Part shown: piece by piece, positions 1-64,000 of the stretch
How the letters are laid out: each line of letters starts with the position of its first letter
Numbering within the stretch: position 1 is the first letter of the stretch
Source of the DNA: a virus
DNA length: 64,000 nucleotides
IMG/VR virus record: IMGVR_UViG_3300027702_000001
Strand: one strand, 5' to 3'
The notes under the pieces: model-generated
What the model was told of the DNA's origin: nothing
Seen by the model: the letters and a program-made list of their open reading frames with translations, nothing else
Databases searched by the model: none
Made by a program: the position numbers and the translations under genes

Positions 1-314
1 CCAAAGTCAATAGCAGTGTTTGTTGCTGATCCAACCCAGTTAAAACCCTGTGGTGGACTGCCATCTGGACCACCTGAAGCATTATAGATAGCAACGCCAT
101 TAGCACTGATACCAACTATCCCTACAGGAAGTGTTCCTGAAGCAACTGTGTTATCTCCACCTCTATATGTAAAATTATGTGAGAAAGTATATGACGTAAT
201 CGTATTAGAATTATCACTATTCGGGAAAGTACCAGAAAGCACAGGCGTTGGAAGACCATTACCTGTGATAGTCAGAACATCTGTTACTGCGTTGTACTGT
301 CCGTTTGCTGCCAT
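1..314 (-). CDS. YHYH-domain-like protein, N-terminal part (runs off left edge)
   Basis: Hand-translated from ATG at 314 (TAATG overlap with upstream stop): MAANGQYNAVTDVLTITGNGLPTP...LPVGIVGISANGVAIYNASGG; the GIxxNGVxIYN motif is typical of YHYH domains. Not in the ORF track. Confidence 0.65.
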   Translation of the reverse strand, partial: MAANGQYNAVTDVLTITGNGLPTPVLSGTFPNSDNSNTITSYTFSHNFTYRGGDNTVASGTLPVGIVGISANGVAIYNASGGPDGSPPQGFNWVGSATNTAIDF

Positions 315-511
315 TAGTCTATTTCAGAAAGGTTATATTCACAAATCATCGCAAAAGTTTGCTTCTTTAATTGATCCAGAAAAATCTGCTCCTCAGCGGG
401 ACGAGCAGGTGAACCTGGCCACATTCTTATCGAGTAATCTAAATGAGAGTAGAGCAACCGAAGTCCCTCTATTCCCATCTTTAACTCGCAATAGAATCCT
501 TCATCTTCCAT
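314..511 (-). CDS. Hypothetical protein (65 aa)
   Basis: Fills the gap exactly between the giant ORF (ends 515) and the next ATG (314); translationally coupled. Confidence 0.7.
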   Translation of the reverse strand: MEDEGFYCELKMGIEGLRLLYSHLDYSIRMWPGSPARPAEEQIFLDQLKKQTFAMICEYNLSEID

Positions 512-514
512 TAT

Positions 515-3500
515 TTAGTTGTCGTCGAAGATTTGGTCTGGTGTGAAGTTGTCCACAGTAGTTGCTCCTATGTTAATAGTAAGGACTGCAGCGTTGGAAA
601 GTGTTGGTGTTGCTCCAGCAGCGGTGAGTCCGCATCTGAATTCATCTCCACCATCTGCCTGTGTAGTAGCAGGAGAAGTGAATGTAGGAGATGTAGCACC
701 AGTGATGTTATTCCAGTCATTCTCACCATAGTTCTTCTTCTGCCACTGGTAGGTTATTGTGCCACCAGCAGGGTTAGTAGACGCGATCACGGTGAAGGAT
801 GCCACTTGACCTTGGTTAACGGTTGTGTTAACTGGTTGTGATTCGATAACGATTGCTTGCTCACCCTGTGCCTGAGATTCACCTGGGGGAACGTAGTTTG
901 GATCATAGATGTCGATACCACCGTTGACTCCAACACCTGAAGGTGCGAAGAAGTTATCAGGAACAGTGGTGTTCACATCGATTGTTGGTTGTGCATAACC
1001 CTGACCTGCGTTCTTCACGTCAATGCGTGCGAGACCCACAAGTGCCTTGATGCGTGCACCAAAACCTGAGGATGAAATCACATCCACGTTAGGACGTGAA
1101 TCGTAACCATCACCAGAGTTTGTAAGGATTGCTTCTGTAACACGTCCTTTCTCGATGGTTGCAAGAGCGTCTCCATTACGTCCCTTAACAGCACCCGAAT
1201 ATTCGAATGTGATTAGTGAGTTAGAAGATTCAATTAGAGCAACCTCTCTAGTCTCGTCCTCACCTTCGATCTGTAGGATGTCACCTGATTCAATTGGAGG
1301 AACAACGGTTGCCGCGATAACGTCAACGTCAGAACCAATGTAAGAGAAGGCGACGAAGGTTGAACCTGCACGAGGAACTTCAGAGAAGATGATTCTAGAA
1401 CCAACGATCTCAAAACCAATTCCAGGTTCCTGAATAACACCGTTCAACTGACAGATGATGTTGTTTTCAGGGAGGATAGTGTTGGACTGTACACCATCAG
1501 TCAGTGTAAGTGAGTAGAACACACCACCAAGTTTCAAGTTGAAGGAGTTCCTCAAGGAGTCGAAGTCGAATGAGATGTCATCCAACTGTCTCAACTTACC
1601 GACGTACACACCGTGGAATGTAGATCCAACAGCAGGTGCTTCAGTGAACTGAATGTTGTCAGAGAATGCTGTGTAAGCATTGTTACCACCAGGAGGTTGG
1701 AGGATACCATTCACGAAGATCATCATATGACCTGCTGGATCTGGGAAGTATGCAGTACCGTTTGTTTGTGTTAACTTGAAGTTCTGCTGAACACCATCAA
1801 ATCCTCTGAAGAATCTCTTCACACGCCCGCGTAGAGTCTTAGCGACTGAACACGCTGCTCTGAATCCTGCATCACCAATGATCTGAGCATTCTTGAGGAA
1901 TGTTCCAGAAGTATCACCAAGGTGAATAATCAAGCGAAGACCGATTTGTTGGATCTTCTCAATCTTACCGTAGGCAGATGTTGTGGTGATATTGACCTGT
2001 GTAATACCAGATGTATAAACAGATGGGAAGTTAGATCCAGGTGGAATCTTAGCAAGTTGATATGCTGAGTCGTTTGCGATAGATGAAAGGTTGTCACCGA
2101 TACTTACGAAACGTCCAGTCTCATTTGCTAGGTAGATTGTATTGTTATCAAGGTCGTGTTCAGTAACAACGAAGGTGTGACCAACAGACTGACCTGAGTT
2201 TTGGAGTTGTAGAACATCACCAACGTTAAATGTATCAGTAACACCAGTGTCAGTAATCAATCCTGCGTACACGAAGGAAGTAATTTCAGTAGAGTGGATG
2301 TATTCACCAAATCCAGGAAGGAGTGTGAATGCTTCAACTTCGATAATCTGATCGGTAACAGAACCGTAGATAACATCGTTAGGAGCAAATTCTCCAACAA
2401 CAGTTTCAATGTCGTAAGTAATTCTACCTGATTGGTTATCGATTAGGGAACCATCATTGTTTCTAACGATAAGGGCGTTTGCTTTACCTGTATCTTCCTT
2501 AGAATAAAGGATGTCAGTAGCAATAAACTCACCTTGCTTGAAGTTGACCAGTGCTCTATCGTGAATTCCTGCATTCACAGTTGCAGTTGCACCTGTTGTG
2601 AGTCCTTCGATATTATCAGAAGCGATGAAAGCACCACCTGTTATCTCTACCTTGATGTAAGTTGAGTTATCAGTTGCGATAATTTTACCAGTGTTTGCTG
2701 TAGCACCAGTCTTAGCAATCATCTCTCCGTTAGTGAATGGAGTTCCACTACTTGTAACGGTGATAGGAAGGTACTTAACCTTGTAGTTGACAGTAGCAAG
2801 GTTATCCTGAATTCTGATAACTTCAGCATATGCACCCGATGATGTTCCGTAGAATATATCAGCAGGTTCAATACCACCAGATGTAGGTGTAGGAATAATA
2901 CGATCACCATATGTGGTTGGAATCCTAGTGATACCAGTCTCTCTCGCGATTGAGAGTGTATGAATTTCTCCTGGAAGTCCAGGTGTTAGAGATGTAAGTT
3001 TGTCTCCATCAATGTATTCTGCCAAGTAGATTTTGGAAGAAGTAGTGTCTGGGTGGATGTAGTACGACGCCCTGTCAAGTTCCACAATATTTGTACCCAA
3101 GACAGTGTAATTAACTCGGTCATATGCTTCGAATGGATGATTGTTTTTAGAGATAGAACCATCAGAGTTTACATCAACACCAACGTCAATTGTTTGCTTG
3201 AGGTAAACAGTTGGCAACTTCGATTCTGCAAGAGCAGTGTAGACCAAATGCCACAACTGCTGAATCTTATGTACAGCAGTCATCGTAGGACGCATCTCTC
3301 TATCTTTGTAGAGAGGTTCGAAGTTATAAGTTCCAGGTTCGGGAGCAGTACCAGCAAGGATATGTTTGATCATATCTGTGGTTGCTGTCGCGTGGAAGAT
3401 TAGATAGGTTCTAAAGATATTAGGGAATGCGACGAAATTACCCTCGGCATCAAACCAAGTATTAATTAGTTCGATTGTTTTAGCGTTACTATCAGTCAAC

Positions 3501-6500
3501 AAGTCATAAATGTACGCTTTTCTGATGGTATCGCCAAATTCTTGATCACCAGTGTATCCAGAATACTGGTTCACTGTCTTGTAATATGCTTCTCTATTAA
3601 TATAGAGATCATTGATTGAGATCAGGCGTGATGCCTGACGATACATTTCAGGAGCAGATCCCAATGTATCCTCAAGAAGATCAAACAGAATGTTTGAAGC
3701 AGATGTTACGTTATAGCAAACACCACCACCAAATAGTAGAGTATTGTTTAGTACAGGTGCGTTTCTACTAATACCTTGGTTAGTGAAGTAACTACCGTTT
3801 CCAGCAGCAGCATCTTTAACAACACCGATAACGATGTCGAAGAGAGAACTGATAGTTGAAGATTCAACGTTACAAGCACCAGATCCTGCCTGATCGTATG
3901 TGATAGTGAGATCACGAACAGCGGCACGTTCACCTGTTAGAGGCCACTCGCCTGGTAACGTACGTGAGATGCCATCTATGTAATTCTGTGGGTTACTTGT
4001 ACCACTGTTGAACAGATCTACAGTGATTCCCATCAATGATGTGATAGCAGATGCTTGAGTAGCACATCTTGTTGCTCCACCACCACCTGTGATCCAACTG
4101 ATTGAGTTAGTTGTAGAACTGACGAATGTGTGGTTATAGTTACCACCACCCTCTACAGCATTAGAACTAGCATATGCGAATGTATGAGGATACTGTTCAC
4201 TAGAAGGTGCAGGGTTAACATTAACCTTGATTCGACCATTCTTAAACTTGATTCCGTTTGCAGCAGCACTGGTAAATGTGTGAGTGTAGTTACCACCAGC
4301 AGAGATTGCGTTAGGTGTAGCACTTACAAATGTGTGAGCAGTTGTGTTGGTTGAAGGAGTTCTGCCAGAAGCAAGAACGTTGACTGTGACTGTAGTTGCA
4401 GTAGCAGCAGTAACTTCAAGAGGAACATCGTATGCTCTATCCTTCTTCCAAGTAACACCACCAGATGTTGCTGAAACAAAGGTGTGTGCAGTAACGTTAG
4501 TTGAAGGAATACCATCAGAAAGGAGAACCTGAACCTTGAAGGTATTAGCAGTTACGTTAGAGATTTCCAACCAAGAGTTTGATGCAGGGTCACTGCTTCT
4601 TGGATATGCGTGGTTAGTTCCATTACCATCCTGAGCACAAGTAAATGTAACTCCATTATCAGCAATCTTGATTTGATCACCATTGGAGAACCCGTGCTGA
4701 GGAATAGTCAGCGTCATAATACCAGTTGTACCGTTATAATCAGCAGCAGTAACTGTATGAGTTGTAGTTGTAGTTCTAGGATAAGAATGGTTGGTTGCGT
4801 TATCGTCTTCCTCACAAGTAAATGTAAGTGAGTTAGGTTGAATCTTAAGATGTGATCCAGTAACAAGACCGTGACCATTACCAAGAGTCAAGATCATCAA
4901 TCCTGTAACGGGATTGTATGCAACGTTTGAAGGCGTGAAGTTAACTGTGCCTGTAGTACCAACGTTTACAGTAAATGTATTTGTAGCAACGTTTCCAACA
5001 GGAAGGTACTTGTTAGCAGCAGGATCAGATACACGAGGATATGAATGAACAGTATAGTTGTTGTCCATATCACAAGTGAAGTTCAGGGAGTTGCTGACAA
5101 TCTGAACGTTATCCCCGTTGGCAAACCCGTGGTTAGGAACCGTAAGAGTTAGAACACCAGTTGCAGGAACATATGATGCATTAGTTGCAGTAAATTCAGA
5201 ATCACCAATCTCAAGAACAGTTAGAGATTTACCTGATGCATAGTCATTTACCGAGACATCATTATTGGTTATGGAACGAGGATATGAGTGTTGTGTAGCA
5301 TTACCATCCTTAGTACAAGTAAATGTAAGTTTATTATCTGGAATCTTGACGTGTCTACCAACATCCAAGGTGTTGGAACCGATGTCAAGGAACATATCAC
5401 CAGTTGCTTGATTGTATATTGCGTTCGTTACATCGTAGGTAACGTTAGCAGTTGTACCAACATTGACTGTAAATGTAGAACTTGTAGAACCTGTAACGGG
5501 GAGAAGAGCACCGTTTGAAGGATCAAGAGGTCTTGGATAAGTATGCTCTGATTGATTACTGTCAAAGTCACAAGTAAACTTCAATCCATAAGTTGCAATC
5601 TGAACAGCATCACCTGTTACCAGACCGTGACCAGTCTTAGTCAAGGTCAAATCACCTGTTGCTGGATTATAAGTTGCGTTTGTGGGAGTTAGTTCACCAG
5701 TTGTTGAACTGCTAGAGTCAATAGTAATAGTAGTGTCATACTGAGGATAACCTTCAGTGTAACCATTAACATTAACTAACTGCTGTCTCATCACCTCAAT
5801 AGCGATGTCACGTGCCTGTTCGAAGATGTACTTAACTTCAGTAGACTGTGAATTGATGTGCTGGATAGCGTTTGCATCAGTAATATAGAACTCAGTTGCA
5901 TACCAGACCTTGTTATTACCACCGTACTGAAGGTTCCACGCCATTGCTTCAAGGATGTCAATAACATCATCGATACAAGACTGATAACCATAACCACCAA
6001 ATGTAAGGTTGGGGTATTGAGCATATCCACGTCCTACAGCAGTAGAAGCGATAAATCTCAAGTTATTGAGGATCTCGTTACCTGCGTCGTAGTGCTTATT
6101 AGTAGTAGCGTTATTATCATAATCACCACGTGGAACTCCACCACCAATAGCATTTCCACCTTGTCCACCGCCACCACCAGCACTGAGATCTTCGAAGGGA
6201 GTAAACCCAAGTTTATTGCGGATCGCGAGAACTGACATATCTCTCGCCATCTTATAAGCATAGATTGTCTCTTGTGATTGACCAGTGACGTGACTGAGAC
6301 CCATATCTGTATTCAGATAGAGTGCTGCAGCATCATATACTTCACTGTTAGAAGAGAATCTCAAATCGTGAGCAACAGAGTTGATGAAATCAACGATGTC
6401 ATCCTCACAATGAACCTTACCACCAGGAACTCTGAAGTTGTAATGCTTGAATGCTGATGTCTTAGTTACAATGTCAACTGCTTCAGCAGCGATAGTACGA

Positions 6501-9500
6501 GCATTTCTTTCAATGATATTTGCAGAATCAAGTGCTCTATGTGTTCCTTGGAAGATCTTAGGATCGGGAGGATAGAATGTGCTCTCTGTAATTACTGATC
6601 CAGTTAGATCGTAGTTGACAGTAGCATCATATTCTTTTCTGTATGCAGTCAGGTCACTATACTGAAGTTGATAGAAATCATCAATAGTATTAGGAGTTGT
6701 ACCTACAATATTAGCAATGTTCTCGTTTCTACCTACCAAGAGGTTCTGAAGTGCTTTATTTGCAAGGAACTTGACGTGCTCAAGAGCATCAAGCATTGCA
6801 AGCAATTCGTGCTCAATATAGTTAATATTACTCTGTGAATCAAGATAAGAATCAATCATACCCTGAATATTAGAGTTACCACCAGTAATCAAGTCACCTG
6901 CAACAGCGGGCACGATGTGATCTCTAATATCTCTAACACATTTATCTCTGCTAGGAATGTCAATCTTATCAACTTGGATAAAGTTGACCATAACGTTCCA
7001 TTCTTGCTCCATCATAGAGACTGCTTCATCAGCAATCGCACCACGGTTGAAGTAAAGAAGATCAGCACCATCTCTAAATCTATGTCCTGTTGGAGACATA
7101 ACTTCCAACATATTGTCAATCAAGTCAGAGATGAAAGTTGTAATTGCAGATGATGCAGGAGATGCGAAATAATTAGGAACTCTAATTCTGTTTGTGTACT
7201 CGCCAGTTAGATCAGTTGCATCTTTAGTAATGATGTCAACACAGATCTTACCAACTTCACGCCAAGTGTAGATTGACTGTAGAAGTTCACCGTTGATATG
7301 CTTCAGAGCACCAGATCCTTCTAAGTATCCTCTACCTGCAACGATTGTGTGATAGTTACCACCCAACTTAAGGTCATCGATAATAGCAGGGATGATAAAG
7401 GAATGAGTATCGCGAATACACTTATCAGTACCTTGACTTGAAGTACCTGTGTCACCTGGAATAGTAAATGCAGGATATTTCGCCTTCATTCTACCGACTG
7501 CTTCTTCAGCGATCCAATAACGGTTCTTATAGATGATGTCACCACATTCTCTATAAGCATCACGAGAAACATCAACTTCCTCTGTCATAATCTCTTCACG
7601 CCAGAGTTCTACTCCATCGGCATTAGCAGAAGAGATGATAGTCTGTTGATATGTCGCGTAGACAGCAGAGAGTTCCATTGGGAATGGTGCTTCTCCGTTG
7701 AAACCAAACGAGATGTCAAGAGCACGGAAATCATAAACGGTGGGGGGTATAAACCCACTAGAATAGCTGGCGGTTCCTTTTCTGATAATAAGGTTATCCA
7801 TATTACCTGTGAAAGTCTCACCATTGTTCCAAGATGCACCAACAGTGATAGGACTATTACCATAGTCTGAAGCGTCAGTGTAATCTGATCCAACCTGTTG
7901 TCCCGCAACGAACAGTTTGGTCACATTAGATGCTCTGGAAATAGCAATGTGATACCACTGATTTGCATTAGGAATAGCACCTGCACCAGTGATATGGTCA
8001 GATGTAGCAATACCAAACTTCAGTGATGTACCCTGCAAGAAGATTGAACCAGCACTGCTGCTGGATGCAGTTCTGAAATCAACAAGTCTTTGTGTTCCAG
8101 ATACAGTTGTAGGATAGATCCACATCTCAATCGTATAATCACCAGTGCCAAAGGCAAAGGCAGCATTAGAAGCGTGATTGATTCTAGAAGATGTACCAGA
8201 GAAATCTAGTGATCCTGTACCAGTTCCAGGGTTCAACTTATCAACAGTAACGTTGTTATAAGTGATTGTGGAGTTTGTGATGTACTCAGCAGCAGTGAAT
8301 GCACCAGTAACACCTTTTGTATATGCCCATTTAGAACCAGCATTGGTTCCGATGATCTCTGCAACAGCACCTGAAGATACGCCTTTCAGTGTTTGACCGA
8401 AGTTGAAGAATCCACCAGATGATTTGTCCTTATAAGAATGCTTGATAGAACGGATTGTCTCACCTTCAGTAAAGGTGTACGCTGGTGCAATTCTAGGAAC
8501 ATTACTAATAGACCACTGATAAGTTGCAGGATCAGCACCAGTAGGATCTTGTAAGGTATCAGTAACAATTCTGAAGAAGTTTGCAACAGCAGATGTTTGA
8601 GCAACACAAGCATTTGCATTAGGAATTGTAGTTCTACCTTGTGAGTAGTCTGCCTGAGGTGCAGTTGATGTAACTGCTGCTTGGAATGCCGCTCTAGTAC
8701 CTGGAGATGCACTTGTACCAAGGTTTGTAATCAGAATGTCCATCAGTGTAGTGATGGCAGCAGCAACTGCCTGACAGGTCGGAGACGCAGTGTCAGCAGT
8801 GATAGAAATAGTTACTTGGTTCCAACCGTGTGATCCTGCCTTAGTGACAGCAATATTTCTCATAATATCGAGAGACATTGCCTTTGCCTTAGTAAAGGAG
8901 TTGACAATAGTGTCTCTATCACCAGATGTCACACCATAATGAAGGATTCTGTCTGTTGCTTCCCAGATGAAATCGTTACCACCGTGTGCAACGTTATAAG
9001 CAAGTGCTTCAATAACATCAACGATGTCTGATAGGCAATGCTCATCTCCACCAGATACGTTATATCCTGGGTTCTGAGTCTTAGCATAATGAAGTGATTC
9101 GTAAGCAATGTACCATTTGTTAGCAAGTAACAAGGTTCTAGCGTCACCGTGACTGTTGCTTACAACTTCATATTCTGGAGTGATGGTAAGATCTTTCCAC
9201 TGAGACAACGTTGTGTGCTCTGTGGTGATGTTAACCATATTAATACACTGGTTAGCGAGGTCTCTCGCAGCATTCATTGCATATACAGTCTGTGCTTCCT
9301 GTCCACCAACGTGATAGACAGTATTACTCTGAACATAGAAGTTTGCAGCATCCCAAACTTCAGAGTTACCATCGTGCTCAAGTTGCCAAGCAATTAGGTT
9401 GAGCATATCAATGATGTCATCCTCACAGTTAACATTGCCTGTAGGAATAGTAAAGGAGGGGTAGAAAGCCAACATTCTGCCCACCGCTTCTTCAGCGATG

Positions 9501-12500
9501 AAACGATTATTCTTCACAATCGCTTCAGCAGCGTTATTAGCACGAGTATCGTGTACTGATCTAATAGAAGAGTTACCGAAGTAGATCTTCTTGAGTCTGA
9601 TGTTAGTGCCAGGTGCAAAGTCATTACCAGTTAGACTGTCATAACGAATCTCTTGGTTTCTAACTGCTTCAAAATCTAGGAAGTCTTGGTTGTTAGTTGT
9701 CTCAGGATCGTATATTTCAGTTGGGTTAATAACAGTTTCACCGATGTCATCAAGAATAACGTTCGGGAAGGTAATTGAAGGAACTCTCTGGAAGACAAGA
9801 GCAAAGAAACTAGATGAAGGTGAAAGGTCAACAGTATCAATAATCTGCTGAGATACCTCATCCTGATAAGGAGAGATAGCAGAAACAGTTGCTGCAATGT
9901 TAGATCTTGCAGAGTAGATTATGTCATTGAACTTGATCTCAAATTCACCAGTTTCAAACTTAGCAGTACCAGATGTTCTAGAAACAACCAAAGAAGTATT
10001 GATATTACCATCATCAAGGTTGTTCTCTTCAATAATTGCAAACTTACCATCAAGGTTAGTAATCCTCTCACCCTGTTCAAAGATTGTCTTAGATGAAACT
10101 GGGAAGATACCACCAGTTCCGTCTCCTGCAACACCGATTCTAGAGTTGAATCCAGTAGCACTATTAAGAACAAATTCACCCTCTTGGAATCCGCCGTTTG
10201 GTCCGTTCTCAATATTAAGAAGGTCAATGTAGTCAGTACCAGAATCCACAACAATACCAGTTGCTTCAGAGATAATACCTCTGACTCTGTTACCAACTAA
10301 GGGGAAGATACCACCAAGTTCAGAGAACTGAACACGAGTAATTAAAAGTTGAGTGAAGGTAATATTTCTAAACTTAATTCTAGAAGGTGCCTTTGGAGGT
10401 TCAGAGAATACAATAGAAGGACCTGATGTAGAGAATGAATCTCCAGGTGCCTGTGCAACACCATTAAGGAGAACAAACATCTGATCTTCAGTCGCAGTAA
10501 TGGAACCACCCTCAACATTCAGTGGGAACTGAGTTCTGATACCATCAAAGTCTTCAGAAATGTTATCAATCTTCTTAACGATAGAAGTTAGAATTTCCTC
10601 AGAGTTAGTAAGTCTCTTCTGTCTGAAGAGCACTTCAGTGTTGTTAAACTGAGTGTAGATCGGTTGTGCGTTAGCAAACGATGTAATCTGGTTAATATTA
10701 GTAAATGCGTTGATATTAACTTCTTTAACAAGATCAGATACAACCTTTCTTCCAGAAATATCCTTACCACCAGTGATTGCTAGTTCACCGAATAGGTTGA
10801 ATCCAACAGGGTGGTTTGTTTCCAGTACAGGTTTTCTCCACTGGTTAATAGGTGTTTCAGACTTAATAACGTAGGAGAAGTTCTGATAGAAGTAACTATC
10901 TTGGATTTTCTGAACGATTTCAGATGGTTTACCAACGTCATCGATAAACTGACCTGGAGTATTAGTCAGTGAGTCAATATTAAGAGTACCACGAGCGATT
11001 GAGAGGTTATCAATCAAACCAGAAGCACGAGAAACTTCACCAGTTACACGCTCACCTGGGGTCCAAACACCGTCATAGTTCTCAAGTTTAAGGATTCTAG
11101 GTCCAATCTGCCAACCTTGGTTAGTAGAAACATAACCTGTAGCAGATGCAAGTTCAAGTGAAGTACCTTGATAAACAAGTTCACCCTCAAGGAATCTTGA
11201 AGTTTCAACGATAGCAGTTGCTTGACCACCAAATACTTCGGTCAAGAGAATCTGTCTACCTTCACCTTGTGTCAAGAATGTGATATAAGAACCAGATTCA
11301 GCGTCAAGTTTAGTAAGTGAAATTCTAAGTTGGTCAGATTCAAGACTATTTGCTTCACCTGCGATAGCATAGTAAGTCTGACTAGAAGACAAACTAACCA
11401 AACCTGCAGAACTTGGTTTTGGAAGGATACCAACTGTAGATCCAAGGTCTTCTGCTCTCAACTGGATTTCAGCACCAGTAGTAATACCGTGTGGGAAGTT
11501 AAACTGTAGGTAACCTAGGTCAATGTTAACAACGTAGTTAAATTCTGACTTAAGTGTGACTGAAGGTTCAGAACTGTATCCTGCACCAGGATCTTTGATG
11601 ATAACTTCACTAAGACGATTGTTCTTAACGATCGCTTCAGCAGCAGCACCTGTTCCACCACCACCTTCGATTACAACAGCAGGAGTTGAGGTATATCCAG
11701 AACCAGGGTCTGTAATCTTGATTTCTGCAAGAATAGCGGTATTAAACAACTGAAGGTTCACTGGGAAAGTGATTTCAGGTCTCAAAGTATAGTCGTGAGA
11801 ATAACCGAAACCAAATTCGTTGTTCTTAAGTTTCTTGATACGTCCGATGCTCTTACCTTGTAGGAACACAGAAGCACCTGAACCTTCAGAAGGAATCACA
11901 ACATCGAGTGATCCACCTGAACCAGCAAGTAGAGGTCCAAGAATTCCAGGAATAGCGTCAATATCGATAGATGCTGTTGTGTATCCTTTACCAGCAGAGG
12001 TTAAAACAACGCTAGTGATAACACCAGTGAAGTCTCCATCATCAGTAACAGTGATATTACAACTTGCACCATCACCATCTCCTGCAATAGGTACATTATA
12101 ATAGACACCATTCACATATTCAGTACCACCGTTAAGAATACGAACCTTTTCAATCTCTCTGTTAGATGCAATATCAGTAACGATAGGTAATTTCTGATAG
12201 AATCCACCTGGATTGACCAATTTAATGGTTGAAATAGGTCCAATTGCCTTAATTGATGTTGTAGAGTAGATAGAACGTGGATTTCCAAACTCATTATTAC
12301 CTACAGGAGCGTTAGATTTCTCTGGTTCGACAAGAAGTGGGAAGTCAAACTCCAATCCATCACTAGAAACACTAGAAATGGTGAATGTACCTTGGTAAGG
12401 AGACTGAATAACGTCAATAAATGATCCTTCACCAACAGGAGAGTTGTCTGCTGTGGTTCTAGATGGGTCAAAGTAGTATGAGATGTTAGTAATATCTTCA

Positions 12501-15500
12501 TTAATGATGAATTTAACCAATGGAGTTGGTGAATCATCATCAGTAAATCCAGGTGTACCCTCTCTAATGATGTTAATGAATGGATATTCCAGTTTATACT
12601 GGTTATCTTTAGAGAATGATAGGAAGTATCCAAGGTTAGAAGGATCGTCAAGGTCAAAGAGATACTGATGTCCTCTAACAAATAGGAACTTAGGATGCTT
12701 AGCGTAGATATTAACGTTAGAAACAGAAGAACCTGTACCTGAGAAGGTAGGATCCTGAACAGCAGTGCTTCTTATACGGAATGTGAAGTCTCTACTAGTG
12801 AATACTTCTTCAACAAAGAATGAACCATTGTATTCATTAGTAGCAAATCTCTCAGTAAAGATAATATCATTTATTTCATAGTTGTGTCTGCTAGTAGCAG
12901 AGCAGTAAACAAGGTCAGTATTTGTTAGTGCTTGTGAAGGAACAACGTCTTTATTGAGTTTTGCCTGAAGATTGAATTGTTTAACACCAACAAGACCACC
13001 AAATGTTGCAATCTTACCAGTTGCATCCACAGCAAATGTCAAGTTAACAGCATCAGCATCAATGGTGTCTCCTTTAATAAAGTCGGAGTCAGCATAGATC
13101 TGTTGAATTCTAATAGTATAGTCAGAAGCATTGAAAGGTTTCCAAGATGCAAATGCTGCAAGAGTACCAGATCCGTGAACACTGTTCGCCAAATCTACTT
13201 GGAATGAACCTGCAGTCGATGTGAATGCCCAGTTGATATTACCATCAGAGACAGTACCTGATGTATGTACAGGGGCAATAGCACCTGCAGTAGCAGTTGT
13301 ACCAGATGTATAGATCTTACCGTTACTATAAACAACATCACCAACTGTATAGTTCTGATTTTGCTCCCAAACAGGAGTTGTGGTAAGAACGGTGAACTCT
13401 TTGTCCATCTCGTTCACATCACCAGCAGTTGATTTTAGAAGTTTAGAGGTATCAAACGAACCAATAATCTTACCGATCTTACAAGAACTTGTTCCAACCT
13501 CAACGACAGTACCGTATGCAGATACAACATCGTTACCACCAATCACAGAATACTGTTGAAGAATTGACCCTTTAGTAAAGGTAGCATTCTGATTGAATGC
13601 AATTGTCTTAACAAGGTCAATAGTAGCGTATTTTGCATCTCTAATATAGAACTTAGGAATAACCTTAGTAGTAAGAAGCAATTTCTTACCACCCTGTGTA
13701 GGAATAGTTGCAGTTCTAGTTGCGTATGACTGGTCAGTAGATGTAACTGTATAAACTCCAGGGACGTGGGTTGATACAACATCTGAGTAATCAAGGATCT
13801 GAATACCAGCAGGACCCATAATCCAAGGGTTAACAGCAACCGACTGGGTATTAAACGTATAACTGCTGCTGGCGGCGACGTTTAGGGTATGTCCTGTCTC
13901 TACATCATCCAGAGAGAATGAACCAAGTTTTGTCTTATCTTTGTCAATCTTATAAACGAATGCTTTAGAAACTGAGTTTGTTCCAGTAACAAGACCAGCA
14001 GTGAATGCATCTGTGTACTTAGCAGAAGGTGTAACAACAAAGTTGTCAATCCAACCAATCCAGTTGTTAGTAGAACTCGGAGTTGAGATAGGACCAAGTG
14101 TTGCCTGCATCATATTAACGTCAACAGTAGAACTGTTAACTGAATGTGCTTCTACACCATTAATGTAGATACGATAGATGTAAGAACCAACTCCAGGGCG
14201 TTGCTTAGAAACAGCAACGTGAACCCACGCCTCAGAGTTAAATGAAGTCCAGAATGTTGTACCAGTAGAATATGAGGTAGATCCATTAAGATCAAGGAAG
14301 ATCTTACCGAAATTAGCACTACCTGAAGTACCATCAACACCAACTTTAACTTCTTGAGTTAACTGAGAGACAATACCGAAGAATTCTGGTTTAGATGCCT
14401 GTGCAGCATATTGAGTATTACCAAGAGCAAACCAACCTTCCATTGTCCACTCAACACTAATATCAGCACTTGTACCATACTGAAGGAGCATTGAGTTAGG
14501 AGCATCAAGTTTCAGTGAAGATGCACCATTGTAGAACTTAGTATTATCAATAACAGCGTTGCCTGTGGCAGCCCACTGCTTGTTTGTACCAGTTTTTAGA
14601 GTGTCATTGTATGTTTCATCAAAGATGTTGTCTGCAGTGTTCCAGTTGAAGATAGCAAGTTGATCTGCCTCAACTTTATTACCAGCAATCAAAGTATCAC
14701 CAGAGTTGTCATTTGCAACACAAGTGGCGTGATAACCAATACCACTTGTCTCTGTTACTTCAGCAGCAGAGAGAACAGCACCTGTATTCCAAGAAATCTT
14801 GGCACTAACTGATTGAACAGCGTTGAAATCTCTTTCAACAACTGCACTGATGTCAATATTACCAAATACATCAAAAGTAACACCAGCATTCTTGATAGAA
14901 GTGTAAGTTCCAGTAGGAACGTACATCTTAGCAACTGCTACTTGTGTATAGTCTTGATTGTCAAATTTAGCGTAAAGAACACCGTAGTTCTTAGCATTTG
15001 TATCGATAGCAGTTGCAGTTACATAAACTGAACCATATTCATCAATAGCAAATGTAGGATCAGCAAACTGGTAAGCACCAGATTCGATTTGCTTAGACCA
15101 CTGTACCTCAATAGTAGCAGTATCGTAGTATGTCTCACCAATAACAATGTTAGCAGCACCTGCAGGGTCAGAGATACCACAGAAGAGGAATGTATCGTTA
15201 GTTCTCCACTCAATCTGATGAAGATGCTCACTTCCAGCGGCAGAAGCGATCTTACGCTTCTCCATAACAGATCCATCAATATCCATCAATGCAACCCACA
15301 TATCGTCAGGTGCAGTGGAGTTTGAGTCAGTATAACCAGCAATCATCACACGACTGTCTTGGTCAAGTCTGATGCTAGAAGCATAGTCTCTTCTGGTAGA
15401 TCCAGAGATACCTGCAATGTCACGCTGCCACTGAATAAGACCATCAGGGTTGTTAGCATTGTCAAAACCTGACCGATACTTAGCAACAACAATGTCAGGG

Positions 15501-18500
15501 TTGTGAGTTAGGTTACTAATATTTGGAACAGTCTCACCAACACAGTAGATGTTATGAGGATTAGAGTTCTCAATATAAAGTGACTTCCACTCCAATGACT
15601 TATCATCAGTTGCAGGAACGGTAGGAATTAGAGTACGCTTCCAAAGCAATCTACCATCGCTATTAAACTTAGCAAGAACACCTGCTGTATCTCCACCTGC
15701 AACTGTTGTCTTACCACAGACATAGAAAGTACGATCATCAGCAACTTTGATGTCATTAATAGTAAGAGTAGATCCTGCTTCTTTAAGGAATGCTAAGAAA
15801 TAAGTTGCTTTCTTGAATCTCTGAGGATGAGAAACACGAATCTGTGGTGGATTAGTTTCAGAGTATCCTGAACCAGAGTTAATAATATTAACAGTTCTTA
15901 CAGCACCACCTTCATCTCTATTGATGTCAATATTGAAATCTTGACCTGAGTCAGTAATGATCTCATATGTTGGAGGAATGTCATCAGAATATCCAAGACC
16001 TTCCTGATCAACAGTAACTCTTTCAACACCATCGATCACTTTCACTCGGAAAGTCTTATTAGTGTCATCAAGAATAGGTGTGCTGTTAACAATGATCTGA
16101 TCATCTACACGCAGTTCGTGCTCAGTTGCAGTAGTGATACGTCCATATGGTCTATCATTTGTGATATATGATGTGTAACCTGCAATATCTAAACCTTTAA
16201 CCGCTTCAACTTTTGCGGAGGCTCCGAAACCATCAGTTCCCTCGTTATCAAAGTATAGTTTATCATTGACTTTATATGATATACCTGGGTTCTCAACCAC
16301 AAATCCGTCAACTTTAGCGTCTTCGAACTTGGTCGTAGTCTCAATATCAATATCAACAACTGATCTTGTAGAAACTTTAGGGTAGTAATCAAATAATTGT
16401 AGTACGGGTTCTTCAGTGATCTGAATAGGTGTGGTGTCTTCAAGGTTATTGATGAGACCATCTCTATTAGTATCTTCAATTTCGAAGATAAGATCCTCAC
16501 CAAGTTCAGTAACAAGAGTATCAGTTGCTTGGTTAGGTGTACGATCAATATCAATATCCACATCCTCGTAAGGATCACGGAATCTAACCACATCAGCAGG
16601 GATGTTGGTCTGTACAGCATCTTGAGAGAAGTTCCACTCATCAGGTGATGAATACAACTGAGGTCCACAAATGTATGGGAATACAGGGTTACCAGCATCA
16701 GTTGCGTCAATTGATACAAAATAAGCGTAAACACCTTCAGGGAACTGAGGAGTCTTACAGAAACGACCGTTATACTGGTCTAGATCACCCTCTTGGAAGA
16801 CATATTCATAGTCATCAATGAATGATCCTGCAATATAATTGCTAAGAAGAGGACCATCTGCGCGAATTGGGTTAGGGTTAGTATCAACATCATACAGAAG
16901 TACAGGTTTGATTCTATAAGATGAACGAATTCTTCTAACACCAGATGACTGGTCAGTGGCATCAATGTAACCATAAGGTCCGTAGATAGGGTTACCATCG
17001 AAAGCCCAACCCAAAATAGGAGAGTGTTGGTATCCAGTCGAAAGTTCTTGTAGTTGCTGTGTTGACTGATTCTTGAATACGTTATCACCAAGAACGTATC
17101 TTAGTTGCTTAGGATCTGAAAGGTGTGCATATTCACCACCGTATTGTGTATTATATCCTGCAAACACATAACCACGTGCTGTATCAAAGTTTGCTCCAAG
17201 TTCATCCTGAAGGTTTCTAGTCCACTCAAATACAGTTGCAGTAAATGATGCTAGTTCACCAACCGCTTCCAAGCGGATAGTAGTATTACCAGTAGTGTAA
17301 CCAATACCTCTGTTTACAACAGTAACACCAATAACTTTACCTCTATCTTCACCAACGGTACCGATAGTTGCTCTTGCAATGGCACCATAACCGTCTCCAT
17401 TGATTACAATCTCAGGAGCAGTTGTGTATCCTCTACCTGCAGCAATGATAGCGATAGAAACGATTCTACCGTTAATGATGATTGCTTGAGCAACAGCACC
17501 TTCACCAGAGTTCAACTTAATAGTAGGAGAACCAGTATAAGTCGAACCTGCATTATTAATACTTACAGATTGAATAGGTCCACGTACCTGCGCGGTAGCA
17601 GCACATCCAGTACCACCTCCACCAGAGATGGAAACATCAGGTTGTGAAATATACCCTTGACCTGGGGTCTCAACAAGGATCTTGGATACTACACCATTGG
17701 TAATAACAGCGGTAGCAGTAGCACCGAATCCACCACCACCCACGATAGAAACAAGAGGACTAGAAGTGTAACCAGTACCCCCGCTAGTAACTGAGATTTC
17801 ACTTAATGCACCGTTAACAACAACACTTGCGCTGGCACCACTACCGCCACCACCATTGATTTCAATAACAGGAGGATTAGCAGCATCATATCCAACACCA
17901 GGGTTATCAATAGTTATACCAGTCAATCCACCAAACTTAATCTTAGTCTGTGACTTATAAGACCAAGTAGATACACCGTTTACCCAAGCACCAATAGGAC
18001 CGAAGGATGTGTCTGTACGTCTAGAGATTGTATTGATAACTCTAGGGATACGGATCAACTTACGTTGGTTTCCAGGAAGTAGCGCAGATCCCAAGAAAGG
18101 ACCAACCTGATAGTTTGGAATACCAGAAGATGCAATGTATGAATAGTTGTCGTTAAAGAATGTATTCTGTACGTTGGTAGTAAAGTCTCTGATAGCAACG
18201 CTAATACCCTCTTCAGTTGACTTACCTTTGTTGAGGTCAACAGAAAGAAGGATATTACCCTGTGGAGAGTTAGGAGCAGGTGCAGGAATGTTATATTCAA
18301 ACAGTGTGTTACTGATACGGGATGTTACCAAGAAGGTACCGTTGAACACAGTTGGGTTTGCACCATAGATGGTAACAGTGTCACCAACCAGTAGACCGTG
18401 GTTATTGGAGCAAGTAACCGTCGCAGTCTGGTTATTAAGACCACCAGGGACAATTTGAGAAATATTGATTAGTTTTTTAACGTTATACAACCAAGAAGTG

Positions 18501-21328
18501 ATTCTTTGGTCATTAGAAGTCGAACCAAGTGATGCAACGTTTAGTTTGTCACCAGGAAGATAGTATGAACCATTGTCAGACAATACAGTGGATTCTGCAT
18601 CAGCAATACCAAGAACACGTAGTTTACACTCAGTTTCAGTGCCACGGTTTACATAAACGAAGATGTCAGAGTAAACAATAGTACCAGCATCCCAATCTTC
18701 AACCACATCGTTCTTAGAACGAGTACATTCGATGAACTGGTTTAGTGTTTTCTCTTTATACTGTACAACTTCCTCGTCATTGATACGGATTGTACCGTTT
18801 CTTTCTGGCCAACCGATAGTAGAGTCAACTGTAATAATGGACTCAGTAGTAGAAAGTTCCTCAACAAGGAGTGTTCTGTATGGGATAGTGAAAGAACCCT
18901 GCAGTGTTTCCTCAGAAATTGCAAGTTCATATACAGTACCAACACCAGTATCGATGGCAATAACGTTCTCAATCAGTGCAGATGCACCTTTTACACCAGT
19001 ATCAACAGGATCAACATACTGAATCAACTGTGAATCGAGTAGATTATCAATGTTACCTTCCAAAAGTTCTGCTCTAAGAACAGTATCTACGTTCCAAGTT
19101 GCAGCAGATGGTTTGATAATCTCATCTTTAGGATAAGAAACATCGACATTTTCAGAGTAAAGTATCTTAAAGAGGTACTGTGTGGAGATTTTCGTACCTT
19201 TCGATGCGTAAAAATCACCAATAGTCTTAATAATCTGCGGAGCATTAACTTTATTATAGTCAATTTCCGCATTTGGAAGATATTGATTTACGAATCTTCT
19301 GTATAATTCCTTAGCAAAAAGATTATCTAGATTACTAATCGTACTTCCAATAGCGTGAGAAGACTGTTGTAGATTAGATTCTTTGCTGTATATCTGATGA
19401 CCTGCTTGGTCAAAGGAAGTAACGGCGGATACTCCGCGTTTTACGTTGATGAATGCTGAAGGTTCGTATCCTACTCCAGAACTATGGATAGTAAAACCTG
19501 TAATCTCTCCAAAACCAACGTCACAAGACGCTTCTGGAGCAGGAGGAGCAGCGATAAAGACCTTAGGAGGTTCTGTATCAGAGTATCCAGTACCAAAGTC
19601 AGTGATATTGATGTCAGTGATTTCACCGTTGAAGATGGTAGCAACTGCTGTTGCACCAGTACCACCAATAGGTTGATTGTTAGAATCCTTTCTATTATCA
19701 ACGATATACACAGATGGAGCATCGGTATAACCCTTACCACCTGTCAATAGTTCAATATTAGTAACTCTACCACCAGTACAAGATACATCAAGGATCTGTG
19801 CACCAACAGGGTCAATAATCTTTGCCCTGATGTTACCTTCATATCCTTGACCTGAGGAAATAATATCAATTCTGTCTACTCTACCGTCAGCATCAAGAAC
19901 TGCCTGAGCAGTTGCATTGATAGCATTATCACCAGTAGGAGGATCCATATACACCAAAGGTGCAGTTGTATATCCTGAACCCCTGTCTACAACTGTGATT
20001 GATCCGACGACGATTGATCCGTTTTCGACTGTAGGATTGGTGCAAGTAGCACCACCAGGATTAACAAACTTAATTGAAGGAATGCGGTCATATCCACTTC
20101 CTGAAGAAGTAACACGCAGTTCCGAAACACCTTCGATTTCATCAGATACAATTGCTGTAATGGTTGCTCTGCTGCCTTCTGGATCAGCAGGTGCATCCAC
20201 AACTACCACAGGAGGATTGTTAGATGAATAACCTTGACCAGCAAATAGAAGTTGAGTGTTCTTGATACCATTTACAAGTGCTTCTGCAGTAGCACCAGAA
20301 CCAGGACCTTTATTTGACTGAATAGTGATCTTGGGAGCAAAACTTACTCTGTAACCAGTACCACCATTTCTAACAAGGATGTCATTAACTGATGCATCTA
20401 CGATTTGGGAGACTGCTGACGCACCTGAACCAAATTCAGGAGCAATCAGTTCAACAGATCTTACGTCAATTGTAGCATTTTGTGAGACAGGTTGCTTGAA
20501 GATGATTTTATCTTCAAAAATTGTAAATTCTTCGAATGGTCTCTTCTCTGATCTATTGACAACAACGATCGCTGCCACAGTAGAAAGAGGACTGTATGAT
20601 TGAGTATTGAGTTTTAGTGCAAACTCAGTAGCATCAGCAGCAACTGTAATGGTGTCCAGAGAACGGACTGGAACGCTTGTGTAACCAATCAGGTAACGAA
20701 TGGTATTGACTGCACCTGTCAACACCCCTGTAGTCGGTGCTGGAGGGTTTACAAAGCGTATCTTGTCGCCTTCAACGAAGTAATCCCTGTCAGGGAACAT
20801 AAAATCGTTATTTACGATCACCAAAAGGTGATTTGAAGACTGAGGTGAAACTGGTTTACCTAACTGCCTTAAATTAAATTCTATCTTTGTACTATCAAAC
20901 TGAGTGTTGATAGGTTCAAATTCTTGGATTTTTCTGTCAAATTCCTGTTTATTGACCCCTGGAGTGAAAACAATGTCAGGAGAATGTGTTACAGACTCGT
21001 AATATAGAACTTCATTATCAATTTTTATAGTACCATCTTTCTCTAAGAAGTAATTTACATTCTCAGCAATAATTTTATTCTGTGTAGCATTAACTGCTTC
21101 TAGTACAGCAGATTCAGATGACAAGAAATTTGGATCGAATTCACCCGACCCAATGTCAACATATGAAAGTATATTGTTTAAAATGTCGTAAGGACGACCC
21201 GATTTCTCCTGTGACTTGTAGTATTCTGTCAACAAGTTGACGAACTGATCGTGATCCTCCTTGATAAACGCAGGAATCTGACTGCTCAGTCTTTGAGAGA
21301 CCTTAATTGCTGTGTTGTGTGCAACCAT
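515..21328 (-). CDS. gp7: Giant baseplate wedge initiator gp7-like virion structural protein (6937 aa, multi-domain)
   Basis: Follows gp25-gp6 as in T4-like phages. gp7-type segments SQIPAFIKEDHDQFVNLLTEYY, GDFYASKGTKISTQYLFKILY and QDSYFYQNFSYVIKS..W..PV..TNHPVG. Also many SGYTSxPxVxIxGG repeats, a YHYH-like segment, two LamG-like segments, helical Cys repeats and a C-terminal Ig-like domain. Confidence 0.8.
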   Translation of the reverse strand: MVAHNTAIKVSQRLSSQIPAFIKEDHDQFVNLLTEYYKSQEKSGRPYDILNNILSYVDIGSGEFDPNFLSSESAVLEAVNATQNKIIAENVNYFLEKDGTIKIDNEVLYYESVTHSPDIVFTPGVNKQEFDRKIQEFEPINTQFDSTKIEFNLRQLGKPVSPQSSNHLLVIVNNDFMFPDRDYFVEGDKIRFVNPPAPTTGVLTGAVNTIRYLIGYTSVPVRSLDTITVAADATEFALKLNTQSYSPLSTVAAIVVVNRSEKRPFEEFTIFEDKIIFKQPVSQNATIDVRSVELIAPEFGSGASAVSQIVDASVNDILVRNGGTGYRVSFAPKITIQSNKGPGSGATAEALVNGIKNTQLLFAGQGYSSNNPPVVVVDAPADPEGSRATITAIVSDEIEGVSELRVTSSGSGYDRIPSIKFVNPGGATCTNPTVENGSIVVGSITVVDRGSGYTTAPLVYMDPPTGDNAINATAQAVLDADGRVDRIDIISSGQGYEGNIRAKIIDPVGAQILDVSCTGGRVTNIELLTGGKGYTDAPSVYIVDNRKDSNNQPIGGTGATAVATIFNGEITDINITDFGTGYSDTEPPKVFIAAPPAPEASCDVGFGEITGFTIHSSGVGYEPSAFINVKRGVSAVTSFDQAGHQIYSKESNLQQSSHAIGSTISNLDNLFAKELYRRFVNQYLPNAEIDYNKVNAPQIIKTIGDFYASKGTKISTQYLFKILYSENVDVSYPKDEIIKPSAATWNVDTVLRAELLEGNIDNLLDSQLIQYVDPVDTGVKGASALIENVIAIDTGVGTVYELAISEETLQGSFTIPYRTLLVEELSTTESIITVDSTIGWPERNGTIRINDEEVVQYKEKTLNQFIECTRSKNDVVEDWDAGTIVYSDIFVYVNRGTETECKLRVLGIADAESTVLSDNGSYYLPGDKLNVASLGSTSNDQRITSWLYNVKKLINISQIVPGGLNNQTATVTCSNNHGLLVGDTVTIYGANPTVFNGTFLVTSRISNTLFEYNIPAPAPNSPQGNILLSVDLNKGKSTEEGISVAIRDFTTNVQNTFFNDNYSYIASSGIPNYQVGPFLGSALLPGNQRKLIRIPRVINTISRRTDTSFGPIGAWVNGVSTWSYKSQTKIKFGGLTGITIDNPGVGYDAANPPVIEINGGGGSGASASVVVNGALSEISVTSGGTGYTSSPLVSIVGGGGFGATATAVITNGVVSKILVETPGQGYISQPDVSISGGGGTGCAATAQVRGPIQSVSINNAGSTYTGSPTIKLNSGEGAVAQAIIINGRIVSIAIIAAGRGYTTAPEIVINGDGYGAIARATIGTVGEDRGKVIGVTVVNRGIGYTTGNTTIRLEAVGELASFTATVFEWTRNLQDELGANFDTARGYVFAGYNTQYGGEYAHLSDPKQLRYVLGDNVFKNQSTQQLQELSTGYQHSPILGWAFDGNPIYGPYGYIDATDQSSGVRRIRSSYRIKPVLLYDVDTNPNPIRADGPLLSNYIAGSFIDDYEYVFQEGDLDQYNGRFCKTPQFPEGVYAYFVSIDATDAGNPVFPYICGPQLYSSPDEWNFSQDAVQTNIPADVVRFRDPYEDVDIDIDRTPNQATDTLVTELGEDLIFEIEDTNRDGLINNLEDTTPIQITEEPVLQLFDYYPKVSTRSVVDIDIETTTKFEDAKVDGFVVENPGISYKVNDKLYFDNEGTDGFGASAKVEAVKGLDIAGYTSYITNDRPYGRITTATEHELRVDDQIIVNSTPILDDTNKTFRVKVIDGVERVTVDQEGLGYSDDIPPTYEIITDSGQDFNIDINRDEGGAVRTVNIINSGSGYSETNPPQIRVSHPQRFKKATYFLAFLKEAGSTLTINDIKVADDRTFYVCGKTTVAGGDTAGVLAKFNSDGRLLWKRTLIPTVPATDDKSLEWKSLYIENSNPHNIYCVGETVPNISNLTHNPDIVVAKYRSGFDNANNPDGLIQWQRDIAGISGSTRRDYASSIRLDQDSRVMIAGYTDSNSTAPDDMWVALMDIDGSVMEKRKIASAAGSEHLHQIEWRTNDTFLFCGISDPAGAANIVIGETYYDTATIEVQWSKQIESGAYQFADPTFAIDEYGSVYVTATAIDTNAKNYGVLYAKFDNQDYTQVAVAKMYVPTGTYTSIKNAGVTFDVFGNIDISAVVERDFNAVQSVSAKISWNTGAVLSAAEVTETSGIGYHATCVANDNSGDTLIAGNKVEADQLAIFNWNTADNIFDETYNDTLKTGTNKQWAATGNAVIDNTKFYNGASSLKLDAPNSMLLQYGTSADISVEWTMEGWFALGNTQYAAQASKPEFFGIVSQLTQEVKVGVDGTSGSANFGKIFLDLNGSTSYSTGTTFWTSFNSEAWVHVAVSKQRPGVGSYIYRIYINGVEAHSVNSSTVDVNMMQATLGPISTPSSTNNWIGWIDNFVVTPSAKYTDAFTAGLVTGTNSVSKAFVYKIDKDKTKLGSFSLDDVETGHTLNVAASSSYTFNTQSVAVNPWIMGPAGIQILDYSDVVSTHVPGVYTVTSTDQSYATRTATIPTQGGKKLLLTTKVIPKFYIRDAKYATIDLVKTIAFNQNATFTKGSILQQYSVIGGNDVVSAYGTVVEVGTSSCKIGKIIGSFDTSKLLKSTAGDVNEMDKEFTVLTTTPVWEQNQNYTVGDVVYSNGKIYTSGTTATAGAIAPVHTSGTVSDGNINWAFTSTAGSFQVDLANSVHGSGTLAAFASWKPFNASDYTIRIQQIYADSDFIKGDTIDADAVNLTFAVDATGKIATFGGLVGVKQFNLQAKLNKDVVPSQALTNTDLVYCSATSRHNYEINDIIFTERFATNEYNGSFFVEEVFTSRDFTFRIRSTAVQDPTFSGTGSSVSNVNIYAKHPKFLFVRGHQYLFDLDDPSNLGYFLSFSKDNQYKLEYPFINIIREGTPGFTDDDSPTPLVKFIINEDITNISYYFDPSRTTADNSPVGEGSFIDVIQSPYQGTFTISSVSSDGLEFDFPLLVEPEKSNAPVGNNEFGNPRSIYSTTSIKAIGPISTIKLVNPGGFYQKLPIVTDIASNREIEKVRILNGGTEYVNGVYYNVPIAGDGDGASCNITVTDDGDFTGVITSVVLTSAGKGYTTASIDIDAIPGILGPLLAGSGGSLDVVIPSEGSGASVFLQGKSIGRIKKLKNNEFGFGYSHDYTLRPEITFPVNLQLFNTAILAEIKITDPGSGYTSTPAVVIEGGGGTGAAAEAIVKNNRLSEVIIKDPGAGYSSEPSVTLKSEFNYVVNIDLGYLQFNFPHGITTGAEIQLRAEDLGSTVGILPKPSSAGLVSLSSSQTYYAIAGEANSLESDQLRISLTKLDAESGSYITFLTQGEGRQILLTEVFGGQATAIVETSRFLEGELVYQGTSLELASATGYVSTNQGWQIGPRILKLENYDGVWTPGERVTGEVSRASGLIDNLSIARGTLNIDSLTNTPGQFIDDVGKPSEIVQKIQDSYFYQNFSYVIKSETPINQWRKPVLETNHPVGFNLFGELAITGGKDISGRKVVSDLVKEVNINAFTNINQITSFANAQPIYTQFNNTEVLFRQKRLTNSEEILTSIVKKIDNISEDFDGIRTQFPLNVEGGSITATEDQMFVLLNGVAQAPGDSFSTSGPSIVFSEPPKAPSRIKFRNITFTQLLITRVQFSELGGIFPLVGNRVRGIISEATGIVVDSGTDYIDLLNIENGPNGGFQEGEFVLNSATGFNSRIGVAGDGTGGIFPVSSKTIFEQGERITNLDGKFAIIEENNLDDGNINTSLVVSRTSGTAKFETGEFEIKFNDIIYSARSNIAATVSAISPYQDEVSQQIIDTVDLSPSSSFFALVFQRVPSITFPNVILDDIGETVINPTEIYDPETTNNQDFLDFEAVRNQEIRYDSLTGNDFAPGTNIRLKKIYFGNSSIRSVHDTRANNAAEAIVKNNRFIAEEAVGRMLAFYPSFTIPTGNVNCEDDIIDMLNLIAWQLEHDGNSEVWDAANFYVQSNTVYHVGGQEAQTVYAMNAARDLANQCINMVNITTEHTTLSQWKDLTITPEYEVVSNSHGDARTLLLANKWYIAYESLHYAKTQNPGYNVSGGDEHCLSDIVDVIEALAYNVAHGGNDFIWEATDRILHYGVTSGDRDTIVNSFTKAKAMSLDIMRNIAVTKAGSHGWNQVTISITADTASPTCQAVAAAITTLMDILITNLGTSASPGTRAAFQAAVTSTAPQADYSQGRTTIPNANACVAQTSAVANFFRIVTDTLQDPTGADPATYQWSISNVPRIAPAYTFTEGETIRSIKHSYKDKSSGGFFNFGQTLKGVSSGAVAEIIGTNAGSKWAYTKGVTGAFTAAEYITNSTITYNNVTVDKLNPGTGTGSLDFSGTSSRINHASNAAFAFGTGDYTIEMWIYPTTVSGTQRLVDFRTASSSSAGSIFLQGTSLKFGIATSDHITGAGAIPNANQWYHIAISRASNVTKLFVAGQQVGSDYTDASDYGNSPITVGASWNNGETFTGNMDNLIIRKGTASYSSGFIPPTVYDFRALDISFGFNGEAPFPMELSAVYATYQQTIISSANADGVELWREEIMTEEVDVSRDAYRECGDIIYKNRYWIAEEAVGRMKAKYPAFTIPGDTGTSSQGTDKCIRDTHSFIIPAIIDDLKLGGNYHTIVAGRGYLEGSGALKHINGELLQSIYTWREVGKICVDIITKDATDLTGEYTNRIRVPNYFASPASSAITTFISDLIDNMLEVMSPTGHRFRDGADLLYFNRGAIADEAVSMMEQEWNVMVNFIQVDKIDIPSRDKCVRDIRDHIVPAVAGDLITGGNSNIQGMIDSYLDSQSNINYIEHELLAMLDALEHVKFLANKALQNLLVGRNENIANIVGTTPNTIDDFYQLQYSDLTAYRKEYDATVNYDLTGSVITESTFYPPDPKIFQGTHRALDSANIIERNARTIAAEAVDIVTKTSAFKHYNFRVPGGKVHCEDDIVDFINSVAHDLRFSSNSEVYDAAALYLNTDMGLSHVTGQSQETIYAYKMARDMSVLAIRNKLGFTPFEDLSAGGGGGQGGNAIGGGVPRGDYDNNATTNKHYDAGNEILNNLRFIASTAVGRGYAQYPNLTFGGYGYQSCIDDVIDILEAMAWNLQYGGNNKVWYATEFYITDANAIQHINSQSTEVKYIFEQARDIAIEVMRQQLVNVNGYTEGYPQYDTTITIDSSSSTTGELTPTNATYNPATGDLTLTKTGHGLVTGDAVQIATYGLKFTCDFDSNQSEHTYPRPLDPSNGALLPVTGSTSSTFTVNVGTTANVTYDVTNAIYNQATGDMFLDIGSNTLDVGRHVKIPDNKLTFTCTKDGNATQHSYPRSITNNDVSVNDYASGKSLTVLEIGDSEFTATNASYVPATGVLTLTVPNHGFANGDNVQIVSNSLNFTCDMDNNYTVHSYPRVSDPAANKYLPVGNVATNTFTVNVGTTGTVNFTPSNVAYNPVTGLMILTLGNGHGLVTGSHLKIQPNSLTFTCEEDDNATNHSYPRTTTTTHTVTAADYNGTTGIMTLTIPQHGFSNGDQIKIADNGVTFTCAQDGNGTNHAYPRSSDPASNSWLEISNVTANTFKVQVLLSDGIPSTNVTAHTFVSATSGGVTWKKDRAYDVPLEVTAATATTVTVNVLASGRTPSTNTTAHTFVSATPNAISAGGNYTHTFTSAAANGIKFKNGRIKVNVNPAPSSEQYPHTFAYASSNAVEGGGNYNHTFVSSTTNSISWITGGGGATRCATQASAITSLMGITVDLFNSGTSNPQNYIDGISRTLPGEWPLTGERAAVRDLTITYDQAGSGACNVESSTISSLFDIVIGVVKDAAAGNGSYFTNQGISRNAPVLNNTLLFGGGVCYNVTSASNILFDLLEDTLGSAPEMYRQASRLISINDLYINREAYYKTVNQYSGYTGDQEFGDTIRKAYIYDLLTDSNAKTIELINTWFDAEGNFVAFPNIFRTYLIFHATATTDMIKHILAGTAPEPGTYNFEPLYKDREMRPTMTAVHKIQQLWHLVYTALAESKLPTVYLKQTIDVGVDVNSDGSISKNNHPFEAYDRVNYTVLGTNIVELDRASYYIHPDTTSSKIYLAEYIDGDKLTSLTPGLPGEIHTLSIARETGITRIPTTYGDRIIPTPTSGGIEPADIFYGTSSGAYAEVIRIQDNLATVNYKVKYLPITVTSSGTPFTNGEMIAKTGATANTGKIIATDNSTYIKVEITGGAFIASDNIEGLTTGATATVNAGIHDRALVNFKQGEFIATDILYSKEDTGKANALIVRNNDGSLIDNQSGRITYDIETVVGEFAPNDVIYGSVTDQIIEVEAFTLLPGFGEYIHSTEITSFVYAGLITDTGVTDTFNVGDVLQLQNSGQSVGHTFVVTEHDLDNNTIYLANETGRFVSIGDNLSSIANDSAYQLAKIPPGSNFPSVYTSGITQVNITTTSAYGKIEKIQQIGLRLIIHLGDTSGTFLKNAQIIGDAGFRAACSVAKTLRGRVKRFFRGFDGVQQNFKLTQTNGTAYFPDPAGHMMIFVNGILQPPGGNNAYTAFSDNIQFTEAPAVGSTFHGVYVGKLRQLDDISFDFDSLRNSFNLKLGGVFYSLTLTDGVQSNTILPENNIICQLNGVIQEPGIGFEIVGSRIIFSEVPRAGSTFVAFSYIGSDVDVIAATVVPPIESGDILQIEGEDETREVALIESSNSLITFEYSGAVKGRNGDALATIEKGRVTEAILTNSGDGYDSRPNVDVISSSGFGARIKALVGLARIDVKNAGQGYAQPTIDVNTTVPDNFFAPSGVGVNGGIDIYDPNYVPPGESQAQGEQAIVIESQPVNTTVNQGQVASFTVIASTNPAGGTITYQWQKKNYGENDWNNITGATSPTFTSPATTQADGGDEFRCGLTAAGATPTLSNAAVLTINIGATTVDNFTPDQIFDDN

Positions 21329-21345
21329 TTTTTCGTATTACGGTC

Positions 21346-23433
21346 TTAGAAACAGGAGTTAAACTCAGGAAGTTCAAATACTGTTGTTGGATAATCAATG
21401 ATATTTAGTGGAGTTCCGTCAAAGTTAATCGCAGTAAAGTCATATGGATCAAATGCTCCAATATTACTGCCATCAATTGTGTAATCAACTGTTGTGACAA
21501 TCGGGTTAAAGATTGATGGGTCAACACCAGAACCAATGTTGATATTTGGTGATTTTGGAATCACCGTGACTGGAATACGATTTGTTCCGTCAGGAGTAGA
21601 ATGTACATCTACAGGACCAACACAAACAATTCCATTCTTGTAATCTACAGTTCCCACCGAAGATTTGAGTGTAACTTCTTTCTCATCCTGTTTTGTAATC
21701 ATAATGAGGTTGCCATAACCATCATCACGGATATTTACAGGTAAAAGTGCCGAAGTATCATTATCAATGAACGATGTTGCTGAAATTGAGTTAGAATCTG
21801 TACCTTGAATGGCAAGAAGGTTCTCTGTATATCCAGTAGCATAGAATGTGCCAGTTTTTACACTGGAATACTTGGGTAAACAACCTCCACCACCACCGCC
21901 AGTACCATCATCACCTTTATCTCCTCCAGAGAGGTCATTAGGATTCTCAATCTCATTTTCAAAGTCAACACACTTGGAGAAGGTTTGACCAAATTCAAAT
22001 CCATCAATGTTCATACCAAGTGTCATATGAGTGATGTTACCGCTAATAGCAGGATCTGAATCATCAATCATTCTCTGATAAGCAGAGATGTCAATACGAC
22101 CATTGAATCTGGATGCAGAACTCTGTTGATTATATTGATCTACAGATGAAAGGATAGTTGTTGCAACTTCGTTGTTTGATAGTGCAGTTTTAGTGCCATC
22201 AAAGAACGCCCAAGTCTTAGGTCTGATATAAAGTGCAATAGGATCAATAATTACTGGTTCAATAGCAGCAATTGCATATTTCTGCAAATCATTCTTGATA
22301 CGCTTCTTAGTGGTGGTGTTTAGTGCTGCACCAGACTTAGTACGGATAGCAACGTACACCTTTCCATACACAGGAGGATTAAGACGCTCTCCACCATATG
22401 CAGTCACTGATCTTGCAGGAGGATACACTTTTTTAGTGATGTATTCGTAATCAGACTCAGTAACCGCCCTGTTCTGACTGTTAAACGCCCTAGGAGCGTT
22501 GTATTTGATGGATAGGGTATTCTCTAACGCTTCACCGTCTTGAGACCCGTCTATGGTCACTAGAGAGATGCCTGCATTATTGATAAAACGCCCTTCACTG
22601 TCCTGAACTCTACCAATGAAGTTAAATCGCTTACATCCGTTTGCATCAGGACCATCAGTACGAACATACTTCATACGGATGACTTCACCAGAAATCAACC
22701 TACGACAAATAACGCCATCACCAAAGATAACGTTATAACGTAGATCATCAGTCTCTTCTAGGAAGTAACCACGAGTTGTACCGTCTACATCAACAATATT
22801 CTGTACAAGGTTGTAAGTATCAATTTCTGTTGACTGTGCATTAGGAGAAATTGACACAAACAGCAAAGAAGTATCAACACTCTCTGCAGGAACTAGGTAT
22901 TCTCTCTTGTTAACGTCATCAACTGTGTAAGAGAACTCAAGAGTGTTTCCTTGATAGATGATAACCTTATCAAACGTCGCAACACCATCAGATTGATTAA
23001 CAGTTGCTCTGATCTCGTTAGGGAGAGTGAACGTGAATGGATCACCATTAGTAGTAGATACAAAAACATCTCCTGCTTGGAGCGTGACTTGCGTCGGATA
23101 TGAGGTGCCATCACCAAGTGCTGCGGTTTGAACACTGAATCTAACACACGCTTTACTTGCTTTGACTGATCTTGGGGTATAGTTTAGTTGCTTTGCGACC
23201 TTGACAACGTTGTCTCTAACAGTTGCACTCTCAAGGAACGCCTCATTCATCGCCATATTAGCGTTGAAGGCAGCATAGTATGTGTTATATGATAATACGT
23301 CCAACAGATATGACGCAGCACTACCATCGAAATCATAATCCGTGAACTCGTCTCTCGTTCGCAGATACGATCTGATAGATTCTCTAATTTCTGTAAAATC
23401 TAATGAGGTTAAATTTGAGGGAATTGCTGCCAT
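21346..23433 (-). CDS. gp6: Baseplate wedge subunit gp6
   Basis: LDFTEIRESIRSYLR, DYDFDGS, LDVLSYNTYY, NEAFLESA, QNRAVTESDY, PPVYGKVYVAI motifs; located next to gp25. Confidence 0.92.
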   Translation of the reverse strand: MAAIPSNLTSLDFTEIRESIRSYLRTRDEFTDYDFDGSAASYLLDVLSYNTYYAAFNANMAMNEAFLESATVRDNVVKVAKQLNYTPRSVKASKACVRFSVQTAALGDGTSYPTQVTLQAGDVFVSTTNGDPFTFTLPNEIRATVNQSDGVATFDKVIIYQGNTLEFSYTVDDVNKREYLVPAESVDTSLLFVSISPNAQSTEIDTYNLVQNIVDVDGTTRGYFLEETDDLRYNVIFGDGVICRRLISGEVIRMKYVRTDGPDANGCKRFNFIGRVQDSEGRFINNAGISLVTIDGSQDGEALENTLSIKYNAPRAFNSQNRAVTESDYEYITKKVYPPARSVTAYGGERLNPPVYGKVYVAIRTKSGAALNTTTKKRIKNDLQKYAIAAIEPVIIDPIALYIRPKTWAFFDGTKTALSNNEVATTILSSVDQYNQQSSASRFNGRIDISAYQRMIDDSDPAISGNITHMTLGMNIDGFEFGQTFSKCVDFENEIENPNDLSGGDKGDDGTGGGGGGCLPKYSSVKTGTFYATGYTENLLAIQGTDSNSISATSFIDNDTSALLPVNIRDDGYGNLIMITKQDEKEVTLKSSVGTVDYKNGIVCVGPVDVHSTPDGTNRIPVTVIPKSPNINIGSGVDPSIFNPIVTTVDYTIDGSNIGAFDPYDFTAINFDGTPLNIIDYPTTVFELPEFNSCF

Positions 23434-23435
23434 TT

Positions 23436-23843
23436 TTACGCCTTCTCTAAGAGGAAGTCAATAGTTTGAACTAGTTGTTCACCGATGATTGTGTAATCAA
23501 TCTCAACTTGTAGTTCATTGTCGTTATCAACGTTACAACGAACATCATTAACTATCACTCTTGGTTCTAAACGCTTTAGGGTATTCCTAATTTCGTCATT
23601 TAGACCTTCAATCATAAAAATATCGAAGTTCTCAAACAACATTGATCTAACACGAGAACCTGTGTTGGGTTGGAACGGTCTTTCACCGAACTGAGTCAAC
23701 AACAGGTTCTTCATTGATTGTTTGATTGCGTTTTCGTTCTTAACCACAGAAAAATCCTCAGTATTGGGATTTGATTTCATCCCAATACCAAAATCTCTAA
23801 ACTGTCTGCTTAGATTCCTGTCTGCTTTGAACCTGTACGCCAC
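23436..23843 (-). CDS. gp25: Baseplate wedge subunit gp25
   Basis: AIKQSMKNLLLTQFGERPFQPNTGS...LKRLEPRV is the gp25/GPW signature; GTG start. Confidence 0.92.
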   Translation of the reverse strand: MAYRFKADRNLSRQFRDFGIGMKSNPNTEDFSVVKNENAIKQSMKNLLLTQFGERPFQPNTGSRVRSMLFENFDIFMIEGLNDEIRNTLKRLEPRVIVNDVRCNVDNDNELQVEIDYTIIGEQLVQTIDFLLEKA

Positions 23844-23940
23844 GATCTGATACTTGTTTTAAGTATTTATCAGCTCTAGGATCAGTTACTAAACATCTGC
23901 CCGATCGGATGAACCAATCTGCTTGATCTACCTTAACCAT
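23797..23940 (-). CDS. Small hypothetical protein (47 aa, MVKVDQADWFIRSG...)
   Basis: Start moved from the track position to ATG 23940, which has GGAG upstream; overlaps the gp25 5' end. Confidence 0.45.
   Translation of the reverse strand: MVKVDQADWFIRSGRCLVTDPRADKYLKQVSDRGVQVQSRQESKQTV
23864..23870 (-). promoter_or_regulatory. T4-type late promoter (ATAAATA) upstream of gp25
   Basis: Minus strand TGATAAATAC about 20 nt before the gp25 start. Confidence 0.55.
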
Positions 23941-23996
23941 TTTGTTCTCCGTTTTTAAGTGAAGAACTTTTATAGTGGTTCCTATCACTGGTCATT

Positions 23997-24197
23997 TTAT
24001 TTAGTATCCTTTGAAATGTGGAGCACCCCAATTTGTTTGGCGCTACCAATTTCCCAGGTAGGAGGATGAAAAGCACAATATTCATTGAATGTAATCTTCA
24101 TCTCCTTGTCGGTTAGATTACAGTTCTTCGCTGCTTTAGGTAAGTTCCATTTCGCAGCGAACAACATTTCCATCGATTCTCGGGTTTCGGGTCTCAC
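23997..24197 (-). CDS. Hypothetical protein (66 aa)
   Basis: GTG start overlaps the TGA of the upstream 48-aa ORF; WNLPKAAKNCNLT-type small helical protein. Confidence 0.7.
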   Translation of the reverse strand: MRPETRESMEMLFAAKWNLPKAAKNCNLTDKEMKITFNEYCAFHPPTWEIGSAKQIGVLHISKDTK

Positions 24198-24340
24198 TTA
24201 CCCTGACCCCTATACCTCTTGGTCTTAGCATTCCGAGAGGTTGCTGTGTATTTTGTGTGCCTTCCATTTCCTTGACGAGTCTTTTTAGGATTTGACTCAA
24301 TAAAAACGCCTCCAGAGAGACCTGTTTTTGAACGTGCCAT
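24194..24340 (-). CDS. Small basic protein (48 aa, MARSKTG...KRYRGQGK)
   Basis: Hand-translated and below the track cutoff; K/R-rich with YRGQGK C-terminus; coupled to the downstream ORF. The track ORF 24136..24375 is an out-of-frame shadow. Confidence 0.7.
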   Translation of the reverse strand: MARSKTGLSGGVFIESNPKKTRQGNGRHTKYTATSRNAKTKRYRGQGK

Positions 24341-24375
24341 ACGTGTTTTGAAACTACTCTAGAATTATAGCACAA

Positions 24376-24918
24376 TTATCCTGCTAGGACATTGGGTGAT
24401 CCATAAGCGATCTTAGACATACACGGATACCCTATGCTGACGGGCGGCAGACTGCCTTTACCTAAGTTATCACCCAATCTACCGATGGGTATCTTAAACG
24501 CCCTTACAGACTGATAGAACCCAGTATCAAGAGTTCTAGGATGACCACCCGCAATATCCTCTGCAGTCAGAAGTGAACAGACTGTTGGAGTCGGAATAAT
24601 ACAAGTCGCTTTACCACAAGGACACAAATAGTTAATAATATTCGTTGTCGGTGACATATGAGGTGTAAAAGTGTCACCCATAATCATAATAGGCAGTCCA
24701 TTGACAAGAACCATTGCTCTAGCAGGGTTCAGAGCAGTCAAAGGTACCAAAGGAGTTGGTGGCCACAGGCAAGTTTTGTTTTTCATCACAATTCCTAACC
24801 TAATAGGAGGTGTTTTACACTGTTGTGTTGAGTGAATGGTAGCAGGAATTGGAATACCGTGTCCTGTACAAGGTAATCCATTATGATTTGCTACTGGTTT
24901 GTTTAATCCTAGTGCCAT
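24376..24918 (-). CDS. PAAR-like spike-tip protein (T4 gp5.4-like, expanded)
   Basis: TGHG, VLVNGLPIMIMGD..TPH, GHPR, IGRLGD, C..KIAYGSPNVLAG motifs; located beside baseplate genes. Confidence 0.75.
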   Translation of the reverse strand: MALGLNKPVANHNGLPCTGHGIPIPATIHSTQQCKTPPIRLGIVMKNKTCLWPPTPLVPLTALNPARAMVLVNGLPIMIMGDTFTPHMSPTTNIINYLCPCGKATCIIPTPTVCSLLTAEDIAGGHPRTLDTGFYQSVRAFKIPIGRLGDNLGKGSLPPVSIGYPCMSKIAYGSPNVLAG

Positions 24919-27900
24919 TAGTAACTTCCTAGATCACATTCTTCGAAATAAGGGTTCCCAAATCTATCTAGTGCCCTATCCATAAGAATAGTTGCACCTG
25001 TTAGATAGTTTGTATAGTTCAATCTACCTCCAATCGCAGCAAGTTCGATGTTATTCTCGTTATCTGCGATGGCACCTGGGTCAAAAGCGATGGTTGAATA
25101 GATCACATTCCTTAATGCAGCACAGTTAAAGAAGTAATTACTGAATGGAGCATTGCTACAAAGGTTACTTGCCCAGTCATCACTGCCATTTCCACTACTA
25201 TTCCAAGAGTTATAGGTATCCAACACACCATCTACCACAAAATTATGCCAACAGGGTTCTGGGAACTTGCCTCCAGAGCAATTTGCAAGTTGAATTGTGT
25301 TGTATGTAAGGGTGTATGTAGTCGAAGCACCCGTGTTTGGGTCAGTAACAGTGTGCGTAGAGGTGCCTTGACCGTAAGAACTGAAGTTTCCATCACCTAA
25401 CCACGTCTCCAACTGCTCTAATTCTGTACCATAGAAGTCAAAAGTGTTCTCATCACCCGAATCTGGGACGAATGTGTATTGACCTTTACCAGTTTCATAG
25501 CATTTACCCTCTACATTTGACCCTCGTTTACAAGAATGCGACTTTCCTTTGCCTGGAGCACCCACAAAACGCGGAGCAGTAAGAGTTGGTTTGGGTAATT
25601 CCTTCAAAAAGTTAATAAAATCAGTGTTTATTGCCTCTCCTTTCTTCATTACATTACCTTCAATCTCCAAAGTCACCTTAACTTGTGCAGATTCTCTATC
25701 AGAACCACAGTATTTGTACGGAAGAAACCCAAAAGTACGTGAAACACCGTCCTTACCGATCTTTTCTTCGGGGCAAGGGATGTCAAAGAAGCGTCTGACA
25801 CCGTAAAGTGTGCTTTGTGCTACTTCAAGACAGTCTCCACCGAGGATTCCTGTCATACCATTGTTCATTCTTCGGTTAATTGTGTCAGATGCATCTGTAC
25901 TTTCAGCAGTAACGGCGGCAAGTCGCTCTTCTTCCTTCTCAAGAGCAGGATTCCACTTCTTCGACTCTCTGAATATCTCACTTGGACTAATGTAATTACT
26001 GATATTGTGCCATTCACCACCGATATTTGGGTCTAGACACTTGACTGGTATCACGTCTTTACAGAACTTCATCTTCTCCTTATCATTTACTTCGTGTGCT
26101 TTGAGGTAGGATGTCGTATATGTGGACTCAACAGGTCCATCAAACTCCTGAACTGCATCAGCATACGCTCTTTTACCATCATCAAACAGTGAAGTGGTCG
26201 AAACAGGCACTTCATTACCGTTTTCGTCTGTCATAGAGGTCTGAATATCGACCATTGGCATATCTGGGTCATCCCAAGTCTTATCAAATTGCTTTGTTGC
26301 CTCTTTCATCCCTGCTCCAATGAAATCGTCTTGTCTAGACTCGGTTTCCCTCTCTACAATGTAAACAATAACCTTATCACCAGGTGTATATCCTTTTCCC
26401 TTGTCAGTGACAGTTACAGACTTAACAGCACCAATCTCATTCAGTGTAATACGTGCTTTTGCCTGTCTGATCGATTTCGTGAACCCTGCATCAGTCAAAA
26501 ACTTGTCTTTCGCAATTTTACGACCTAATTTACGTGCAGACTTCGTACTTTGCTCAAATTCATTACTTGATTCAATGTTCACGTTGTATTTTGCGAGTTT
26601 CGAGTCTTGAAATGCCTCAACAGTGTTCTCTGCGGTGTCTGTTAACCCCTCTTCCTTCAATTCATCGGGAATAGACACCACTACATCAGGATTAACGTAC
26701 CCTCGACCCGCATTTACGATCTCAATGGACCCAACACGCCCTTTTTTGTCAATAGTTGCGGTTAAAATCGCTTCATCGAGTGTTCTTCTAGGAATTAGTG
26801 CTCTATTATCAATTTCTACCTTGAAATATGACAATTTTTTCGGAAATTCATACACTCCGAAGAAAGCACCGCGATCTTTGATGCCATAACCCGCTAAAAC
26901 GAGTGCAGTTGCACCATCATTGGCAGTAATGGTCTCATTGTAACTAAAAGTTTGCCCATTTCTTGCTTTTCTATGTCTTAAACGCATATAACCGCATCTA
27001 AGTTCGTCTCCAAAGTACCTAACTTGACTAATACGCCATCCTTTAATGTTTTCACCCACTAAAAAGGCACCTTCTGAAGATGTATAGCGGAAAAAGAGCA
27101 TCTCATCGTCAGTTCCACAAGTCCAGAACGAATCAGCAATACCATCACCGTTAGGTGCAGATACAGTTAACCGTGTCTTCTGTGTTTTCCAAGCATCCTC
27201 TCTAATCTTATAGTAGATACTCTTATATTCGACAGTAGGTTCTTCCTGTTGATTCCTAGCACCAGTAATACAAGGAGCATTCGTAGTAGTGAAGTTAATA
27301 CCAAATACAGGTCCCGCAAATGGATACTCAGTGTTATACAGGTAGTACACAAACTGCCCTTCAAAGGCATCGTGGAATCCTAAGAACCTAGGCAGTGCAC
27401 ATTTGACTGCTCCGTTCTTACCAAAGTACCATTCAAAGTTTGCATTACTGGATGCAATGTCTGCTGCATTAGGATCACCCCATCCTTGTTGTGCAGGAGT
27501 CAGTGTTTCGTCTTCATATCTCCTTCTACTGTAAGTGCTAGTATAAGTGTACCAACCACTACGATCTACTTCACCAGTATTGACTGGACCACCAGTATCA
27601 ACAATGGTTTTCTTCAGTCTAGGGGCAAATGCACTCATTACATACCCGTAAATCCCTTGATATTGATATTCTTCTTGAAAAGGTTGAGGAGAATTAGGAA
27701 CTCCTGCCACCTGTTCTACATTAACCTCTTGTGCAGGGTTTGTAGTATAAAAATCATCTACATCACCATTGATGTTCTTTCTGTAGTGATACAAAGGTAA
27801 AAGAGTTTCACCTGGATTCAGAGCATCAGATGGAGCATTATTACTAGTGTAGATATACCCTAGGAGTTCTACAGCACCACTAGAAGAACTAGAGAAGTAA

Positions 27901-28346
27901 GAATTAAAGTTTGAACTATCATAATGTAGATAAAGCGGATCCGCTCCTGACTGATTATTCTTACTCAGGTAGAATGACCAGATACCATTCCTAGGTTCTC
28001 TATTATATCTCCTCGGACTCATTGGAGACTTGTCAGGCATTGCTGTCTCATACCAATAAGTATGATCCTCTCTTCTCCCACTATAGAATCTATAAATTTC
28101 TCTTCTCTCTGCATCACAGTGTTGGATACAACTTTCCTGTTGTAGTCCAATGTAATATACCTCATCACGACCAAAGGCATAGGATCCAGGTCCCATACCT
28201 TCAATTTCTATCTGACCATAAGGACTACCATCCTCATCAGTACCTGAAAAGGACGGGTGATCATCAGTAGTATATTGACGTTGGTAGTCATAAGAATCAA
28301 TAGGATTCTCATAACTTCTCCCCGTTTCAATTATGAATATGCTCAC
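24918..28346 (-). CDS. Large putative virion protein (1142 aa) with IYRFY/PLYHY repeats
   Basis: N-terminal repeats EIYRFYS..REDHTY, DPLYLHYDS, LPLYHYRK...DDFYTTNP...YQYQGIYGYV (DUF5648-like); central SIEIVNAGRGYVNP repeats like those in gp7. Confidence 0.75.
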   Translation of the reverse strand: MSIFIIETGRSYENPIDSYDYQRQYTTDDHPSFSGTDEDGSPYGQIEIEGMGPGSYAFGRDEVYYIGLQQESCIQHCDAERREIYRFYSGRREDHTYWYETAMPDKSPMSPRRYNREPRNGIWSFYLSKNNQSGADPLYLHYDSSNFNSYFSSSSSGAVELLGYIYTSNNAPSDALNPGETLLPLYHYRKNINGDVDDFYTTNPAQEVNVEQVAGVPNSPQPFQEEYQYQGIYGYVMSAFAPRLKKTIVDTGGPVNTGEVDRSGWYTYTSTYSRRRYEDETLTPAQQGWGDPNAADIASSNANFEWYFGKNGAVKCALPRFLGFHDAFEGQFVYYLYNTEYPFAGPVFGINFTTTNAPCITGARNQQEEPTVEYKSIYYKIREDAWKTQKTRLTVSAPNGDGIADSFWTCGTDDEMLFFRYTSSEGAFLVGENIKGWRISQVRYFGDELRCGYMRLRHRKARNGQTFSYNETITANDGATALVLAGYGIKDRGAFFGVYEFPKKLSYFKVEIDNRALIPRRTLDEAILTATIDKKGRVGSIEIVNAGRGYVNPDVVVSIPDELKEEGLTDTAENTVEAFQDSKLAKYNVNIESSNEFEQSTKSARKLGRKIAKDKFLTDAGFTKSIRQAKARITLNEIGAVKSVTVTDKGKGYTPGDKVIVYIVERETESRQDDFIGAGMKEATKQFDKTWDDPDMPMVDIQTSMTDENGNEVPVSTTSLFDDGKRAYADAVQEFDGPVESTYTTSYLKAHEVNDKEKMKFCKDVIPVKCLDPNIGGEWHNISNYISPSEIFRESKKWNPALEKEEERLAAVTAESTDASDTINRRMNNGMTGILGGDCLEVAQSTLYGVRRFFDIPCPEEKIGKDGVSRTFGFLPYKYCGSDRESAQVKVTLEIEGNVMKKGEAINTDFINFLKELPKPTLTAPRFVGAPGKGKSHSCKRGSNVEGKCYETGKGQYTFVPDSGDENTFDFYGTELEQLETWLGDGNFSSYGQGTSTHTVTDPNTGASTTYTLTYNTIQLANCSGGKFPEPCWHNFVVDGVLDTYNSWNSSGNGSDDWASNLCSNAPFSNYFFNCAALRNVIYSTIAFDPGAIADNENNIELAAIGGRLNYTNYLTGATILMDRALDRFGNPYFEECDLGSY

Positions 28347-28623
28347 TCTTTAATTGAGATAAATCTTCCTCAATTTTATTTAGTCGCTCAAACAGAAGAT
28401 CAAATAACTCTGTCAAGTTAAGATGTTTCTCTTCTCCAGGAGGTTTGTACTGAATCATATCAGGACCTTTCTGTAGAAACTGTTCCACAGTCTGTGATCT
28501 TGTCGCAAGATTCTTAATACTTTCTGCGACCTTCTCAAACCTCCATTCTAGTTCCTCTTGATAATCATCAAACTGAGGTACTCCTGGGGTAGGTTGTGCG
28601 TCTCTAGGAAATTCAATACTCAT
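28327..28623 (-). CDS. Hypothetical coiled-coil protein (98 aa)
   Basis: Overlaps both neighbours by a few bases; helical composition. Confidence 0.65.
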   Translation of the reverse strand: MSIEFPRDAQPTPGVPQFDDYQEELEWRFEKVAESIKNLATRSQTVEQFLQKGPDMIQYKPPGEEKHLNLTELFDLLFERLNKIEEDLSQLKSEHIHN

Positions 28624-29504
28624 TGGAAAAATTCATCTAGTACAGATACTTTGTTACTTACGAATGCATCTTCGAGACTGCCTTTATGGTTTCCACCACG
28701 TGCAATCAATGCCTCGTAATTGTTATCAACACCCCTCTTACGTTCAAGGTTGTGCCATCTACTATCATAACACTTCTGATTCATATGATCAATCTCAAAA
28801 AGTGCTGACATCTTACGTTTGCCCCTCTTGGACATACGGTTCCATCCAATATCCTTAAGGAAATCTTTATCCCTACAGTTTGGATCAACCTCAGTTATAT
28901 CAATGAATGTAGCAGCAATGATCTGATGGGAACCAATATCCTTACTTCCCTGTTCTGCAGATCCACTTACAAATGGAGCAAAAGGTCCATCCACTCCCTC
29001 TGGTAGAAGCAACGGACTGAAGTACCAATCATCACCATCACGATACTTAATCTTATAATGAACTCTATCTCTCCACTGACCATCAAGACCTTTCGTACTC
29101 TTCATCTTACCGAACACTATACAGTTATAGTCCTTTGACCACGATTCCTTTGTTCGGTTCTTCTTCATATAGGATGAGTGATGCATATGACTCACCAGTC
29201 GCCCCAGATTACTCAAGTGGTAGTAAGGAATGATAACTTCCCGACCAGACTCATAATGACGCAGGCACCTCCATACTTCACCAGGAAGACAACTAATCTG
29301 CTCTCCCTTTCGTACACCTCGTAAACCTAATACTTCAATTAGTTCAGTATCTCCTTTCGCTTGCAGTTCCTCCATTAATTCCTGCCGACGTGGTGCTTGC
29401 ACATCGTTTCCGTTATTCTTCGTATTTAATGGTTGGATAAAGTTAGGTGTCCAGTTCTGATCCCATTCTTTATCATACTTCCACGTATGAAGTTCGTATT
29501 TCAT
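28620..29504 (-). CDS. NUMOD4/HNH homing-endonuclease-like protein
   Basis: PGEVWRCL...YYHLSNLGRLVS (NUMOD4-like) and EIDHMNQKCYDSRWHNLE (HNH_3-like). Confidence 0.6.
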   Translation of the reverse strand: MKYELHTWKYDKEWDQNWTPNFIQPLNTKNNGNDVQAPRRQELMEELQAKGDTELIEVLGLRGVRKGEQISCLPGEVWRCLRHYESGREVIIPYYHLSNLGRLVSHMHHSSYMKKNRTKESWSKDYNCIVFGKMKSTKGLDGQWRDRVHYKIKYRDGDDWYFSPLLLPEGVDGPFAPFVSGSAEQGSKDIGSHQIIAATFIDITEVDPNCRDKDFLKDIGWNRMSKRGKRKMSALFEIDHMNQKCYDSRWHNLERKRGVDNNYEALIARGGNHKGSLEDAFVSNKVSVLDEFFQ

Positions 29505-29563
29505 AATAGTTATTAGAATAGTTACGACGCTCGCGGGGTAACGTCTTAGTATGTTTAATGCCT

Positions 29564-30145
29564 TTAGAAGTAATTTAAGTTTAGCACAAATCGAAATTTA
29601 GTGTCAGTCGTTGATGTTCCTGCGTGTGGAGTATTGACTGGAAAGAAAACAATCCTGTTCGCCTTAGATGCGACTCTAGTCCCGTCCTTGAAGAACGTAT
29701 AACCATCGTTATCATTTAAGTAGAACACAGCGGTTGTAGCGCCTTCAAAGACGTTATCTTGTCCGAATTCAGAATACTCTCCACAGTCTGTATGAAAATC
29801 GTATTCGATTAAGTTGTCTGTATGATGATTCAAATTCCCCTTGATACGAATTAACGCTCTCGGTTGGATTCTATTGATTAAAGGTAAAATCATATCCCAT
29901 TGCTGAGACTGAGGTCTTCCGCCCTCATAGAACTTATGTACCATCTGCCAATTATATATCTCTTTCTTCTGCAATTCTGGGTCGATCATTCGTGCCACGT
30001 GCATTACCTTTGCGTGATTCAGATACCAAGGGAAACACTGATCACCACAAATTTGTTCCTGCATACGTTCGAATTCTTCCTCTGGTAGGAAATTATCCAC
30101 TACCCTTTGACGCTGCATCTTATGAAAACGATCATCGTGTGTCAT
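29564..30145 (-). CDS. 2OG-Fe(II) oxygenase
   Basis: FHTD...TAVFYLNDNDGYT...NRIVFF...PHAG...RFVLNLNY: HxD...H...R facial triad. Confidence 0.88.
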   Translation of the reverse strand: MTHDDRFHKMQRQRVVDNFLPEEEFERMQEQICGDQCFPWYLNHAKVMHVARMIDPELQKKEIYNWQMVHKFYEGGRPQSQQWDMILPLINRIQPRALIRIKGNLNHHTDNLIEYDFHTDCGEYSEFGQDNVFEGATTAVFYLNDNDGYTFFKDGTRVASKANRIVFFPVNTPHAGTSTTDTKFRFVLNLNYF

Positions 30146-30345
30146 ACAAATCCCTCAGTTACTCCTAGTTTCGCCCTAAGGGATCTATGTAACGCTTGAA
30201 CCTTTGCAAGTTCCTTGCCACCACACACTTCTGGTTTATACATCAGTGCCCAAGCACCGCTATTCACAATGAGTTGACGCTCTTCCTTTGTCACCGTGAT
30301 CGTCCATTCATCAGATGTCGCAGTCTGTTTTGGTCGCAACTTCAT
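30142..30345 (-). CDS. Hypothetical protein (67 aa)
   Basis: Coupled to the oxygenase start (ATGA overlap). Confidence 0.55.
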   Translation of the reverse strand: MKLRPKQTATSDEWTITVTKEERQLIVNSGAWALMYKPEVCGGKELAKVQALHRSLRAKLGVTEGFV

Positions 30346-30505
30346 AACGCTTCAGTGTTCCACATAGGGATGATAAAATTTCATCACACCTATTATAGCA
30401 TTCGCCTTGGTGTGATGTGAGTCTACTGTCTTGATAGTAACGTACTGCATCATAAATGACACGTTTGTGTTCGATACTTAACTTAGTCCAGTCTTGATGT
30501 TTCAT
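30311..30505 (-). CDS. Hypothetical protein (64 aa)
   Basis: TAATG overlap with the upstream AbrB-like ORF. Confidence 0.6.
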   Translation of the reverse strand: MKHQDWTKLSIEHKRVIYDAVRYYQDSRLTSHQGECYNRCDEILSSLCGTLKRYEVATKTDCDI

Positions 30506-30672
30506 TACGGTTCAATGAATTTGCGTAAGATGATCTTGTCATCTTCAATTTCGTATTGTAGTTCGTCACCATAGTACCAACCTGCTTCTTCTAGTAAAGT
30601 GTCAGGTAAAGTAACAAATAGTTCGCCTGTATCGTCATCCTCATCTATTGTAAGGATATATCTATGAGACAT
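30505..30672 (-). CDS. AbrB/MazE/SpoVT-like small DNA-binding protein (55 aa)
   Basis: Hand-translated MSHRYILTIDEDDDTGELFVTLPDTLLEEAGWYYGDELQYEIEDDKIILRKFIEP; LxLPxxLLxxxGWxxGDxL..E...IxL is a swapped-hairpin signature. Confidence 0.7.
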   Translation of the reverse strand: MSHRYILTIDEDDDTGELFVTLPDTLLEEAGWYYGDELQYEIEDDKIILRKFIEP

Positions 30673-31081
30673 TCTTTCGTATCACATATAGTGTCTGTCC
30701 TATGTAGGGTTTTACCTTTTCTATCCTACTCACATCAAATGCTTTATGATGTAGGATGAATCCATCTCCCAGATACACAGCACCGTGATTGAGTCGATTA
30801 CTATCTAAGTTCATCAGCAGTAGATCGAATTGCTCTAAATCATCGACACTAAATTCTTCGCCCATCTCAGAGACCTTCGTCGAGGTCCATCCCTCATCCT
30901 CCCATATACTCTTGAGGAAACTACGGTTGTTGAAACTATAGTCTTCCTTACACTCGTGATAACCTGTCTCAATACCGAAGTCGTACAGTAACTTGAAACA
31001 TCCTCCTCCTTTCTGTCCTCCCCATTCCCTTCCGAGGAATGATGAATACATCTCTTTGTACTGCTCAACCTTTTTAGTCAT
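30662..31081 (-). CDS. NlpC/P60-family peptidase-like protein
   Basis: GGCFKLL (Cys), DLLLM...NHGAVYLGDGFILHH (His) catalytic arrangement. Confidence 0.75.
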   Translation of the reverse strand: MTKKVEQYKEMYSSFLGREWGGQKGGGCFKLLYDFGIETGYHECKEDYSFNNRSFLKSIWEDEGWTSTKVSEMGEEFSVDDLEQFDLLLMNLDSNRLNHGAVYLGDGFILHHKAFDVSRIEKVKPYIGQTLYVIRKNVS

Positions 31082-31200
31082 TTTTTACCTGAGAAATTTT
31101 TTGATATATGGGGGACCCAAAAGGACGATTTCGATAATATACTCGTCCCTATACTGTTGTAGGTTGCCAGAGGGGACCCGTTTTAATATGTCGATCCCGT

Positions 31201-31377
31201 TTAGATTTGCACGTGATAACACAACCCTTCGCTGACCAGATACTGCAATTGTTTCTGATACTTAGTGAAGTGCGGTTCTATCTCTGTGTCTAGTATGAAT
31301 TGACTCCACTCCACTAACTCTAATGGGGGGATTGATTCGGTTTCATACAGTTCATTGAGAAATTCAAATCTGTTCAT
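31201..31377 (-). CDS. Hypothetical protein (58 aa)
   Basis: Hand-translated MNRFEFLNELYETESIPP...LVSEGLCYHVQI; ATGA overlap with the upstream ORF. Confidence 0.6.
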   Translation of the reverse strand: MNRFEFLNELYETESIPPLELVEWSQFILDTEIEPHFTKYQKQLQYLVSEGLCYHVQI

Positions 31378-31508
31378 TGCTGTGTAGTATAGTCGAGATC
31401 TAAGTCATTGGATTCATCATCATAAATTTCATAATCATATTCTAGCATATCCTCTTCGGTTTCGTCAAGTAGGACATCGATCCAGTCTAGTTTCCTAGGG
31501 TCATTCAT
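31374..31508 (-). CDS. Small acidic protein (44 aa)
   Basis: Hand-translated MNDPRKLDWIDVLLDETEEDMLEYDYEIYDDESNDLDLDYTTQQ; coupled on both sides. Confidence 0.55.
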   Translation of the reverse strand: MNDPRKLDWIDVLLDETEEDMLEYDYEIYDDESNDLDLDYTTQQ

Positions 31509-31665
31509 TCCCATAATCCTCCGATGAATTGAAGCGGTTTTGTTTCTTAGTTCGTCTCTGATAATTCTTGTTAGTTAGCACCTCGTTTGGTTTGTTCCTT
31601 TTCTCTCGTAAAGACTTCGCTCGATTACTCTTGTATGTGTCATTACGTTTGTATGTGCGTCCCAT
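31501..31665 (-). CDS. Small basic protein (54 aa, MGRTYKRND...)
   Basis: Start moved to ATG 31665, downstream of the promoter at 31697-31725. Confidence 0.6.
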   Translation of the reverse strand: MGRTYKRNDTYKSNRAKSLREKRNKPNEVLTNKNYQRRTKKQNRFNSSEDYGNE

Positions 31666-31696
31666 TGAATAGTAGGGGAAATTGCTGAACAACTGA

Positions 31697-31725
31697 ATTA
31701 TATACCAATTTTCTCTATAGGGCAA
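31697..31725 (-). promoter_or_regulatory. Sigma70-like promoter TTGCCC-17-TATAAT
   Basis: Exact 17-bp spacing, perfect -10 box, 32 nt upstream of ATG 31665. Confidence 0.6.
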
Positions 31726-31844
31726 ATATTTCAAATTCCCCATAGAGGTTGACAGATTGATGTCGATATGTTAGGGTCTTAGGTCGCTATTCCTCCGCTA
31801 GTTTACTCAATGAATAAAGTTTGCAAGTATGTTTATTTGTACAT

Positions 31845-32189
31845 TTATGAAATTGGTTGTTTATCTAGTCTAAGGTTAGAGACGTGATCATTTAATTTGT
31901 TCCCGTCTATGTGTAACACATTGGTAACACTTGAGTGTAGGGATATAAAAGCAAGTGCGGTAAGTTTCGCAACTCTCCTTACTACGGTCTTACCATTTTG
32001 TCTTAGTGTTACTCTTCTATAACCATTTTCGTTTAAATGGATTTTCAATTTTTTCCACTTTCCCCACTTAGTAGAGTAAATGGATCCGAGGTTACTGACA
32101 TAATAGTCTTCATAGTTAGGGATGGGTTTATATAGTGTTCCCTCGCTATCTCTATAAGTGTTATCGTCAATTTTAGTAAATGGATTCAT
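31845..32189 (-). CDS. NUMOD4-HNH endonuclease
   Basis: YKPIPNYEDYYVSNLGSIYS (NUMOD4); GYRRVTL...VLHIDGNKLNDHVSNLR (HNH_3). Confidence 0.85.
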   Translation of the reverse strand: MNPFTKIDDNTYRDSEGTLYKPIPNYEDYYVSNLGSIYSTKWGKWKKLKIHLNENGYRRVTLRQNGKTVVRRVAKLTALAFISLHSSVTNVLHIDGNKLNDHVSNLRLDKQPIS

Positions 32190-32833
32190 TAGGGTGAAAC
32201 ATTAAAGGATAATGTGATACGATTGTGTTCCCCATTGGTTTCGTATCCGTGAGTTAGGTTACTGGGGAAAATGATAATATCTCCTTCAGTAGTGGGAACA
32301 CTTGCATCTAGTAAATTAAACGCGGTTAATCCATTTTGCTTACATTGCATAATTGGATAATAGGATGATTGAGTAATACGTTTAAACTTAAGAGGGGCGT
32401 GTTTAGTTGGATCATAGTTAATGAAATAGCATCCTGAGTAAAGACAATTAGAAAATTCGTGAGGTGCATATAGTGCATTTTGTGATGCGACTTCAATATG
32501 AGAGTCAATTAACTCCATACTGCTTAGATCATAATTAAGTGATTGCTCATTAATTTGTCTAACTGCGTCGAGGATGGTGTTTCTTACGTCCTTAAGTGTT
32601 GGATGGTCTAGGATGTTATTTTTGCCTATTTGCGTCACACCGTGGCATATATCGCTATTAGGGGATTGAAATAGGTCATCATTTGTGCAACTATTAATAT
32701 AACTAGTAATTGCGTTTTTATCCCTTTCGTGGTTTTTATTGGTATAATTACCTACTGGGGACATAAACAACCCATAGACGTTAGTCTGTGAGATGGATTC
32801 AAAATCGTCCGAAAGTTCTTTAGGATTATGCAT
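32189..32833 (-). CDS. 2OG-Fe(II) oxygenase-like protein (TIGR02466-type), possibly degenerate
   Basis: PHEFSNCLYSGCYFI...EGDIIIFPSNLTHG...NRITLSFNV; the second ligand of the HxH/D motif is F. Confidence 0.75.
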   Translation of the reverse strand: MHNPKELSDDFESISQTNVYGLFMSPVGNYTNKNHERDKNAITSYINSCTNDDLFQSPNSDICHGVTQIGKNNILDHPTLKDVRNTILDAVRQINEQSLNYDLSSMELIDSHIEVASQNALYAPHEFSNCLYSGCYFINYDPTKHAPLKFKRITQSSYYPIMQCKQNGLTAFNLLDASVPTTEGDIIIFPSNLTHGYETNGEHNRITLSFNVSP

Positions 32834-32860
32834 AAAAAAAGAGGACTTGATTTAGTCCCC
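32834..32860 (-). terminator. Rho-independent terminator
   Basis: Minus strand GGGGACT-AAATCA-AGTCCTC followed by T7. Confidence 0.6.
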
Positions 32861-32862
32861 TT

Positions 32863-32891
32863 ATTATAGTGTATATAGTGAATTAAGTCAA
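32863..32891 (-). promoter_or_regulatory. Sigma70-like promoter TTGACT-17-TATAAT
   Basis: Near-consensus with exact 17-bp spacing, directly upstream of the oxygenase at 32833. Confidence 0.75.
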
Positions 32892-32894
32892 CTC

Positions 32895-33209
32895 CTAGAA
32901 TGCGAGTTCCATACCATTAGCGAACGATTCTGTCAAGTGCTTATAACCTACGAACCAAGTCCAGTTTTTTTGAAATACGCGAGTGCCATAAGAGAATTCA
33001 TCAAGAATAGCGTTTAGACGTGATTTAGTTGTATTTGACTGCCAACCGCCATCGAACAATAAAACAGAATTATTTGTAACTGTCGCGATGTGATTGCCGT
33101 GAAGATAAACGTTTGCTTCGCCGTTAGCGTGTGAAACTGAAGTGTTAGCACTTGAGAAGTTTCTGCCGCTTCTGATTGCTGAGTTCATTTGAGTTTCGAT
33201 CTTTCTCAT
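32895..33209 (-). CDS. Early-region hypothetical protein (104 aa)
   Basis: First ORF after promoter element 1; AGGAG RBS upstream. Confidence 0.75.
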   Translation of the reverse strand: MRKIETQMNSAIRSGRNFSSANTSVSHANGEANVYLHGNHIATVTNNSVLLFDGGWQSNTTKSRLNAILDEFSYGTRVFQKNWTWFVGYKHLTESFANGMELAF

Positions 33210-33241
33210 TTGGTGTGGTCTCCTGTGTTGCTTATACTAAT

Positions 33242-33300
33242 ATTATAGGGGATAGGGACGCGATTGCTCGTGGTGATGTGCCACTAATCGAACTGTCCAC
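33242..33300 (-). promoter_or_regulatory. Early promoter element 1 (palindrome + TATAAT)
   Basis: Plus strand GTGCCACT-aatcga-ACTGTCCAC at 33278-33300, 30 bp from ATTATA at 33242-33247. Confidence 0.75.
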
Positions 33301-33334
33301 TATCGATTGAAATTGGTCGCTTGACGTGATACGG

Positions 33335-33658
33335 TTATTTACCTACACCATAGTCGGATGCACTTCTCTCAAGTTGGTATAAACTTCCGTCTCTATATCC
33401 ATCCTTATATGATTGTTCGATCTTTTCATCGATCTTTTCAAAGTCATCTTCTGAGAGACCACTCTCTTCAAATATGAGAGCATTATCTGAAAACTTTTTC
33501 AACTCTTCGAGAACCTCGTCATATGAAAATTGGCGGTTTATGGCATTATCTCCGAATGCTAGTTCATAGACCTCTTCAATAAATTCGTTTTTTGTCATTT
33601 GCTTTTGTACTGTGAGATTGTTCAATGTGAGATTAAGATCGGTAAAAATATCGTGCAT
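33335..33658 (-). CDS. Early-region hypothetical acidic protein
   Basis: Track ORF, co-oriented in an operon. Confidence 0.65.
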   Translation of the reverse strand: MHDIFTDLNLTLNNLTVQKQMTKNEFIEEVYELAFGDNAINRQFSYDEVLEELKKFSDNALIFEESGLSEDDFEKIDEKIEQSYKDGYRDGSLYQLERSASDYGVGK

Positions 33659-33663
33659 AGTGC

Positions 33664-33858
33664 TTAGAATGGGTTTGTCCAGTTGTATGCTTGCCAGTCG
33701 GTAACCATCCCATCCTGATTGAGACAGTCAACAAAATTGTTCCAACTCTCACGTTTTGCGATTGTGTCACCTCTGAGAGACCTATCCTGAGCAACTGCCA
33801 CTTTCCAGTTGTAACGAAATTGCTCTAGAACCTGTGCTTTAGTTGCTCTCCAAGTCAT
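33664..33858 (-). CDS. Early-region hypothetical protein (64 aa, Trp-rich)
   Basis: First ORF after promoter element 2; AGGAG RBS. Confidence 0.75.
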   Translation of the reverse strand: MTWRATKAQVLEQFRYNWKVAVAQDRSLRGDTIAKRESWNNFVDCLNQDGMVTDWQAYNWTNPF

Positions 33859-33890
33859 TTGTGAAATTCTCCTTTGTTTGCTATGTACTT

Positions 33891-33948
33891 ATTATAACGG
33901 ATCAGATCCGCCTGTGTAGGGTAGGTGTGCCAGTTCGTGAACTGTCCT
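33891..33948 (-). promoter_or_regulatory. Early promoter element 2
   Basis: GTGCCAGT-tcgtga-ACTGTCCT at 33927-33948, 30 bp from ATTATA at 33891-33896. Confidence 0.75.
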
Positions 33949-33979
33949 AGAAAGTGGTCAGTCTTAACTGTCTCACCTA

Positions 33980-34129
33980 TCATTTATTAAGAGGACTATT
34001 AAAATATGCTTTATTTACTGTGTAGATGGTAAAAATAGCGACGATGATCCCTAAAAACCCTAACCACAAAATTGGGGAATGGGGGAAATCATAAAATGGG
34101 ACTTCTGTGGGAACTGTTGAAAATTGCAT
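33980..34129 (-). CDS. Small membrane protein (49 aa)
   Basis: Hand-translated MQFSTVPTEVPFYDFPHSPILWLGFLGIIVAIFTIYTVNKAYFNSPLNK; one TM helix. Confidence 0.6.
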   Translation of the reverse strand: MQFSTVPTEVPFYDFPHSPILWLGFLGIIVAIFTIYTVNKAYFNSPLNK

Positions 34130-34130
34130 C

Positions 34131-34205
34131 TTAGTTAGGATTGTAGTAATTGAGAAATAGCACTAATATAAGTGCGATGAGTAAAATTGAAATTAATGTG
34201 ATCAT
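34131..34205 (-). CDS. Tiny hydrophobic peptide (24 aa)
   Basis: MITLISILLIALILVLFLNYYNPN; ATGA-coupled upstream and 1 nt from the next ATG. Confidence 0.4.
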   Translation of the reverse strand: MITLISILLIALILVLFLNYYNPN

Positions 34206-34354
34206 TCTGTGTAAATGTATGAGTTACCAGTATCATATACATCCGAGAAGAGTTGATAATATAGGTCATTCATTAAACCAAATTCAAAACTAGTGCTCGC
34301 GTGCTCTTCAGTCACTCCCTCGTAGCATTTGAGAATTTCATCGTATTGAGTCAT
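34202..34354 (-). CDS. Early-region hypothetical protein (50 aa)
   Basis: Start moved to ATG 34354, since the longer track start lies upstream of promoter element 3. Confidence 0.6.
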   Translation of the reverse strand: MTQYDEILKCYEGVTEEHASTSFEFGLMNDLYYQLFSDVYDTGNSYIYTE

Positions 34355-34378
34355 CTTTTCCTCTGTGTGTATGTCCTT

Positions 34379-34437
34379 ATTATAAGGGATGGGATTCTGA
34401 TCTGTGTGTGGTGTTGTGACAGTAGTTAAACTGTCAC
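34379..34437 (-). promoter_or_regulatory. Early promoter element 3
   Basis: Perfect palindrome GTGACAGT-agttaa-ACTGTCAC at 34416-34437, 31 bp from ATTATA at 34379-34384. Confidence 0.8.
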
Positions 34438-34451
34438 ACAACCGCTTGACT

Positions 34452-34877
34452 TTAGTAAACAATGCACTTATTAGATACATTGATGATTGTGAAACCGAGT
34501 TTTTTCAAAATGTTTCTGTATCTTGCGATCTGAGTATTCTTGCGATATTCCCAAAGATCATCGCCAAATGCGATATAAGAAACTTTTGCTACTTTAGTTT
34601 TATCAATGTGGATTGCTCTGTAATCATCCTGACTAATGTCATCGTGGGCAACTTCGTAAACGATCTTAGCAACTACCTCGCCGCCGATGATTAGATTTGA
34701 AAATTGTGAACTCTCGTGCTTATGGTGAACTGAAACACCATTTTTCCAGTCTCCAGATCCATATGTGTTGATGCGATCTAAAACTAGTGATTGATATACA
34801 TCGAGTTTAACCTCTGGATCAAGACCAATTCTAAGTGTGTCTTTTTTGATCAATTCTTTGTATTCTGTAGGTGTCAT
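34452..34877 (-). CDS. Early-region hypothetical protein (141 aa)
   Basis: First ORF after promoter element 4. Confidence 0.75.
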   Translation of the reverse strand: MTPTEYKELIKKDTLRIGLDPEVKLDVYQSLVLDRINTYGSGDWKNGVSVHHKHESSQFSNLIIGGEVVAKIVYEVAHDDISQDDYRAIHIDKTKVAKVSYIAFGDDLWEYRKNTQIARYRNILKKLGFTIINVSNKCIVY

Positions 34878-34900
34878 AGTTGTTTGTTGCTTATACTAAT

Positions 34901-34959
34901 ATTATAGAGGATGATGCCCCAATAATAAACAACGTATGTGCCACTAATACAACTGGCAC
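34901..34959 (-). promoter_or_regulatory. Early promoter element 4
   Basis: GTGCCACT-aataca-ACTGGCAC at 34938-34959, 31 bp from ATTATA at 34901-34906. Confidence 0.8.
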
Positions 34960-35177
34960 TAGAATCTTTCTAAAACTTTGCATTTTGTGTAATCGTAAAC
35001 AGGATGGAATAATGTTTCATCGTTACAGATCTCCATTTGTGGTCTACAATAGCGTCCCCATCTTCGGATAACTGTTCCAATAATCCGCTGACCTATTGGA
35101 TCAGTATATGCAACGATGTCACCTATACTAATCTCAGCGAATGACTCATAAGTGTTGTATTCTTTAATTTCGCTCAT
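34959..35177 (-). CDS. Early-region hypothetical protein (72 aa, SH3-like beta pattern)
   Basis: ISIGDIVAY...IIGTVIR; stop abuts palindrome 4. Confidence 0.65.
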   Translation of the reverse strand: MSEIKEYNTYESFAEISIGDIVAYTDPIGQRIIGTVIRRWGRYCRPQMEICNDETLFHPVYDYTKCKVLERF

Positions 35178-35404
35178 TGTGCAACCGCTCTTGTTTCAAT
35201 GATTATATCTCTAACTCTCTCGCGATCGAGTGAGTCACCATCACCGAACTCAATATTAGTGTTTGATGCACATAGATCGAGGTATCTGAGTATCGCGATT
35301 GCGATCTCTCCAGTTGTTAATCCATCGATAGGATATAATACATCGGGATGATATGGTGCATAAAACATTTCGATGTAGTCTAGAAATTCTTGAAAATTGC
35401 TCAT
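35174..35404 (-). CDS. Early-region hypothetical protein (76 aa)
   Basis: Start moved to ATG 35404, which has an AGGAG RBS; C-terminal FGDGDSLDRERVRD motif. Confidence 0.65.
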   Translation of the reverse strand: MSNFQEFLDYIEMFYAPYHPDVLYPIDGLTTGEIAIAILRYLDLCASNTNIEFGDGDSLDRERVRDIIIETRAVAQ

Positions 35405-35408
35405 TAGT

Positions 35409-35603
35409 TTAAACTCCTTTAACTCTTGATTGTAGGTAAGTTGATTGTGCTTGACATACATTGTCAACTAGGTTATCGAATGTTTGAACATCCCAACCTT
35501 TTTGCTCTGCAATGTCTAACTCATATGCTGTCATTACGAGGTCATAGAGTAACTCATATTGACCGTTTGAGACTTCGATGTTCATTCCTTTGATTGATTT
35601 CAT
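35409..35603 (-). CDS. Early-region hypothetical protein (64 aa)
   Basis: First ORF after promoter element 5. Confidence 0.65.
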   Translation of the reverse strand: MKSIKGMNIEVSNGQYELLYDLVMTAYELDIAEQKGWDVQTFDNLVDNVCQAQSTYLQSRVKGV

Positions 35604-35630
35604 TTAGTTTCCTTTGTTGCTTATGTCCTT

Positions 35631-35688
35631 ATTATAGAGGATCAATACCGCTCTGGGATGCTTTTGTAGTCACTTTGTGAACTGTCAC
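35631..35688 (-). promoter_or_regulatory. Early promoter element 5
   Basis: TAGTCACT-ttgtga-ACTGTCAC at 35667-35688, 30 bp from ATTATA at 35631-35636. Confidence 0.75.
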
Positions 35689-35836
35689 AATGCTCCTTGA
35701 CAAGATACTCGCCTGTCATTATTCTTTCAAATACTGCGGTCTGTTCATCATTTAGATCAAAATCCATATCTCTGAGAACATCCCACAATTTCGTCATTTG
35801 ATATGACTCGTCGAATGACATAGGTATATTAAGCAT
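35642..35836 (-). CDS. Early-region hypothetical protein (64 aa)
   Basis: Track ORF whose 3' end runs through palindrome 5. Confidence 0.6.
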   Translation of the reverse strand: MLNIPMSFDESYQMTKLWDVLRDMDFDLNDEQTAVFERIMTGEYLVKEHCDSSQSDYKSIPERY

Positions 35837-36050
35837 CGTAGTTAACTCCGCTGAATACTCTTAACTGAGTTGCATAGTTAACAAGTTGATTGAATCCATC
35901 TTCATTAACCTTAATCTGATCCAATAGTTTTGAGTCTGCTTCCTCATCTAGAAACCTCATAATGGTCTCAAATTGCTCTAACGCTTCAAAACTAAATCCA
36001 GTCTCTGCTTCAACTTCTGTGCGATCTGGGAATGTTGAGTTTTCAATCAT
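35829..36050 (-). CDS. Early-region hypothetical protein (73 aa)
   Basis: First ORF after promoter element 6. Confidence 0.65.
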   Translation of the reverse strand: MIENSTFPDRTEVEAETGFSFEALEQFETIMRFLDEEADSKLLDQIKVNEDGFNQLVNYATQLRVFSGVNYDA

Positions 36051-36075
36051 TTGTTTTTGTGTTGCTTATGTTCTT

Positions 36076-36133
36076 ATTATAGTCAATGTATGTGAACTAT
36101 GGTGTTACTGTGTGCCAGTAATATAACTGTCAC
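36076..36133 (-). promoter_or_regulatory. Early promoter element 6
   Basis: GTGCCAGT-aatata-ACTGTCAC at 36112-36133, 30 bp from ATTATA at 36076-36081. Confidence 0.8.
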
Positions 36134-36145
36134 ATAAACACTTGA

Positions 36146-36319
36146 CTATGCACTTTGTAGTTCTTCTAATAGAGAGTCAAGTTCTTCAGCACAATGACCA
36201 CATCGCCATCCCTCTATCTCATCACCATAATATGCATATCTGTTGACGAATCTGCCTGATCCTGCTTTACAAGACTGACCACAGTCAACACAAATTTCTG
36301 AATCAAATGTATTTTTCAT
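36146..36319 (-). CDS. Small zinc-finger-like protein (57 aa)
   Basis: Hand-translated MKNTFDSEICVDCGQSC...WRCGHCAEELDSLLEELQSA; CxxC...CxxC. Confidence 0.6.
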   Translation of the reverse strand: MKNTFDSEICVDCGQSCKAGSGRFVNRYAYYGDEIEGWRCGHCAEELDSLLEELQSA

Positions 36320-36474
36320 TGACATTCATCCTCGAATCTCTCGCGAGCAATATATTCACAATGCTCAACAAGTGCTTCCTCACTCATCATTTTATCGAGA
36401 CCTGTGGATCTCATTAGTTCTAACTCATCTTCATAGAATCCGATAAGCATATCTTCGTGATGTGAAACTGACAT
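36316..36474 (-). CDS. Early-region hypothetical protein (52 aa)
   Basis: Hand-translated MSVSHHEDMLIGFYEDEL...ARERFEDECQ; ATGA-coupled; GGAGG RBS. Confidence 0.55.
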   Translation of the reverse strand: MSVSHHEDMLIGFYEDELELMRSTGLDKMMSEEALVEHCEYIARERFEDECQ

Positions 36475-36612
36475 TTAAACTTCCTCCCAGTAAACTGTAT
36501 CAACTTTTTTGTATAGGTCTGCAACTTTGCATCCCTTACGTCTAGCAACTTGTCTTGCTATCATCGCTTCCCATCTTAGGAATGACTCATAGTTTCTGTT
36601 TCTACTGCACAT
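36475..36612 (-). CDS. Early-region hypothetical protein (45 aa)
   Basis: Hand-translated MCSRNRNYESFLRWEAMIARQVARRKG...; first ORF after promoter element 7. Confidence 0.5.
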   Translation of the reverse strand: MCSRNRNYESFLRWEAMIARQVARRKGCKVADLYKKVDTVYWEEV

Positions 36613-36635
36613 AATGTTTGTTTGTTTATACTATT

Positions 36636-36693
36636 ATTATAGTAAATGTGTGGTGCATATGGTAACATTATGTGCCACTAGTTGAACTGTCAC
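36636..36693 (-). promoter_or_regulatory. Early promoter element 7
   Basis: GTGCCACT-agttga-ACTGTCAC at 36672-36693, 30 bp from ATTATA at 36636-36641. Confidence 0.8.
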
Positions 36694-36923
36694 ACTATAC
36701 GATCCATAAAGATCCATTCATATGTACCATCCTCAGGGTCGCGTCCATTAACAACGAACTCCTCATAAATGGCATCAGCATCTTCAAAACGGTTGGCATC
36801 AATGTGCTTTGTGATCACGTTCATATAGTGCTCACCCATCAGATCGATTGATGTTTGCATTTGTTCGTTAAATTCCTGATTGTGGTCGTACTCGTGGATC
36901 TCGTTATTTAATTCGTGTTCCAT
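36690..36923 (-). CDS. Early-region hypothetical acidic protein (77 aa)
   Basis: Its TGA stop is supplied by palindrome 7 (GTGACAGT). Confidence 0.65.
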   Translation of the reverse strand: MEHELNNEIHEYDHNQEFNEQMQTSIDLMGEHYMNVITKHIDANRFEDADAIYEEFVVNGRDPEDGTYEWIFMDRIV

Positions 36924-37407
36924 AGGTTTGGATTGCTTTGTTGGGGATAGTGTAACCTAGTCGTGGGTCTTTTCTGATCTTATCAGAATGAAATTGCTTT
37001 TTAAGACTAGGTAGTAGCAAGTTCAGTACGTCATCGCCTGACATTTGCCAGACTTCAACAACTTGACCATTTTGGTAGCGTGCAAAGAAGTGATCTTTGT
37101 ACTTGCCAATTTTCTCTTCTTTGAGATACTTGACTTGATCTTCCCAAGTATCTTGAACTGAAATACCATTGTAGGTGGCGGTCAGTTTCTTACCTATAGT
37201 AGATTTATACTCAACAGGATTCCCATCCTGATCAAATGCATCAGCACCCGAGTAATCATCAGCAACATTATGCCCAAGGATACCCGCTAAGTGAATTTCA
37301 CGTGAGCGTGCATAACTGAATGGATCTCCCCATCCGTGTTGGTCGCAAAGAGCATACATTTGCTCAAAAAGTTGCTGATATTGTTGTTCGGGTGTTGTCA
37401 CTTGCAT
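36904..37407 (-). CDS. PvuII-like PD-(D/E)xK restriction endonuclease family protein (167 aa)
   Basis: HGWGDPF, GADAFDQDGNPVEYKS, KIGKYKDHFFARY and YGTRIK align by eye with PvuII as recalled (HGINDIF, GNDAVDNAGQEYELKS, IIAKYRQVPWIFAIY, HGTKIY). Start moved to ATG 37407, downstream of promoter 8. Confidence 0.7.
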   Translation of the reverse strand: MQVTTPEQQYQQLFEQMYALCDQHGWGDPFSYARSREIHLAGILGHNVADDYSGADAFDQDGNPVEYKSTIGKKLTATYNGISVQDTWEDQVKYLKEEKIGKYKDHFFARYQNGQVVEVWQMSGDDVLNLLLPSLKKQFHSDKIRKDPRLGYTIPNKAIQTYGTRIK

Positions 37408-37429
37408 AGTTTTTTGATTCGATACCTCT

Positions 37430-37487
37430 ATTATAAGGGTTAAACCCATCCGTGTGTGGATGGGTGTGCCACTAGTCAAACTGTCAC
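37430..37487 (-). promoter_or_regulatory. Early promoter element 8 with nested hairpin
   Basis: GTGCCACT-agtcaa-ACTGTCAC at 37466-37487, 30 bp from ATTATA at 37430-37435; the spacer holds the perfect 8-bp stem ACCCATCC/GGATGGGT. Confidence 0.8.
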
Positions 37488-37488
37488 A

Positions 37489-37722
37489 CTAGCAGGATGC
37501 AGGTGAGTAGTTTTGTGGTTCAGTTAAGAAGTCAGTCACCTGATAATGAAGATCGAGACGTGAATTGATTGTTTCAATCATTTCTCGCTTACTCATCAAT
37601 CGCATTGACATAGCATTAACCTCACCCCACTTATTTTTCAAACTGAGAGTATAAACAAATTTCTCACTCAAAATCGCGTGTGGACGAAATTCGACTGTCA
37701 TCGATCCTGCTGTGAGTTGCAT
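37489..37722 (-). CDS. Early-region hypothetical protein (77 aa)
   Basis: First ORF after promoter element 9; AGGAG RBS. Confidence 0.7.
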   Translation of the reverse strand: MQLTAGSMTVEFRPHAILSEKFVYTLSLKNKWGEVNAMSMRLMSKREMIETINSRLDLHYQVTDFLTEPQNYSPASC

Positions 37723-37745
37723 TTGGTCTCTCCTGTGCTTTACCT

Positions 37746-38069
37746 CTATATTATAGAGGATGGGGCAAGGTCTAGTGGTTCGGGTGTGACAGTTTGTGGT
37801 TTGGCACGAAGTGTCATCTGTTGCCAGTCATCCCACTCTGTTCCATAGTTGGATTCCACTAGTGGTTTAATCTGTTGCATCAATCCGATTATCGCATCCT
37901 TACCATAATAATCGTGTTCGATAGTATCGTGACCAGTACAACTTGATCCCCACTCTGTTACGTCGCTGTCAATTCTTGCAACTAAACCGCGTGCATAATA
38001 GTGAAGCATACCTAGTTCTCTTCTTGATAATGCTATTGTGAACTCTTTTTTGTTGTTAGTTGGATTCAT
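37746..38069 (-). CDS. Early-region hypothetical protein (107 aa)
   Basis: Track ORF whose 3' end runs through element 9. Confidence 0.65.
   Translation of the reverse strand: MNPTNNKKEFTIALSRRELGMLHYYARGLVARIDSDVTEWGSSCTGHDTIEHDYYGKDAIIGLMQQIKPLVESNYGTEWDDWQQMTLRAKPQTVTPEPLDLAPSSII
37750..37807 (-). promoter_or_regulatory. Early promoter element 9
   Basis: GTGACAGT-ttgtgg-TTTGGCAC at 37786-37807, 30 bp from ATTATA at 37750-37755. Confidence 0.7.
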
Positions 38070-38229
38070 TGATTTTTTCTAATTTTTGGACTGCGTTGAA
38101 TAGGTCGATGTGTGCAGCGTCAGGTTCATCGCCATTTTCTTTGAGTTCTGATCTATAAATGTCAGGTAGATCTCTGACTGCATCATAAATCTCCTCAAAT
38201 TCACCTCTGGTGAGTGTTAGAGTTATCAT
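38056..38229 (-). CDS. Early-region hypothetical protein (57 aa)
   Basis: Hand-translated MITLTLTRGEFEEIYDAVRDL...; ATGA-coupled; GAGG RBS. Confidence 0.55.
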   Translation of the reverse strand: MITLTLTRGEFEEIYDAVRDLPDIYRSELKENGDEPDAAHIDLFNAVQKLEKINESN

Positions 38230-38384
38230 ACTATCCTCGCATCTAATACTGTAACTGGATCTAAGAAGAAACCATTGTCAACTGCATTGACTACTACGTT
38301 TTGGTTGATAGCGTCACCGTCAGGGCAATTAATATCGTCCTCTGTGTCTACTTCAACTAGTAATGTGATTTGTACTCTTGTCAT
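38226..38384 (-). CDS. Early-region hypothetical protein (52 aa)
   Basis: Hand-translated MTRVQITLLVEVDTEDDINCPDGDAINQNVVVNAVDNGFFLDPVTVLDARIV. Confidence 0.6.
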   Translation of the reverse strand: MTRVQITLLVEVDTEDDINCPDGDAINQNVVVNAVDNGFFLDPVTVLDARIV

Positions 38385-38407
38385 CGTATTAGGTTTTGTA
38401 ATATTGT

Positions 38408-38567
38408 GTCAGAGCGAGGGTATCCCTCAGCGATTTGTAATGTGAGCAACGCTCTGACGGTTGAGTGTGGAAGAGGTTCGATTTAAAGATCTGTTCCACC
38501 TGATCTATCCTAACTTGTTTACCAAGTGTAATTAAGATCAGGGATGAGATCACCCTTGCCCTCCACA
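38408..38567 (-). ncRNA. Candidate structured non-coding RNA / long 5' leader (about 160 nt)
   Basis: Begins at the predicted TSS of element 10. Helices: 38408-38416/38450-38458 (9 bp perfect), 38416-38428 hairpin, 38499-38505/38536-38542 (7 bp), 38513-38527 hairpin, 38559-38566/38467-38474 (8 bp with G-U). Confidence 0.5.
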
Positions 38568-38572
38568 TTTAT

Positions 38573-38631
38573 AATATACCAATAAAAAAGACCCCTGTGG
38601 GGTCTTAGTAGTACAGTTTGTTAAGTGTCAC
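38573..38631 (-). promoter_or_regulatory. Early promoter element 10 with nested terminator
   Basis: AGTACAGT-ttgtta-AGTGTCAC at 38610-38631, 31 bp from -10 TATATT at 38573-38578; the spacer has AAGACCCC-ACA-GGGGTCTT-TTTT on the minus strand. Confidence 0.7.
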
Positions 38632-38636
38632 ATAGT

Positions 38637-39065
38637 TTACCAGAATGTCCCCAAATGTGATACTTTATCGAAGAATGCATCACGATATGTATCGTCAATG
38701 CTATTGGCATCTACCGTATAAAGATCTCCTTTGAGTTTCTTACATTTACCAGTAGATCCCTCGATCCACATTAAATCCTTTGTGTGTCCACCTCTATCTG
38801 CAGGTGCGGTCGCTGTGATTTTAATATCATCGCCATCATCTACCTTAGCGAATACCCAAGTAACTGAAGCATCATCCGCCACAACTTTATCTCTCTTGTT
38901 GAGAATGACGTTTACGTGAGTGTGAATTGCTCTTGCAATTTCTGTTGATGTACCAACAGATTCTGCTATTCTCTTGTCAATATTGGCGAGTCTATATGCC
39001 TTCGCCTTCTCTGACAATTTAGTGAGCAGCAAATCTGCATACCCATTAACTGCTGTCGTTGCCAT
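38637..39065 (-). CDS. Hypothetical protein (142 aa)
   Basis: Downstream of the helicase; ends 6 bp before palindrome 10. Confidence 0.75.
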   Translation of the reverse strand: MATTAVNGYADLLLTKLSEKAKAYRLANIDKRIAESVGTSTEIARAIHTHVNVILNKRDKVVADDASVTWVFAKVDDGDDIKITATAPADRGGHTKDLMWIEGSTGKCKKLKGDLYTVDANSIDDTYRDAFFDKVSHLGTFW

Positions 39066-39099
39066 TGTTAATCTCTGTAACTGTACTTGATAGAGTTAT

Positions 39100-40353
39100 T
39101 TATGCAACTAGCGACTCGGGGTGAATACCGTGGACGAAAATTGCATCTACCACTCTCTGAAGACGTGTTGCGATGTGCTTACCATAGTTCGTATAGGTTG
39201 GTACTGTCACATAACCAGTTGATTTACGATACATCTTAAGGTTACCCGCTGTCAGTTCACCTGAGCGAATACGCTTAGCGTCCTCTTTATGTAGTCTGAT
39301 AACACGTCCAATGGTCTGTGCCATTTCGACTGTTGCCAACTGTCTCAACAAAATAGTATGAGTTAGACCGTGAACATTGATACCTTCAGATAGGATAGAG
39401 TAATGGAAGATGATAAACTTACGGTCATCATCACGTCCGAACTCATCCATAGTATTGAAGAATTGCTCACGGTTCACTTTCTTGTCATTGACATATGCAC
39501 CGAACTTACTAGTCACGTGTAGAACATCGTAACCGCGTTTCTTCAACTCTGATAGCAAGTTGGTCTGACCTAGCATATTACCTAGGATCTTAGAACTAGG
39601 AACTGCACATAACACTTTCTGTGCATTCTTGTCATCAAGATTGTCAAGTACATCGAGAACTGTTTGTGCATCAGTATCCCAACTCATTTTCTTGACTCTC
39701 TCAATATCTTGCTCAAATGGAACAATAGTTGGGGGGATGATAGCACCGCTGTCAATCAATTCTGGTGCAGGTACTTGCTCAATGATAGTACCATAAACAA
39801 TTTGATTGTTCATACCACGGTTATGCCTACGTGCGATTCGTGGTGTTGCTGTGAAGAAATAGCAACGTTTTGCTGTTTCGCTGATCTCTTCAGTTGATTC
39901 GAAGAAATTACGTGATACACTATTGTGTGCTTCATCAAAATATGCTACATCAATGTCAATGCCAGACTCAACAACCCTTCTCAATGAGTGGTATGTTGTG
40001 AATATAACGTGAGTTGCAACTGCACTATTCTGTTTGTTATTCTCAATGAATTTTGCAATTTTCTCAGGTTTTGTGCCTGACTCGTGATGAGTCTCTCCAG
40101 AGTGGACGTGATAGACGTGAACCCAATCTGCCTTAAGGAACTGCATAAACTCCTCACTCAACTGATTAGCGAGTAGGATACGAGGTGCAACAACTACAAT
40201 GGTGCTGTTGCTGTTAGTGTTGAGCGTCCTTAGAGCATCATAGATCATACACATTGTCTTACCACCACCTGTAGGGATGATGATCTGACCTTTAGTCTCA
40301 CGCTTCATAGCGTCTACTGCTCTCTGTTGGTGCTTGCGAAGATTAACGCTCAA
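39100..40353 (-). CDS. SF2 DEAH-type helicase (ResIII/UvsW-like)
   Basis: IIIPTGGGKT (Walker A), YFDEAH, FFTATP, ILSEGINV, QTIGRVIR. TTG start at 40353 with AGGAG 6 nt upstream. Confidence 0.9.
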   Translation of the reverse strand: MSVNLRKHQQRAVDAMKRETKGQIIIPTGGGKTMCMIYDALRTLNTNSNSTIVVVAPRILLANQLSEEFMQFLKADWVHVYHVHSGETHHESGTKPEKIAKFIENNKQNSAVATHVIFTTYHSLRRVVESGIDIDVAYFDEAHNSVSRNFFESTEEISETAKRCYFFTATPRIARRHNRGMNNQIVYGTIIEQVPAPELIDSGAIIPPTIVPFEQDIERVKKMSWDTDAQTVLDVLDNLDDKNAQKVLCAVPSSKILGNMLGQTNLLSELKKRGYDVLHVTSKFGAYVNDKKVNREQFFNTMDEFGRDDDRKFIIFHYSILSEGINVHGLTHTILLRQLATVEMAQTIGRVIRLHKEDAKRIRSGELTAGNLKMYRKSTGYVTVPTYTNYGKHIATRLQRVVDAIFVHGIHPESLVA

Positions 40354-40378
40354 ATGTCTCTCCTGATCTGTTACCAAC

Positions 40379-40438
40379 AGTATAGCACCAAAAAACCCAC
40401 CGATGGGGGGATCGATGGGTCAGTTGTTTGATTGTCAC
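40379..40438 (-). promoter_or_regulatory. Early promoter element 11 with nested terminator
   Basis: GGGTCAGT-tgtttg-ATTGTCAC at 40417-40438, 32 bp from -10 TATACT at 40379-40384; the spacer on the minus strand is the 10-bp stem ACCCAUCGAU/AUCGGUGGGU + U5. Confidence 0.65.
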
Positions 40439-40442
40439 ACGG

Positions 40443-40598
40443 TCAGAACATATCTCTGCAGATTCGTTTGCATTCAGTCTGGTGTGGTTCAATCGAGCAT
40501 TCGATTAAGCAATTAAAATAATCGTCGATTAGTTCTTCATCCTTTTGTGATTGACTAGACCATTCAACAAGTTGCTCTTTCGCCATTAAGTTGTGCAT
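40443..40598 (-). CDS. Small Cys-containing protein (51 aa)
   Basis: Hand-translated MHNLMAKEQLVEW...DDYFNCLIECSIEPHQTECKRICRDMF; GGAG RBS. Confidence 0.65.
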   Translation of the reverse strand: MHNLMAKEQLVEWSSQSQKDEELIDDYFNCLIECSIEPHQTECKRICRDMF

Positions 40599-40734
40599 AG
40601 TTGTTACTCCAAATTTTATACCATAATGTAGAACATACTGGATGCATTGTGCCCTCGTTAATTCTACTAGTATTTAGATTGTTCTGGAATCATAACACAA
40701 TAATGTAACGATGAATACATTTTGTTACTTATCG

Positions 40735-41058
40735 TTACTTGTTTCGATCTGTCTCCCAGTAGTATGATGAGTGCTCGTAACTGTCTTGTTGATGTCCGTC
40801 AAAGAATGCTGAGTTATCTGTGAATGAGATAACACCGTCTCCGAGGGAATCGAGATCTCGCCTAATATGTCCACCATTGTTTTTTTGAATGAATCGCAAG
40901 TCATCGGATTGTTGCAAGGTGTGTTGCCTTTCGAGTTCATAGATTACAGTATTCAGATTTGACTGTAGGTATTCTGTGAAGTCACAACTCTTCACTTTCT
41001 CGTGCATCAGTTTCGCCAGAGAGATCATCAGTTCGTAGTCCGTGTTCGATTGATTCAT
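40735..41058 (-). CDS. Hypothetical protein
   Basis: Track ORF; start uncertain because it overlaps the upstream ORF. Confidence 0.5.
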   Translation of the reverse strand: MNQSNTDYELMISLAKLMHEKVKSCDFTEYLQSNLNTVIYELERQHTLQQSDDLRFIQKNNGGHIRRDLDSLGDGVISFTDNSAFFDGHQQDSYEHSSYYWETDRNK

Positions 41059-41206
41059 TTACAAAATCCTGTAGTTGTTCCTGTGTTAAATTGTTTAGAA
41101 AATTCCACATAGGGTCATTTCTGTCCCAGTCAAGAGTAACCTGACCGTCATCCACTTGTATCTTAAGCGAATCCCCTGCTTTTCCCTCCTTTTGTTCGTT
41201 TGGCAT
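40982..41206 (-). CDS. Hypothetical protein (74 aa)
   Basis: Start moved to MPNEQKEG; LDWDRNDPMWNFL motif. Confidence 0.55.
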   Translation of the reverse strand: MPNEQKEGKAGDSLKIQVDDGQVTLDWDRNDPMWNFLNNLTQEQLQDFVNESIEHGLRTDDLSGETDARESEEL

Positions 41207-41375
41207 CAATAACCTCGATGTGTGAAATGTGAAAATGGAAGTTCCACCAAGCGGTTTGGACTTCCTCGTAAGACTCCACGATTTTAACTGAATTGTCTTT
41301 GCACCATATTTTATACCAATGACGGTCATATGGCAAGTCAGACGTGGATTTGAAAAACTCAGGCAATGCGTTCAT
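41163..41375 (-). CDS. Hypothetical protein (70 aa)
   Basis: Start moved to MNALPEFF; YDRHWYK...WWN...IEVID..K.GF pattern. Confidence 0.6.
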   Translation of the reverse strand: MNALPEFFKSTSDLPYDRHWYKIWCKDNSVKIVESYEEVQTAWWNFHFHISHIEVIDAKRTKGGKSRGFA

Positions 41376-41568
41376 AAGACCAATGGGGATCATCGTCACC
41401 GTCAGACCAGATCCAGACTTCTGGATTGTGCTTAGATGACATAAACATACGTCCATCCTGTCTACGTTCTTGAATTTCGCAGATCGGATTGTTATTCATC
41501 AGTTCAACGAACTGTTTCTTTGTTCGGTCAGATTTTGGTGTGACCTTCACCAATTTCCTCAAGGGCAT
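41359..41568 (-). CDS. Hypothetical protein (about 69 aa)
   Basis: Track ORF, co-oriented. Confidence 0.6.
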   Translation of the reverse strand: MPLRKLVKVTPKSDRTKKQFVELMNNNPICEIQERRQDGRMFMSSKHNPEVWIWSDGDDDPHWSYERIA

Positions 41569-41704
41569 TTTCTAATTTTTGATAAAGATCATTATATTTG
41601 ATACCGAGAAGTCCTTCCCAGTTCTGTTGTGACTTGTCATCAAGCATTTGCATTGCTGACATACATCCTAACAGTTCCTTAGGTGTGAGTGCGAGATTGT
41701 TCAT
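41528..41704 (-). CDS. Hypothetical protein (58 aa)
   Basis: Hand-translated MNNLALTPKELLGCMSAMQMLDD... Confidence 0.45.
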   Translation of the reverse strand: MNNLALTPKELLGCMSAMQMLDDKSQQNWEGLLGIKYNDLYQKLENALEEIGEGHTKI

Positions 41705-41822
41705 TTGTGAATTTCTGGCATTGATCGGGTTTCTCTTGTATTGTAGCAGATTTTGGTTTGTCGTGTGCGTAATAAATCAAAATCTCCTCATACATATCTT
41801 CGTCATATTCTGTGTGTTTCAT
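41679..41822 (-). CDS. Hypothetical protein (47 aa)
   Basis: Hand-translated MKHTEYDEDMYEEILIYY...; ATGA-coupled to 41819..42148. Confidence 0.45.
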   Translation of the reverse strand: MKHTEYDEDMYEEILIYYAHDKPKSATIQEKPDQCQKFTNEQSRTHT

Positions 41823-42148
41823 CGGTCTTCGATCGGTGGTAACATCTCATTTCCTGGGTGGTCATTGGTTTTTCCCTTGTAATTCTTTACATTTTTAAAG
41901 GAAGAATCATCAATTTCAAGATCATCCCATTGATGTGGATAAACTAATAAACAACACTTATTAAATGGTTGTCTAAATCCCTTTGGATTAGGTTTCTTTG
42001 AAATACAAAGAGTAATATACAAATCATCAACAAATTCAATCGTGCCCTCGAAACCCTGATACCTTGCAGGCATTCCAACTTCGAGTGATTTTAGTATGTT
42101 TCTGATTTCCAATGGGATAGACTCCGAAATGAATAAGGGTGTTGACAT
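41819..42148 (-). CDS. Hypothetical protein (109 aa, SH3-like)
   Basis: EGTIEFVDDLYITLCI...CCLLVYPHQW; TAATG-coupled. Confidence 0.7.
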   Translation of the reverse strand: MSTPLFISESIPLEIRNILKSLEVGMPARYQGFEGTIEFVDDLYITLCISKKPNPKGFRQPFNKCCLLVYPHQWDDLEIDDSSFKNVKNYKGKTNDHPGNEMLPPIEDR

Positions 42149-42342
42149 TAATCCTGTTTCAAGTGTAGCAATTCCGTAATCGAATTGACTTCGGCAAGTG
42201 TGTCAGTTAGTGTTGTGTCACTAATCTGTCCATTGTGATGTCTCTTATGTAGAGACGAAATATACAACAGTATCGCTTTGCGTAAAACTGACTGTTGTGT
42301 GTTGTTAAGCATTCTGGTTTTTAAGAACATCGCTCCCCCCAA
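42148..42342 (-). CDS. Hypothetical protein
   Basis: Track ORF; TAAATA box at about 42356-42361 upstream. Confidence 0.5.
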   Translation of the reverse strand: MGGAMFLKTRMLNNTQQSVLRKAILLYISSLHKRHHNGQISDTTLTDTLAEVNSITELLHLKQD

Positions 42343-42359
42343 GCGAATGTATATACTAT

Positions 42360-43034
42360 TTACAATAGTGGGATAAGTGAAAACTGATCGTCAGGTAAAT
42401 CTGACTGAGTATGAATATCGAATCCCAATGTAATACGAGGTGTGTTAAATTCCTCGTGAACTACAACTCTGTGTTGCCTGTCCCACCCAGGCCCAAAGTA
42501 CACATTGCCCACTTCATTCTTTATATTATAAAGTGGTTTACCGTCTTGTCTGAACTCGGTTGTAGTGTTGTGTGGTTCGATACTAATGTAACCGTGGTAA
42601 TCAAATTTGTGATCGTGCCACTTCAACACCTGATCTGGTGTGTGGTAGTTCATCCAACATTGAAACCATAGTGGTTCATCAGTTTCGAGAGTGCTTCGCA
42701 CAATAGTTTGAAGATCTCTGTTCAATAACCAGAATAGCGGACTCGGGGACGTAAGTGCGAATATGTTATAGAACCGATACCCAGAATGCTTTTCTTTGCC
42801 CCAATTCTTGATAAATTCCTCATCTTCCTTGCGTTTTTCATCATAATCCCATAGACTAGGAAGATTTCCTAATGTCAATCCTTGATCAGTCAGCGATGAA
42901 TCGAATCCTGTAAAGGTATTTTTGAAGAGACGATGTGCTCTTCCCAGTTGTGCGATCATTTCATCCTGTTCGTGAATGATACAGGGTGATCTCCAGAGAG
43001 TCCAATCCTCTCCAGTTTCAAGTAAGGTTGCCAT
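42360..43034 (-). CDS. 2OG-Fe(II) oxygenase-like protein
   Basis: CWMNY...KWHDH...HGYISI...HRVVV...PRITLGFD (HxH...H...R); start moved to MATLL. Confidence 0.75.
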   Translation of the reverse strand: MATLLETGEDWTLWRSPCIIHEQDEMIAQLGRAHRLFKNTFTGFDSSLTDQGLTLGNLPSLWDYDEKRKEDEEFIKNWGKEKHSGYRFYNIFALTSPSPLFWLLNRDLQTIVRSTLETDEPLWFQCWMNYHTPDQVLKWHDHKFDYHGYISIEPHNTTTEFRQDGKPLYNIKNEVGNVYFGPGWDRQHRVVVHEEFNTPRITLGFDIHTQSDLPDDQFSLIPLL

Positions 43035-43707
43035 AATTAGGATTGTAAGAAGTTCGGGGATCCGTGGGTGTTTTTTCACTCACATTTATATTTACCACTA
43101 AACGTGGATTGACTGTTGAGTAGGATGAACTATGAAATAGATCACCCTTGAAAGCAACCGCTCTGCCCTTCTTAGGGGTGATTCGCTGCTTTTCAGTCCA
43201 AGTATCCTTATCCACCATTGCAGGGTACTCAAAGGCATCCTGAGTTCTCTCGTTGTAGATGATAGTATCACCATCAGTATCATTTAGATAATAGATTACA
43301 TTCCAAGAGTTAGGGACGTAACTATCAATATGTGGCATTTGAACTTGATTGCTTCCCATTGCAGGGACTGCATTGATTCTCATTCGTAGCAAACATTCAG
43401 CACTCAATGCTTCACGGAACTGAAGAGCAAGCGGCATAAACCCATTTGTAAGTGTTGAGCAATGTGACTTGTCACCGTACTCAATTTCATACAAATAATG
43501 TAGGTTAGCGAACCCATTACGAGCGTCACCAATAAACTCGGGGATGTCTGTGATTGCATTGTCCTTACGATACCAAGCGAGGTCTGGATTGTTTGCACAT
43601 AGAAGTAACCAGTCTTGATATACTGGTGGGATAATGTTCTCAAAGACGATTACATCATCCAGTTTCTTATATGCTGTATCAAATGGATTGCTGACTGTCA
43701 GTTTCAT
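43018..43707 (-). CDS. 2OG-Fe(II) oxygenase
   Basis: MPHID...VIYYLNDTDGDT...PKKGRAVAF...FHSS...RLVVNINV. Confidence 0.88.
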   Translation of the reverse strand: MKLTVSNPFDTAYKKLDDVIVFENIIPPVYQDWLLLCANNPDLAWYRKDNAITDIPEFIGDARNGFANLHYLYEIEYGDKSHCSTLTNGFMPLALQFREALSAECLLRMRINAVPAMGSNQVQMPHIDSYVPNSWNVIYYLNDTDGDTIIYNERTQDAFEYPAMVDKDTWTEKQRITPKKGRAVAFKGDLFHSSSYSTVNPRLVVNINVSEKTPTDPRTSYNPNYGNLT

Positions 43708-44360
43708 TATGTGTAATAGGGTGATGTGTTGATCATTGATTGTTCATTCTGAATCTGCTGACTTGCTGTTTCCCAAGGTGCTGCCAACATCGGACGACCG
43801 TCCCATTTATTGTCAGCGTATCTACCATTTTGATCCACATATGATACAAATGCCTGTATCTGTAGATCTCCCTGATATTTTGGTCTCCAATGGAAATCTT
43901 TATGTCCTCTGAATACGATCATATCACCTTGATTCATTAATAGGTCATACGATTTACCATCAATTTCTATATAAAATGGCCAATTAGTTTGGTCTCTTGT
44001 TACACATATATTTCCTACCCATTCACCACTTGTTCTGTCTCTGTGTCTAACCAGATTAGTGCCTTTAGTATATACTCTAGCGTAACTAAATGTCTGCCAT
44101 AATTTACATCCAACCACGTCCTCAATCTGTTTCTTAATTACCTGTCCCATTGCTTCAAAACATACTGGTGAGTACATTGCAAAGGCACCTGGCATTATGG
44201 GATCGCTTGTGGGACCTGAAGTTGTCGCTTCAATTATGTCTTTAATCATAATGAATTCGTGCTTCAAATGTTCACAAGTTTCTTGTGATAATGCATTACG
44301 AACTCGCCAAAGTTTACCGTTGGCAAATTCTTCGATTTTCTCGTCGATAACCACTTCCAT
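43707..44360 (-). CDS. 2OG-Fe(II) oxygenase-like protein
   Basis: SYARVY...LVRHRDR...QGDMIVFRG...HWR...QAFVSY (HxD...H). Confidence 0.8.
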   Translation of the reverse strand: MEVVIDEKIEEFANGKLWRVRNALSQETCEHLKHEFIMIKDIIEATTSGPTSDPIMPGAFAMYSPVCFEAMGQVIKKQIEDVVGCKLWQTFSYARVYTKGTNLVRHRDRTSGEWVGNICVTRDQTNWPFYIEIDGKSYDLLMNQGDMIVFRGHKDFHWRPKYQGDLQIQAFVSYVDQNGRYADNKWDGRPMLAAPWETASQQIQNEQSMINTSPYYT

Positions 44361-44366
44361 ATAATG

Positions 44367-45026
44367 TTAATTGTTTACAAGATCGTGAGTAATTCCGTGG
44401 AAGAATCCTACAATAGTTAGGCGAGAATCGTGTACATCATTTCCGAAGAAATCCATACCACCGTGAAACTTTCTACCATCAAAGAGTAAGCAACGATTGT
44501 ATCTACTTTCAATACTAATTGATGTTTGATACATCGCATTACATTCTTCTTTATATGTCTCATATGCTGCTGCTGATTCAGCATCATCCTGAGCAAGTAA
44601 TTGTTTCTTGAATTCATCTTCGAAACCTTGTCCACTAAAATGTGGTGGCACATCGTAGATGGTTGTACCACGATCAGGTACAACTCCCTCATTCAAATAG
44701 ATAACCAGACCAACACCCAAGTGTGGTGGGTCAGAATGAATCCATCCACGTTTGTTGTTACCATCACACACGTGAAATGCAATATCAGCAATATCAAATC
44801 CGATGAAAGACGGTAGATATGCTGTAATCTTTCTGCATATGATTTCGTGTAGGATAGGATCAACTCCGTCAAGAAGTTTCGACCTCATCCCAGGCCAATT
44901 GCCCTTATTGGGGTGATCATAGCACCTCCAATACTCTTGTTGTTTTGCTAAATTAACGACCAACGATGGTGTCTCGAAAAAGTTATCGATTATGATAGTT
45001 GGTACATACTCTTCTACGAATTTCAT
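44367..45026 (-). CDS. 2OG-Fe(II) oxygenase-like protein (DUF6445-type)
   Basis: IIIDNFF, WPGMRS, GWIHSD, VIYLN, YNRCLLFDG..FHG, RLTIVGF. Confidence 0.8.
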   Translation of the reverse strand: MKFVEEYVPTIIIDNFFETPSLVVNLAKQQEYWRCYDHPNKGNWPGMRSKLLDGVDPILHEIICRKITAYLPSFIGFDIADIAFHVCDGNNKRGWIHSDPPHLGVGLVIYLNEGVVPDRGTTIYDVPPHFSGQGFEDEFKKQLLAQDDAESAAAYETYKEECNAMYQTSISIESRYNRCLLFDGRKFHGGMDFFGNDVHDSRLTIVGFFHGITHDLVNN

Positions 45027-45739
45027 TTTCTAAACCAAGGGAAAGGGCATTTCTTTTCTTTCTCACCAAAGATAATATCCTTAGCAAGGAATGGTGTGAA
45101 TTGTTTTACTGCTAGACGTTTATGCATCTGCAGTAGCATTTCCTGTGGTGGTACTGATTTAGTTAACTTGAATGACTCTCGTAGATCTCCTTCCTTATAG
45201 AAAGCGAATTTATAAATTGGGTCACCGCGTTTGATTTTTACATCCTGTTCAGAATCACATACATTGATACCAAAAGATATAGGTCGGCACCAATCAGATA
45301 GATTGAACCAACCGTTTACTATTGTAAAGTTATTGTTTCTGCTTGTCAAGGGATAGTCTCTTGCTTCTACCCACACACCTTTCGATTTTGTCCACAACAA
45401 TAATTGTGGTACTGAAATCTGTAGAGTCTTGATAGGTGGTTCTAAATCTTCTACCTTCAAATATTTCTGGATCTGCTGATCACTCAATTCTTTTACTGTG
45501 ATGTATCCTTCTTTATTAATTACAATTGTCAAGTCCTTCGGGTTGTACATAATGAACTCACGTGAGTTCTTATGTGACCAAGCAGGGCATTGCATATATG
45601 GTACGAATTTCTTTCCTTCGTACTCATCAATAACTTTCTTGGGTTCAATACCAATACCATCCAAACTTAGAGGTGAATCCCAACAGTTTAGAATGTCTTG
45701 ACCACCGTCATACTGGTAGTAAAAGATCTCAATGCTCAT
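45023..45739 (-). CDS. Hypothetical protein, CP-motif family (DUF6065/dUTPase-like beta fold suspected)
   Basis: QCPAW, NGWFNLSDWCRP, IKRGDPI, C-terminal KKCPF; no HxD triad. Confidence 0.65.
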   Translation of the reverse strand: MSIEIFYYQYDGGQDILNCWDSPLSLDGIGIEPKKVIDEYEGKKFVPYMQCPAWSHKNSREFIMYNPKDLTIVINKEGYITVKELSDQQIQKYLKVEDLEPPIKTLQISVPQLLLWTKSKGVWVEARDYPLTSRNNNFTIVNGWFNLSDWCRPISFGINVCDSEQDVKIKRGDPIYKFAFYKEGDLRESFKLTKSVPPQEMLLQMHKRLAVKQFTPFLAKDIIFGEKEKKCPFPWFRK

Positions 45740-46271
45740 AATTAAAATTTAATGTAATTCTATTTGTAGACCTAGTAGGATTCTGCGATGCGTGGTAAAC
45801 AGAACCATCAAAAATAATGACTTTGCCTGCCTCTGGTTTCTCTCTCCTTATTTCATTGTTCTCTTCATCAAAAAACACCGTCTCACCATCTGCCGAGTTG
45901 ACATAATATAGTGCAGTAGTGTGTGGTCTGTTCATATCGACGTGTGGCATATTGTATGGTGACTTTAGTGCACCTTGTGGTAACAATAGTCCACCCTTGA
46001 TCCTAAACAGATTGTACTCGTGTGTGTCTACGAATGAAAAGAATAGTGGCATAATGATATTACAAAACTCTGAATGAGTATTTGTTTCATCATCGTAAAA
46101 CAAATGTGCGAACCCTTGAGATCCATTTGCATTTGGAAATCGGTTTCGCACTTCATCAGTATCTCTGTATGTGACATCCTCAAGGTATCCCCAAGGAAAT
46201 CCAACGTCTAACATCATTTGCTTGATCCTCAACTGGTAGACAGCAGGGATCACATTACGAATAACACGCAT
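45729..46271 (-). CDS. 2OG-Fe(II) oxygenase
   Basis: MPHVD...TALYYVNSADGETVFF...GKVIIFDG..YHAS...NRITLNFNY. Confidence 0.9.
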   Translation of the reverse strand: MRVIRNVIPAVYQLRIKQMMLDVGFPWGYLEDVTYRDTDEVRNRFPNANGSQGFAHLFYDDETNTHSEFCNIIMPLFFSFVDTHEYNLFRIKGGLLLPQGALKSPYNMPHVDMNRPHTTALYYVNSADGETVFFDEENNEIRREKPEAGKVIIFDGSVYHASQNPTRSTNRITLNFNYEH

Positions 46272-46441
46272 TAGTAACTCTGTTCACACTCCTCTAGGTT
46301 TTCTGAATTGCATTCCGACATCGAAATGCTATCTGTATGATACGAATGGTAAATTCTTCCCCATACTACATCGAATTCTTCTTGGTTCAAGTCTTTGAAT
46401 AAAACTTTACCATTGTAATAGACGTGGTACGATTTAGACAT
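46271..46441 (-). CDS. Hypothetical protein (56 aa)
   Basis: Hand-translated MSKSYHVYYNGKVLFKDLNQEEF...EQSY; TAATG-coupled; GGAG RBS. Confidence 0.65.
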   Translation of the reverse strand: MSKSYHVYYNGKVLFKDLNQEEFDVVWGRIYHSYHTDSISMSECNSENLEECEQSY

Positions 46442-46443
46442 TG

Positions 46444-46767
46444 TTACTCCTCCGTTTCGTTTTCCTCTGATACATTACCAATAATTTCCATTTCTGGATC
46501 TGTTGAGTCAAGTTCTGCCATAGGCATATTGACATCTGTGTCATCACCCATTATATCACGTTTCACAATAAAGAGTGCATCGATAGCACCCTCCAATCTA
46601 GATCTCTGAGCATATGCATCAGATCTCTTTTGAAACTCAACTGTGGTGACACCATATGGATTCAGTTTCTTGTTAGAGAACTCTGTATCGTAGTTGTCGA
46701 TAATTTTATCAACTTCCCCTTTTTGAAGATGGAAGTTTTGAATCAATTCATCAAGTGTAAGACTCAT
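46444..46767 (-). CDS. Hypothetical coiled-coil protein (107 aa)
   Basis: Track ORF, ATGA-coupled. Confidence 0.7.
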   Translation of the reverse strand: MSLTLDELIQNFHLQKGEVDKIIDNYDTEFSNKKLNPYGVTTVEFQKRSDAYAQRSRLEGAIDALFIVKRDIMGDDTDVNMPMAELDSTDPEMEIIGNVSEENETEE

Positions 46768-47549
46768 CGGTCAATTCCGTTGCTGTGGTGTTTGATCGCT
46801 CTCATAGCACGAGCGACTTTGTGCGATACATCGTCATCATTAGGATACTCTGCCTTCAATGAGTAATTGAAAGCATTTTCTAGATCCCAATCTTCAGTCG
46901 TTGCATTATCTATACGAATATCATACCAACTCTTGTCAAGTGTTGCTCTTGGCATTGGTATGAATTGTGCTAGAGGTGTCCCTGCTTTAACTAGAGTTTC
47001 ACCATCTAGAACGTGCCAGATAAGTTGCACGTTAACTTGCATAGCAAATCTTGGATCATAGATCCCTGCAGTTGCTTCGAAACGGGACTCATTGTTCCAG
47101 TAAACGGGTGTCTGCATAAAGATCACATCGTCACTCGCTCTCACTCTCCACGGTGTCTCAAGTTTGATAATGTGTGCAAGTGATTCACGTGGACTGTCCA
47201 CTAAGGGTACAGTTTGGTCTGGTGGATGATCACCCACAAAATTCGCGTGTCTCGTGAACATTGTAGGGATTTCATACTCATAACCAACTCCATCACCGTT
47301 TGTACGAATGATGAAATCCATTGGTGCGACTACAACATAACCCATACGAGTGATCTGTTTCAACCCTGGGCAATTTGCTACATTCATATTACCCCGAAAG
47401 GGGCACTTCTTGTTTCGCTCTTCCTTCGATTGCCAACGTCTTCTTACCGAACTCGTTGGTATCAAAGGATAATTCTCAACCAACCCTGGTTCTAGAGAGA
47501 AGAATCGCAACCAAGGTTTCTTCTTCTTATTCCTCAGGAAGTTGAACAT
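46764..47549 (-). CDS. Hypothetical protein, CP-motif family (DUF6065/dUTPase-like beta fold suspected)
   Basis: KKCPF, NCPGL...GYVVVAP, KLETPW, VKAGTPLAQFIP; start moved to MFNFLR. Confidence 0.7.
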   Translation of the reverse strand: MFNFLRNKKKKPWLRFFSLEPGLVENYPLIPTSSVRRRWQSKEERNKKCPFRGNMNVANCPGLKQITRMGYVVVAPMDFIIRTNGDGVGYEYEIPTMFTRHANFVGDHPPDQTVPLVDSPRESLAHIIKLETPWRVRASDDVIFMQTPVYWNNESRFEATAGIYDPRFAMQVNVQLIWHVLDGETLVKAGTPLAQFIPMPRATLDKSWYDIRIDNATTEDWDLENAFNYSLKAEYPNDDDVSHKVARAMRAIKHHSNGIDR

Positions 47550-49179
47550 TGTCTTCACCATAAATGTTTTCAAGTAGGAATTCATAATGTGTTGGAACCT
47601 CATCTGACTTGATGAATTCCTCAATATCTTTAATGTAATCTAGACGCTCATTTCCAACGTGAGTGAGTTCTTCGACGTTGCCATATCCATTGAACCTAGT
47701 TCCCAATCTCAATCCCATACCTGCAGCGATGAAATTCATACCTGCAATGTTTGCTCTGAGTGGTCTACCAAGATCTAGAATATCTCCCATCCTCTCATAC
47801 TCATCGTTCACCTTGATGTTACCATCAAACTGTTCGAGCATATACTCACATCTTTGTGATGCGTGTCTCCAATATGGATTATCAGTTCGTTTGCTCAATG
47901 CATAGTGCATTGCTACGAAATGACTGAATCCAATGACCTCACGTTGTGCAGCATAATTGAACCATTGACGCTCAATACCTGTTACATAACCCTGACGACG
48001 ATTGAGAACATCAACCAGTCTAAGAATGTTTTCGTGAGTTGTCAACAGACCAGTGGACTCTAGTGGTTCAATGAAACCATATGACATCCCGATTGCTACA
48101 CAATTCAACTCCCACGCTTTCTCTCTATATCCGTGCTTAATATCAATTAGTTGGATTTCATACTCTTCTGGTTCCAGATCAAACTCTTGTTCAATCCAAA
48201 TTTCAAACTCTTGTCTTGCTTCTGTTTCCATAGCAAAACGTGATGACCAACAGTATCCAACTCCGACTCTATCCCACAATGGAATAGTCCACATCCAACC
48301 AGTATTTGCACCGCGACAGTCTGTCACGTTGTGCATCTTTTCCTGACGTTGTTTCTGATTTTGGTAAGGAATACGAGCAAAGAATGCTTTGTCGTTTGGT
48401 AGATACTTCTCGAAACTAATATGGCGAACAGACATCATATCTTCAATGAGTGCACCCTTAAATCCTGTGCAATCAATGAACAGATCTCCCTGTACTCCGA
48501 TAGTTTTCTTGTCTGCGTCTAGTTTTACTGCTAGTTGTTTGATGACTCTGTTACTTTGTGATGGTGATCCACCTGCAGTAACATCTTTGACCATTCCTCG
48601 TACATCACCTGTGATGTGTGTGAATCTATCCTGTTCAGCGAACGGATAACATACATCAGTCTTCAAGTATTCGCCGAATCTGTCAGCATCAATATGGTAG
48701 GCAGTATCACTAGCAAAATCAAAATCCCTAATTCTCCCATCTTTGTTACCATATTCTTTATTGTTTTCTGCCATACAGGTGTTACCTGCCAAGTAATACT
48801 TAGCAAACAACTCTGGCGGGAACTCATCAGGATACAGTCTTTGAAGATCAAAGAAATCTTGAATATCGTTCTTACAGTTATATAGATCTGCAGGTCCAAA
48901 TGGATACTGGAATGTAGATCCTATTTCACGAAAGTCTGTGAATTGAATACTGTTCTTATATGTCGCTCCTACCTTGGGCATCCACTCTTCGTCTTTAAGA
49001 CCGAGTGATCGCAAATACTTGTTAAACTGTCCGATAGTTGATTCACCAACACCGACTGGTTTATGCTTCTTAGACTCGACCAGTACAACGCTGATCCACG
49101 GGCATAGTTTCAAGAGTGCTGCTGCGGTCATCCATCCAGATGATCCACCACCAACAATCACAACATTGTTAACTTGCAT
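47527..49179 (-). CDS. Flavin-dependent (tryptophan-type) halogenase 1
   Basis: GGGSSG, GVGEST, ATYKNSI (catalytic Lys), FIDCTGF, GWMWTIP, GFIEPLESTG. Confidence 0.92.
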   Translation of the reverse strand: MQVNNVVIVGGGSSGWMTAAALLKLCPWISVVLVESKKHKPVGVGESTIGQFNKYLRSLGLKDEEWMPKVGATYKNSIQFTDFREIGSTFQYPFGPADLYNCKNDIQDFFDLQRLYPDEFPPELFAKYYLAGNTCMAENNKEYGNKDGRIRDFDFASDTAYHIDADRFGEYLKTDVCYPFAEQDRFTHITGDVRGMVKDVTAGGSPSQSNRVIKQLAVKLDADKKTIGVQGDLFIDCTGFKGALIEDMMSVRHISFEKYLPNDKAFFARIPYQNQKQRQEKMHNVTDCRGANTGWMWTIPLWDRVGVGYCWSSRFAMETEARQEFEIWIEQEFDLEPEEYEIQLIDIKHGYREKAWELNCVAIGMSYGFIEPLESTGLLTTHENILRLVDVLNRRQGYVTGIERQWFNYAAQREVIGFSHFVAMHYALSKRTDNPYWRHASQRCEYMLEQFDGNIKVNDEYERMGDILDLGRPLRANIAGMNFIAAGMGLRLGTRFNGYGNVEELTHVGNERLDYIKDIEEFIKSDEVPTHYEFLLENIYGEDNVQLPEE

Positions 49180-49181
49180 AA

Positions 49182-50672
49182 TTAAGATTCTTCTTTCTTA
49201 TATAGGGTAGATTGATAATACTCCAAAGGGGTTGGATAGTCTGGATCTGACTTGGTTAAATGATCCATAAACATATCATCAAAGTCGGGTGATTCGTAAC
49301 CATCGTGTCTGGCAATAACATCGAACCTATCAGGAATTATATCATATTCGTACCCACCTAGCAAGTAGAGAGCACCCTCGGATAGATAATTTAGGTTTCC
49401 GATCTGTTCAAATCTTTGTGTCAACACATCAGGGAACTCCGATTGGAAGTTCATCTGATTATAATGCTTCCAGAATGGTGTGTCACTCCTAGGACTCAAA
49501 CAGTAATGTGCTAGTACAAAATCCTTGAATGACTGTAGTCTCCTCTTCGATCCCCAGTTGAACTGTTCTCTTATGAAACCATTGTAATAGTCAATTTCTC
49601 TAGGAAGAACCTGTATCAGATTAAATAAGAACTCGTGAACTGAATATAATCCACCTGATTCTAGTGGTTCAATGAAACCACCTGCCAATCCAATAGATAC
49701 CACATTCTTCTTCCATATCTCTTTTCTTACACCTGTAGGGAACTCAAGGAATCTGAATTCCTGTTCATCACCTACACCTAAATGCTGTTTGAATTCTGTT
49801 AATGCATCCTCTTTCGATTGATGACGGGATGAGAATACATAACCCGTGCCAATTCGTGACCACGTGGGTGCTCTCCATACCCATCCACTGCTCATTCCTG
49901 TGCAGTTTGTGTATGCAACTAACTCTTTTGCTTTATCTTTATATGGTACTCTCGTTGTCCACGCTGAGTCACACATCAATTCATCTGTACCATTTATATC
50001 TGAATTCCACGCTTCCCACGTACTTCCTACCTCATTGCTGAGAATTGCAGCAAATCCTGTGCAGTCTATAAAAAGGTCTGCATCGTGCCAATCGCCACTA
50101 TGAACGCGAACTCTGCTAATCCCGTCCACGCTGGATTCAATTTCGCTGACTGTATCTTCAATGAGTCTAATACCTTTTGGTAGTGCATAGTTGTGTTTTA
50201 GATATTCTGCAAAGGAAATAGCGTCGAAATGGTAACCGACATTAAAATAAGTGAGATCGGGAATGAGTTTCCCATTTTCTGAACTGCGAACTGTATCTGA
50301 ATATATCAGACCCCAAGTCATACTGTCAACTTTTCCGATCTTTCGCCAAGTATAGTAGTCAGCAACAGATGCAGGTCCCTCTGTCTTCCCAAATGGGTAA
50401 TGGAATGGACCTTTTGGATTAAAGTTCTCGAATCGTACGCTATGTTTATATGTGGCATCACATTTAGGCATCCAGTCGGAATCTTCCAATCCCAGATACC
50501 TAATAAAAGTATTAAAAAATTGCGTTGTCGCTTCTCCTACACCAATTCTAGGTTTTGTAGGAGATTCGATCAACACAATCTCTTTTGTATCACCAAAATG
50601 TTTCGCTAGAACACTAGCGGTCATCCACCCTGCACTGCCACCACCGACAATACAGATTTTATGTAGTTGCAT
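49182..50672 (-). CDS. Flavin-dependent (tryptophan-type) halogenase 2
   Basis: GGGSAG, GVGEAT, ATYKHSV, FIDCTGF, GWVWRAP, GFIEPLESGG. Confidence 0.92.
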   Translation of the reverse strand: MQLHKICIVGGGSAGWMTASVLAKHFGDTKEIVLIESPTKPRIGVGEATTQFFNTFIRYLGLEDSDWMPKCDATYKHSVRFENFNPKGPFHYPFGKTEGPASVADYYTWRKIGKVDSMTWGLIYSDTVRSSENGKLIPDLTYFNVGYHFDAISFAEYLKHNYALPKGIRLIEDTVSEIESSVDGISRVRVHSGDWHDADLFIDCTGFAAILSNEVGSTWEAWNSDINGTDELMCDSAWTTRVPYKDKAKELVAYTNCTGMSSGWVWRAPTWSRIGTGYVFSSRHQSKEDALTEFKQHLGVGDEQEFRFLEFPTGVRKEIWKKNVVSIGLAGGFIEPLESGGLYSVHEFLFNLIQVLPREIDYYNGFIREQFNWGSKRRLQSFKDFVLAHYCLSPRSDTPFWKHYNQMNFQSEFPDVLTQRFEQIGNLNYLSEGALYLLGGYEYDIIPDRFDVIARHDGYESPDFDDMFMDHLTKSDPDYPTPLEYYQSTLYKKEES

Positions 50673-50678
50673 ACCAAA

Positions 50679-51197
50679 TTAAAGTTCTTCGTAGGTTCTT
50701 CCCCAGTTAGAATATCTTTCCCAACAAGGTTGTTCTTTCGTTGATAGTTTACAGGGTCTTCCGACTCCAGGCTCTACAGCGTCTGACATAAACTCAGCGA
50801 TCTCTTCCTCAGTCATTGTAGGATCCATTGGTTCCTCAACTGATGAAGGTGATACCGTGTTCTCTTTAACTGTCTTGACGTGATTATACCAAAGAGCATC
50901 CTCTGCTGTCAACGCTTTTCCTGATGCAAGGTCTTTGTAGAGCATATCCAATTGTGCTCCTACCTCACCATATGCCACTCTGCGAGTTGTTGCAGGGTCT
51001 GCATATGTTTCAGTTCTCTTAACCCAAGTCATATCTTCTGCTGAAGGTGACCACTCAAGAGTCCACACATTTGTAATATCATCAGGTGCATTTACCCACA
51101 TTTGTGAGCAACCACGACCCAAGAATAGTGCATATTCTTCCCCAGGTTCTACTACGTCAGCAACGTAACCTGTAAAATCCATTAATGCTTTTTTCAT
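50679..51197 (-). CDS. Tail-fibre assembly/chaperone-like protein
   Basis: RRVAYGEVGAQLDMLYKD...WYNHVKTVK resembles the RxxxYxxIxxQLDMLY motif of marine phage fibre-associated proteins; follows the Gly-rich fibre gene. Confidence 0.55.
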   Translation of the reverse strand: MKKALMDFTGYVADVVEPGEEYALFLGRGCSQMWVNAPDDITNVWTLEWSPSAEDMTWVKRTETYADPATTRRVAYGEVGAQLDMLYKDLASGKALTAEDALWYNHVKTVKENTVSPSSVEEPMDPTMTEEEIAEFMSDAVEPGVGRPCKLSTKEQPCWERYSNWGRTYEEL

Positions 51198-51206
51198 AGT
51201 GACCTC

Positions 51207-52007
51207 TTACTTGTAGTTGATAACAGTAACAACACCATACTTACCGTTTGAACCACGGAAAGAGTGGAAGTGACCACCTGAACCACCTGAACCATATGCT
51301 GAGTGATCTTGGTGGTTATGACTGAAGTTTCCTCCATTTGGCCAACCTGCAGCAACAGATCCACCGAAGTGAGAAGGTCCACCAGTTCCACCACCGTGAG
51401 CAGCGTGGGACTGTCCACCACCACCCCAGATATTCAGGTCTCCACCAGAACCTTCTCGTCCTAGTCCACCTGAGTGTGAGTTATTACGTGCAGCACCGTG
51501 TCCACCACCTGCTGACATATAAGGACCGAATGAAGATGATCCTCCATCACCACCACGGTTGAAATACCAAGTACCTCCACCGCCACCACCAATCGTAATA
51601 CCGACGGATGAAATGTTGGCAACTGACATCACACGCTCAGAGTAACCCCCTGCACCGCCTGATTCACCGTGACCAGCACCTCCACCACCGCCACCTTGAC
51701 AGCGTACGTGAATATATTTTACGCCACTTGGTCTATTCCAAGTACCGTTACCAGTCCAGATTTGCATAGAACTGATGTTTTCTGAACTAACGTCTGTCCA
51801 AGACATTGACGATCCGTTCGTGGTAAGAAACTTACCTGATTGACCTGAGACACTAGGCACGATCTGACTAGATGAACCTGACATCGTACCATTAACGGTC
51901 AAGTTACTAACAGTCAGCGTACCATTAGCAGTAATATTACCAGATGCGAGGGTAAAACCACCAATGCCAGACAGGTCTCTAATAGATGCAACTTTGAGTG
52001 TGCTCAT
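51207..52007 (-). CDS. Glycine-rich fibre-tip/adhesin-like protein (His-rich loops)
   Basis: MSTLKV N-terminus, PSVSGQSGKFLTTNG..SW linker, WNRPSGVKYIHVRCQGGGGGG, repeated GGG runs, C-terminal GxxGVVTV; 12 His; own late promoter. Confidence 0.75.
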   Translation of the reverse strand: MSTLKVASIRDLSGIGGFTLASGNITANGTLTVSNLTVNGTMSGSSSQIVPSVSGQSGKFLTTNGSSMSWTDVSSENISSMQIWTGNGTWNRPSGVKYIHVRCQGGGGGGAGHGESGGAGGYSERVMSVANISSVGITIGGGGGGTWYFNRGGDGGSSSFGPYMSAGGGHGAARNNSHSGGLGREGSGGDLNIWGGGGQSHAAHGGGTGGPSHFGGSVAAGWPNGGNFSHNHQDHSAYGSGGSGGHFHSFRGSNGKYGVVTVINYK

Positions 52008-52035
52008 TTTTTCCTGTTAAAATTTCCTCTGATGT

Positions 52036-52043
52036 ATTTATAC
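52036..52043 (-). promoter_or_regulatory. T4-type late promoter TATAAATA
   Basis: Perfect match 29 nt upstream of ATG 52007. Confidence 0.8.
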
Positions 52044-52044
52044 A

Positions 52045-52578
52045 TTATGTAGGTGGCACAGGGCGTGTGAAACCTGCAGGCAGATAAGGTTGGTCTGCTG
52101 CCCACTGTGCGTCATCGGGATAGTATCCGTCGTGGTACACAACTGTACCTTCAGGATTGACTCTTTGAGTGGATGGATCCTCGTAATCGGGGATCGTAAT
52201 ATCCTCTCTATGTATTAGAGATTTCTCATTATCACCTGCCCACATTTGAACTGCGTATTTAACTTCAGGAGTTAAAGCAGGTAATGATACTGTCAACTGA
52301 TATTTAGAGTCACTCGATAAAATGTTATCAAGTTGTTGTGTGAAGACCTGTGTACCATCTGGTTTTGAAACTGAAATACCGACTCGTAAACCGTTATCCC
52401 ATTTCAGTTTGTACTCTCCAAACTTTCTTACACTCATCTTAATGGTTATGTCTTTTGACTTTAGAGTCGAAAATCCACCACCAATAGTTGTGTTTTCGCC
52501 TATATCGAAAACTGCTGTAGCGACGTTGAAATTTTGAAAACCATCGTCTGCTGTCTTTGGGTCGTTAACTGTTGCCAT
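52045..52578 (-). CDS. Hypothetical protein (177 aa), probable structural
   Basis: Between two Gly-rich genes in the late operon; beta-rich. Confidence 0.65.
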   Translation of the reverse strand: MATVNDPKTADDGFQNFNVATAVFDIGENTTIGGGFSTLKSKDITIKMSVRKFGEYKLKWDNGLRVGISVSKPDGTQVFTQQLDNILSSDSKYQLTVSLPALTPEVKYAVQMWAGDNEKSLIHREDITIPDYEDPSTQRVNPEGTVVYHDGYYPDDAQWAADQPYLPAGFTRPVPPT

Positions 52579-52580
52579 AA

Positions 52581-53561
52581 TTAGATCAAATAACCAAGAG
52601 TTCCTATACCTTGTCCACCGTTAGGTTGGGCGTATCCTTGTCTGAATTGAGAAGAACTATCCCCTGGGGTTCCCCAGTCACCATTACTTATGGAACCACC
52701 GATGTGATATGGAGAAGAGATCCAAGATGCACCTCCACCTCCACCAGCAGCACCGTTACAGTCACAGCCAGGGTTTCCACCACATTGACCAGCATTGTAA
52801 CCGCCGCCACCGCCGCCTCCACCTGAAGCGTCGTTCCCTGGTCTGCCACATTCATCACCATTTGTATCACCGTTTCCACCCATTGCTCCACCTTGTGAAC
52901 CGCACTGTCCGTTTGCTCCTCTTTGTCCACCTGCTCCACCAGAACCTGCTCCAGAGCAACCTTCACGACCTCCACCTCCACCGCCGCCTGCTGCGACTGC
53001 GAGTATGTGTGTACTATCCATACTTACACCTAATGGTGTGAAGAGCATAGTTGCTGCTCCTCCTCCACCACCACCTGCTGAACATCCTCTACAAGATGCG
53101 TGGGTGCCACGACCACCTGAACCATAACCTGATCCATTGGTACCATTACCGCCGCCACCCCAACATCCGTAGCAACCTGATCCACCGCCGCCGCCACCGC
53201 CGACGTAAACTCTCATTCTTCCACCTGCAGCGATCCAATCTGCCTGTACTGTAATCTCACTATATGACATACCGCCTGCACCACCACCTGCTCCACCTTG
53301 TCCACCTGCACCGCCTGCTCCACCCCACAACCAAGCGTATAGAGTTGCACCTGCACCTGCATCAATGTATAGACTATTATCTCCTGTACTGGTAAATCTA
53401 TGGAATCTAAAGTTCTGACCATTATATGCTTGGTCAAACACTGTTCCATTGTCTTGAGCAATAATTCTTACCGAACCACCGCCACCTGCTCCTGCACCAC
53501 GTGATGCCAAAGAAGAAGACAAGGGACTGAACATCCCAGAATAACCAATGTTAGTAGACAT
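52581..53561 (-). CDS. Glycine-rich protein with Cys-containing loops (polyglycine-II bundle-like)
   Basis: WLWGGAGG, VYVGGGGG, LAVAAGGGGGG, GGGGGGYNAG, GGGGASW pattern typical of Gly-rich (ALK/gp38-like) domains; 10 Cys. Confidence 0.75.
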   Translation of the reverse strand: MSTNIGYSGMFSPLSSSLASRGAGAGGGGSVRIIAQDNGTVFDQAYNGQNFRFHRFTSTGDNSLYIDAGAGATLYAWLWGGAGGAGGQGGAGGGAGGMSYSEITVQADWIAAGGRMRVYVGGGGGGGSGCYGCWGGGGNGTNGSGYGSGGRGTHASCRGCSAGGGGGGAATMLFTPLGVSMDSTHILAVAAGGGGGGGREGCSGAGSGGAGGQRGANGQCGSQGGAMGGNGDTNGDECGRPGNDASGGGGGGGGYNAGQCGGNPGCDCNGAAGGGGGASWISSPYHIGGSISNGDWGTPGDSSSQFRQGYAQPNGGQGIGTLGYLI

Positions 53562-53563
53562 AA

Positions 53564-54430
53564 TTATGCTTGATAATATCCAGTAGCAGAACCCATCACA
53601 GTGAATGATTGCTGAGCAGTGTTAGGTGTGTAGACCAATGCGAATGAGACAACAACATAAGTATCATCTTCACCCCAACTTGGTTCAGCACCACCTGACC
53701 AGTATATAGTTGTTGACTGTCCGTTAACGTTAACTGATGTAGGAATACCCTCACCACCTTGGTTTTTGATAGCAACAGTCATACCATATGCGTGTGCACC
53801 ATCAGTAGGAACGTTAGTAAAACTGATAGTGAAATTACCACCACCAGTTTTGTTGATCCAGATTGAGTTTGAATTATTATAATCGTGAGTTATAGAACCA
53901 CTTGTTGTGTAATAGTAAACGCTCTCTTTCGTTTCACCGTAATGAAGTGTACCAGTGAATGTAGCGTGTTGTGATTCAATATCAACAAATTCAGCGTATG
54001 ACAGGTCATCGTCACCAAGTAGTGTCCAAGATGCACCGTTCTCAATGGTAACAGTATAACCTGAGTTAATTTGAATTGGACCTGCTGAGAATCCGTTTGT
54101 GAACTCTACACCGCCGTTTGCAGTAGGACCGACAGTTAAGTTCTCTCCAATATTTGTACCGTTAGTTCTAATGATAGAACCTTCACCAATAGCAGGACCA
54201 CCCCCACCAACATCAGTCCACCCAGGGTTGCCTTGTGCAGCATCCTGTTTGTAGATCTGTGCCATATCTTCAGTCGTGTTATAGACTAAAGTACCAAATG
54301 CGGGTGTACCGAGGGCATTGACCTGTGACTGGTTAAGTGGCGGTAAATTTATTTGTTCGGAAATAGACCACGCTTCAACTAGACCTCTAGTTGTCGCTTG
54401 TATCTGATTACCATTAATCTTTGTTGACAT
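53564..54430 (-). CDS. Virion structural/fibre protein (288 aa)
   Basis: MSTKING N-terminus, GTLVYNTT, NGFSAGPIQINSGYTVTIENGASWT motifs; late promoter upstream. Confidence 0.7.
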   Translation of the reverse strand: MSTKINGNQIQATTRGLVEAWSISEQINLPPLNQSQVNALGTPAFGTLVYNTTEDMAQIYKQDAAQGNPGWTDVGGGGPAIGEGSIIRTNGTNIGENLTVGPTANGGVEFTNGFSAGPIQINSGYTVTIENGASWTLLGDDDLSYAEFVDIESQHATFTGTLHYGETKESVYYYTTSGSITHDYNNSNSIWINKTGGGNFTISFTNVPTDGAHAYGMTVAIKNQGGEGIPTSVNVNGQSTTIYWSGGAEPSWGEDDTYVVVSFALVYTPNTAQQSFTVMGSATGYYQA

Positions 54431-54451
54431 AGGATCCTACTGCTCCTCTTC

Positions 54452-54458
54452 TATTTAG
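54452..54458 (-). promoter_or_regulatory. Late promoter (CTAAATA)
   Basis: 22 nt upstream of ATG 54430. Confidence 0.55.
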
Positions 54459-57400
54459 ATGACTAGTTCCCTGATCTGGATCACATCACCAGTTGAGGGT
54501 GGAGTACCGATTGAGAAGTCAACAGCGTTGCCGCTAACTTGATAGTCAGTGCCTGGGATTTGGGCGACACCATTCAAGAATACAAGAACAGAGTAAGAGG
54601 TATGCCCTGGGGAAATAGCAAAGGATGATGTTGACCCGTTACCATTGTATGTGACCCCGTTGTTATTGTTAGCAAGACCAGTTGCAAGTCTATACTTATC
54701 AGCAGCACCATACTTACCAGTAACATCAAGGTCACCAGAAATGAATGTGTTACCACTGATCTTCATTCTATTGGATGCATCAGGTGCCATTCCAATACCA
54801 TAGTTAGTGACACCACTGAACCTACGTGCAGTAATTGGTCCAGTATCTGTCATACCAAATTTGTACCAAGATCCTGAATCGTAGATCCAACCAAGTGAAT
54901 CACCTGCCTGCCAGTCGATGTTATAGATAATATCACCATCATTAAATGCCAATGCAGCATCAATATCTGGTTGACCTGACCCATCATCTTCTGCGAGGAA
55001 CGTCTGCTTTAGTACGGTTCCATCAGTGTTACTATAAGTTAGTTTCAGAGTCTGAATATTCTCCTGAGCAGTAATTCTCTTCTGGAATGTAACTGGACCT
55101 GAGAATACAGATTCCAACTGGTTAGATGCACCACCAATAACAGTTAGTTTGTCAGTAAGAACAATCTCTGAGAACGTCTCAATGGTTGTACCCTCTTCAC
55201 CCAACACGTTAAGTTGTGCAATATCTTCGTTAGTGATCTGACCTGTAACTGGGTTGATAACTTGGTTACCAACGAATAGTTCACCATCAGAGTTAACACC
55301 TGAGTAATATGCAACACCTGCTGCTTCTTTCAACGACTGTGACAGTCTGACCTGTGCGGGTGATAGAACTTCCACCTGTGTAGATGGGAATGCAGTTGAG
55401 TAGTTACCTGGCCCAAATCCAAGATATTCAAACGTGTGACCAGATGCTCTAAGGATGGAGTATCTTCGTAGTTCACATAGAATAGGAGCAACTGAGTTAT
55501 CAGCGTTCAACTTCAGAGGGATCTTTCTCTCTTCTTCATCACCAAGGCGTCCTGTAACAACAATACTGTTCAGTGTATTAGATGTTGTGTTATATCCTAA
55601 GTTGTTTTCCTGTTCAAGTAAGAAGAACTGAGTTGACTCTTTAGTAATAGAGAGTTTTGTGTTCTCATTAGGTGTAGGTGTGGCACCATCAGTTGTAGTA
55701 ACAACGCCAAGAATGTCATTGTCAGCAACTGAAATAGCGGGACCTGGGTCTGCTACTGGGTTGTCTCTGTCAAATGCGGGGTATAGATCAACTGTCTGCT
55801 GTGAGAATGCGAAGTCATCAAAGTTAGATGTAGATGGAGCAACTGATGCATTCAGGAAGGTTAGATAGTAAATACCATCCTTAAGACCTCTTTCAAATTC
55901 TTGATATACTTCTACTTCGTAGATGTAGTATGTCTTATCGTATGCAGGTGAGTTAGTCTCTGAAGATCTAGGTTGTACCACGAAACCAGTAATGGGTTGT
56001 CTAGGAATCGGGAACGCATCCTTGTCCAGTACATATCTAAATCTGTAGATTCTATCTTTAAGGTCTCTTGCGTCGGGTACTCTTCTAATGAATGATGTGG
56101 GCGTGAATCCAAGATTTTGATACTGACTGTTAGCAATTAGAGTTGTATAGATGTCGTTCTGGTTTGAATCGACTTGTAGATACCAGTTAGACTGGTTAGC
56201 ATCCCACTTGATAGGTGAGTTGTCATCACCTGGGGATGTACCTGTAACATCACCACCTGAAGGATCAATCTTCGCTGTGTGTGTTGTTGGTGAGTTTGCA
56301 CCTGAAGCAATCAACAGAACGTTAATCTTGTCAGGTAATGTAGGTGAATCTCTTCTAGCACCAATGGTGTAACCCTGAATCTTAGAGGGTGGTTTACCTG
56401 TTTCGTTTGTATATCCGTAGAGGTATAGTTTTGTAGGATCTGCTGCAGCACGGATCTTATTAATATCAAATGTCACCCAGTTGATAGAGATCTCTGCTAC
56501 GTCTGAAATATCTTTTGGTGGAATTACGTGTGTAATTTGACCTGCTTTATCTTTCGTGAATGAAGCACTCTTAAATCCTTTACTTCGAAGAGACGTATTA
56601 CCGAAGTTACTGTTAGAGTTAGTAATTGAAAGGTCACCACCACTGTCTGAGAAGAAGTGATCACCAAATCCAACAGCGAACACAGAAACGACCTGAATGA
56701 AAGCATCATTACTTGCTTTAATGTGGACGTGTCTCCATCCTTTTCTGTACTTACATAGTCCGTTAATATGTGCGCCAGATCCGCTTGCTTGTGCTTCATA
56801 ATTTCCTGTTGATGGGTTATATAATACGAATGCTCTGTCGTCTTTCTGTAGTGAAATACCAGTGAACTGAGCAACAACCATTGATTTAAAACCAGTGGCG
56901 AGTGAACCATCTGCGTGCATACCACAAATACCCCACACAGAACGTAGGGAGCAGTTGAACACATATGGTGACGCTGAGTCAACCGTGTCAATCTCAACTT
57001 TAACCAGTACGTTAGAACCAATCGCGTTACCTGACGGTTCTGCTGACATCTGGTAGGTAAACTGGTTACCCTGTGCTGACGTTACGAGGAATGATCCGTT
57101 GTATAGATTAGAGTCTGCCTCAGTTGGTCCAGTAACACCAGAGATGTTGACTGCAACACCAACAGAGAAACCGTGGTTGCTAGGGTTATCTTGAATATCA
57201 ACCGTAAAAGCAGTTGCAGTTTGACCATTTCGGATAATCTGAGATACTCGGAATTCGTCGGAAATCGGACCAACGATCCTGTTTTCCTCGACTCTTGCCT
57301 GTAACTGGTCTTGTGCGATAGTTCCAGAGGTATCTGGAATTGTTGCGTATGCCTTTGAGATCTTCTGGTAGTAGAGATCTAGGTCAAGGATCGTAGCATA

Positions 57401-58030
57401 CTCAAAACAAGTAATCTTATGGTGTGAGAAGTTAGGTGCAATAGTATCTGCAACATCTCCTCTATAATATACCCCGTTATTGTCCCCGTCGAAGAAGGAC
57501 ATCTGCCAGAAGTAAGTACCACCAGTCAATCTGAAGATTGCTGATGCCCCTGGTTCGTTTGCACCTGTGATACCAAGTGATGCGTTGATAGTAGGATATG
57601 GAACATACTTAGGAATGATCTTAGTTCTTCTAAGGTCAGATCCAACAACAGAACAACCCCTGGGAACGATGATACCACCGTTAACGGAGTTGAACTTATA
57701 CAGGATATTGTTAGGAGAAGTTAAATCAAAGTTTGTATTTTCGTCAAACGGCGTAATCTCGTTAAAATTGCTGGTCCCTGGTCTATTGTCTAGAACGTAT
57801 TCTGAAGGATATAGGTATATACTGAATGCGTCAAATTCGTCATTACTAAGTCCAACTCTATATGAAAATCTCGATACCTCAAGGAAGGCACGTTGCAACG
57901 TCTTAAACGGGCGCAGTGCCGAGTTACCTCGGTTGTCATATGCATCCGATGCATCGAAGTCGTCGGGGTTGACGTATATAATACGACCAGTCCTCGACGT
58001 GATGATATTTTTAAGACGTGTTAGTGCCAT
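54455..58030 (-). CDS. Large virion structural protein (1191 aa), tailspike/fibre-like
   Basis: IIYVNP...GNSALRPFKTLQRA N-terminal motif, beta-helix-like middle region, C-terminal GNGSTSSF...VFLNGVAQIP domain. Confidence 0.75.
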   Translation of the reverse strand: MALTRLKNIITSRTGRIIYVNPDDFDASDAYDNRGNSALRPFKTLQRAFLEVSRFSYRVGLSNDEFDAFSIYLYPSEYVLDNRPGTSNFNEITPFDENTNFDLTSPNNILYKFNSVNGGIIVPRGCSVVGSDLRRTKIIPKYVPYPTINASLGITGANEPGASAIFRLTGGTYFWQMSFFDGDNNGVYYRGDVADTIAPNFSHHKITCFEYATILDLDLYYQKISKAYATIPDTSGTIAQDQLQARVEENRIVGPISDEFRVSQIIRNGQTATAFTVDIQDNPSNHGFSVGVAVNISGVTGPTEADSNLYNGSFLVTSAQGNQFTYQMSAEPSGNAIGSNVLVKVEIDTVDSASPYVFNCSLRSVWGICGMHADGSLATGFKSMVVAQFTGISLQKDDRAFVLYNPSTGNYEAQASGSGAHINGLCKYRKGWRHVHIKASNDAFIQVVSVFAVGFGDHFFSDSGGDLSITNSNSNFGNTSLRSKGFKSASFTKDKAGQITHVIPPKDISDVAEISINWVTFDINKIRAAADPTKLYLYGYTNETGKPPSKIQGYTIGARRDSPTLPDKINVLLIASGANSPTTHTAKIDPSGGDVTGTSPGDDNSPIKWDANQSNWYLQVDSNQNDIYTTLIANSQYQNLGFTPTSFIRRVPDARDLKDRIYRFRYVLDKDAFPIPRQPITGFVVQPRSSETNSPAYDKTYYIYEVEVYQEFERGLKDGIYYLTFLNASVAPSTSNFDDFAFSQQTVDLYPAFDRDNPVADPGPAISVADNDILGVVTTTDGATPTPNENTKLSITKESTQFFLLEQENNLGYNTTSNTLNSIVVTGRLGDEEERKIPLKLNADNSVAPILCELRRYSILRASGHTFEYLGFGPGNYSTAFPSTQVEVLSPAQVRLSQSLKEAAGVAYYSGVNSDGELFVGNQVINPVTGQITNEDIAQLNVLGEEGTTIETFSEIVLTDKLTVIGGASNQLESVFSGPVTFQKRITAQENIQTLKLTYSNTDGTVLKQTFLAEDDGSGQPDIDAALAFNDGDIIYNIDWQAGDSLGWIYDSGSWYKFGMTDTGPITARRFSGVTNYGIGMAPDASNRMKISGNTFISGDLDVTGKYGAADKYRLATGLANNNNGVTYNGNGSTSSFAISPGHTSYSVLVFLNGVAQIPGTDYQVSGNAVDFSIGTPPSTGDVIQIRELVI

Positions 58031-58057
58031 CTTCTATAGGAATCCTGTCTATATGGT

Positions 58058-58064
58058 TATTTAT
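58058..58064 (-). promoter_or_regulatory. Late promoter (ATAAATA)
   Basis: 28 nt upstream of ATG 58030. Confidence 0.6.
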
Positions 58065-58083
58065 GAAGGGTCAAGATTGGGAT

Positions 58084-60003
58084 TTAACCTCCACCAGCAG
58101 CACCGCCGCCTCCACCAGCACCACCGCCACCTGCAGCAGCTTGGTTGTACTGATCTGGTAAGAAATCGTTCGCTTCATTCTCGAATCCATTCACTTGGAA
58201 TGATAAATCGGCACTTGATGCATAAACAACAATGTGTGAATTAGGTCCTACCACAATTCCACTATGTTTGTTAGTACCATTGGCACCTAAAGCATAATCA
58301 TAGTAAATGTAGTCTTCAGTTGCAAGGTCAGCAGGTTGTGTAACCGAACTGGCAGTGACTGTACTTCTGTCAGCACCCTGTTCAGGGGGTGTGTCAACGA
58401 AGGTGTCGGCATTTGCAAATGCTGCAGATCCAACTCCAAGAGCAACAGAAAGAACTGGAGCAGTCCAGTCTGTGACCCAACCATACTTACCACCAGTTAC
58501 AGTACCAACAGTAATTGTTGAAGTACCAACCAAGAATGTATCACCAGTTACCCAAGTTCCTGTCACGTCATAGAGAAGAATCTCTGTGTATTGTGGATCT
58601 TGAACAACAGTCAAACTAGCAGAATAAACTGTAGTACCTGCAGTTGAAGGAGCACCCTCAGCATAGTAATACAGTGGGTTTGGTGACTGTGCAGTAGGAA
58701 TAAGATCAATGATCCCGTCCGTTCCAGCAGTACCAGATTTCGTTACACCAGTTGTATATTCTGTACCTGCAACTGGAGTCGCTCCTGTACCCTCTTGTGT
58801 ATCAGAGAATCTAAGAGGAAGTGAAGTGTTTGTTGAGTCTGACTGATCAAATCTGTATGTTCTTTCCACATCCATAGAGAACGTAGAAGGAACAACTTCC
58901 TGACCTGAAACAGTACCCCAAACAAATCCTGTTGTGTAGATAGCACTTGAAGTTGCAGTGAACTGAGTGTCAACAGTAGCAGAAGAACTACCACCTGTAA
59001 CAGTCTCAGCAGAGTCAAACCAGTTGACCATTGCTTGACTACCCTGTGACATAGGTGTAACAGTTGCACCATCAGCGTGTGCAGCATCTGTAGTACCCCA
59101 CTGACCTCTGGTAACTGAAAGATCGTTACCAACTACACCAGTACAAAGCATAATCTCGTTGCCAACACGTAAGTATTGACCAGAGACGATTACAGTACCA
59201 TCAGTAACAGTCAACGTAGTGTCTGCTACTTGGAACTGTGCACCTTCGTTAATAGTTGTAGTGGTTCCTGCATCTTGGAAGAATGAAACCATCTGTCCTG
59301 ATCTGTGTGCAGCAGCAGAGGTACCGAACTGTGCTCTTGTGACAGTTACGTTAGCACCACCAGTTGTGCCACTGTAGAATGTAGGAGTACCAACCAAGAT
59401 AACCTCAGCAGTATATCCTGTAATTCCATCAGATAGTACGAAATATGAACTACCAACAGATGCAGTACCATCACTCATCTTGAGTGTTGTTGCACCTGAA
59501 GCAATGTCTGCAATCTCAATATTCATCGTGGTCCCGATACCACGGAATGTTGCAGATACACCTGAAGTACCACCAGTTACAGTTTCACCGCCCTGAAATG
59601 TTCCTGAGATACCAGTTGCATCAATACCAATAGAAGTATATGTCTTAACCTTCACATAGTTCGTGATAACACTAGTATCAACCACAACGTCCAAGATCGA
59701 TGCTGTTTTAGCAAAGTCAGCAGAACTGATCTGTAAACCAGGGGTTGCATCGGATCTTGAAATCCCAGGTGCTACTCCTAGTTTATATGATGAAACTGGG
59801 TTACCTCTATTAAACTTGTAACTACTCGCGTCTAGAGTAAGTTTCTGAGTGTAATCTTTAAGACCAACTCGATAAGTCGCAGCGGATCCACCTCTTTCCG
59901 TTGCTAGTAATACGGTGGATGCTGTATTCAACTGACTAGTCGAGTACAGCACAGTATTTGTTGTTGCTGCAGGGGCGGATGCAGCGAGTCTACCTGCGCT
60001 CAT
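58084..60003 (-). CDS. Virion structural protein (639 aa)
   Basis: Thr/Gly-rich; VTRAQFGT..AAH and VTRGQWGT..AAH repeats; YRFDQSDSTN..PLRFS...LYYY module. Confidence 0.75.
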   Translation of the reverse strand: MSAGRLAASAPAATTNTVLYSTSQLNTASTVLLATERGGSAATYRVGLKDYTQKLTLDASSYKFNRGNPVSSYKLGVAPGISRSDATPGLQISSADFAKTASILDVVVDTSVITNYVKVKTYTSIGIDATGISGTFQGGETVTGGTSGVSATFRGIGTTMNIEIADIASGATTLKMSDGTASVGSSYFVLSDGITGYTAEVILVGTPTFYSGTTGGANVTVTRAQFGTSAAAHRSGQMVSFFQDAGTTTTINEGAQFQVADTTLTVTDGTVIVSGQYLRVGNEIMLCTGVVGNDLSVTRGQWGTTDAAHADGATVTPMSQGSQAMVNWFDSAETVTGGSSSATVDTQFTATSSAIYTTGFVWGTVSGQEVVPSTFSMDVERTYRFDQSDSTNTSLPLRFSDTQEGTGATPVAGTEYTTGVTKSGTAGTDGIIDLIPTAQSPNPLYYYAEGAPSTAGTTVYSASLTVVQDPQYTEILLYDVTGTWVTGDTFLVGTSTITVGTVTGGKYGWVTDWTAPVLSVALGVGSAAFANADTFVDTPPEQGADRSTVTASSVTQPADLATEDYIYYDYALGANGTNKHSGIVVGPNSHIVVYASSADLSFQVNGFENEANDFLPDQYNQAAAGGGGAGGGGGAAGGG

Positions 60004-60006
60004 TTT

Positions 60007-61332
60007 TTAGAAACCTGAGAAAAAGTGTTGTTGTAATCTTAGTCTGCCACCAAGATCAGGAGCAGAAATTGAACCACCGAAACTAACACCAAGTGTCGTA
60101 ACGTTTTCGGTTGAAAGTAACGTTGCATCAGCATTCGGGAATCTGATAGAACGTGTTCCTTCTACATTATCTAGCACAAAATTGATCTTGTTCTGATCGT
60201 TGTCTCCACTGATTAGTTGAAGACCCACCACAGATTTGTTCTCCATAACCTGTTGTGCTTTCTCAGTAACAACAATGTTGTTAGATGAGATAGGAACATT
60301 CAGATTATTATGTGGGAACGCATAACGTAAAAGAGTTGTTCCAGAAATAGCAGATAGATCGAACTGAATACGTTTAGTAACGTCAGTTGCGTCTGCAAAT
60401 CTAGGATCAGCGTATTCTTTGTTTTTGAATACCTGAGTTGATTCAGTACCTGCAACTGTAAGTGACTGGTCAGGGAAAGTAACAATACGATTAGAAGTTA
60501 CATCACCAGATTGGAATGTGACTTGTGGTGTCGGATTATTAGGATCACCAGACTCAATATTACTAATTGAGGGGTTGATGAAGTTTTTGTTACTGACGTT
60601 CTGTTCAGTAACAGTATCAAGAAGTGTTGACTGTGCAACACCTGCACCATAATCAGGAAGTCTGTAGATATGAGTTCCAGGGGATTCCCAAGAGTCACAC
60701 TCAAATAGCGCGATCTTACTAGTGTCCGATGAACCAGTAACTCTCAAGTCACCATCTTTGATGATGATCGTCTTGTTACTGATAGTCTGTGCTGTATCGT
60801 TACCTAGAAGAGTTGTTGATGTAAAACTACCTGTGCTTGGAAGTGCGAAGGTACGAATACCTGCACCAGTTGAAACACCAGAGATTTCAAATTTTGCTTT
60901 CTTATCTGGGTTCTGGTCATCTGCAATAAGCAGGTTGACGTCTTGGAACTCAGCAGGTCCATTCACTAGGAATCTACCAGATCCCTGTGGACGCATATCG
61001 ATATTAACGTTGGAAGATGTAGTATCTCCAGCGATCATTCGAATCGTAGCAGAACCGTCAGCGTTTGGTTGCTTTCTATAGTACATACTTGATGTACCAA
61101 AAGCAATACCAATCTCATTATATGAATTCTGATATAGTCCTGTGTCCCTGTCCAAATCGAACGCAAGTCCAGGTTGGGACTGACTTCCTGCGGATACACC
61201 TTTGAAAAGTTGATTTATTTTTGCTTTTCTATTCGGTATCAGCGGGTCAGAAATCACAACGGGAAGAATCGCTTCCCCCGTCAAAACGGCATCTGCCAGA
61301 GTTTCTAATTGTGAAATTCTTTTTGTTCCCAC
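60007..61332 (-). CDS. Virion structural/fibre protein (441 aa)
   Basis: KRISQL N-terminus, PGLAFD.D.DTGLY, repeated TxPD..T...QxxxNK units; perfect late promoter upstream. Confidence 0.75.
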   Translation of the reverse strand: MGTKRISQLETLADAVLTGEAILPVVISDPLIPNRKAKINQLFKGVSAGSQSQPGLAFDLDRDTGLYQNSYNEIGIAFGTSSMYYRKQPNADGSATIRMIAGDTTSSNVNIDMRPQGSGRFLVNGPAEFQDVNLLIADDQNPDKKAKFEISGVSTGAGIRTFALPSTGSFTSTTLLGNDTAQTISNKTIIIKDGDLRVTGSSDTSKIALFECDSWESPGTHIYRLPDYGAGVAQSTLLDTVTEQNVSNKNFINPSISNIESGDPNNPTPQVTFQSGDVTSNRIVTFPDQSLTVAGTESTQVFKNKEYADPRFADATDVTKRIQFDLSAISGTTLLRYAFPHNNLNVPISSNNIVVTEKAQQVMENKSVVGLQLISGDNDQNKINFVLDNVEGTRSIRFPNADATLLSTENVTTLGVSFGGSISAPDLGGRLRLQQHFFSGF

Positions 61333-61360
61333 TTAACTCAGGCGCTATTTTATACAATCT

Positions 61361-61368
61361 TATTTATA
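61361..61368 (-). promoter_or_regulatory. T4-type late promoter TATAAATA
   Basis: Perfect match 29 nt upstream of GTG 61332. Confidence 0.8.
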
Positions 61369-61603
61369 CACGTTGCAGGTAGAGGTCTTGAAGTGTCTCC
61401 TTCAGACTACCAATATGCTTGGATCCGATGGAAATTTGAGGGTATGATGCACCCTCTCCAAATTCATTTTCAAACGATCTTTGAGTAAAATGTTCATTGA
61501 GTCTATAAGTTTGAAATTCAAAATCTTGAGATTCAAGGAACTGTTGTGCTCTCTCACACTCTTGTGAACCATTGCTATACAAAACTGCGTTTGGATGACT
61601 CAT
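61364..61603 (-). CDS. Glutaredoxin-like protein (SxxC)
   Basis: VLYS..SQECERA, YPQISIG..HIG thioredoxin-fold pattern; a single Cys. Confidence 0.75.
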   Translation of the reverse strand: MSHPNAVLYSNGSQECERAQQFLESQDFEFQTYRLNEHFTQRSFENEFGEGASYPQISIGSKHIGSLKETLQDLYLQRV

Positions 61604-61634
61604 CTGCCGCCTTTTAAGATATTACTATTTACCC

Positions 61635-61922
61635 TTACAAACCATTCCAGAATGTATCTGATGGTGATTGCATATTTCTTGAAACAATAAACAAAATTAC
61701 ATTACAAGCGAACCACATTAGATTGGTTACCCACGCTTGTCTCCAACAATATTTCCTGTTGGTTTGTACGATATACATATTTCTCTCATTCATTGTTGCG
61801 TCAACAGTTAAAGGTCTGAACTTTAAAATCTGTTCGATTATCAATGAGATAACGAATCCTACTGCAAAGATGTAGAAGAATAAGTTCAGTACACCTGCTG
61901 CGGTGAATAGAAGTGATAGCAT
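61635..61922 (-). CDS. Membrane protein (95 aa, two TM segments)
   Basis: Hydrophobic N-terminal and C-terminal helices; TAATG-coupled. Confidence 0.7.
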   Translation of the reverse strand: MLSLLFTAAGVLNLFFYIFAVGFVISLIIEQILKFRPLTVDATMNERNMYIVQTNRKYCWRQAWVTNLMWFACNVILFIVSRNMQSPSDTFWNGL

Positions 61923-62155
61923 TAGTTGTGTGGTTTGTGGTCTTTGAATTTATCGTGGTTACCGTCCCCAGGCATTTTGCCAAAGGCAACGTATTCAATT
62001 GCTTGAAGAGAACCTTCTAATCTTTTCAGATCATTCTCATTCTTGACATACTCATCATACCATCCTTGTAGTTCATCTTGTCTGGCATTGAGTTGAGCAG
62101 TTCGTTTTGCGAAACGCTGAATGAGTTGGTTGTAGTTTTCAGTTTTTTTAGTCAC
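61922..62155 (-). CDS. Hypothetical coiled-coil protein (77 aa)
   Basis: Start moved to GTG 62155, which overlaps the upstream 3' end. Confidence 0.6.
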   Translation of the reverse strand: MTKKTENYNQLIQRFAKRTAQLNARQDELQGWYDEYVKNENDLKRLEGSLQAIEYVAFGKMPGDGNHDKFKDHKPHN

Positions 62156-62459
62156 GTTGTCTCCAATCGTCAGGTTTATCGTGATGAAACCAATCATTGA
62201 TGTCATCGGCACTGTCGAACCCTGTTCTTGTATCAGATGGGTCGGGTTCGCCTAATCCCATCCTATTCAGAAAATCATCGGTACTGCCTTCTTCGATCCC
62301 TTTGGATGCTCGTCTTGCTTGACGCATCCATTCTCGGGCAGTTGTGTGACTCTTTGATAATTTCTCTGCCCAGATCATATCTGAGATTGATACTTCTTCG
62401 CCTTTAGAGATTTTCTTACAGATCGCCTCAAGTCGAAGTCGGTAAGCAGTAGAGAGCAT
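62148..62459 (-). CDS. Hypothetical protein (103 aa, MLSTAYRLRLE...)
   Basis: CTAAATA box at 62479-62485 upstream; C-terminal HDKPDDWRQRD. Confidence 0.75.
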   Translation of the reverse strand: MLSTAYRLRLEAICKKISKGEEVSISDMIWAEKLSKSHTTAREWMRQARRASKGIEEGSTDDFLNRMGLGEPDPSDTRTGFDSADDINDWFHHDKPDDWRQRD

Positions 62460-62477
62460 TGTTTACGAGCGTTTTGA

Positions 62478-62678
62478 TTATTTAGAACCAAGTATCTCTT
62501 TTAAGGCATCAACCTTCTGGAATTCAGCGTACGCTGACTCTGATCGATCCGAAAGGATACCAAGGATGTCTGCCAGAATGTCATCGTTATCAACGTCATC
62601 GTTGATGTAGGAGTCTAACGCTTCCTGTAAGTAGCGTCTCCTGTTCCATTCTGGGGAATAGGGTTTGTAGTGTGGCAT
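62478..62678 (-). CDS. Hypothetical protein (66 aa)
   Basis: YKPYSPEW.RRRYL motif; co-oriented. Confidence 0.7.
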   Translation of the reverse strand: MPHYKPYSPEWNRRRYLQEALDSYINDDVDNDDILADILGILSDRSESAYAEFQKVDALKEILGSK

Positions 62679-62680
62679 TA

Positions 62681-62938
62681 TTAAAATGGCAATTCCTCTT
62701 CACATCTTACCACATCTGTCAACTCAAAGACAATAGGGTGGCAAGATTCCATAATGAGGTATTGGGAGTGCCTATAAAGTTCCTCCATAGTATAGCACAT
62801 TTTTTCAGAACATTCATCAATCAACTCAGGAGTTGGTCGATCAACTTCATCAAATGTAAAGGGGATACCATTAATGTACCACATCTTGACAATACCTTGT
62901 CCGTGGATAAGTCTAAAATCTGAATTTACCGTGTACAT
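62681..62938 (-). CDS. Hypothetical protein (85 aa)
   Basis: MWYINGIPFTFDE motif; co-oriented. Confidence 0.7.
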   Translation of the reverse strand: MYTVNSDFRLIHGQGIVKMWYINGIPFTFDEVDRPTPELIDECSEKMCYTMEELYRHSQYLIMESCHPIVFELTDVVRCEEELPF

Positions 62939-63360
62939 TTTACAAACTCAAAAGGTCCTTTTTCTGATCCCCATAGGAGAGTTCCTGATTTGTCCCAACC
63001 TTTGTCAGACGTTTCCCAAGAGTCTTTAGTAAGTCTTGCCTTGGTTTCAACTCTCCTACCTTGTTCGTCAATCCTTTCAGATTTACCGACCCAAACACAA
63101 TCTTGGACTTCTGTGAACGTCATATCACTGACGTTGATTCCATCTTTGAAAGTTTGTAGGACAATTTGATCATTATCAACAACAATCTTATGTTCTCTCT
63201 GGCGATATACATCACCATTCCAGTCATACCATTGTTTAGTTTTCAATACGTCATCTTCATAGTACCACTCGTAATGTACATAAGCAAATGATGTCGGGTT
63301 GAGTTGACATTGCTTGATGTTATGCCAGTGGTGGACTAAGTGATCAAGAAACTTCTCCAT
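62926..63360 (-). CDS. cpeT: CpeT/CpcT-like (T-type) phycobilin lyase, copy 1
   Basis: HWHNIKQCQLNPTSFAYVHYEW, QWYDW...YRQR, W..SDKGWD..G.LLWGSEKGPFEF: the T-type lyase pattern (W.N..QA..NP..FA.V...W; YRxR; D.G.D....WGS..GPF.F). Confidence 0.75.
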   Translation of the reverse strand: MEKFLDHLVHHWHNIKQCQLNPTSFAYVHYEWYYEDDVLKTKQWYDWNGDVYRQREHKIVVDNDQIVLQTFKDGINVSDMTFTEVQDCVWVGKSERIDEQGRRVETKARLTKDSWETSDKGWDKSGTLLWGSEKGPFEFVKCTR

Positions 63361-63364
63361 AGAT

Positions 63365-63802
63365 CTAATCTATATATTTTCTTTTGAAAATGAATGGTCC
63401 TGGGGTTTTACCCCACGTCATACCTTTGTCAATAGATGTAAATTCTTCAGCAGTTACAGTAACGTAAGAATATACGTCTTCACCTCTGCTGTTCTTAGCA
63501 TCCTGTTCGGTTCTGCCGCAATAACCACCCTCTCCTACTTTAGTGAAGAGCATACTAGGTTCTTGAGTGCCATCTTTGCGAAAGGTCTGCAACTCAAGAT
63601 GATTACCTTTATCCAAGAGTTTGTGATTACGCTCTCGGTACATCTCTCCATTCCAGTCATACCACTGTGCAGAATGAATCTCCCCCTCTTCTTCCCAGAA
63701 CTGATAGTGAACGTGGGAGAAATGAGAAGGAGAATTTTGTGCCTGTTGTTTGTTTTCCCAAGGGTGAAACAACAATGACTTTAACTCTTCAATCTGGGTC
63801 AC
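63365..63802 (-). CDS. cpeT: CpeT/CpcT-like (T-type) phycobilin lyase, copy 2
   Basis: PWENKQQAQNSPSHFSHVHYQF, QWYDWNGEMYRER, SIDKGMTWGKTPGPFIFKR; clearly paralogous to copy 1. Confidence 0.7.
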   Translation of the reverse strand: MTQIEELKSLLFHPWENKQQAQNSPSHFSHVHYQFWEEEGEIHSAQWYDWNGEMYRERNHKLLDKGNHLELQTFRKDGTQEPSMLFTKVGEGGYCGRTEQDAKNSRGEDVYSYVTVTAEEFTSIDKGMTWGKTPGPFIFKRKYID

Positions 63803-64000
63803 AGCATCTTATGAGCGGCAGCAGTCTCCTGTGCAACGTGTACACCGAGTTCGCCTTCGCTAGGTAGGTTGTCCAGATTAGGTAGTTCTTCTTCATTAAG
63901 AAGTGAATCTACTTCAGAACCAATATTACGTCCTGGGGCAACTTGTGTCATAACAACATTGCCTTTAGGTGCTTCGATGAGAACATTCTCACCGCGTTCA
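63799..64000 (-). CDS. C-terminal part of a hypothetical protein (runs off right edge)
   Basis: Hand-translated ERGENVLIEAPKGNVVMTQVAPG...QETAAAHKML*; GTGA overlap with cpeT copy 2. Confidence 0.6.
   Translation of the reverse strand, partial: ERGENVLIEAPKGNVVMTQVAPGRNIGSEVDSLLNEEELPNLDNLPSEGELGVHVAQETAAAHKML

What the first reader, a model, noticed from the sequence alone, without database searches (positions are those of the whole stretch)
36904..37407. Orphan PvuII-like restriction endonuclease expressed from an early promoter
Seen: full-length by-eye similarity to PvuII, including an intact D...E-x-K core (GADAFD...VEYKS). It is the first gene after element 8, and no methyltransferase is present in the window. 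Together with AGCT avoidance this suggests a methylase-free attack nuclease for host chromosome degradation or exclusion of co-infecting phages, with self-protection by site avoidance.
Basis: partly seen in the sequence, partly recalled or inferred. Interest (0 to 1): 0.7.

Follow-up and report, generated by a model that had tools for sequence, protein, structure and literature searches.

The report
Methylase-free PvuII-like nuclease in cyanophage
A marine cyanobacterial virus carries an intact restriction-type DNA-cutting enzyme related to PvuII but no protective methylase, and it seems to spare its own DNA by containing none of the enzyme's target sites, most likely GATATC or CATG rather than PvuII's CAGCTG.

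Summary
Window 36904-37407 (minus strand) is an intact 167-aa ORF. Its predicted structure (pLDDT 93) matches R.PvuII over the full length (Z 14.6), and the D-E-x-K triad never varies in the 24 homologues aligned. The gene is under strong purifying selection (dN/dS 0.02-0.08). A repeated promoter-like element lies directly upstream.

The host virus is an uncultured T4-like marine cyanophage. A ~95% identical complete relative (G001) has no PF01555, NPPF-type, C5 or PF02384 methylase. It has only a distant Dam-like gene. "Orphan" is therefore right for this clade. In related phages the gene sits next to methylase genes.

The AGCT argument fails. AGCT, CCGG and GGCC are depleted in all cyanomyoviruses sampled, including eight that lack the gene. 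PvuII's base-reading residues are not conserved.

An unbiased scan of 2128 k-mers gave one clean result. GATATC is the only word absent from carriers without a methylase (1 observed, 253 expected, three lineages). It occurs at normal frequency in carriers with a methylase and in non-carriers. CATG is also absent, but across one larger clade that includes carriers with a PF01555 methylase. Earlier agents of this scan proposed CATG for sister genomes. The target and the biological role remain untested.

The parts
36904..37407 (-). 167-aa PvuII-fold restriction-type endonuclease gene (stop codon included). The inferred catalytic residues are D56, E66 and K68.
   Evidence: ORF and translation. AF2 model with pLDDT 93. 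PvuII is the top structural match at Z 14.6. The triad is invariant in 24 homologues. dN/dS is 0.02-0.08 within the clade.
37430..37435 (-). TATAAT, a -10-like hexamer 22 nt upstream of the ATG.
   Evidence: Sequence. The same hexamer lies at a fixed distance from the dyad in at least seven units.
37465..37488 (-). 24-nt imperfect dyad (TGTGACAGTT..ACTAGTGGCACA).
   Evidence: Pattern search: 5 matches against 0.9 expected. Alignment. Seven clear copies between 33286 and 37474 on the minus strand.
37445..37464 (-). 7-bp stem-loop (CCCATCC..GGATGGG) between the dyad and the -10 box, followed by TTTAA. It may end the upstream 77-aa gene's transcript.
   Evidence: Read from the sequence. Not tested further.

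Best explanation
Shown: the gene encodes an intact, selectively maintained nuclease with the PvuII fold and a complete D-E-x-K active site. It lies in an uncultured T4-like marine cyanophage. In many related phages the same gene lies next to DNA methylase genes. An NPPF-motif small methylase follows it immediately in about 47 of 80 loci. A PF01555 methylase lies adjacent or 2-3.5 kb away in others. The window's clade has neither methylase.

Inferred: the enzyme is a homodimeric Mg-dependent type IIP-like restriction endonuclease with one specificity across the family, because the segments aligned to PvuII's DNA-reading loops never vary. In this clade it is harmless to the phage only because the phage genome contains no target.

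The most likely target is GATATC (the EcoRV site). That hexamer alone is absent from every carrier that lacks both methylases, and it is at normal frequency in all other phages sampled. Expressed from its own promoter-like unit in the early-gene region, the enzyme would cut any unmodified DNA carrying the site. That would include the host chromosome and co-infecting phages.
For: Fold and active site.

Selection: dN/dS 0.02-0.08.

No methylase other than a Dam-like gene in the complete relatives. No TGT/DpdA base-modification gene either.

Methylase linkage in relatives. Among cyanophage isolates, the NPPF gene occurs only in the three phages that carry the nuclease.

GATATC evidence:
- In a scan of 2128 4-6-mers it is the only word separating methylase-less carriers (maximum observed/expected 0.02) from methylase-bearing carriers (minimum 0.62) and non-carrier isolates (minimum 0.74).
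- Pooled counts are 1/169, 0/54 and 0/30 in the three methylase-less lineages. They are 160/164, 318/366 and 285/255 in the other groups. Every one-letter neighbour is normal.
- The single GATATC in G002 lies in a probably chimeric 2.5-kb contig tail.
- Among 40 capsid-gene-anchored loci of other cyanomyoviruses, only the carrier G003 lacks it.
- On the nuclease tree the three methylase-less lineages are interleaved with methylase-bearing ones (3 changes).
- GATATC frequency is bimodal: zero in the unprotected group and mostly near 1 elsewhere (0.6-1.15 in most; 0.27-0.28 in G015 and G020). That fits an all-or-none self-inflicted constraint.
Against: - No biochemical data exist for any family member.
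- CATG is also absent genome-wide (0 of about 660) in all carriers that lack the NPPF methylase, so CATG is a serious rival.
- The GATATC reading needs both unrelated methylases to protect GATATC. G004 is 88% complete, has NPPF only and has normal GATATC. G006, G008 and G011 have PF01555 only on incomplete contigs.
- Three of the six methylase-less contigs are only 44-54% complete, so a methylase could lie off-contig.
- The starred (well-supported) branches do not exclude a single origin of the methylase-less state.
- These phages avoid many palindromes for reasons unrelated to this gene (CCGG is 0 in all). A host EcoRV-type enzyme acting on this group could give the same pattern.
- G020 (methylase status unknown) has an intermediate GATATC count, 4 of 15 expected.
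- The early-gene region is poor in all 6-bp palindromes, so 20-kb loci cannot be used for this test.
Confidence: 0.4

Rival explanations
1. Same kind of enzyme and the same self-sparing logic, but the target is CATG. The adjacent NPPF adenine methylase is the true partner. The clade that lost it purged every CATG. GATATC avoidance then has a separate cause: loss of the PF01555 methylase in phages whose hosts have an EcoRV-type enzyme.
For: - CATG is 0 of about 620-690 expected in G001-G003 and 0 in all 13 contigs without NPPF. It is 0.11-0.83 of expectation in NPPF carriers and about 0.7-1.1 in non-carrier isolates.
- 47 PF01555-anchored loci without the nuclease have normal CATG.
- NPPF is the immediately adjacent gene in most loci, and in isolates it co-occurs only with the nuclease.
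- An NPPF-bearing sublineage nested in the CATG-free clade has CATG at 0.22-0.71.
- Earlier agents of this scan reached this reading on sister genomes. That is not independent evidence.
Against: - Apart from G032, CATG-free carriers without NPPF form essentially one clade on the nuclease tree (97-98% support) and are about 70-75% identical in DNA. This may be one event.
- NPPF carriers, supposedly protected, are still strongly depleted in CATG: 0.11-0.27 genome-wide in G004, G005, G017 and G018, and about 0.00-0.03 locally in L093, L470 and L478. A CATG pressure independent of the nuclease therefore exists.
- L063 has an intact nuclease, no NPPF within 15.5 kb and CATG at 0.49.
- G030 is CATG-free with no nuclease on its 22 kb, but it is only 11% complete.
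- This reading leaves unexplained why GATATC is purged only in nuclease carriers.
Confidence: 0.3
2. One reading: a PvuII isoschizomer cutting CAGCTG (or AGCT), with AGCT avoidance as the self-protection.
For: - PvuII is the closest structure.
- CAGCTG is 0 in the window and in G001-G003, against 27-30 expected by base composition.
- P-SSM2 has 4 CAGCTG against about 10 expected from its 5-mers, computed by me from the counts.
Against: - AGCT depletion is as strong in phages without the gene (S-WAM1 16 of 380, S-SZBM1 36 of 375).
- Given the AGCT depletion, zero CAGCTG is expected (Markov 0.3-0.7).
- G001 still holds 16 AGCT, so a 4-bp AGCT cutter would cut it.
- G007 and G012, with no methylase on contig, hold 5 CAGCTG each.
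- G032 holds 14 against 4.4 expected.
- The positions aligned to PvuII H84, H85, N140 and N141 carry different, invariant residues.
Confidence: 0.07
3. The protein is not a self-toxic short-site restriction enzyme. It may have a long or degenerate site, act as a mobile homing-type or nicking nuclease, or serve recombination or repair. All word avoidance in these genomes is then caused by host restriction systems and only correlates with phage lineage.
For: - Distribution is patchy: 3 isolate phages among the isolate records searched. The gene sits in differing contexts and has its own promoter-like unit.
- These phages avoid many palindromes whether or not they carry the gene.
- Weaker structural matches include Holliday-junction resolvases and the homing endonuclease I-Ssp6803I at Z 7-8.
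Against: - The full-length PvuII match, including the N-terminal helices, scores far higher than the resolvase matches (Z 14.6 against 7-8).
- The recurrent tight linkage to methylase genes is typical of restriction-modification.
- GATATC loss is specific to the exact hexamer and, in the roughly 30 lineages sampled, to carriers without methylases.
Confidence: 0.23

Closest known systems
R.PvuII (type IIP restriction endonuclease, CAG^CTG; Pfam PF09225; PDB 1pvi, 2pvi, 1f0o)
   Same: Similar size (167 against 157 aa). Same fold over the whole chain (Z 14.6, 149 residues). Same order and spacing of the catalytic D..E-x-K. Similar C-terminal K-D-x-P and G-T-x-I segments.
   Different: About 19% identity, below the Pfam cut-off for this protein. 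The segments aligned to PvuII's base-contacting residues differ. There is no adjacent N4-cytosine methylase and no controller protein. The family is viral rather than cellular: only 2 tiny MAG contigs among 185,579 species genomes. The target is probably not CAGCTG.
R.EcoRV (GAT^ATC), a blunt-cutting relative of PvuII in the same structural class
   Same: If the GATATC inference is right, this enzyme shares EcoRV's recognition site. The title of the PvuII entry 1pvu notes the structural kinship of PvuII and EcoRV.
   Different: The structural match to EcoRV itself is weak (Z 4.0). The fold is PvuII-like, so this would be a convergent specificity.
Virus-encoded restriction-modification systems of chloroviruses (for example R.CviAII and M.CviAII, CATG), thought to degrade host DNA early in infection (own knowledge, not checked here)
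   Same: A lytic virus carries a type II-like nuclease that would attack host DNA while viral DNA is spared.
   Different: Chlorovirus DNA is spared by methylation. The window's clade has no partner methylase and appears to rely on complete absence of the site.
T4 endonuclease II (denA) and endonuclease IV (denB) (own knowledge)
   Same: Early phage nucleases that destroy host DNA in T4-type phages while sparing phage DNA.
   Different: T4 distinguishes self by hydroxymethylcytosine. These cyanophages show no sign of base replacement: there is no TGT/DpdA gene and site avoidance is extreme. The enzymes belong to different families.
DpnII-type cassettes with two methylases of different classes for one site (own knowledge)
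   Same: P-TIM68 has PF01555 methylase, nuclease and NPPF methylase in a row, with short gaps of about 10-90 bp depending on the start codon. One PDB match of the PF01555 methylase is DpnA.
   Different: It is unproven that both cyanophage methylases share one specificity. PF01555 also occurs widely without the nuclease.

Membership tests
PvuII-like endonuclease fold (PF09225 / PD-(D/E)XK beta-class) | Overall fold, including the N-terminal helical dimerisation region and the central mixed sheet | tested here: met
   AF2 pLDDT 93. Foldseek E 1.7e-7 and TM 0.67-0.72. VIA-align Z 14.6 over residues 2-167 against 4-157.
PvuII-like endonuclease fold (PF09225 / PD-(D/E)XK beta-class) | Catalytic D...E-x-K triad (PvuII D58, E68, K70) | tested here: met
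   D56, E66 and K68 align to the PvuII triad. They are invariant in 24 homologues.
PvuII-like endonuclease fold (PF09225 / PD-(D/E)XK beta-class) | Score above Pfam's curated cut-off (25 bits) | tested here: not met
   This protein scores 14.2 bits, E 0.045. The P-TIM68 homologue scores 18.5 bits. Family member P0135 scores 30.6 bits. Some precomputed PF09225 hits exist among homologues.
R.PvuII isoschizomer (CAGCTG) | Conservation of the base-contacting residues (PvuII D34, S81-H85, N140, N141, K143; own knowledge of the PvuII-DNA structures) | tested here: not met
   HMMER alignment of P0073 to 2pvi puts NGISVQ opposite GFSTHHH and KDPR opposite NNPK. These family segments are invariant. The result rests on a low-scoring alignment.
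Type II restriction-modification system | Cognate DNA methyltransferase in the same genome, usually adjacent | tested here: not met
   No PF01555, NPPF-type, PF00145, PF05869 or PF02384 methylase in the window or in G001-G003. Only a Dam-like PF02086 gene about 89 kb away. The feature is met in relatives.
Type II restriction-modification system | Site-specific Mg-dependent double-strand cleavage blocked by the cognate methylation | not testable with these tools
   Needs enzyme assays.
Free-standing homing endonuclease | Long asymmetric target in gene-less relatives at the insertion point; HNH, GIY-YIG, LAGLIDADG or similar fold | tested here: inconclusive
   Distribution is patchy and the gene has its own promoter-like unit. 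However, the fold is PvuII-like and the gene is linked to methylases. I-Ssp6803I matches only at Z 7.7. No gene-less sister locus was found for comparison.

The most novel reading that the evidence does not exclude
A lytic phage tells self from non-self purely by sequence content. It keeps an active restriction enzyme without any methylase and has erased every copy of the target (GATATC, possibly also CATG through this or a second nuclease) from a 180-kb genome. It uses the enzyme against the host chromosome and against co-infecting phages. The many solitary PF01555 methylases in other cyanomyoviruses would then be immunity against such armed competitors.
Probability: 0.3. Interest if true: 0.8.

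Novelty: new variant of a known kind. Interest (0 to 1): 0.66.

Why it matters
Restriction enzymes are thought to need a partner methylase, and phages are usually their victims. This family is abundant in ocean metagenomes (1367 clusters at 90% identity). The exact window protein was seen on 58 contigs.

Some lineages keep the nuclease under strong selection with no methylase, in genomes that lack particular palindromes completely. If the enzyme is active, it would explain how T4-like cyanophages, which lack modified bases, can attack host or rival DNA without harming themselves. It would also offer a reason for solitary phage methylases.

The finding yields a possible new-fold EcoRV or CATG isoschizomer. 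It also gives a testable prediction for the isolates P-SSM2 and P-TIM68, which carry the complete cassette.

Tried and rejected
- A family profile against PDB sequences did not find PvuII. Only single sequences gave weak hits.
- Megablast of the locus against isolate phages found nothing.
- The PF01555 methylase is only distantly like M.PvuII (E 5e-8, twelfth hit). It therefore says nothing about the site.
- Counts of 6-bp words in the 20-kb loci around the gene are unusable. The early-gene region is poor in all 6-bp palindromes, in non-carriers too. An apparent GATATC desert around the gene was dropped for that reason.
- A search with the neighbouring helicase, meant to find close relatives lacking the gene, returned only carriers or distant phages.
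- G030 (CATG-free, methylase present, no nuclease on contig) could not serve as a natural knockout. It is 11% complete and has a different gene order.
- L482 and L487 (nuclease, no NPPF on contig, CATG present) proved collinear with P-SSM2. Their NPPF gene would lie just beyond the contig end.
- G002's 12 CATG and 1 GATATC all lie in the last 2.5 kb, which is probably a chimeric tail.
- RNA-library contigs cover only parts of the region. They give no strand or start site, and DNA carry-over cannot be excluded.
- The genome collection of 185,579 species gave only two hits, on contigs of 2-3 kb in marine MAGs.
- The 77-aa members of the protein's cluster are the upstream gene, joined through a read-through form. 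They are not truncated nucleases.
- No paper on this family or on site avoidance in marine cyanomyoviruses was found in the library.
- The window's own genome is not held, so whole-genome statements rest on G001 (about 95% identical, collinear).

Full report
**What is there.**
Window 36904-37407 on the minus strand is a 167-aa ORF. Sequence searches alone barely identify it. Pfam PF09225 (PvuII) scores E 0.045, below the cut-off. A PDB search gives E 0.66, but it aligns GADAFD..EYKS with PvuII's GNDAVD..ELKS. PHROGs places it in a family of unknown function (phrog_35715, E 1e-70).

An alignment of 24 homologues (A1) has 48 invariant positions, including D56, E66 and K68. The AlphaFold2 model built on A1 is confident (pLDDT 93.2). 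PvuII chains fill the top of both structure searches. Foldseek gives E 1.7e-7 and TM 0.67-0.72. VIA-align gives Z 14.6 with 149 of 152 residues aligned at rmsd 3.2 A. The next matches are NhoI and Eco15I at Z about 10, and resolvases at Z 7-8. One family member passes the Pfam threshold.

**Where it lives.**
The closest isolates carrying the gene are the Prochlorococcus phages P-SSM2 and P-SSM5 (60% identity) and P-TIM68 (45%). Tail-fibre DNA elsewhere in the window resembles Synechococcus and Prochlorococcus myoviruses at about 75%.

The window's own assembly is not held. The virus record G001 (181,945 bp, terminal repeats, judged complete) is collinear with it at about 95% identity. G001 encodes a 99% identical protein.

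The family has 1367 clusters at 90% identity, almost all from marine metagenomes, and 242 clusters at 50%. In 185,579 species genomes only two tiny MAG contigs carry it. It is a viral family.

**Is the gene alive?**
Within the window's clade (window, G001, G002, G003), dN/dS is 0.02-0.08 at dS up to 1.1. That indicates strong purifying selection.

**Upstream signals.**
A 24-nt imperfect dyad (37465-37488) is followed 29 nt later by TATAAT (37430-37435). The ATG follows 22 nt after that. At least seven such units lie on the minus strand between 33.2 and 37.5 kb, each ahead of small ORFs. "Own promoter-like unit" is thus shown. "Early" is inferred from the T4-like layout.

RNA-library contigs touch the gene. 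A 158-nt contig identical to 36828-36985 comes from one study. Contigs of a roughly 93% identical relative cover most of the ORF in another. This is weak evidence and carries no strand information.

**Orphan or not.**
In P-TIM68 the gene is flanked by two methylase genes: a PF01555 methylase upstream and a 176-aa NPPF-motif protein downstream. Homologues of the NPPF protein in other phages are annotated as adenine DNA methylases.

Among 80 IMG/VR loci, the NPPF gene follows the nuclease directly in about 47. PF01555 lies adjacent or within a few kb in about 20. A second set of loci shows the same pattern. Among isolate cyanophages, the NPPF gene occurs only in the three nuclease carriers. PF01555 also occurs in many phages without the nuclease.

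The window, G001, G002 and G003 have neither methylase. They also have no PF00145, PF05869 or PF02384 methylase and no TGT/DpdA gene. Their only DNA methylase is a Dam-like PF02086 gene far away. The gene is a true orphan in this clade.

**The AGCT argument.**
AGCT is indeed nearly absent: 3 in the window and 16 in G001 against about 395-660 expected. So are other words: CATG (0), CCGG (0), GGCC, GCGC, AGTACT, GATATC, GTATAC, TACGTA and GACGTC.

Eight isolates lacking the nuclease also show AGCT at 0.04-0.35 of expectation, CCGG at 0 to 1 copy per 100 kb and strongly depleted GGCC. AGCT avoidance is therefore a trait of the whole phage group and says nothing about this gene.

Zero CAGCTG follows from AGCT depletion (Markov expectation 0.3-0.7). 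The positions aligned with PvuII's DNA-reading residues carry other, invariant residues. That also suggests one shared specificity across the family, different from PvuII's.

**Which word tracks the nuclease?**
I assembled 15 large carrier contigs and 8 non-carrier isolates, 100 kb each. I grouped the carriers by gene content. Group A has no NPPF and no PF01555 on the contig: G001-G003, G007/G012 and G009. Group B has at least one of the two.

Of 2128 4-6-mers, GATATC is the only one that separates group A (maximum observed/expected 0.02) from group B (minimum 0.62) and from the controls (minimum 0.74). The next-best word gives no separation at all.

Pooled counts are 1 of 253 expected in group A, against 160/164, 318/366 and 285/255 elsewhere. 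All one-letter neighbours of GATATC are normal. The single group A site lies in a 2.5-kb contig tail that also holds all 12 of G002's CATG, so that tail is probably chimeric.

Six further contigs fit the pattern or are intermediate. G015 is at 0.28. G020, whose methylase status is unknown, is at 0.27. In 40 loci anchored on the capsid gene of other cyanomyoviruses, only the carrier G003 lacks GATATC.

On the nuclease tree the three group A lineages sit among methylase-bearing ones. This requires three changes, although the best-supported branches alone do not exclude one change. By my count, three of three methylase-less lineages against none of about 30 others is unlikely by chance. No formal phylogenetic correction was made.

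**The rival word.**
CATG is absent from every carrier lacking NPPF: group A plus the PF01555-only contigs, G032 and G030. It stands at 0.11-0.83 of expectation in NPPF carriers and is near normal in non-carriers. Earlier agents of this scan read sister genomes this way.

Against this reading:
- Apart from G032, these contigs form essentially one clade.
- NPPF carriers remain strongly depleted in CATG, so a separate CATG pressure exists.
- L063 has the nuclease, no NPPF within 15.5 kb and CATG at half the expected frequency.

For this reading:
- NPPF is the adjacent gene in most loci.
- An NPPF-bearing sublineage nested within the CATG-free clade has CATG.

Each reading needs a second cause for the other word. 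I rate GATATC slightly ahead for three reasons. Its frequency is all-or-none. It recurs in separate lineages. A 6-bp palindrome also suits a PvuII-type dimer (the last point is inference).

**Mechanism proposed.**
Shown: fold, active site, selection, absence of methylases, and absence of candidate sites. Inferred: a homodimeric, Mg-dependent, site-specific cutter made from its own promoter-like unit. It would cut unmodified DNA carrying the site, meaning the host chromosome or co-infecting phages. The phage genome would offer no target. Nothing here tests activity, timing or biological role.

**Novelty.**
No paper in the held library describes this family or site avoidance in marine cyanomyoviruses. 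Virus-encoded restriction enzymes with methylases are known in chloroviruses (own knowledge). A methylase-free one protected by site purging is a new variant of that kind. Within this scan the gene was already noted on several sister genomes. The GATATC result and the demonstration that AGCT avoidance is unrelated are new here.

Noticed in passing
whole window; G001 (L004-L013): Extreme purge of many short palindromes. In the 182-kb relative G001, CATG is 0 against about 620-660 expected and CCGG is 0 against 111-320. GGCC and GCGC are strongly depleted. AGTACT, GATATC, GTATAC, TACGTA and GACGTC are 0 or 1. CCGG is 0 to 1 copy per 100 kb in all eight non-carrier isolates sampled too.
   Followed up: partly
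window 33242-37488, minus strand: At least seven copies of a unit made of a roughly 24-nt imperfect dyad (TGTGnCAGTT..AnTnGTGGCACA), a 27-30 nt variable spacer with no clear -35, and TATAAT. Each copy lies ahead of small ORFs. It looks like an activator-dependent or otherwise unusual promoter class.
   Followed up: partly
L002:5500-6027 (P-TIM68) and about 47 of 80 IMG/VR loci: A highly conserved (80-94% identity) 176-aa NPPF-motif protein follows the nuclease gene directly in most relatives. It is very small for a DNA methylase. Homologues occur in Thermus, Campylobacter, Fusobacterium and Streptococcus phages. It is absent from the window and from G001-G003.
   Followed up: partly
early-gene regions of G004, G005, P-SSM2, P-TIM68, S-WAM1, Syn9 and others: Stretches of 20-60 kb around the early or hypervariable region are poor in all 6-bp palindromes (GATATC, CAATTG, CTGCAG, ATGCAT and others). 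This holds in carriers and non-carriers alike.
   Followed up: partly
G002 (L104), last 2.5 kb of the contig (185,048-187,347): All 12 CATG, the single GATATC, 3 GTATAC and 1 TACGTA of this 187-kb record lie in its final 2.5 kb. That suggests a chimeric assembly end.
   Followed up: no
window and G001: CTGCAG (the PstI site) is about threefold over base-composition expectation: 28 against 9.8 in the window and 92 against 27.8 in G001. GATC is also enriched (1001 against 662) in a genome that encodes a Dam-like methylase (G001:94985-95701).
   Followed up: no
P-RSM6, P-TIM40, P-SSM4 (W03, W04, W10) and L358-L437: A PF01555 methylase 75-84% identical to the one beside the nuclease in P-TIM68 is widespread in cyanomyoviruses that lack the nuclease. 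There are 593 IMG/VR loci, and nearly all of the best 80 lack the nuclease.
   Followed up: partly
L444, L445: The only cellular-genome hits are 2-3 kb contigs binned into a Flavobacteriales MAG and a Nitrososphaerales MAG. These are most likely viral contigs binned by mistake.
   Followed up: no
L280-L283, L351: The next clade by capsid protein (85% identity to G001) shares the near-total AGCT loss (1-2 of 60-80 expected) and AGTACT loss, but has normal CATG and GATATC. Whether it carries the nuclease is unknown because the contigs are short.
   Followed up: no

Follow-up and report, generated by a model that had tools for sequence, protein, structure and literature searches.

The DNA analysed here, called the window throughout, is a stretch of 64,000 nucleotides that forms part of a T4-like cyanomyovirus genome. 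GenBank matches were to Prochlorococcus and Synechococcus myoviruses only, and the closest relative record shares 86% DNA identity across the locus of interest, which lies on the minus strand among a run of small early genes. All features of this locus given below are on the minus strand, and positions are those of the window unless another record is named. The small genes are punctuated by 11 co-oriented early promoter elements (33235–40438, minus strand, 33.2–40.4 kb), in each of which a spacer of about 29 nt separates a palindrome from a TATAAT box; the palindrome resembles a binding site of a dimeric regulator. Ten of the corresponding leaders are 15–25 nt long and unstructured, and most of them begin with AUAAGCAAC or near it. 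A folded leader is found in the window only at element 10 of the 11.

Element 10 starts just downstream of the stop codon of a 142-aa ORF (38637) with a degenerate copy of the upstream palindrome common to the 11 elements (38609..38632), which we recognised through a by-eye alignment with the other ten. A terminator scan placed an intrinsic-terminator-like hairpin (38606–38588) and its T run within the promoter spacer (together 38581..38606), and this hairpin is invariant across all close relatives. An extended −10 region follows (38573..38581), consisting of TGG and then TATATT (38578–38573), a box that lines up with TATAAT in the other ten. As this box ends 6 nt before the G that opens the first stem of the folded leader (P1, see below), that G occupies the usual +1 position, and we predict from the consensus spacing that transcription starts at 38566. 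The first real ORF behind the leader (38226..38384) encodes 52 aa and belongs to no known family (no Pfam or PHROG match); it shares 87–90% amino acid identity with its counterparts in two related contigs (L005 and L006). A 425-aa SF2 helicase (ResIII/DEAD, PHROG 16; 39100–40377, minus strand) is also encoded nearby, and in most relatives this gene is found close to the folded element, either upstream or directly downstream of it. Such proximity may reflect plain synteny or a functional link.

The initial annotation had proposed a structured non-coding RNA directly after promoter element 10, and every pairing that it listed is present in the minus-strand sequence. P1 joins 38566–38559 with 38474–38467 (8 bp, three of them G.U). 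It encloses a 7-bp stem (38542–38536 with 38505–38499) and a small hairpin (38527–38523 with 38517–38513, loop 38522–38518), together with an internal GUGGAA (38499–38494). In a second domain, a 9-bp stem (38458–38450 with 38416–38408) encloses the hairpin at 38428–38416. Folding beyond chance was evident already in this single sequence: the 184-nt stretch reaches −54.2 kcal/mol, compared with −37.2 ± 4.1 kcal/mol for dinucleotide shuffles (z = −4.16), and none of 200 shuffles folded as well. Comparison with relatives confirmed it, so that the claim of a structured RNA was borne out by covariation, the start site itself being predicted.

Relatives of the first domain, module D1, were collected by protein-anchored and pattern searches of IMG/VR and JGI metagenomes, which gave a first set of 13 variants plus the phage P-RSM6. 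In this set both flanks of the module were kept, while the middle was swapped for unrelated sequences of differing length. Across the 14 sequences, 96.7% of the pair cells were paired and changes on both sides were found at 10 of the 15 pairs; an independent MAFFT alignment (A2) gave the same picture as alignment A3. A pattern without a fixed P1, followed by a covariance model, enlarged the set to 81 distinct sequences, which came from marine viral contigs and from the cultured cyanophages P-RSM6, P-RSM1, S-SSM5 and S-SSM7; a plain 15-mer scan returned mostly chance matches and needed filtering. The collection of homologues, which the initial annotation had proposed as a check, thus ended in clear covariation. 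In the enlarged set 94.3% of the pair cells were paired (68.7% in shuffles), 301 cells had changes on both sides (about 100 in shuffles) and compensatory changes were seen at 12 of the 15 pairs, although these counts are somewhat inflated because alignment A3 was fitted to the model. When the 3′ partners of the 81 sequences were slid by one to three columns, pairing dropped to 27–73%.

In the window, the covariance model has a sole match, of 72.4 bits, which delimits the conserved scaffold of D1 (38467..38566). According to the model, the 8 bp of P1 are followed by a 3-nt bulge (38558–38556), by the 2-bp stem P2 (38555–38554 with 38476–38475), by two unpaired nucleotides and by P3, a stem of 4–5 bp with a variable tip (38551–38547 with 38492–38488), and an unpaired, conserved strand of 11 nt (38487–38477) forms the 3′ side. 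The minimal size of the module is 53 nt. P1 takes more than 12 unrelated sequences among the relatives, which always pair, whereas the junction nucleotides and the 11-nt strand are almost invariant, including where the closing stem is wholly different; altogether, about 25 unpaired or junction nucleotides are nearly invariant. The G.U pair at the border of P1 and the bulge never changes, and the 81 sequences contain more than 25 further G.U cells, which points to selection on the transcribed (RNA) strand. A recurrent-looking word downstream of P1, ATTCAY, was dropped, since it was present in only 7 of 69 variants, with 2.3 expected. On this comparative sequence evidence, D1 is a real RNA family with strong covariation, a conserved, strand-specific, modular, single-copy and non-coding RNA fold.

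The sole ORF in the gap is a 59-aa frame that runs across both modules (38389..38568, read from 38568 to 38389), with its ATG upstream of the predicted +1. The initial annotation had named conservation of this frame, in place of compensatory pairing, as the observation that would speak against an RNA, and the relatives keep the compensatory pairs and not the frame. The gap between the two conserved cores of D1 has a length of 0, 1 or 2 modulo 3 in 27, 29 and 13 variants, respectively; any open frame across the element exists in only 29 of 69 variants; and even close relatives differ in the frame of the conserved 3′ core, with all three frames represented. The 59-aa ORF, which also has no PHROG match, was therefore rejected as a gene. 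Short hypothetical CDSs annotated in GenBank over the modules (SSSM7_050, SSSM5_057, the first ~30 codons of CPXG_00171, and metaG-MbCM1_077, in records GU071098, GU071097, HQ634193 and JN371769) are probably annotation artefacts.

The D1 model found one copy in the window and one each in G001, P-RSM6, P-RSM1, S-SSM5 and S-SSM7, and none in Syn9, S-PM2, P-SSM2, P-TIM68 and G002. P-HM2 (23 bits) and MbCM1 (19 bits) gave weak matches with scores that overlap those of chance matches, and judging by eye we tentatively regard both as a diverged D1 subtype. In P-HM2, the diverged D1-like unit lies inside a 9-bp outer helix in the intergenic region between PHM2_074 and PHM2_075 (L391 1470–1600, NC_015284 ~41450–41580), and a G-rich module behind it is also found behind D1 in L160, L195 and L237. 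A relaxed core pattern was run over 185,579 species genomes as well. The matches listed were in unrelated bacteria only, with no cyanobacterium in their titles, and they scored 19–32 bits (in spite of being pre-selected for the core) compared with 36–81 bits for the viral copies. By model score, the bacterial matches listed are at chance level and lend no support to a host or other bacterial origin of D1. The genes behind D1 vary among relatives and include a 52-aa ORF, a homologue of a 107-aa ORF, the SF2 helicase, other ORFs, and the pseudoknot module described below together with a tRNA-Thr.

Four related contigs (L008, L010, L012 and L014) carry an identical block of terminator, promoter and D1, with different flanking genes on both sides. 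Such exchange, which resembles that of the promoter-early stem-loops discussed at the end, is what would be expected of an element acting at the DNA level, be it a recombination cassette or a mobile palindromic repeat in which the hairpins are incidental; the GenBank CDSs in S-SSM7, S-SSM5 and P-RSM6 could be taken in a similar way to favour a real 59-aa protein. The G.U pairs are strand-specific, however, and the unpaired strands remain unchanged next to covarying helices. A MITE-like repeat was rejected because D1 is single-copy in the window and in five complete or near-complete phage genomes, unlike a MITE, and the protein fails on its unconserved reading frames. We consider an explanation at the level of DNA or of the 59-aa protein as largely refuted here, with almost negligible probability.

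In the window sequence, pairing is possible between the internal GUGGAA and the 3′ strand of P1, and the initial annotation had put forward two alternative folds and, among other possibilities, a riboswitch-like leader. A riboswitch-like or protein-operated leader, in which switching between two folds controls the downstream gene, would be in keeping with the conserved, aptamer-like core of D1 and with a possible local alternative hairpin in D2. The relatives told otherwise. GUGGAA is part of a purine-rich strand in the larger D1 tips; of its 26 carriers, only 10 would allow it to pair (≥6 bp) with the 3′ P1 strand, and 43 variants are without it. Where P1 had changed, GUGGAA did not follow. 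With the pairing not kept and the motif mostly absent, a conserved alternative-fold switch was rejected, and with it the proposal of two folds. Nor is there a conserved expression platform, because the sequence and the genes behind the element, which can include a tRNA, differ between relatives; the consistent class of downstream gene by which a riboswitch is recognised is absent among D1 relatives, and we found no terminator behind D1 or D2 and no sequestered ribosome-binding site. A leader of the riboswitch kind is thus very unlikely.

Comparison with known RNA families gave no assignment. Rfam 15 had no match in the whole window at gathering thresholds (including glnA, wcaG, manA, hammerhead, pistol, Y RNA and Yfr1) and nothing over the element at E values up to 10, and no family was found over short variants and related loci (14 to 20). 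ARAGORN called no tRNA in the window; over 25 related loci it called only the tRNA-Thr of L202, which is separate from D1. These searches, the first of them suggested by the initial annotation, are in agreement with its statement that the RNA does not match hammerhead, glnA, wcaG or tRNA motifs. The D1 family is absent from Rfam, and it is unannotated or mis-annotated in GenBank. The minimal size of 53 nt and the conserved junction nucleotides do resemble those of small ribozymes, and a tRNA-Thr lies downstream of the module in L202 (by ARAGORN) and L210 (by eye), so that we considered a small self-cleaving ribozyme or an RNA-processing site that sets transcript ends. The lack of any hammerhead, twister, pistol, hatchet or other Rfam match even at E up to 10, and of a tRNA-like fold by ARAGORN, makes either extremely unlikely.

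The variable tip of D1 holds, in the window, an apical insert that we call module A (38499..38543). It is built from the 7-bp stem and the small hairpin (38527–38513), together with an internal loop that is conserved, and compensatory changes were found in both stems (L098, L241, L229 and L238). Many D1 relatives do not have it. In P-TIM68, module A forms a hairpin by itself where a 5′ UTR is predicted to start, in an unannotated gap (L145 1497–1547, KM359505 ~53767–53817), and a start codon that has a good Shine-Dalgarno sequence lies about 25 nt behind its end.

The second domain, module D2 (38408..38458), has a closing stem of 8–9 bp, a conserved strand of 21 nt and the hairpin at 38428–38416. 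It covaries among five gap-free sequences, a small sample with 100% of the pair cells paired and two to four pair types at each of the three outer pairs. The first, long exact pattern for D2 was too strict and had no match in viral contigs, and shorter patterns gave matches. D2 is missing from several D1 loci, occurs without D1 in G002, directly behind a promoter, and is found among small ORFs in MbCM1. In L227, L258 and P-RSM1, a diverged D2 is nested in the tip of D1. The G002 locus also contains about 200 nt of extra non-coding sequence between a 144-aa gene and the D2 promoter (L016 2020–2200).

Further modules were observed at related loci. Directly behind D1 in L183 (~6435–6503, minus strand), and also in L185, L249, L202 and L210, there is a hairpin whose loop of about 15 nt pairs with sequence just downstream, as in an H-type pseudoknot; compensatory changes affect both the stem and the loop pairing (L210 and L185), and the module has no Rfam match. 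In L202, a tRNA-Thr(UGU) gene (1771–1845, minus strand, by ARAGORN) is inserted between the leader modules and a small ORF, which suggests that modules and tRNA belong to one early transcription unit. A second tRNA-Thr begins at the cut 3′ end of L210, where it was read by eye and ARAGORN made no call; these are the two relatives with a tRNA-Thr just downstream of D1 modules. L249 has a leader of about 330 nt (~2830–3252, minus strand) with three tandem D1-like units, the second of which is enclosed by an extra 8-bp helix, and in L249 as well as in the L237 class the 3′ side of helices repeatedly carries a U-N-U-A-A-G motif. Modules therefore occur alone, in tandem or nested, and are swapped between loci. 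By this comparison of sequences, D1 and D2 are independent modules, and the nest-and-swap architecture of the D1 family is unusual.

The position of the modules relative to promoters is also recurrent. Among the 70 unique variants, a −10 box that has at least five of six matches to TATAAT and ends 0–10 nt ahead of the outermost P1 pair is seen in 41, and in 26 of these 41 the distance is 5–6 nt. The promoter of the P-RSM6 class is set back upstream by about 20 nt, and an 11-bp outer helix, P0, extends from the predicted +1 and encloses D1; MbCM1 and P-RSM1 have the same outer-helix arrangement. The lone D2 of G002 and the lone module A of P-TIM68 begin 1–2 nt past the predicted +1. A start at +1 is not universal, since a promoter directly upstream is lacking in about nine variants (the L237 class), which are embedded in larger structures. 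On the other side of the module, an ORF starts 17–31 nt behind P1 in about half of the variants, and the commonest spacing is 21 nt. In S-SSM7, a second complete promoter element was found within about 60 nt of D1 (L388 1562–1640, GU071098 ~41987–42060), which would give the downstream gene tandem promoters, with only the distal one adding the D1 leader.

This arrangement is reminiscent of 5′ stabilisers such as the 5′ hairpin of ompA, the leader of T4 gene 32 and the SP82 5′ stabiliser. D1 could accordingly be a plain stabiliser or insulator acting in cis, whose helix protects only its own mRNA and may free the ribosome-binding region, with no factor acting in trans. P1 or P0 at the predicted +1, a start codon most often 21 nt past P1 and an element that is portable ahead of unrelated genes all suit such a role, and the missing terminator behind the modules, combined with the steady spacing to the start codon, keeps it alive. 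ORF spacing and the missing terminator indeed fit a plain cis-acting leader at least as well as the reading that we prefer below. The roughly 25 nearly invariant unpaired or junction nucleotides, on the other hand, would be superfluous for a protective hairpin; the genome has one copy where ten sister promoters of the window have unstructured leaders; and some copies are embedded without a promoter. For these reasons we regard a simple stabiliser as unlikely, though of the rivals it is the one to be taken most seriously.

A processive antiterminator would similarly be found close to a promoter. In phage HK022, the precedent for this mode of action, putL and putR are two-stem RNAs of about 70 nt that lie just behind the early promoters and are indifferent to the gene that follows. 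If D1 worked in this way, the nascent RNA would bind RNA polymerase in cis and permit readthrough of cassette terminators. The promoter-proximal position in an early region of terminator-bearing cassettes, the indifference to the gene behind and a core that is independent of downstream sequence would be in line with this. Yet the first terminator-like hairpin behind D1 in the window is about 1.1 kb away, a put-like element needs no paired 5′ end at +1, and the second promoter of S-SSM7 follows within about 60 nt. A put-like function is on balance a very poor candidate, if one less improbable than a ribozyme.

Our preferred reading, which we hold tentatively and with somewhat less than even confidence, is that D1 is an early non-coding RNA domain that keeps its 5′ end in a helix and binds some factor through its conserved junction, and that it is not a switch for a single gene. 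RNA polymerase would start at, or within one nucleotide of, the first base of P1, and the 5′ end would become locked into the helix once the 3′ strand of P1 had been made; in the P-RSM6/P-RSM1 class, the extra outer helix P0 would do the same. The junction is far more conserved than a protective hairpin would need, and in our view it would be the surface that a trans-acting factor, be it a protein or a second RNA, recognises, while the tip of P3 would serve as a docking site for inserted modules such as module A or a D2-like unit. The RNA domain would be made early in infection, one per genome, as the leader of whichever gene cassette follows. The single copy, the invariant junction and the variable downstream genes together argue for a role of the RNA of its own and against a regulator of one gene.

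Cyanobacteria have both RNase J and RNase E, and a paired 5′ end could hide the transcript from 5′-end-dependent decay by these host enzymes or by a pyrophosphohydrolase. Cyanophage infection induces host RNase E (PMC9692554, PMC3113571), and Synechocystis depends on this enzyme for the clearance of fragments that have strong 5′ structures (PMC8682795). The 11-nt strand was considered as an RNase E site and rejected by eye as a misfit to the cleavage signature of the cyanobacterial enzyme, an A at −3 and a U at +2 (PMC8682795), a result that is neutral for the preferred reading. In a broader version of that reading, D1, D2, module A and the pseudoknot module would form a toolkit of self-closing, nestable domains of a trans-acting early RNA, which might, for example, resist nucleases and block host RNase J/E in the manner of an xrRNA, or serve as a decoy for a host factor. 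We consider this toolkit quite unlikely, more so than the simple stabiliser. As for a possible ligand of the junction, the invariant 11-nt strand may be read as two T-loop-like pentads, U-N-N-R-A and U-N-N-R-A, with one G between them. Interdigitated T-loops grip the tRNA elbow in T-box leaders, in RNase P and in the L1 stalk, and by analogy the D1 junction could bind tRNA; the tRNA-Thr genes just behind the D1 modules of L202 and L210 are of note here.

T4-like cyanophages kill a large share of the Prochlorococcus and Synechococcus of the ocean, and the control of their early transcripts is barely known. At least four cultured phages whose hosts are available carry D1 (P-RSM6, P-RSM1, S-SSM5 and S-SSM7), which makes it directly testable. 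Should the junction bind a host nuclease, a defence protein or a tRNA, D1 would represent a new kind of phage early RNA effector; should it do no more than stabilise mRNA, it would be a modest addition to the known 5′ stabilisers. Modular nesting, the single copy and the predicted +1 position suggest that RNA domains, and not only genes, are shuffled as cassettes in hyperplastic regions.

Among known systems, the ompA leader, the T4 gene 32 leader and the SP82 stabiliser share with D1 a helix that includes the first transcribed nucleotides (predicted in the case of D1) about 20 nt before the start codon. Each of them is a simple hairpin or a pseudoknot that belongs to a single gene, whereas D1, with a putative stabilising effect, has an invariant junction, nested modules and unrelated genes behind it. 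The likeness to the put RNAs of HK022, set beside D1 by description only, lies in being promoter-proximal and gene-indifferent. Closer in host range are the cyanophage orphan RNAs of Rfam (manA RF01745, wcaG RF01761, glnA RF01739, Downstream-peptide RF01704 and PhotoRC), which are likewise conserved folded RNAs of cyanomyoviruses; they were found by covariation, are mostly of unknown function and are in part modular (Weinberg et al, 2010, PMC2864571). They differ from the present RNAs in that no Rfam model matches D1, D2 or module A at E values up to 5–10. The 8,495 unnamed candidate structured RNAs reported from IMG/VR, some of them 'consistently positioned upstream of genes', come from the same data source and rest on the same kind of evidence as D1 (Fremin et al, 2023, PMC10690425). 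The main text of that paper names no cyanophage leader of the D1 kind; our comparison covers this text and not the catalogue tables (PMC10690425).

The closest likeness of the locus as a whole is to the PeSLs (promoter-early stem-loops) of T4-type myoviruses (Arbiol et al, 2010, PMC2839356; Comeau et al, 2014, PMC4122927). Both combine a terminator with an early promoter where small-gene cassettes of a hyperplastic region meet, and both have near-identical copies that flank different genes in related phages, as in L008, L010, L012 and L014. The locus of element 10, with a terminator inside its spacer and the same cassette between different flanking genes, can be described as a PeSL. A PeSL as described ends at the promoter, however, whereas here one of 11 cassettes runs on, once per genome, into a covarying folded RNA.

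What the first reader, a model, noticed from the sequence alone, without database searches (positions are those of the whole stretch)
62926..63802. Tandem duplicated T-type phycobilin lyases placed among late/structural genes; the substrate may be phage-encoded
Seen: two adjacent, divergent CpeT-like paralogs sharing QWYDWNG..YR.R and GPF.F, upstream of the late fibre operon rather than beside photosynthesis genes in this window. Copy 2 lacks part of the D.G.D...WGS loop. Knowledge: T-type lyases attach bilin at beta-C155. As I recall, a characterised cyanophage CpeT binds PEB but its acceptor is unclear. Inference: the beta-155-like helices in gp7 (3716-8776) are candidate acceptors, and the duplication could serve different bilins or sites.
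Basis: partly seen in the sequence, partly recalled or inferred. Interest (0 to 1): 0.75.

Follow-up and report, generated by a model that had tools for sequence, protein, structure and literature searches.

The report
Ancient tandem pair of cyanophage CpeT genes
A marine cyanobacterial virus carries two old, diverged, side-by-side copies of the pigment-handling gene cpeT, where cultured relatives have one. Cultured phages carry cpeT almost exactly when their tail or baseplate proteins carry pigment-protein-like domains, which fits a viral target, but that link rests on only one or two evolutionary events.

Summary
Minus-strand ORFs 63802..63365 (copy b, 145 aa) and 63360..62926 (copy a, 144 aa) are both CpeT/CpcT-family proteins and are 35% identical. 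Copy a has a confident beta-barrel model whose best matches are CpcT, CRL and phage CpeT.

The pair is an ancient duplication. About 35 of 58 related uncultured viral contigs keep the same b-then-a order. Both copies are under purifying selection and keep the Tyr/Arg/Asp/Trp positions of CpcT. They form a virus-only clade about 30% identical to classical phage CpeT. Every phage record that matched had a single match.

The placement next to structural genes is real but ordinary. cpeT normally sits in the islet beside gp5, and a T4-type late promoter separates the pair from the fibre genes.

The proposed phage acceptor is partly supported. The 6,937-aa gp7 has six phycobiliprotein-like repeats with a conserved C-x-x-D motif. 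In 22 isolates, repeats and cpeT co-occur (17 both, 1 repeats only, 4 neither, 0 cpeT only), and in five genera cpeT lies just upstream of a repeat-bearing gene. But the marine phages lacking both form one clade, the conserved cysteine is Cys82-like rather than beta-155-like, and cpeT copy number does not track repeat number.

Other agents in this scan had already noted the repeats, and a similar tandem pair, in other genomes.

The parts
63365..63802 (-). cpeT-b: the upstream, faster-evolving CpeT-family paralog (145 aa). Its GTG start overlaps the stop codon of the upstream gene (GTGA).
   Evidence: Pfam PF06206 27.9 bits and phrog_488 E 7e-19. The b-type profile A4 matches CpcT 4o4o (E 3.2e-9) and phage CpeT 5hi8 (E 3.3e-8) over nearly its full length. 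dN/dS is 0.06-0.20. b-type copies form one clade (SH-aLRT 98).
62926..63360 (-). cpeT-a: the downstream CpeT-family paralog (144 aa). It starts 4 nt after the stop of cpeT-b and ends in a Cys that is invariant across the a-type (C142).
   Evidence: Pfam PF06206 36.4 bits and phrog_488 E 2e-26. AlphaFold2 model pLDDT 92. Foldseek top hits are CpcT 4o4s, CRL 6lix and phage CpeT 5hi8 (TM 0.76-0.80). dN/dS is 0.05-0.12. Invariant residues are listed.
63799..64000 (-). C-terminal part of a small upstream ORF (87 aa in the relative, weak Phd-like match) whose stop overlaps the cpeT-b start. In the relative, gp5 (baseplate hub and lysozyme) lies further upstream.
   Evidence: locus L007 of the nearest complete relative.
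61364..62938 (-). Five small conserved cyanophage ORFs of unknown function (phrog_4134, 1461, 507, 10366, 10609) and a thioredoxin/glutaredoxin-like ORF (61364..61603). Together with the cpeT pair they form the islet next to gp5.
   Evidence: The same small ORFs and a glutaredoxin accompany cpeT in Sf-FP1.
61361..61368 (-). T4-type late-promoter motif TATAAATA, 29 nt upstream of the virion structural gene that starts at 61332. It marks the start of the structural/fibre unit, downstream of the cpeT islet.
   Evidence: The motif occurs only twice in the window and this copy is well placed, but two matches are no more than chance predicts (3.4 expected), so this is a positional inference only.
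515..21328 (-). Giant gp7-position baseplate protein (6,937 aa), directly after gp25 and gp6. It holds six phycobiliprotein-like helical repeats with C-x-x-D at Cys 3968, 4098, 4637, 4797, 4974 and 5118 (nt 9290-9562, 8900-9172, 7283-7555, 6803-7075, 6272-6544, 5840-6112).
   Evidence: Pfam PF00502 31.3 bits against a cut-off of 22.2 for one repeat. Alignment to phycoerythrin alpha around Cys82. Motif and repeat scan. Cysteines invariant in relatives down to 60% identity. VIA-align Z 9-11 to phycobiliprotein-fold proteins, but from a low-confidence model. gp25 and gp6 identified.

Best explanation
The two ORFs are an anciently duplicated, virus-specific branch of the CpeT/CpcT (T-type) phycobilin lyase family, carried by an abundant uncultured marine T4-like cyanophage lineage.

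Shown: both are intact, both are under purifying selection, and both keep the residues that face the bilin in solved CpcT.

Inferred: the two genes are tightly spaced and probably translated as a coupled pair. The start of b overlaps the upstream stop, and a starts 4 nt after the stop of b. They sit in the usual cpeT islet beside gp5, upstream of a predicted late promoter and so probably outside the late fibre unit.

Most likely mechanism, also inferred: each barrel binds a linear tetrapyrrole. This could be phycocyanobilin made by the phage PcyA, or a host bilin. The barrel holds the bilin in the right geometry and presents it to a cysteine on a phycobiliprotein-fold acceptor. The two copies have split this job between them, by site, by bilin or by acceptor.

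The acceptor is not settled. Host beta subunits are the default assumption, and the phage's own phycobiliprotein-like gp7 repeats are a live alternative.
For: Family membership: Pfam and PHROG hits. Separate a-type and b-type profiles both match solved CpcT and phage CpeT. The copy a model has pLDDT 92 and its top five Foldseek matches are CpcT, CRL and phage CpeT.

Conserved positions: the residues equivalent to Nostoc CpcT Tyr65, Arg66, Asp163 and Trp175 are invariant in both clades (Y52, R53, D119, W130 in copy a).

Ancient and retained: 58 viral loci carry this subfamily. About 35 have the pair in the same b-upstream, a-downstream order, across lineages only 46-57% identical to the window. 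The subfamily forms one clade (SH-aLRT 99) and the b-type copies are monophyletic within it (98). dN/dS is 0.05-0.20.

Context: in the relative, gp5 lies upstream. Syn19 and Sf-FP1 have cpeT in the same kind of islet. The late-promoter motif lies after the islet.

Bilin supply: the nearest complete relative encodes PcyA (221 bits against a cut-off of 206).
Against: No bilin binding or transfer has been measured for either protein. The only characterised phage CpeT (P-HM1) bound phycoerythrobilin tightly but did not transfer it directly to host CpeB. I recall this from Gasper et al. 2017, and the paper was not held here. So lyase activity may not apply.

The subfamily is only about 30% identical to classical phage CpeT and NCBIfam does not name it. 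Copy b was not modelled on its own. The catalytic roles of Tyr65 and Asp163 are recalled from the CpcT structure paper, not read here. Promoter assignment rests on a motif match only.
Confidence: 0.72

Rival explanations
1. The CpeT proteins attach bilin to the phage's own phycobiliprotein-like domains in the giant baseplate protein gp7, so the virion carries pigment. The two copies would serve two kinds of site, or two bilins.
For: gp7 holds six repeats that match Pfam PF00502 and align with phycoerythrin alpha around the Cys82 site. C-x-x-D is kept in about 46 of 50 aligned repeats from 15 phages plus this window.

Among 22 isolates, 17 have repeats and cpeT, 1 has repeats only, 4 have neither and 0 have cpeT only. 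The naive Fisher p is 7e-4.

Record counts in the phage collection are similar: 368 records with repeats, against 252 plus 117 with the two classical cpeT types (overlap between the two sets not checked).

In S-PM2, Syn1, S-RIM32, ACG-2014e and Sf-FP1, cpeT lies 0.4-2.3 kb upstream, on the same strand, of a ~4,000-aa repeat-bearing gene. In Sf-FP1, pcyA lies between them.

The CpeT pair is the only lyase-type gene found in the relative, which has no S/U- or E/F-type lyase.
Against: The three marine phages that lack both features form one clade sister to all the rest, so the association reflects one or two events. The adjacency is also confined to one clade.

DSL-LC03 keeps the repeats and the Cys motif but has no lyase gene of any of the three types.

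The conserved cysteine is Cys82-like, a site served in cells by S/U- or E/F-type lyases (established knowledge), not T-type. A beta-155-like cysteine was not confirmed.

In this phage the pair lies 42 kb from gp7 and upstream of a predicted late promoter. Copy number does not scale with repeat number: 6 repeats with two cpeT here, against 7 to 11 repeats with one cpeT elsewhere.

I know of no published report of coloured or bilin-bearing cyanophage particles, and my searches found none.
Confidence: 0.2
2. This is the classical auxiliary-gene reading. Both proteins act on host phycobiliprotein beta subunits at the Cys155-equivalent site, to keep the host antenna working during infection. The two copies would be specialised for two host substrates, for example phycocyanin and phycoerythrin beta chains.
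For: They belong to the T-type lyase family and keep its pocket residues. cpeT is a common cyanophage auxiliary gene, present in 12 of 16 genomes in PMC3037559. S-PM2 infection raises host phycoerythrin (reported in PMC2984593). The window's 41% G+C is, as I recall, nearer to Synechococcus phages than to Prochlorococcus phages; Synechococcus has several beta-155-type sites.
Against: As I recall from Gasper et al. 2017, phage CpeT did not transfer bilin directly to host CpeB. The subfamily has no cellular member: a scan of 185,579 species genomes confirmed none. The near-perfect tracking of the repeats is not predicted by this reading. The host of this lineage is unknown.
Confidence: 0.35
3. 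The proteins are not lyases. They are tight bilin carriers or buffers that hold free bilin during infection, for storage, detoxification or signalling. The pair may work as a heterodimer.
For: The only characterised phage homologue forms a very stable fluorescent complex with phycoerythrobilin (recalled from Gasper et al. 2017). Like that phage protein (136 aa), both copies are compact (144-145 aa against 207 for cellular CpcT). Conserved tandem order and tight spacing are typical of subunits made together. The a-type carries an invariant C-terminal Cys that could bind bilin covalently.
Against: Tyr and Asp at the positions thought to catalyse addition are kept in both copies. That would not be needed for simple carriage. 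About 24 related loci carry an a-type copy alone, so a heterodimer is not obligatory.
Confidence: 0.2

Closest known systems
Phage CpeT of Prochlorococcus phage P-HM1 (PDB 5hi8), and classical cyanophage cpeT (phrog_488; Syn19, S-PM2 and Sf-FP1 types)
   Same: Compact beta-barrel of about 140-150 aa. Full-length profile match (E 1.6e-7 and 3.3e-8) and TM 0.76-0.80. Same islet beside gp5. Like 5hi8, the window's copy b lacks the loop before the WG motif.
   Different: Only about 30% identical. It forms a separate, strongly supported clade. It is present as a conserved tandem pair, whereas every phage record that matched showed one match. The a-type ends in an invariant Cys that 5hi8 lacks.
Cyanobacterial T-type lyase CpcT (Nostoc PCC 7120; PDB 4o4o and 4o4s) and the plant relative CRL (6lix)
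   Same: Same fold, and the same conserved Tyr/Arg and Asp/Trp positions. Copy a keeps the D-x-G...WG loop seen in CpcT and CRL.
   Different: About 60 residues shorter and 13-17% identical in the structural alignments. No cellular genome was found to carry this subfamily. Site specificity for beta-Cys155 is untested.
Heterodimeric bilin lyases made from paralogous adjacent genes (CpcS/CpcU, CpcE/CpcF)
   Same: Two diverged paralogs encoded side by side in a conserved order, both under selection.
   Different: They belong to different protein families. No T-type heterodimer is known to me. Many related phages carry the a-type alone.

Membership tests
CpeT/CpcT T-type phycobilin lyase family (Pfam PF06206) | Sequence match to the family model above the curated threshold | tested here: met
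   36.4 and 27.9 bits against a cut-off of 21, though each match covers only part of the model. Both match phrog_488 over their full length. The a/b and b-only profiles match solved CpcT and phage CpeT.
CpeT/CpcT T-type phycobilin lyase family (Pfam PF06206) | Lipocalin-like beta-barrel fold | tested here: met
   Copy a: AlphaFold2 pLDDT 92, ten or more strands. The top five Foldseek hits are 4o4s, 6lix (two chains), 5hi8 and 4o4o. Copy b was not modelled separately and is inferred from its 35% identity to a and from the profile matches.
CpeT/CpcT T-type phycobilin lyase family (Pfam PF06206) | Residues facing the bilin ethylidene (Nostoc CpcT Tyr65 and Asp163, with neighbouring Arg66 and Trp175) | tested here: met
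   They align with Y52, R53, D119 and W130 of copy a and Y55, R56, D125 and W130 of copy b. They are invariant in 18 a-type and 15 b-type sequences. The catalytic role of these residues is recalled, not read here.
CpeT/CpcT T-type phycobilin lyase family (Pfam PF06206) | Binds a bilin and attaches it to the Cys155-equivalent of a beta subunit | not testable with these tools
   This needs co-expression and attachment assays.
Classical cyanophage cpeT orthologue group (Syn19, P-HM1 and S-PM2 types) | Groups with known phage cpeT in a family tree | tested here: not met
   The a and b copies form their own clade of 63 rows (SH-aLRT 99) on a long stem. Syn19-type and Sf-FP1-type cpeT fall in two other clades. 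This was a quick LG+G4 tree with no rooting test.
Classical cyanophage cpeT orthologue group (Syn19, P-HM1 and S-PM2 types) | Single copy in the islet beside gp5 | tested here: not met
   The location criterion is met. The single-copy criterion is not: here and in about 35 related viral loci the gene is a tandem pair, while all isolates that have it show one copy.
Phycobiliprotein fold (Pfam PF00502), for the proposed acceptor repeats in gp7 | Sequence match including the Cys82-type attachment motif | tested here: met
   31.3 bits against a cut-off of 22.2 for one repeat. The alignment AKYP..PG..G.S...KC.RD matches phycoerythrin alpha. C-x-x-D is present in six of six repeats here and in about 46 of 50 aligned repeats across 15 phages plus this window. 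The equivalent repeat in the relative scores below the cut-off (18 bits).
Phycobiliprotein fold (Pfam PF00502), for the proposed acceptor repeats in gp7 | A cysteine equivalent to beta-Cys155, the site served by T-type lyases | tested here: inconclusive
   Invariant extra cysteines exist (C4028, C4185, C4241), and C4185 sits at the start of a predicted helix. But sequence alignments to solved phycobiliproteins stop before that region. The model is low-confidence (pLDDT 47). Only some repeats have such a cysteine.
Phycobiliprotein fold (Pfam PF00502), for the proposed acceptor repeats in gp7 | Globin-like phycobiliprotein fold | tested here: inconclusive
   VIA-align gives Z 9-11 for residues 155-301, and eight of the ten best hits are phycobiliprotein-type chains (phycoerythrin, allophycocyanin, ApcE and phycobilisome chains); the other two are bilin-binding photocobilins. 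However, the model is poor, and helical matches below Z 13 may reflect only a common arrangement.

The most novel reading that the evidence does not exclude
The phage makes its own bilin (PcyA), and its two CpeT paralogs load it onto the phycobiliprotein-like domains of the giant baseplate protein, one paralog per type of cysteine site. The infectious particle would then carry covalently bound pigment and could respond to light. This would also explain why cyanophages carry cpeT without the rest of the host lyase operon.
Probability: 0.15. Interest if true: 0.9.

Novelty: new variant of a known kind. Interest (0 to 1): 0.55.

Why it matters
The role of cpeT in cyanophages has been unclear since it was first seen in S-PM2. 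The 2010 comparative study calls it unresolved (PMC3037559). As I recall, the one biochemical study found tight pigment binding but no direct transfer to the host protein.

This window adds three things:
- There is a widespread, unannotated, virus-only branch of the family, listed in public databases only as hypothetical proteins. It exists as a conserved two-gene pair. That argues for two distinct jobs rather than redundancy.
- Among cultured phages, cpeT is present almost exactly where tail or baseplate proteins carry phycobiliprotein-like domains. In one clade it sits directly upstream of such a gene.
- That association rests on only one or two evolutionary events and has one counter-example, so it is a lead and not proof.

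Together these points turn "what is phage CpeT for?" into a bench experiment with named substrates.

Tried and rejected
- Heterodimer prediction for copies a and b (complex prediction with alignments A3 and A4) returned no verdict (score 0.00 against a mark of 0.32). It counts neither for nor against binding.
- The AlphaFold2 model of gp7 residues 3900-4270, built from nine relatives, was poor (pLDDT 47). The placement of the second cysteine could therefore not be judged. The fold search on that model is only suggestive.
- Single-sequence searches of solved structures with either copy found nothing significant. Profiles were needed.
- NCBIfam names neither copy.
- A scan of 185,579 species genomes for the subfamily motif confirmed no cellular homologue.
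- The idea that one copy is decaying was rejected. Both are intact in many lineages and have low dN/dS.
- The idea that the loop deletion defines the b-type was rejected. It is specific to this lineage.
- The idea that DSL-LC03 compensates with another lyase type was rejected. No HEAT-repeat (E/F-type) or CpeS-type gene was found.
- Searches for published expression timing of cpeT and for reports of tandem cpeT found nothing usable.
- The phage CpeT structure paper was not held, and a search for the CpcT structure paper found nothing. What I say of both papers is from memory.
Contexts of the metagenomic homologues therefore came from IMG/VR loci only.
- The window's own assembly is not held. 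Whole-genome statements rest on the nearest complete relative, G001.

Full report
WHAT IS THERE. The coordinates match two adjacent minus-strand ORFs exactly: 63802..63365 (145 aa, GTG start, here cpeT-b) and 63360..62926 (144 aa, ATG start, here cpeT-a). Both pass the Pfam CpeT/CpcT model PF06206 above its curated threshold. Both match the cyanophage family phrog_488 over their full length. They are 35% identical to each other. The copy at 63365..63802 lacks six residues of the loop before the WG motif.

FAMILY MEMBERSHIP. Single-sequence searches of solved structures found nothing significant. A profile of both copies plus homologues matched Nostoc CpcT (4o4o, E 7.5e-9), phage P-HM1 CpeT (5hi8, E 1.6e-7, full length) and plant CRL. 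A profile of b-type sequences alone did the same for CpcT and phage CpeT. An AlphaFold2 model of copy a is confident (pLDDT 92). Its five best Foldseek matches are CpcT (with and without phycocyanobilin), CRL and phage CpeT, with TM 0.76-0.80. In these alignments, Nostoc CpcT Tyr65, Arg66, Asp163 and Trp175 correspond to residues that are invariant in 18 a-type and 15 b-type sequences. The role of Tyr65 and Asp163 in catalysis is my recollection of the CpcT structure paper, which I could not find in the library.

AN OLD, RETAINED DUPLICATION IN UNCULTURED PHAGES. Against 50,697 phage records, the best matches are classical cpeT genes at about 30% identity, with one match per record. In IMG/VR, 58 loci encode this subfamily. 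About 35 carry the pair in the same order (b upstream, a downstream). About 24 carry an a-type gene alone, with no second copy in the flanking DNA. In a family tree, the a and b copies form one clade (SH-aLRT 99) on a long stem. The b-type copies are monophyletic within it (98). Syn19-type and Sf-FP1-type cpeT lie in other clades. This was a quick tree without a rooting test, so the order of events among a-type, single and b-type copies is open.

Pairwise dN/dS is 0.05-0.12 for copy a and 0.06-0.20 for copy b. The loop deletion in b is confined to the window's own lineage. The a-type ends in an invariant cysteine (GPFxFxxC) that the b-type, phage CpeT and CpcT all lack. No cellular genome among 185,579 species representatives was confirmed to hold the subfamily. 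Public databases list both proteins only as hypothetical proteins of marine viral metagenome assemblies (for example BCU97499.1 and BCU97500.1), and some sequence variants are seen on more than 100 contigs.

CONTEXT. All long ORFs run on the minus strand. Downstream of the pair lie five small conserved cyanophage ORFs, a thioredoxin-like ORF, a virion structural protein and tail-fibre proteins. Beyond these come two halogenase-like genes, several 2OG-Fe(II) oxygenase paralogs, a helicase, and PAAR, gp25 and gp6. The 6,937-aa ORF follows at the gp7 position.

In the nearest complete relative (G001, 181,945 bp, same pair), gp5 lies about 0.8 kb upstream. Classical cpeT sits in the same kind of islet: between large structural genes and gp5 in Syn19, and after gp5 with the same small ORFs and a glutaredoxin in Sf-FP1. 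So "among structural genes" is the normal address of cpeT.

A T4-type late-promoter motif, TATAAATA, lies 29 nt before the structural gene that starts at 61332. That is downstream of the cpeT islet, and no such motif lies near the pair. The start of b overlaps the upstream stop codon (GTGA), and a starts 4 nt after the stop of b. Promoter assignment is inference from motifs only. I found no published expression timing for cpeT.

THE PROPOSED PHAGE ACCEPTOR. Pfam places a Phycobilisome-protein (PF00502) match above threshold in the giant protein. That segment aligns with phycoerythrin alpha across AKYP..PG..G.S...KC.RD, which is the Cys82 attachment site. Six repeats share C-x-x-D. The cysteines are invariant in relatives down to 60% identity. 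The motif is kept in about 46 of 50 aligned repeats from 15 isolates plus this window.

My model of two repeats was poor (pLDDT 47). Its best structural matches (Z 9-11) are nevertheless almost all bilin proteins of the phycobiliprotein fold, which I treat as suggestive only. The cysteine that is conserved everywhere is Cys82-like. A beta-155-like cysteine, the site T-type lyases serve, could not be confirmed. Other agents in this scan reached similar conclusions about the repeats on this and other genomes. I treated those notes as leads.

CO-OCCURRENCE TEST. I took 17 isolates with repeats: 15 sampled from the ranked list of repeat-positive records, plus Syn19 and Sf-FP1, which also have them. 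Sixteen have exactly one cpeT, and DSL-LC03 has none. I then tested five phages that I expected to lack cpeT. P-SSM2, S-SM2, S-SSM7 and S-CRM01 have neither cpeT nor repeats, even with a repeat profile. Syn1 has both. The table is therefore 17 with both, 1 with repeats only, 4 with neither and 0 with cpeT only (naive Fisher p 7e-4).

Record counts agree: 368 records have repeats, against 252 plus 117 with the two classical cpeT types. I could not check how far those two sets overlap.

In S-PM2, Syn1, S-RIM32, ACG-2014e and Sf-FP1, cpeT lies 0.4-2.3 kb upstream, on the same strand, of a ~4,000-aa repeat-bearing gene. In Sf-FP1, pcyA lies between them.

Several facts weigh against a strong reading:
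- A helicase tree puts P-SSM2, S-SM2 and S-SSM7 in one clade sister to all the others. The association therefore amounts to one or two events, and the five phages with adjacency also fall in one clade.
- DSL-LC03 keeps C-x-R-D repeats without any T-, S/U- or E/F-type lyase gene.
- cpeT copy number does not follow repeat number. There are six repeats with two cpeT genes here, seven with one in S-SZBM1 and P-RSM6, and eleven with one in ACG-2014e.
- The relative encodes PcyA but no heme oxygenase and no second bilin reductase.

VERDICT. The pair is a real, ancient, selected duplication of a virus-only branch of the T-type lyase family, which I call a new variant of a known kind. The placement argument is not informative. 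The phage-acceptor idea is a reasonable, testable hypothesis with supportive but phylogenetically shallow evidence, and it has a site-specificity problem. I put it at about 0.2, and at about 0.15 for the fuller version with a pigmented virion and one lyase per site. The heterodimer prediction gave no verdict.

Noticed in passing
window 62926-62940 (C-terminus of cpeT-a); alignment A3: All 18 a-type sequences end in an invariant cysteine (GPFxFxxC, C142). The b-type, phage CpeT 5hi8 and Nostoc CpcT have none at that position. It might form a covalent bilin adduct or a disulfide.
   Followed up: partly
Phage records NC_006820 (S-PM2), NC_015288 (Syn1), KU594606 (S-RIM32), KJ019054 (ACG-2014e) and PV340854 (Sf-FP1; locus L021): In these five genera, cpeT lies 0.4-2.3 kb upstream, on the same strand, of a ~4,000-aa structural gene with phycobiliprotein-like repeats. 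In Sf-FP1 a phycocyanobilin reductase gene sits between the two.
   Followed up: partly
Phage record OR003938.1 (DSL-LC03; locus L114): This freshwater Synechococcus phage keeps repeats with an intact C-x-R-D motif, but no T-, S/U- or E/F-type bilin lyase gene was found in it.
   Followed up: partly
Phage records NC_006883 (P-SSM2), NC_015279 (S-SM2), NC_015287 (S-SSM7) and NC_015569 (S-CRM01): These phages lack both cpeT and the repeats. The first three form one clade sister to all the other cyanomyoviruses sampled. P-SSM2 is reported to carry the bilin reductase genes pebS and pcyA (PMC2984593), so bilin synthesis genes occur without the repeats.
   Followed up: partly
window 47527-50672 (- strand): Two adjacent tryptophan-halogenase-like genes (550 and 496 aa, phrog_2928) lie just downstream, on the coding strand, of the tail-fibre genes.
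   Followed up: no
window 29564-46271 (- strand): At least five ORFs match 2OG-Fe(II) oxygenase-type families (phrog_274, 81, 61). They lie near a ferrochelatase-domain ORF (43707..44360).
   Followed up: no
window 24376-24918 (- strand): A PAAR-motif ORF (180 aa) sits between a 1,142-aa baseplate-like protein and gp25.
   Followed up: no
IMGVR_UViG_3300020416_000001 (handle G002; locus L091): This is a 171,756-bp linear contig, estimated 94% complete, whose gp7 domain is 93% identical to the window's. It shows no cpeT match. The region is probably missing from the contig, but I did not check.
   Followed up: no
loci L035, L066, L067, L072, L073, L075, L077 (b-type starts): In most lineages the best-fitting b-type start is a GTG close to the preceding gene's end, as in the window, where it overlaps the upstream stop. 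The a-type starts with ATG a few bases after the stop of b. This pattern suggests coupled translation.
   Followed up: partly
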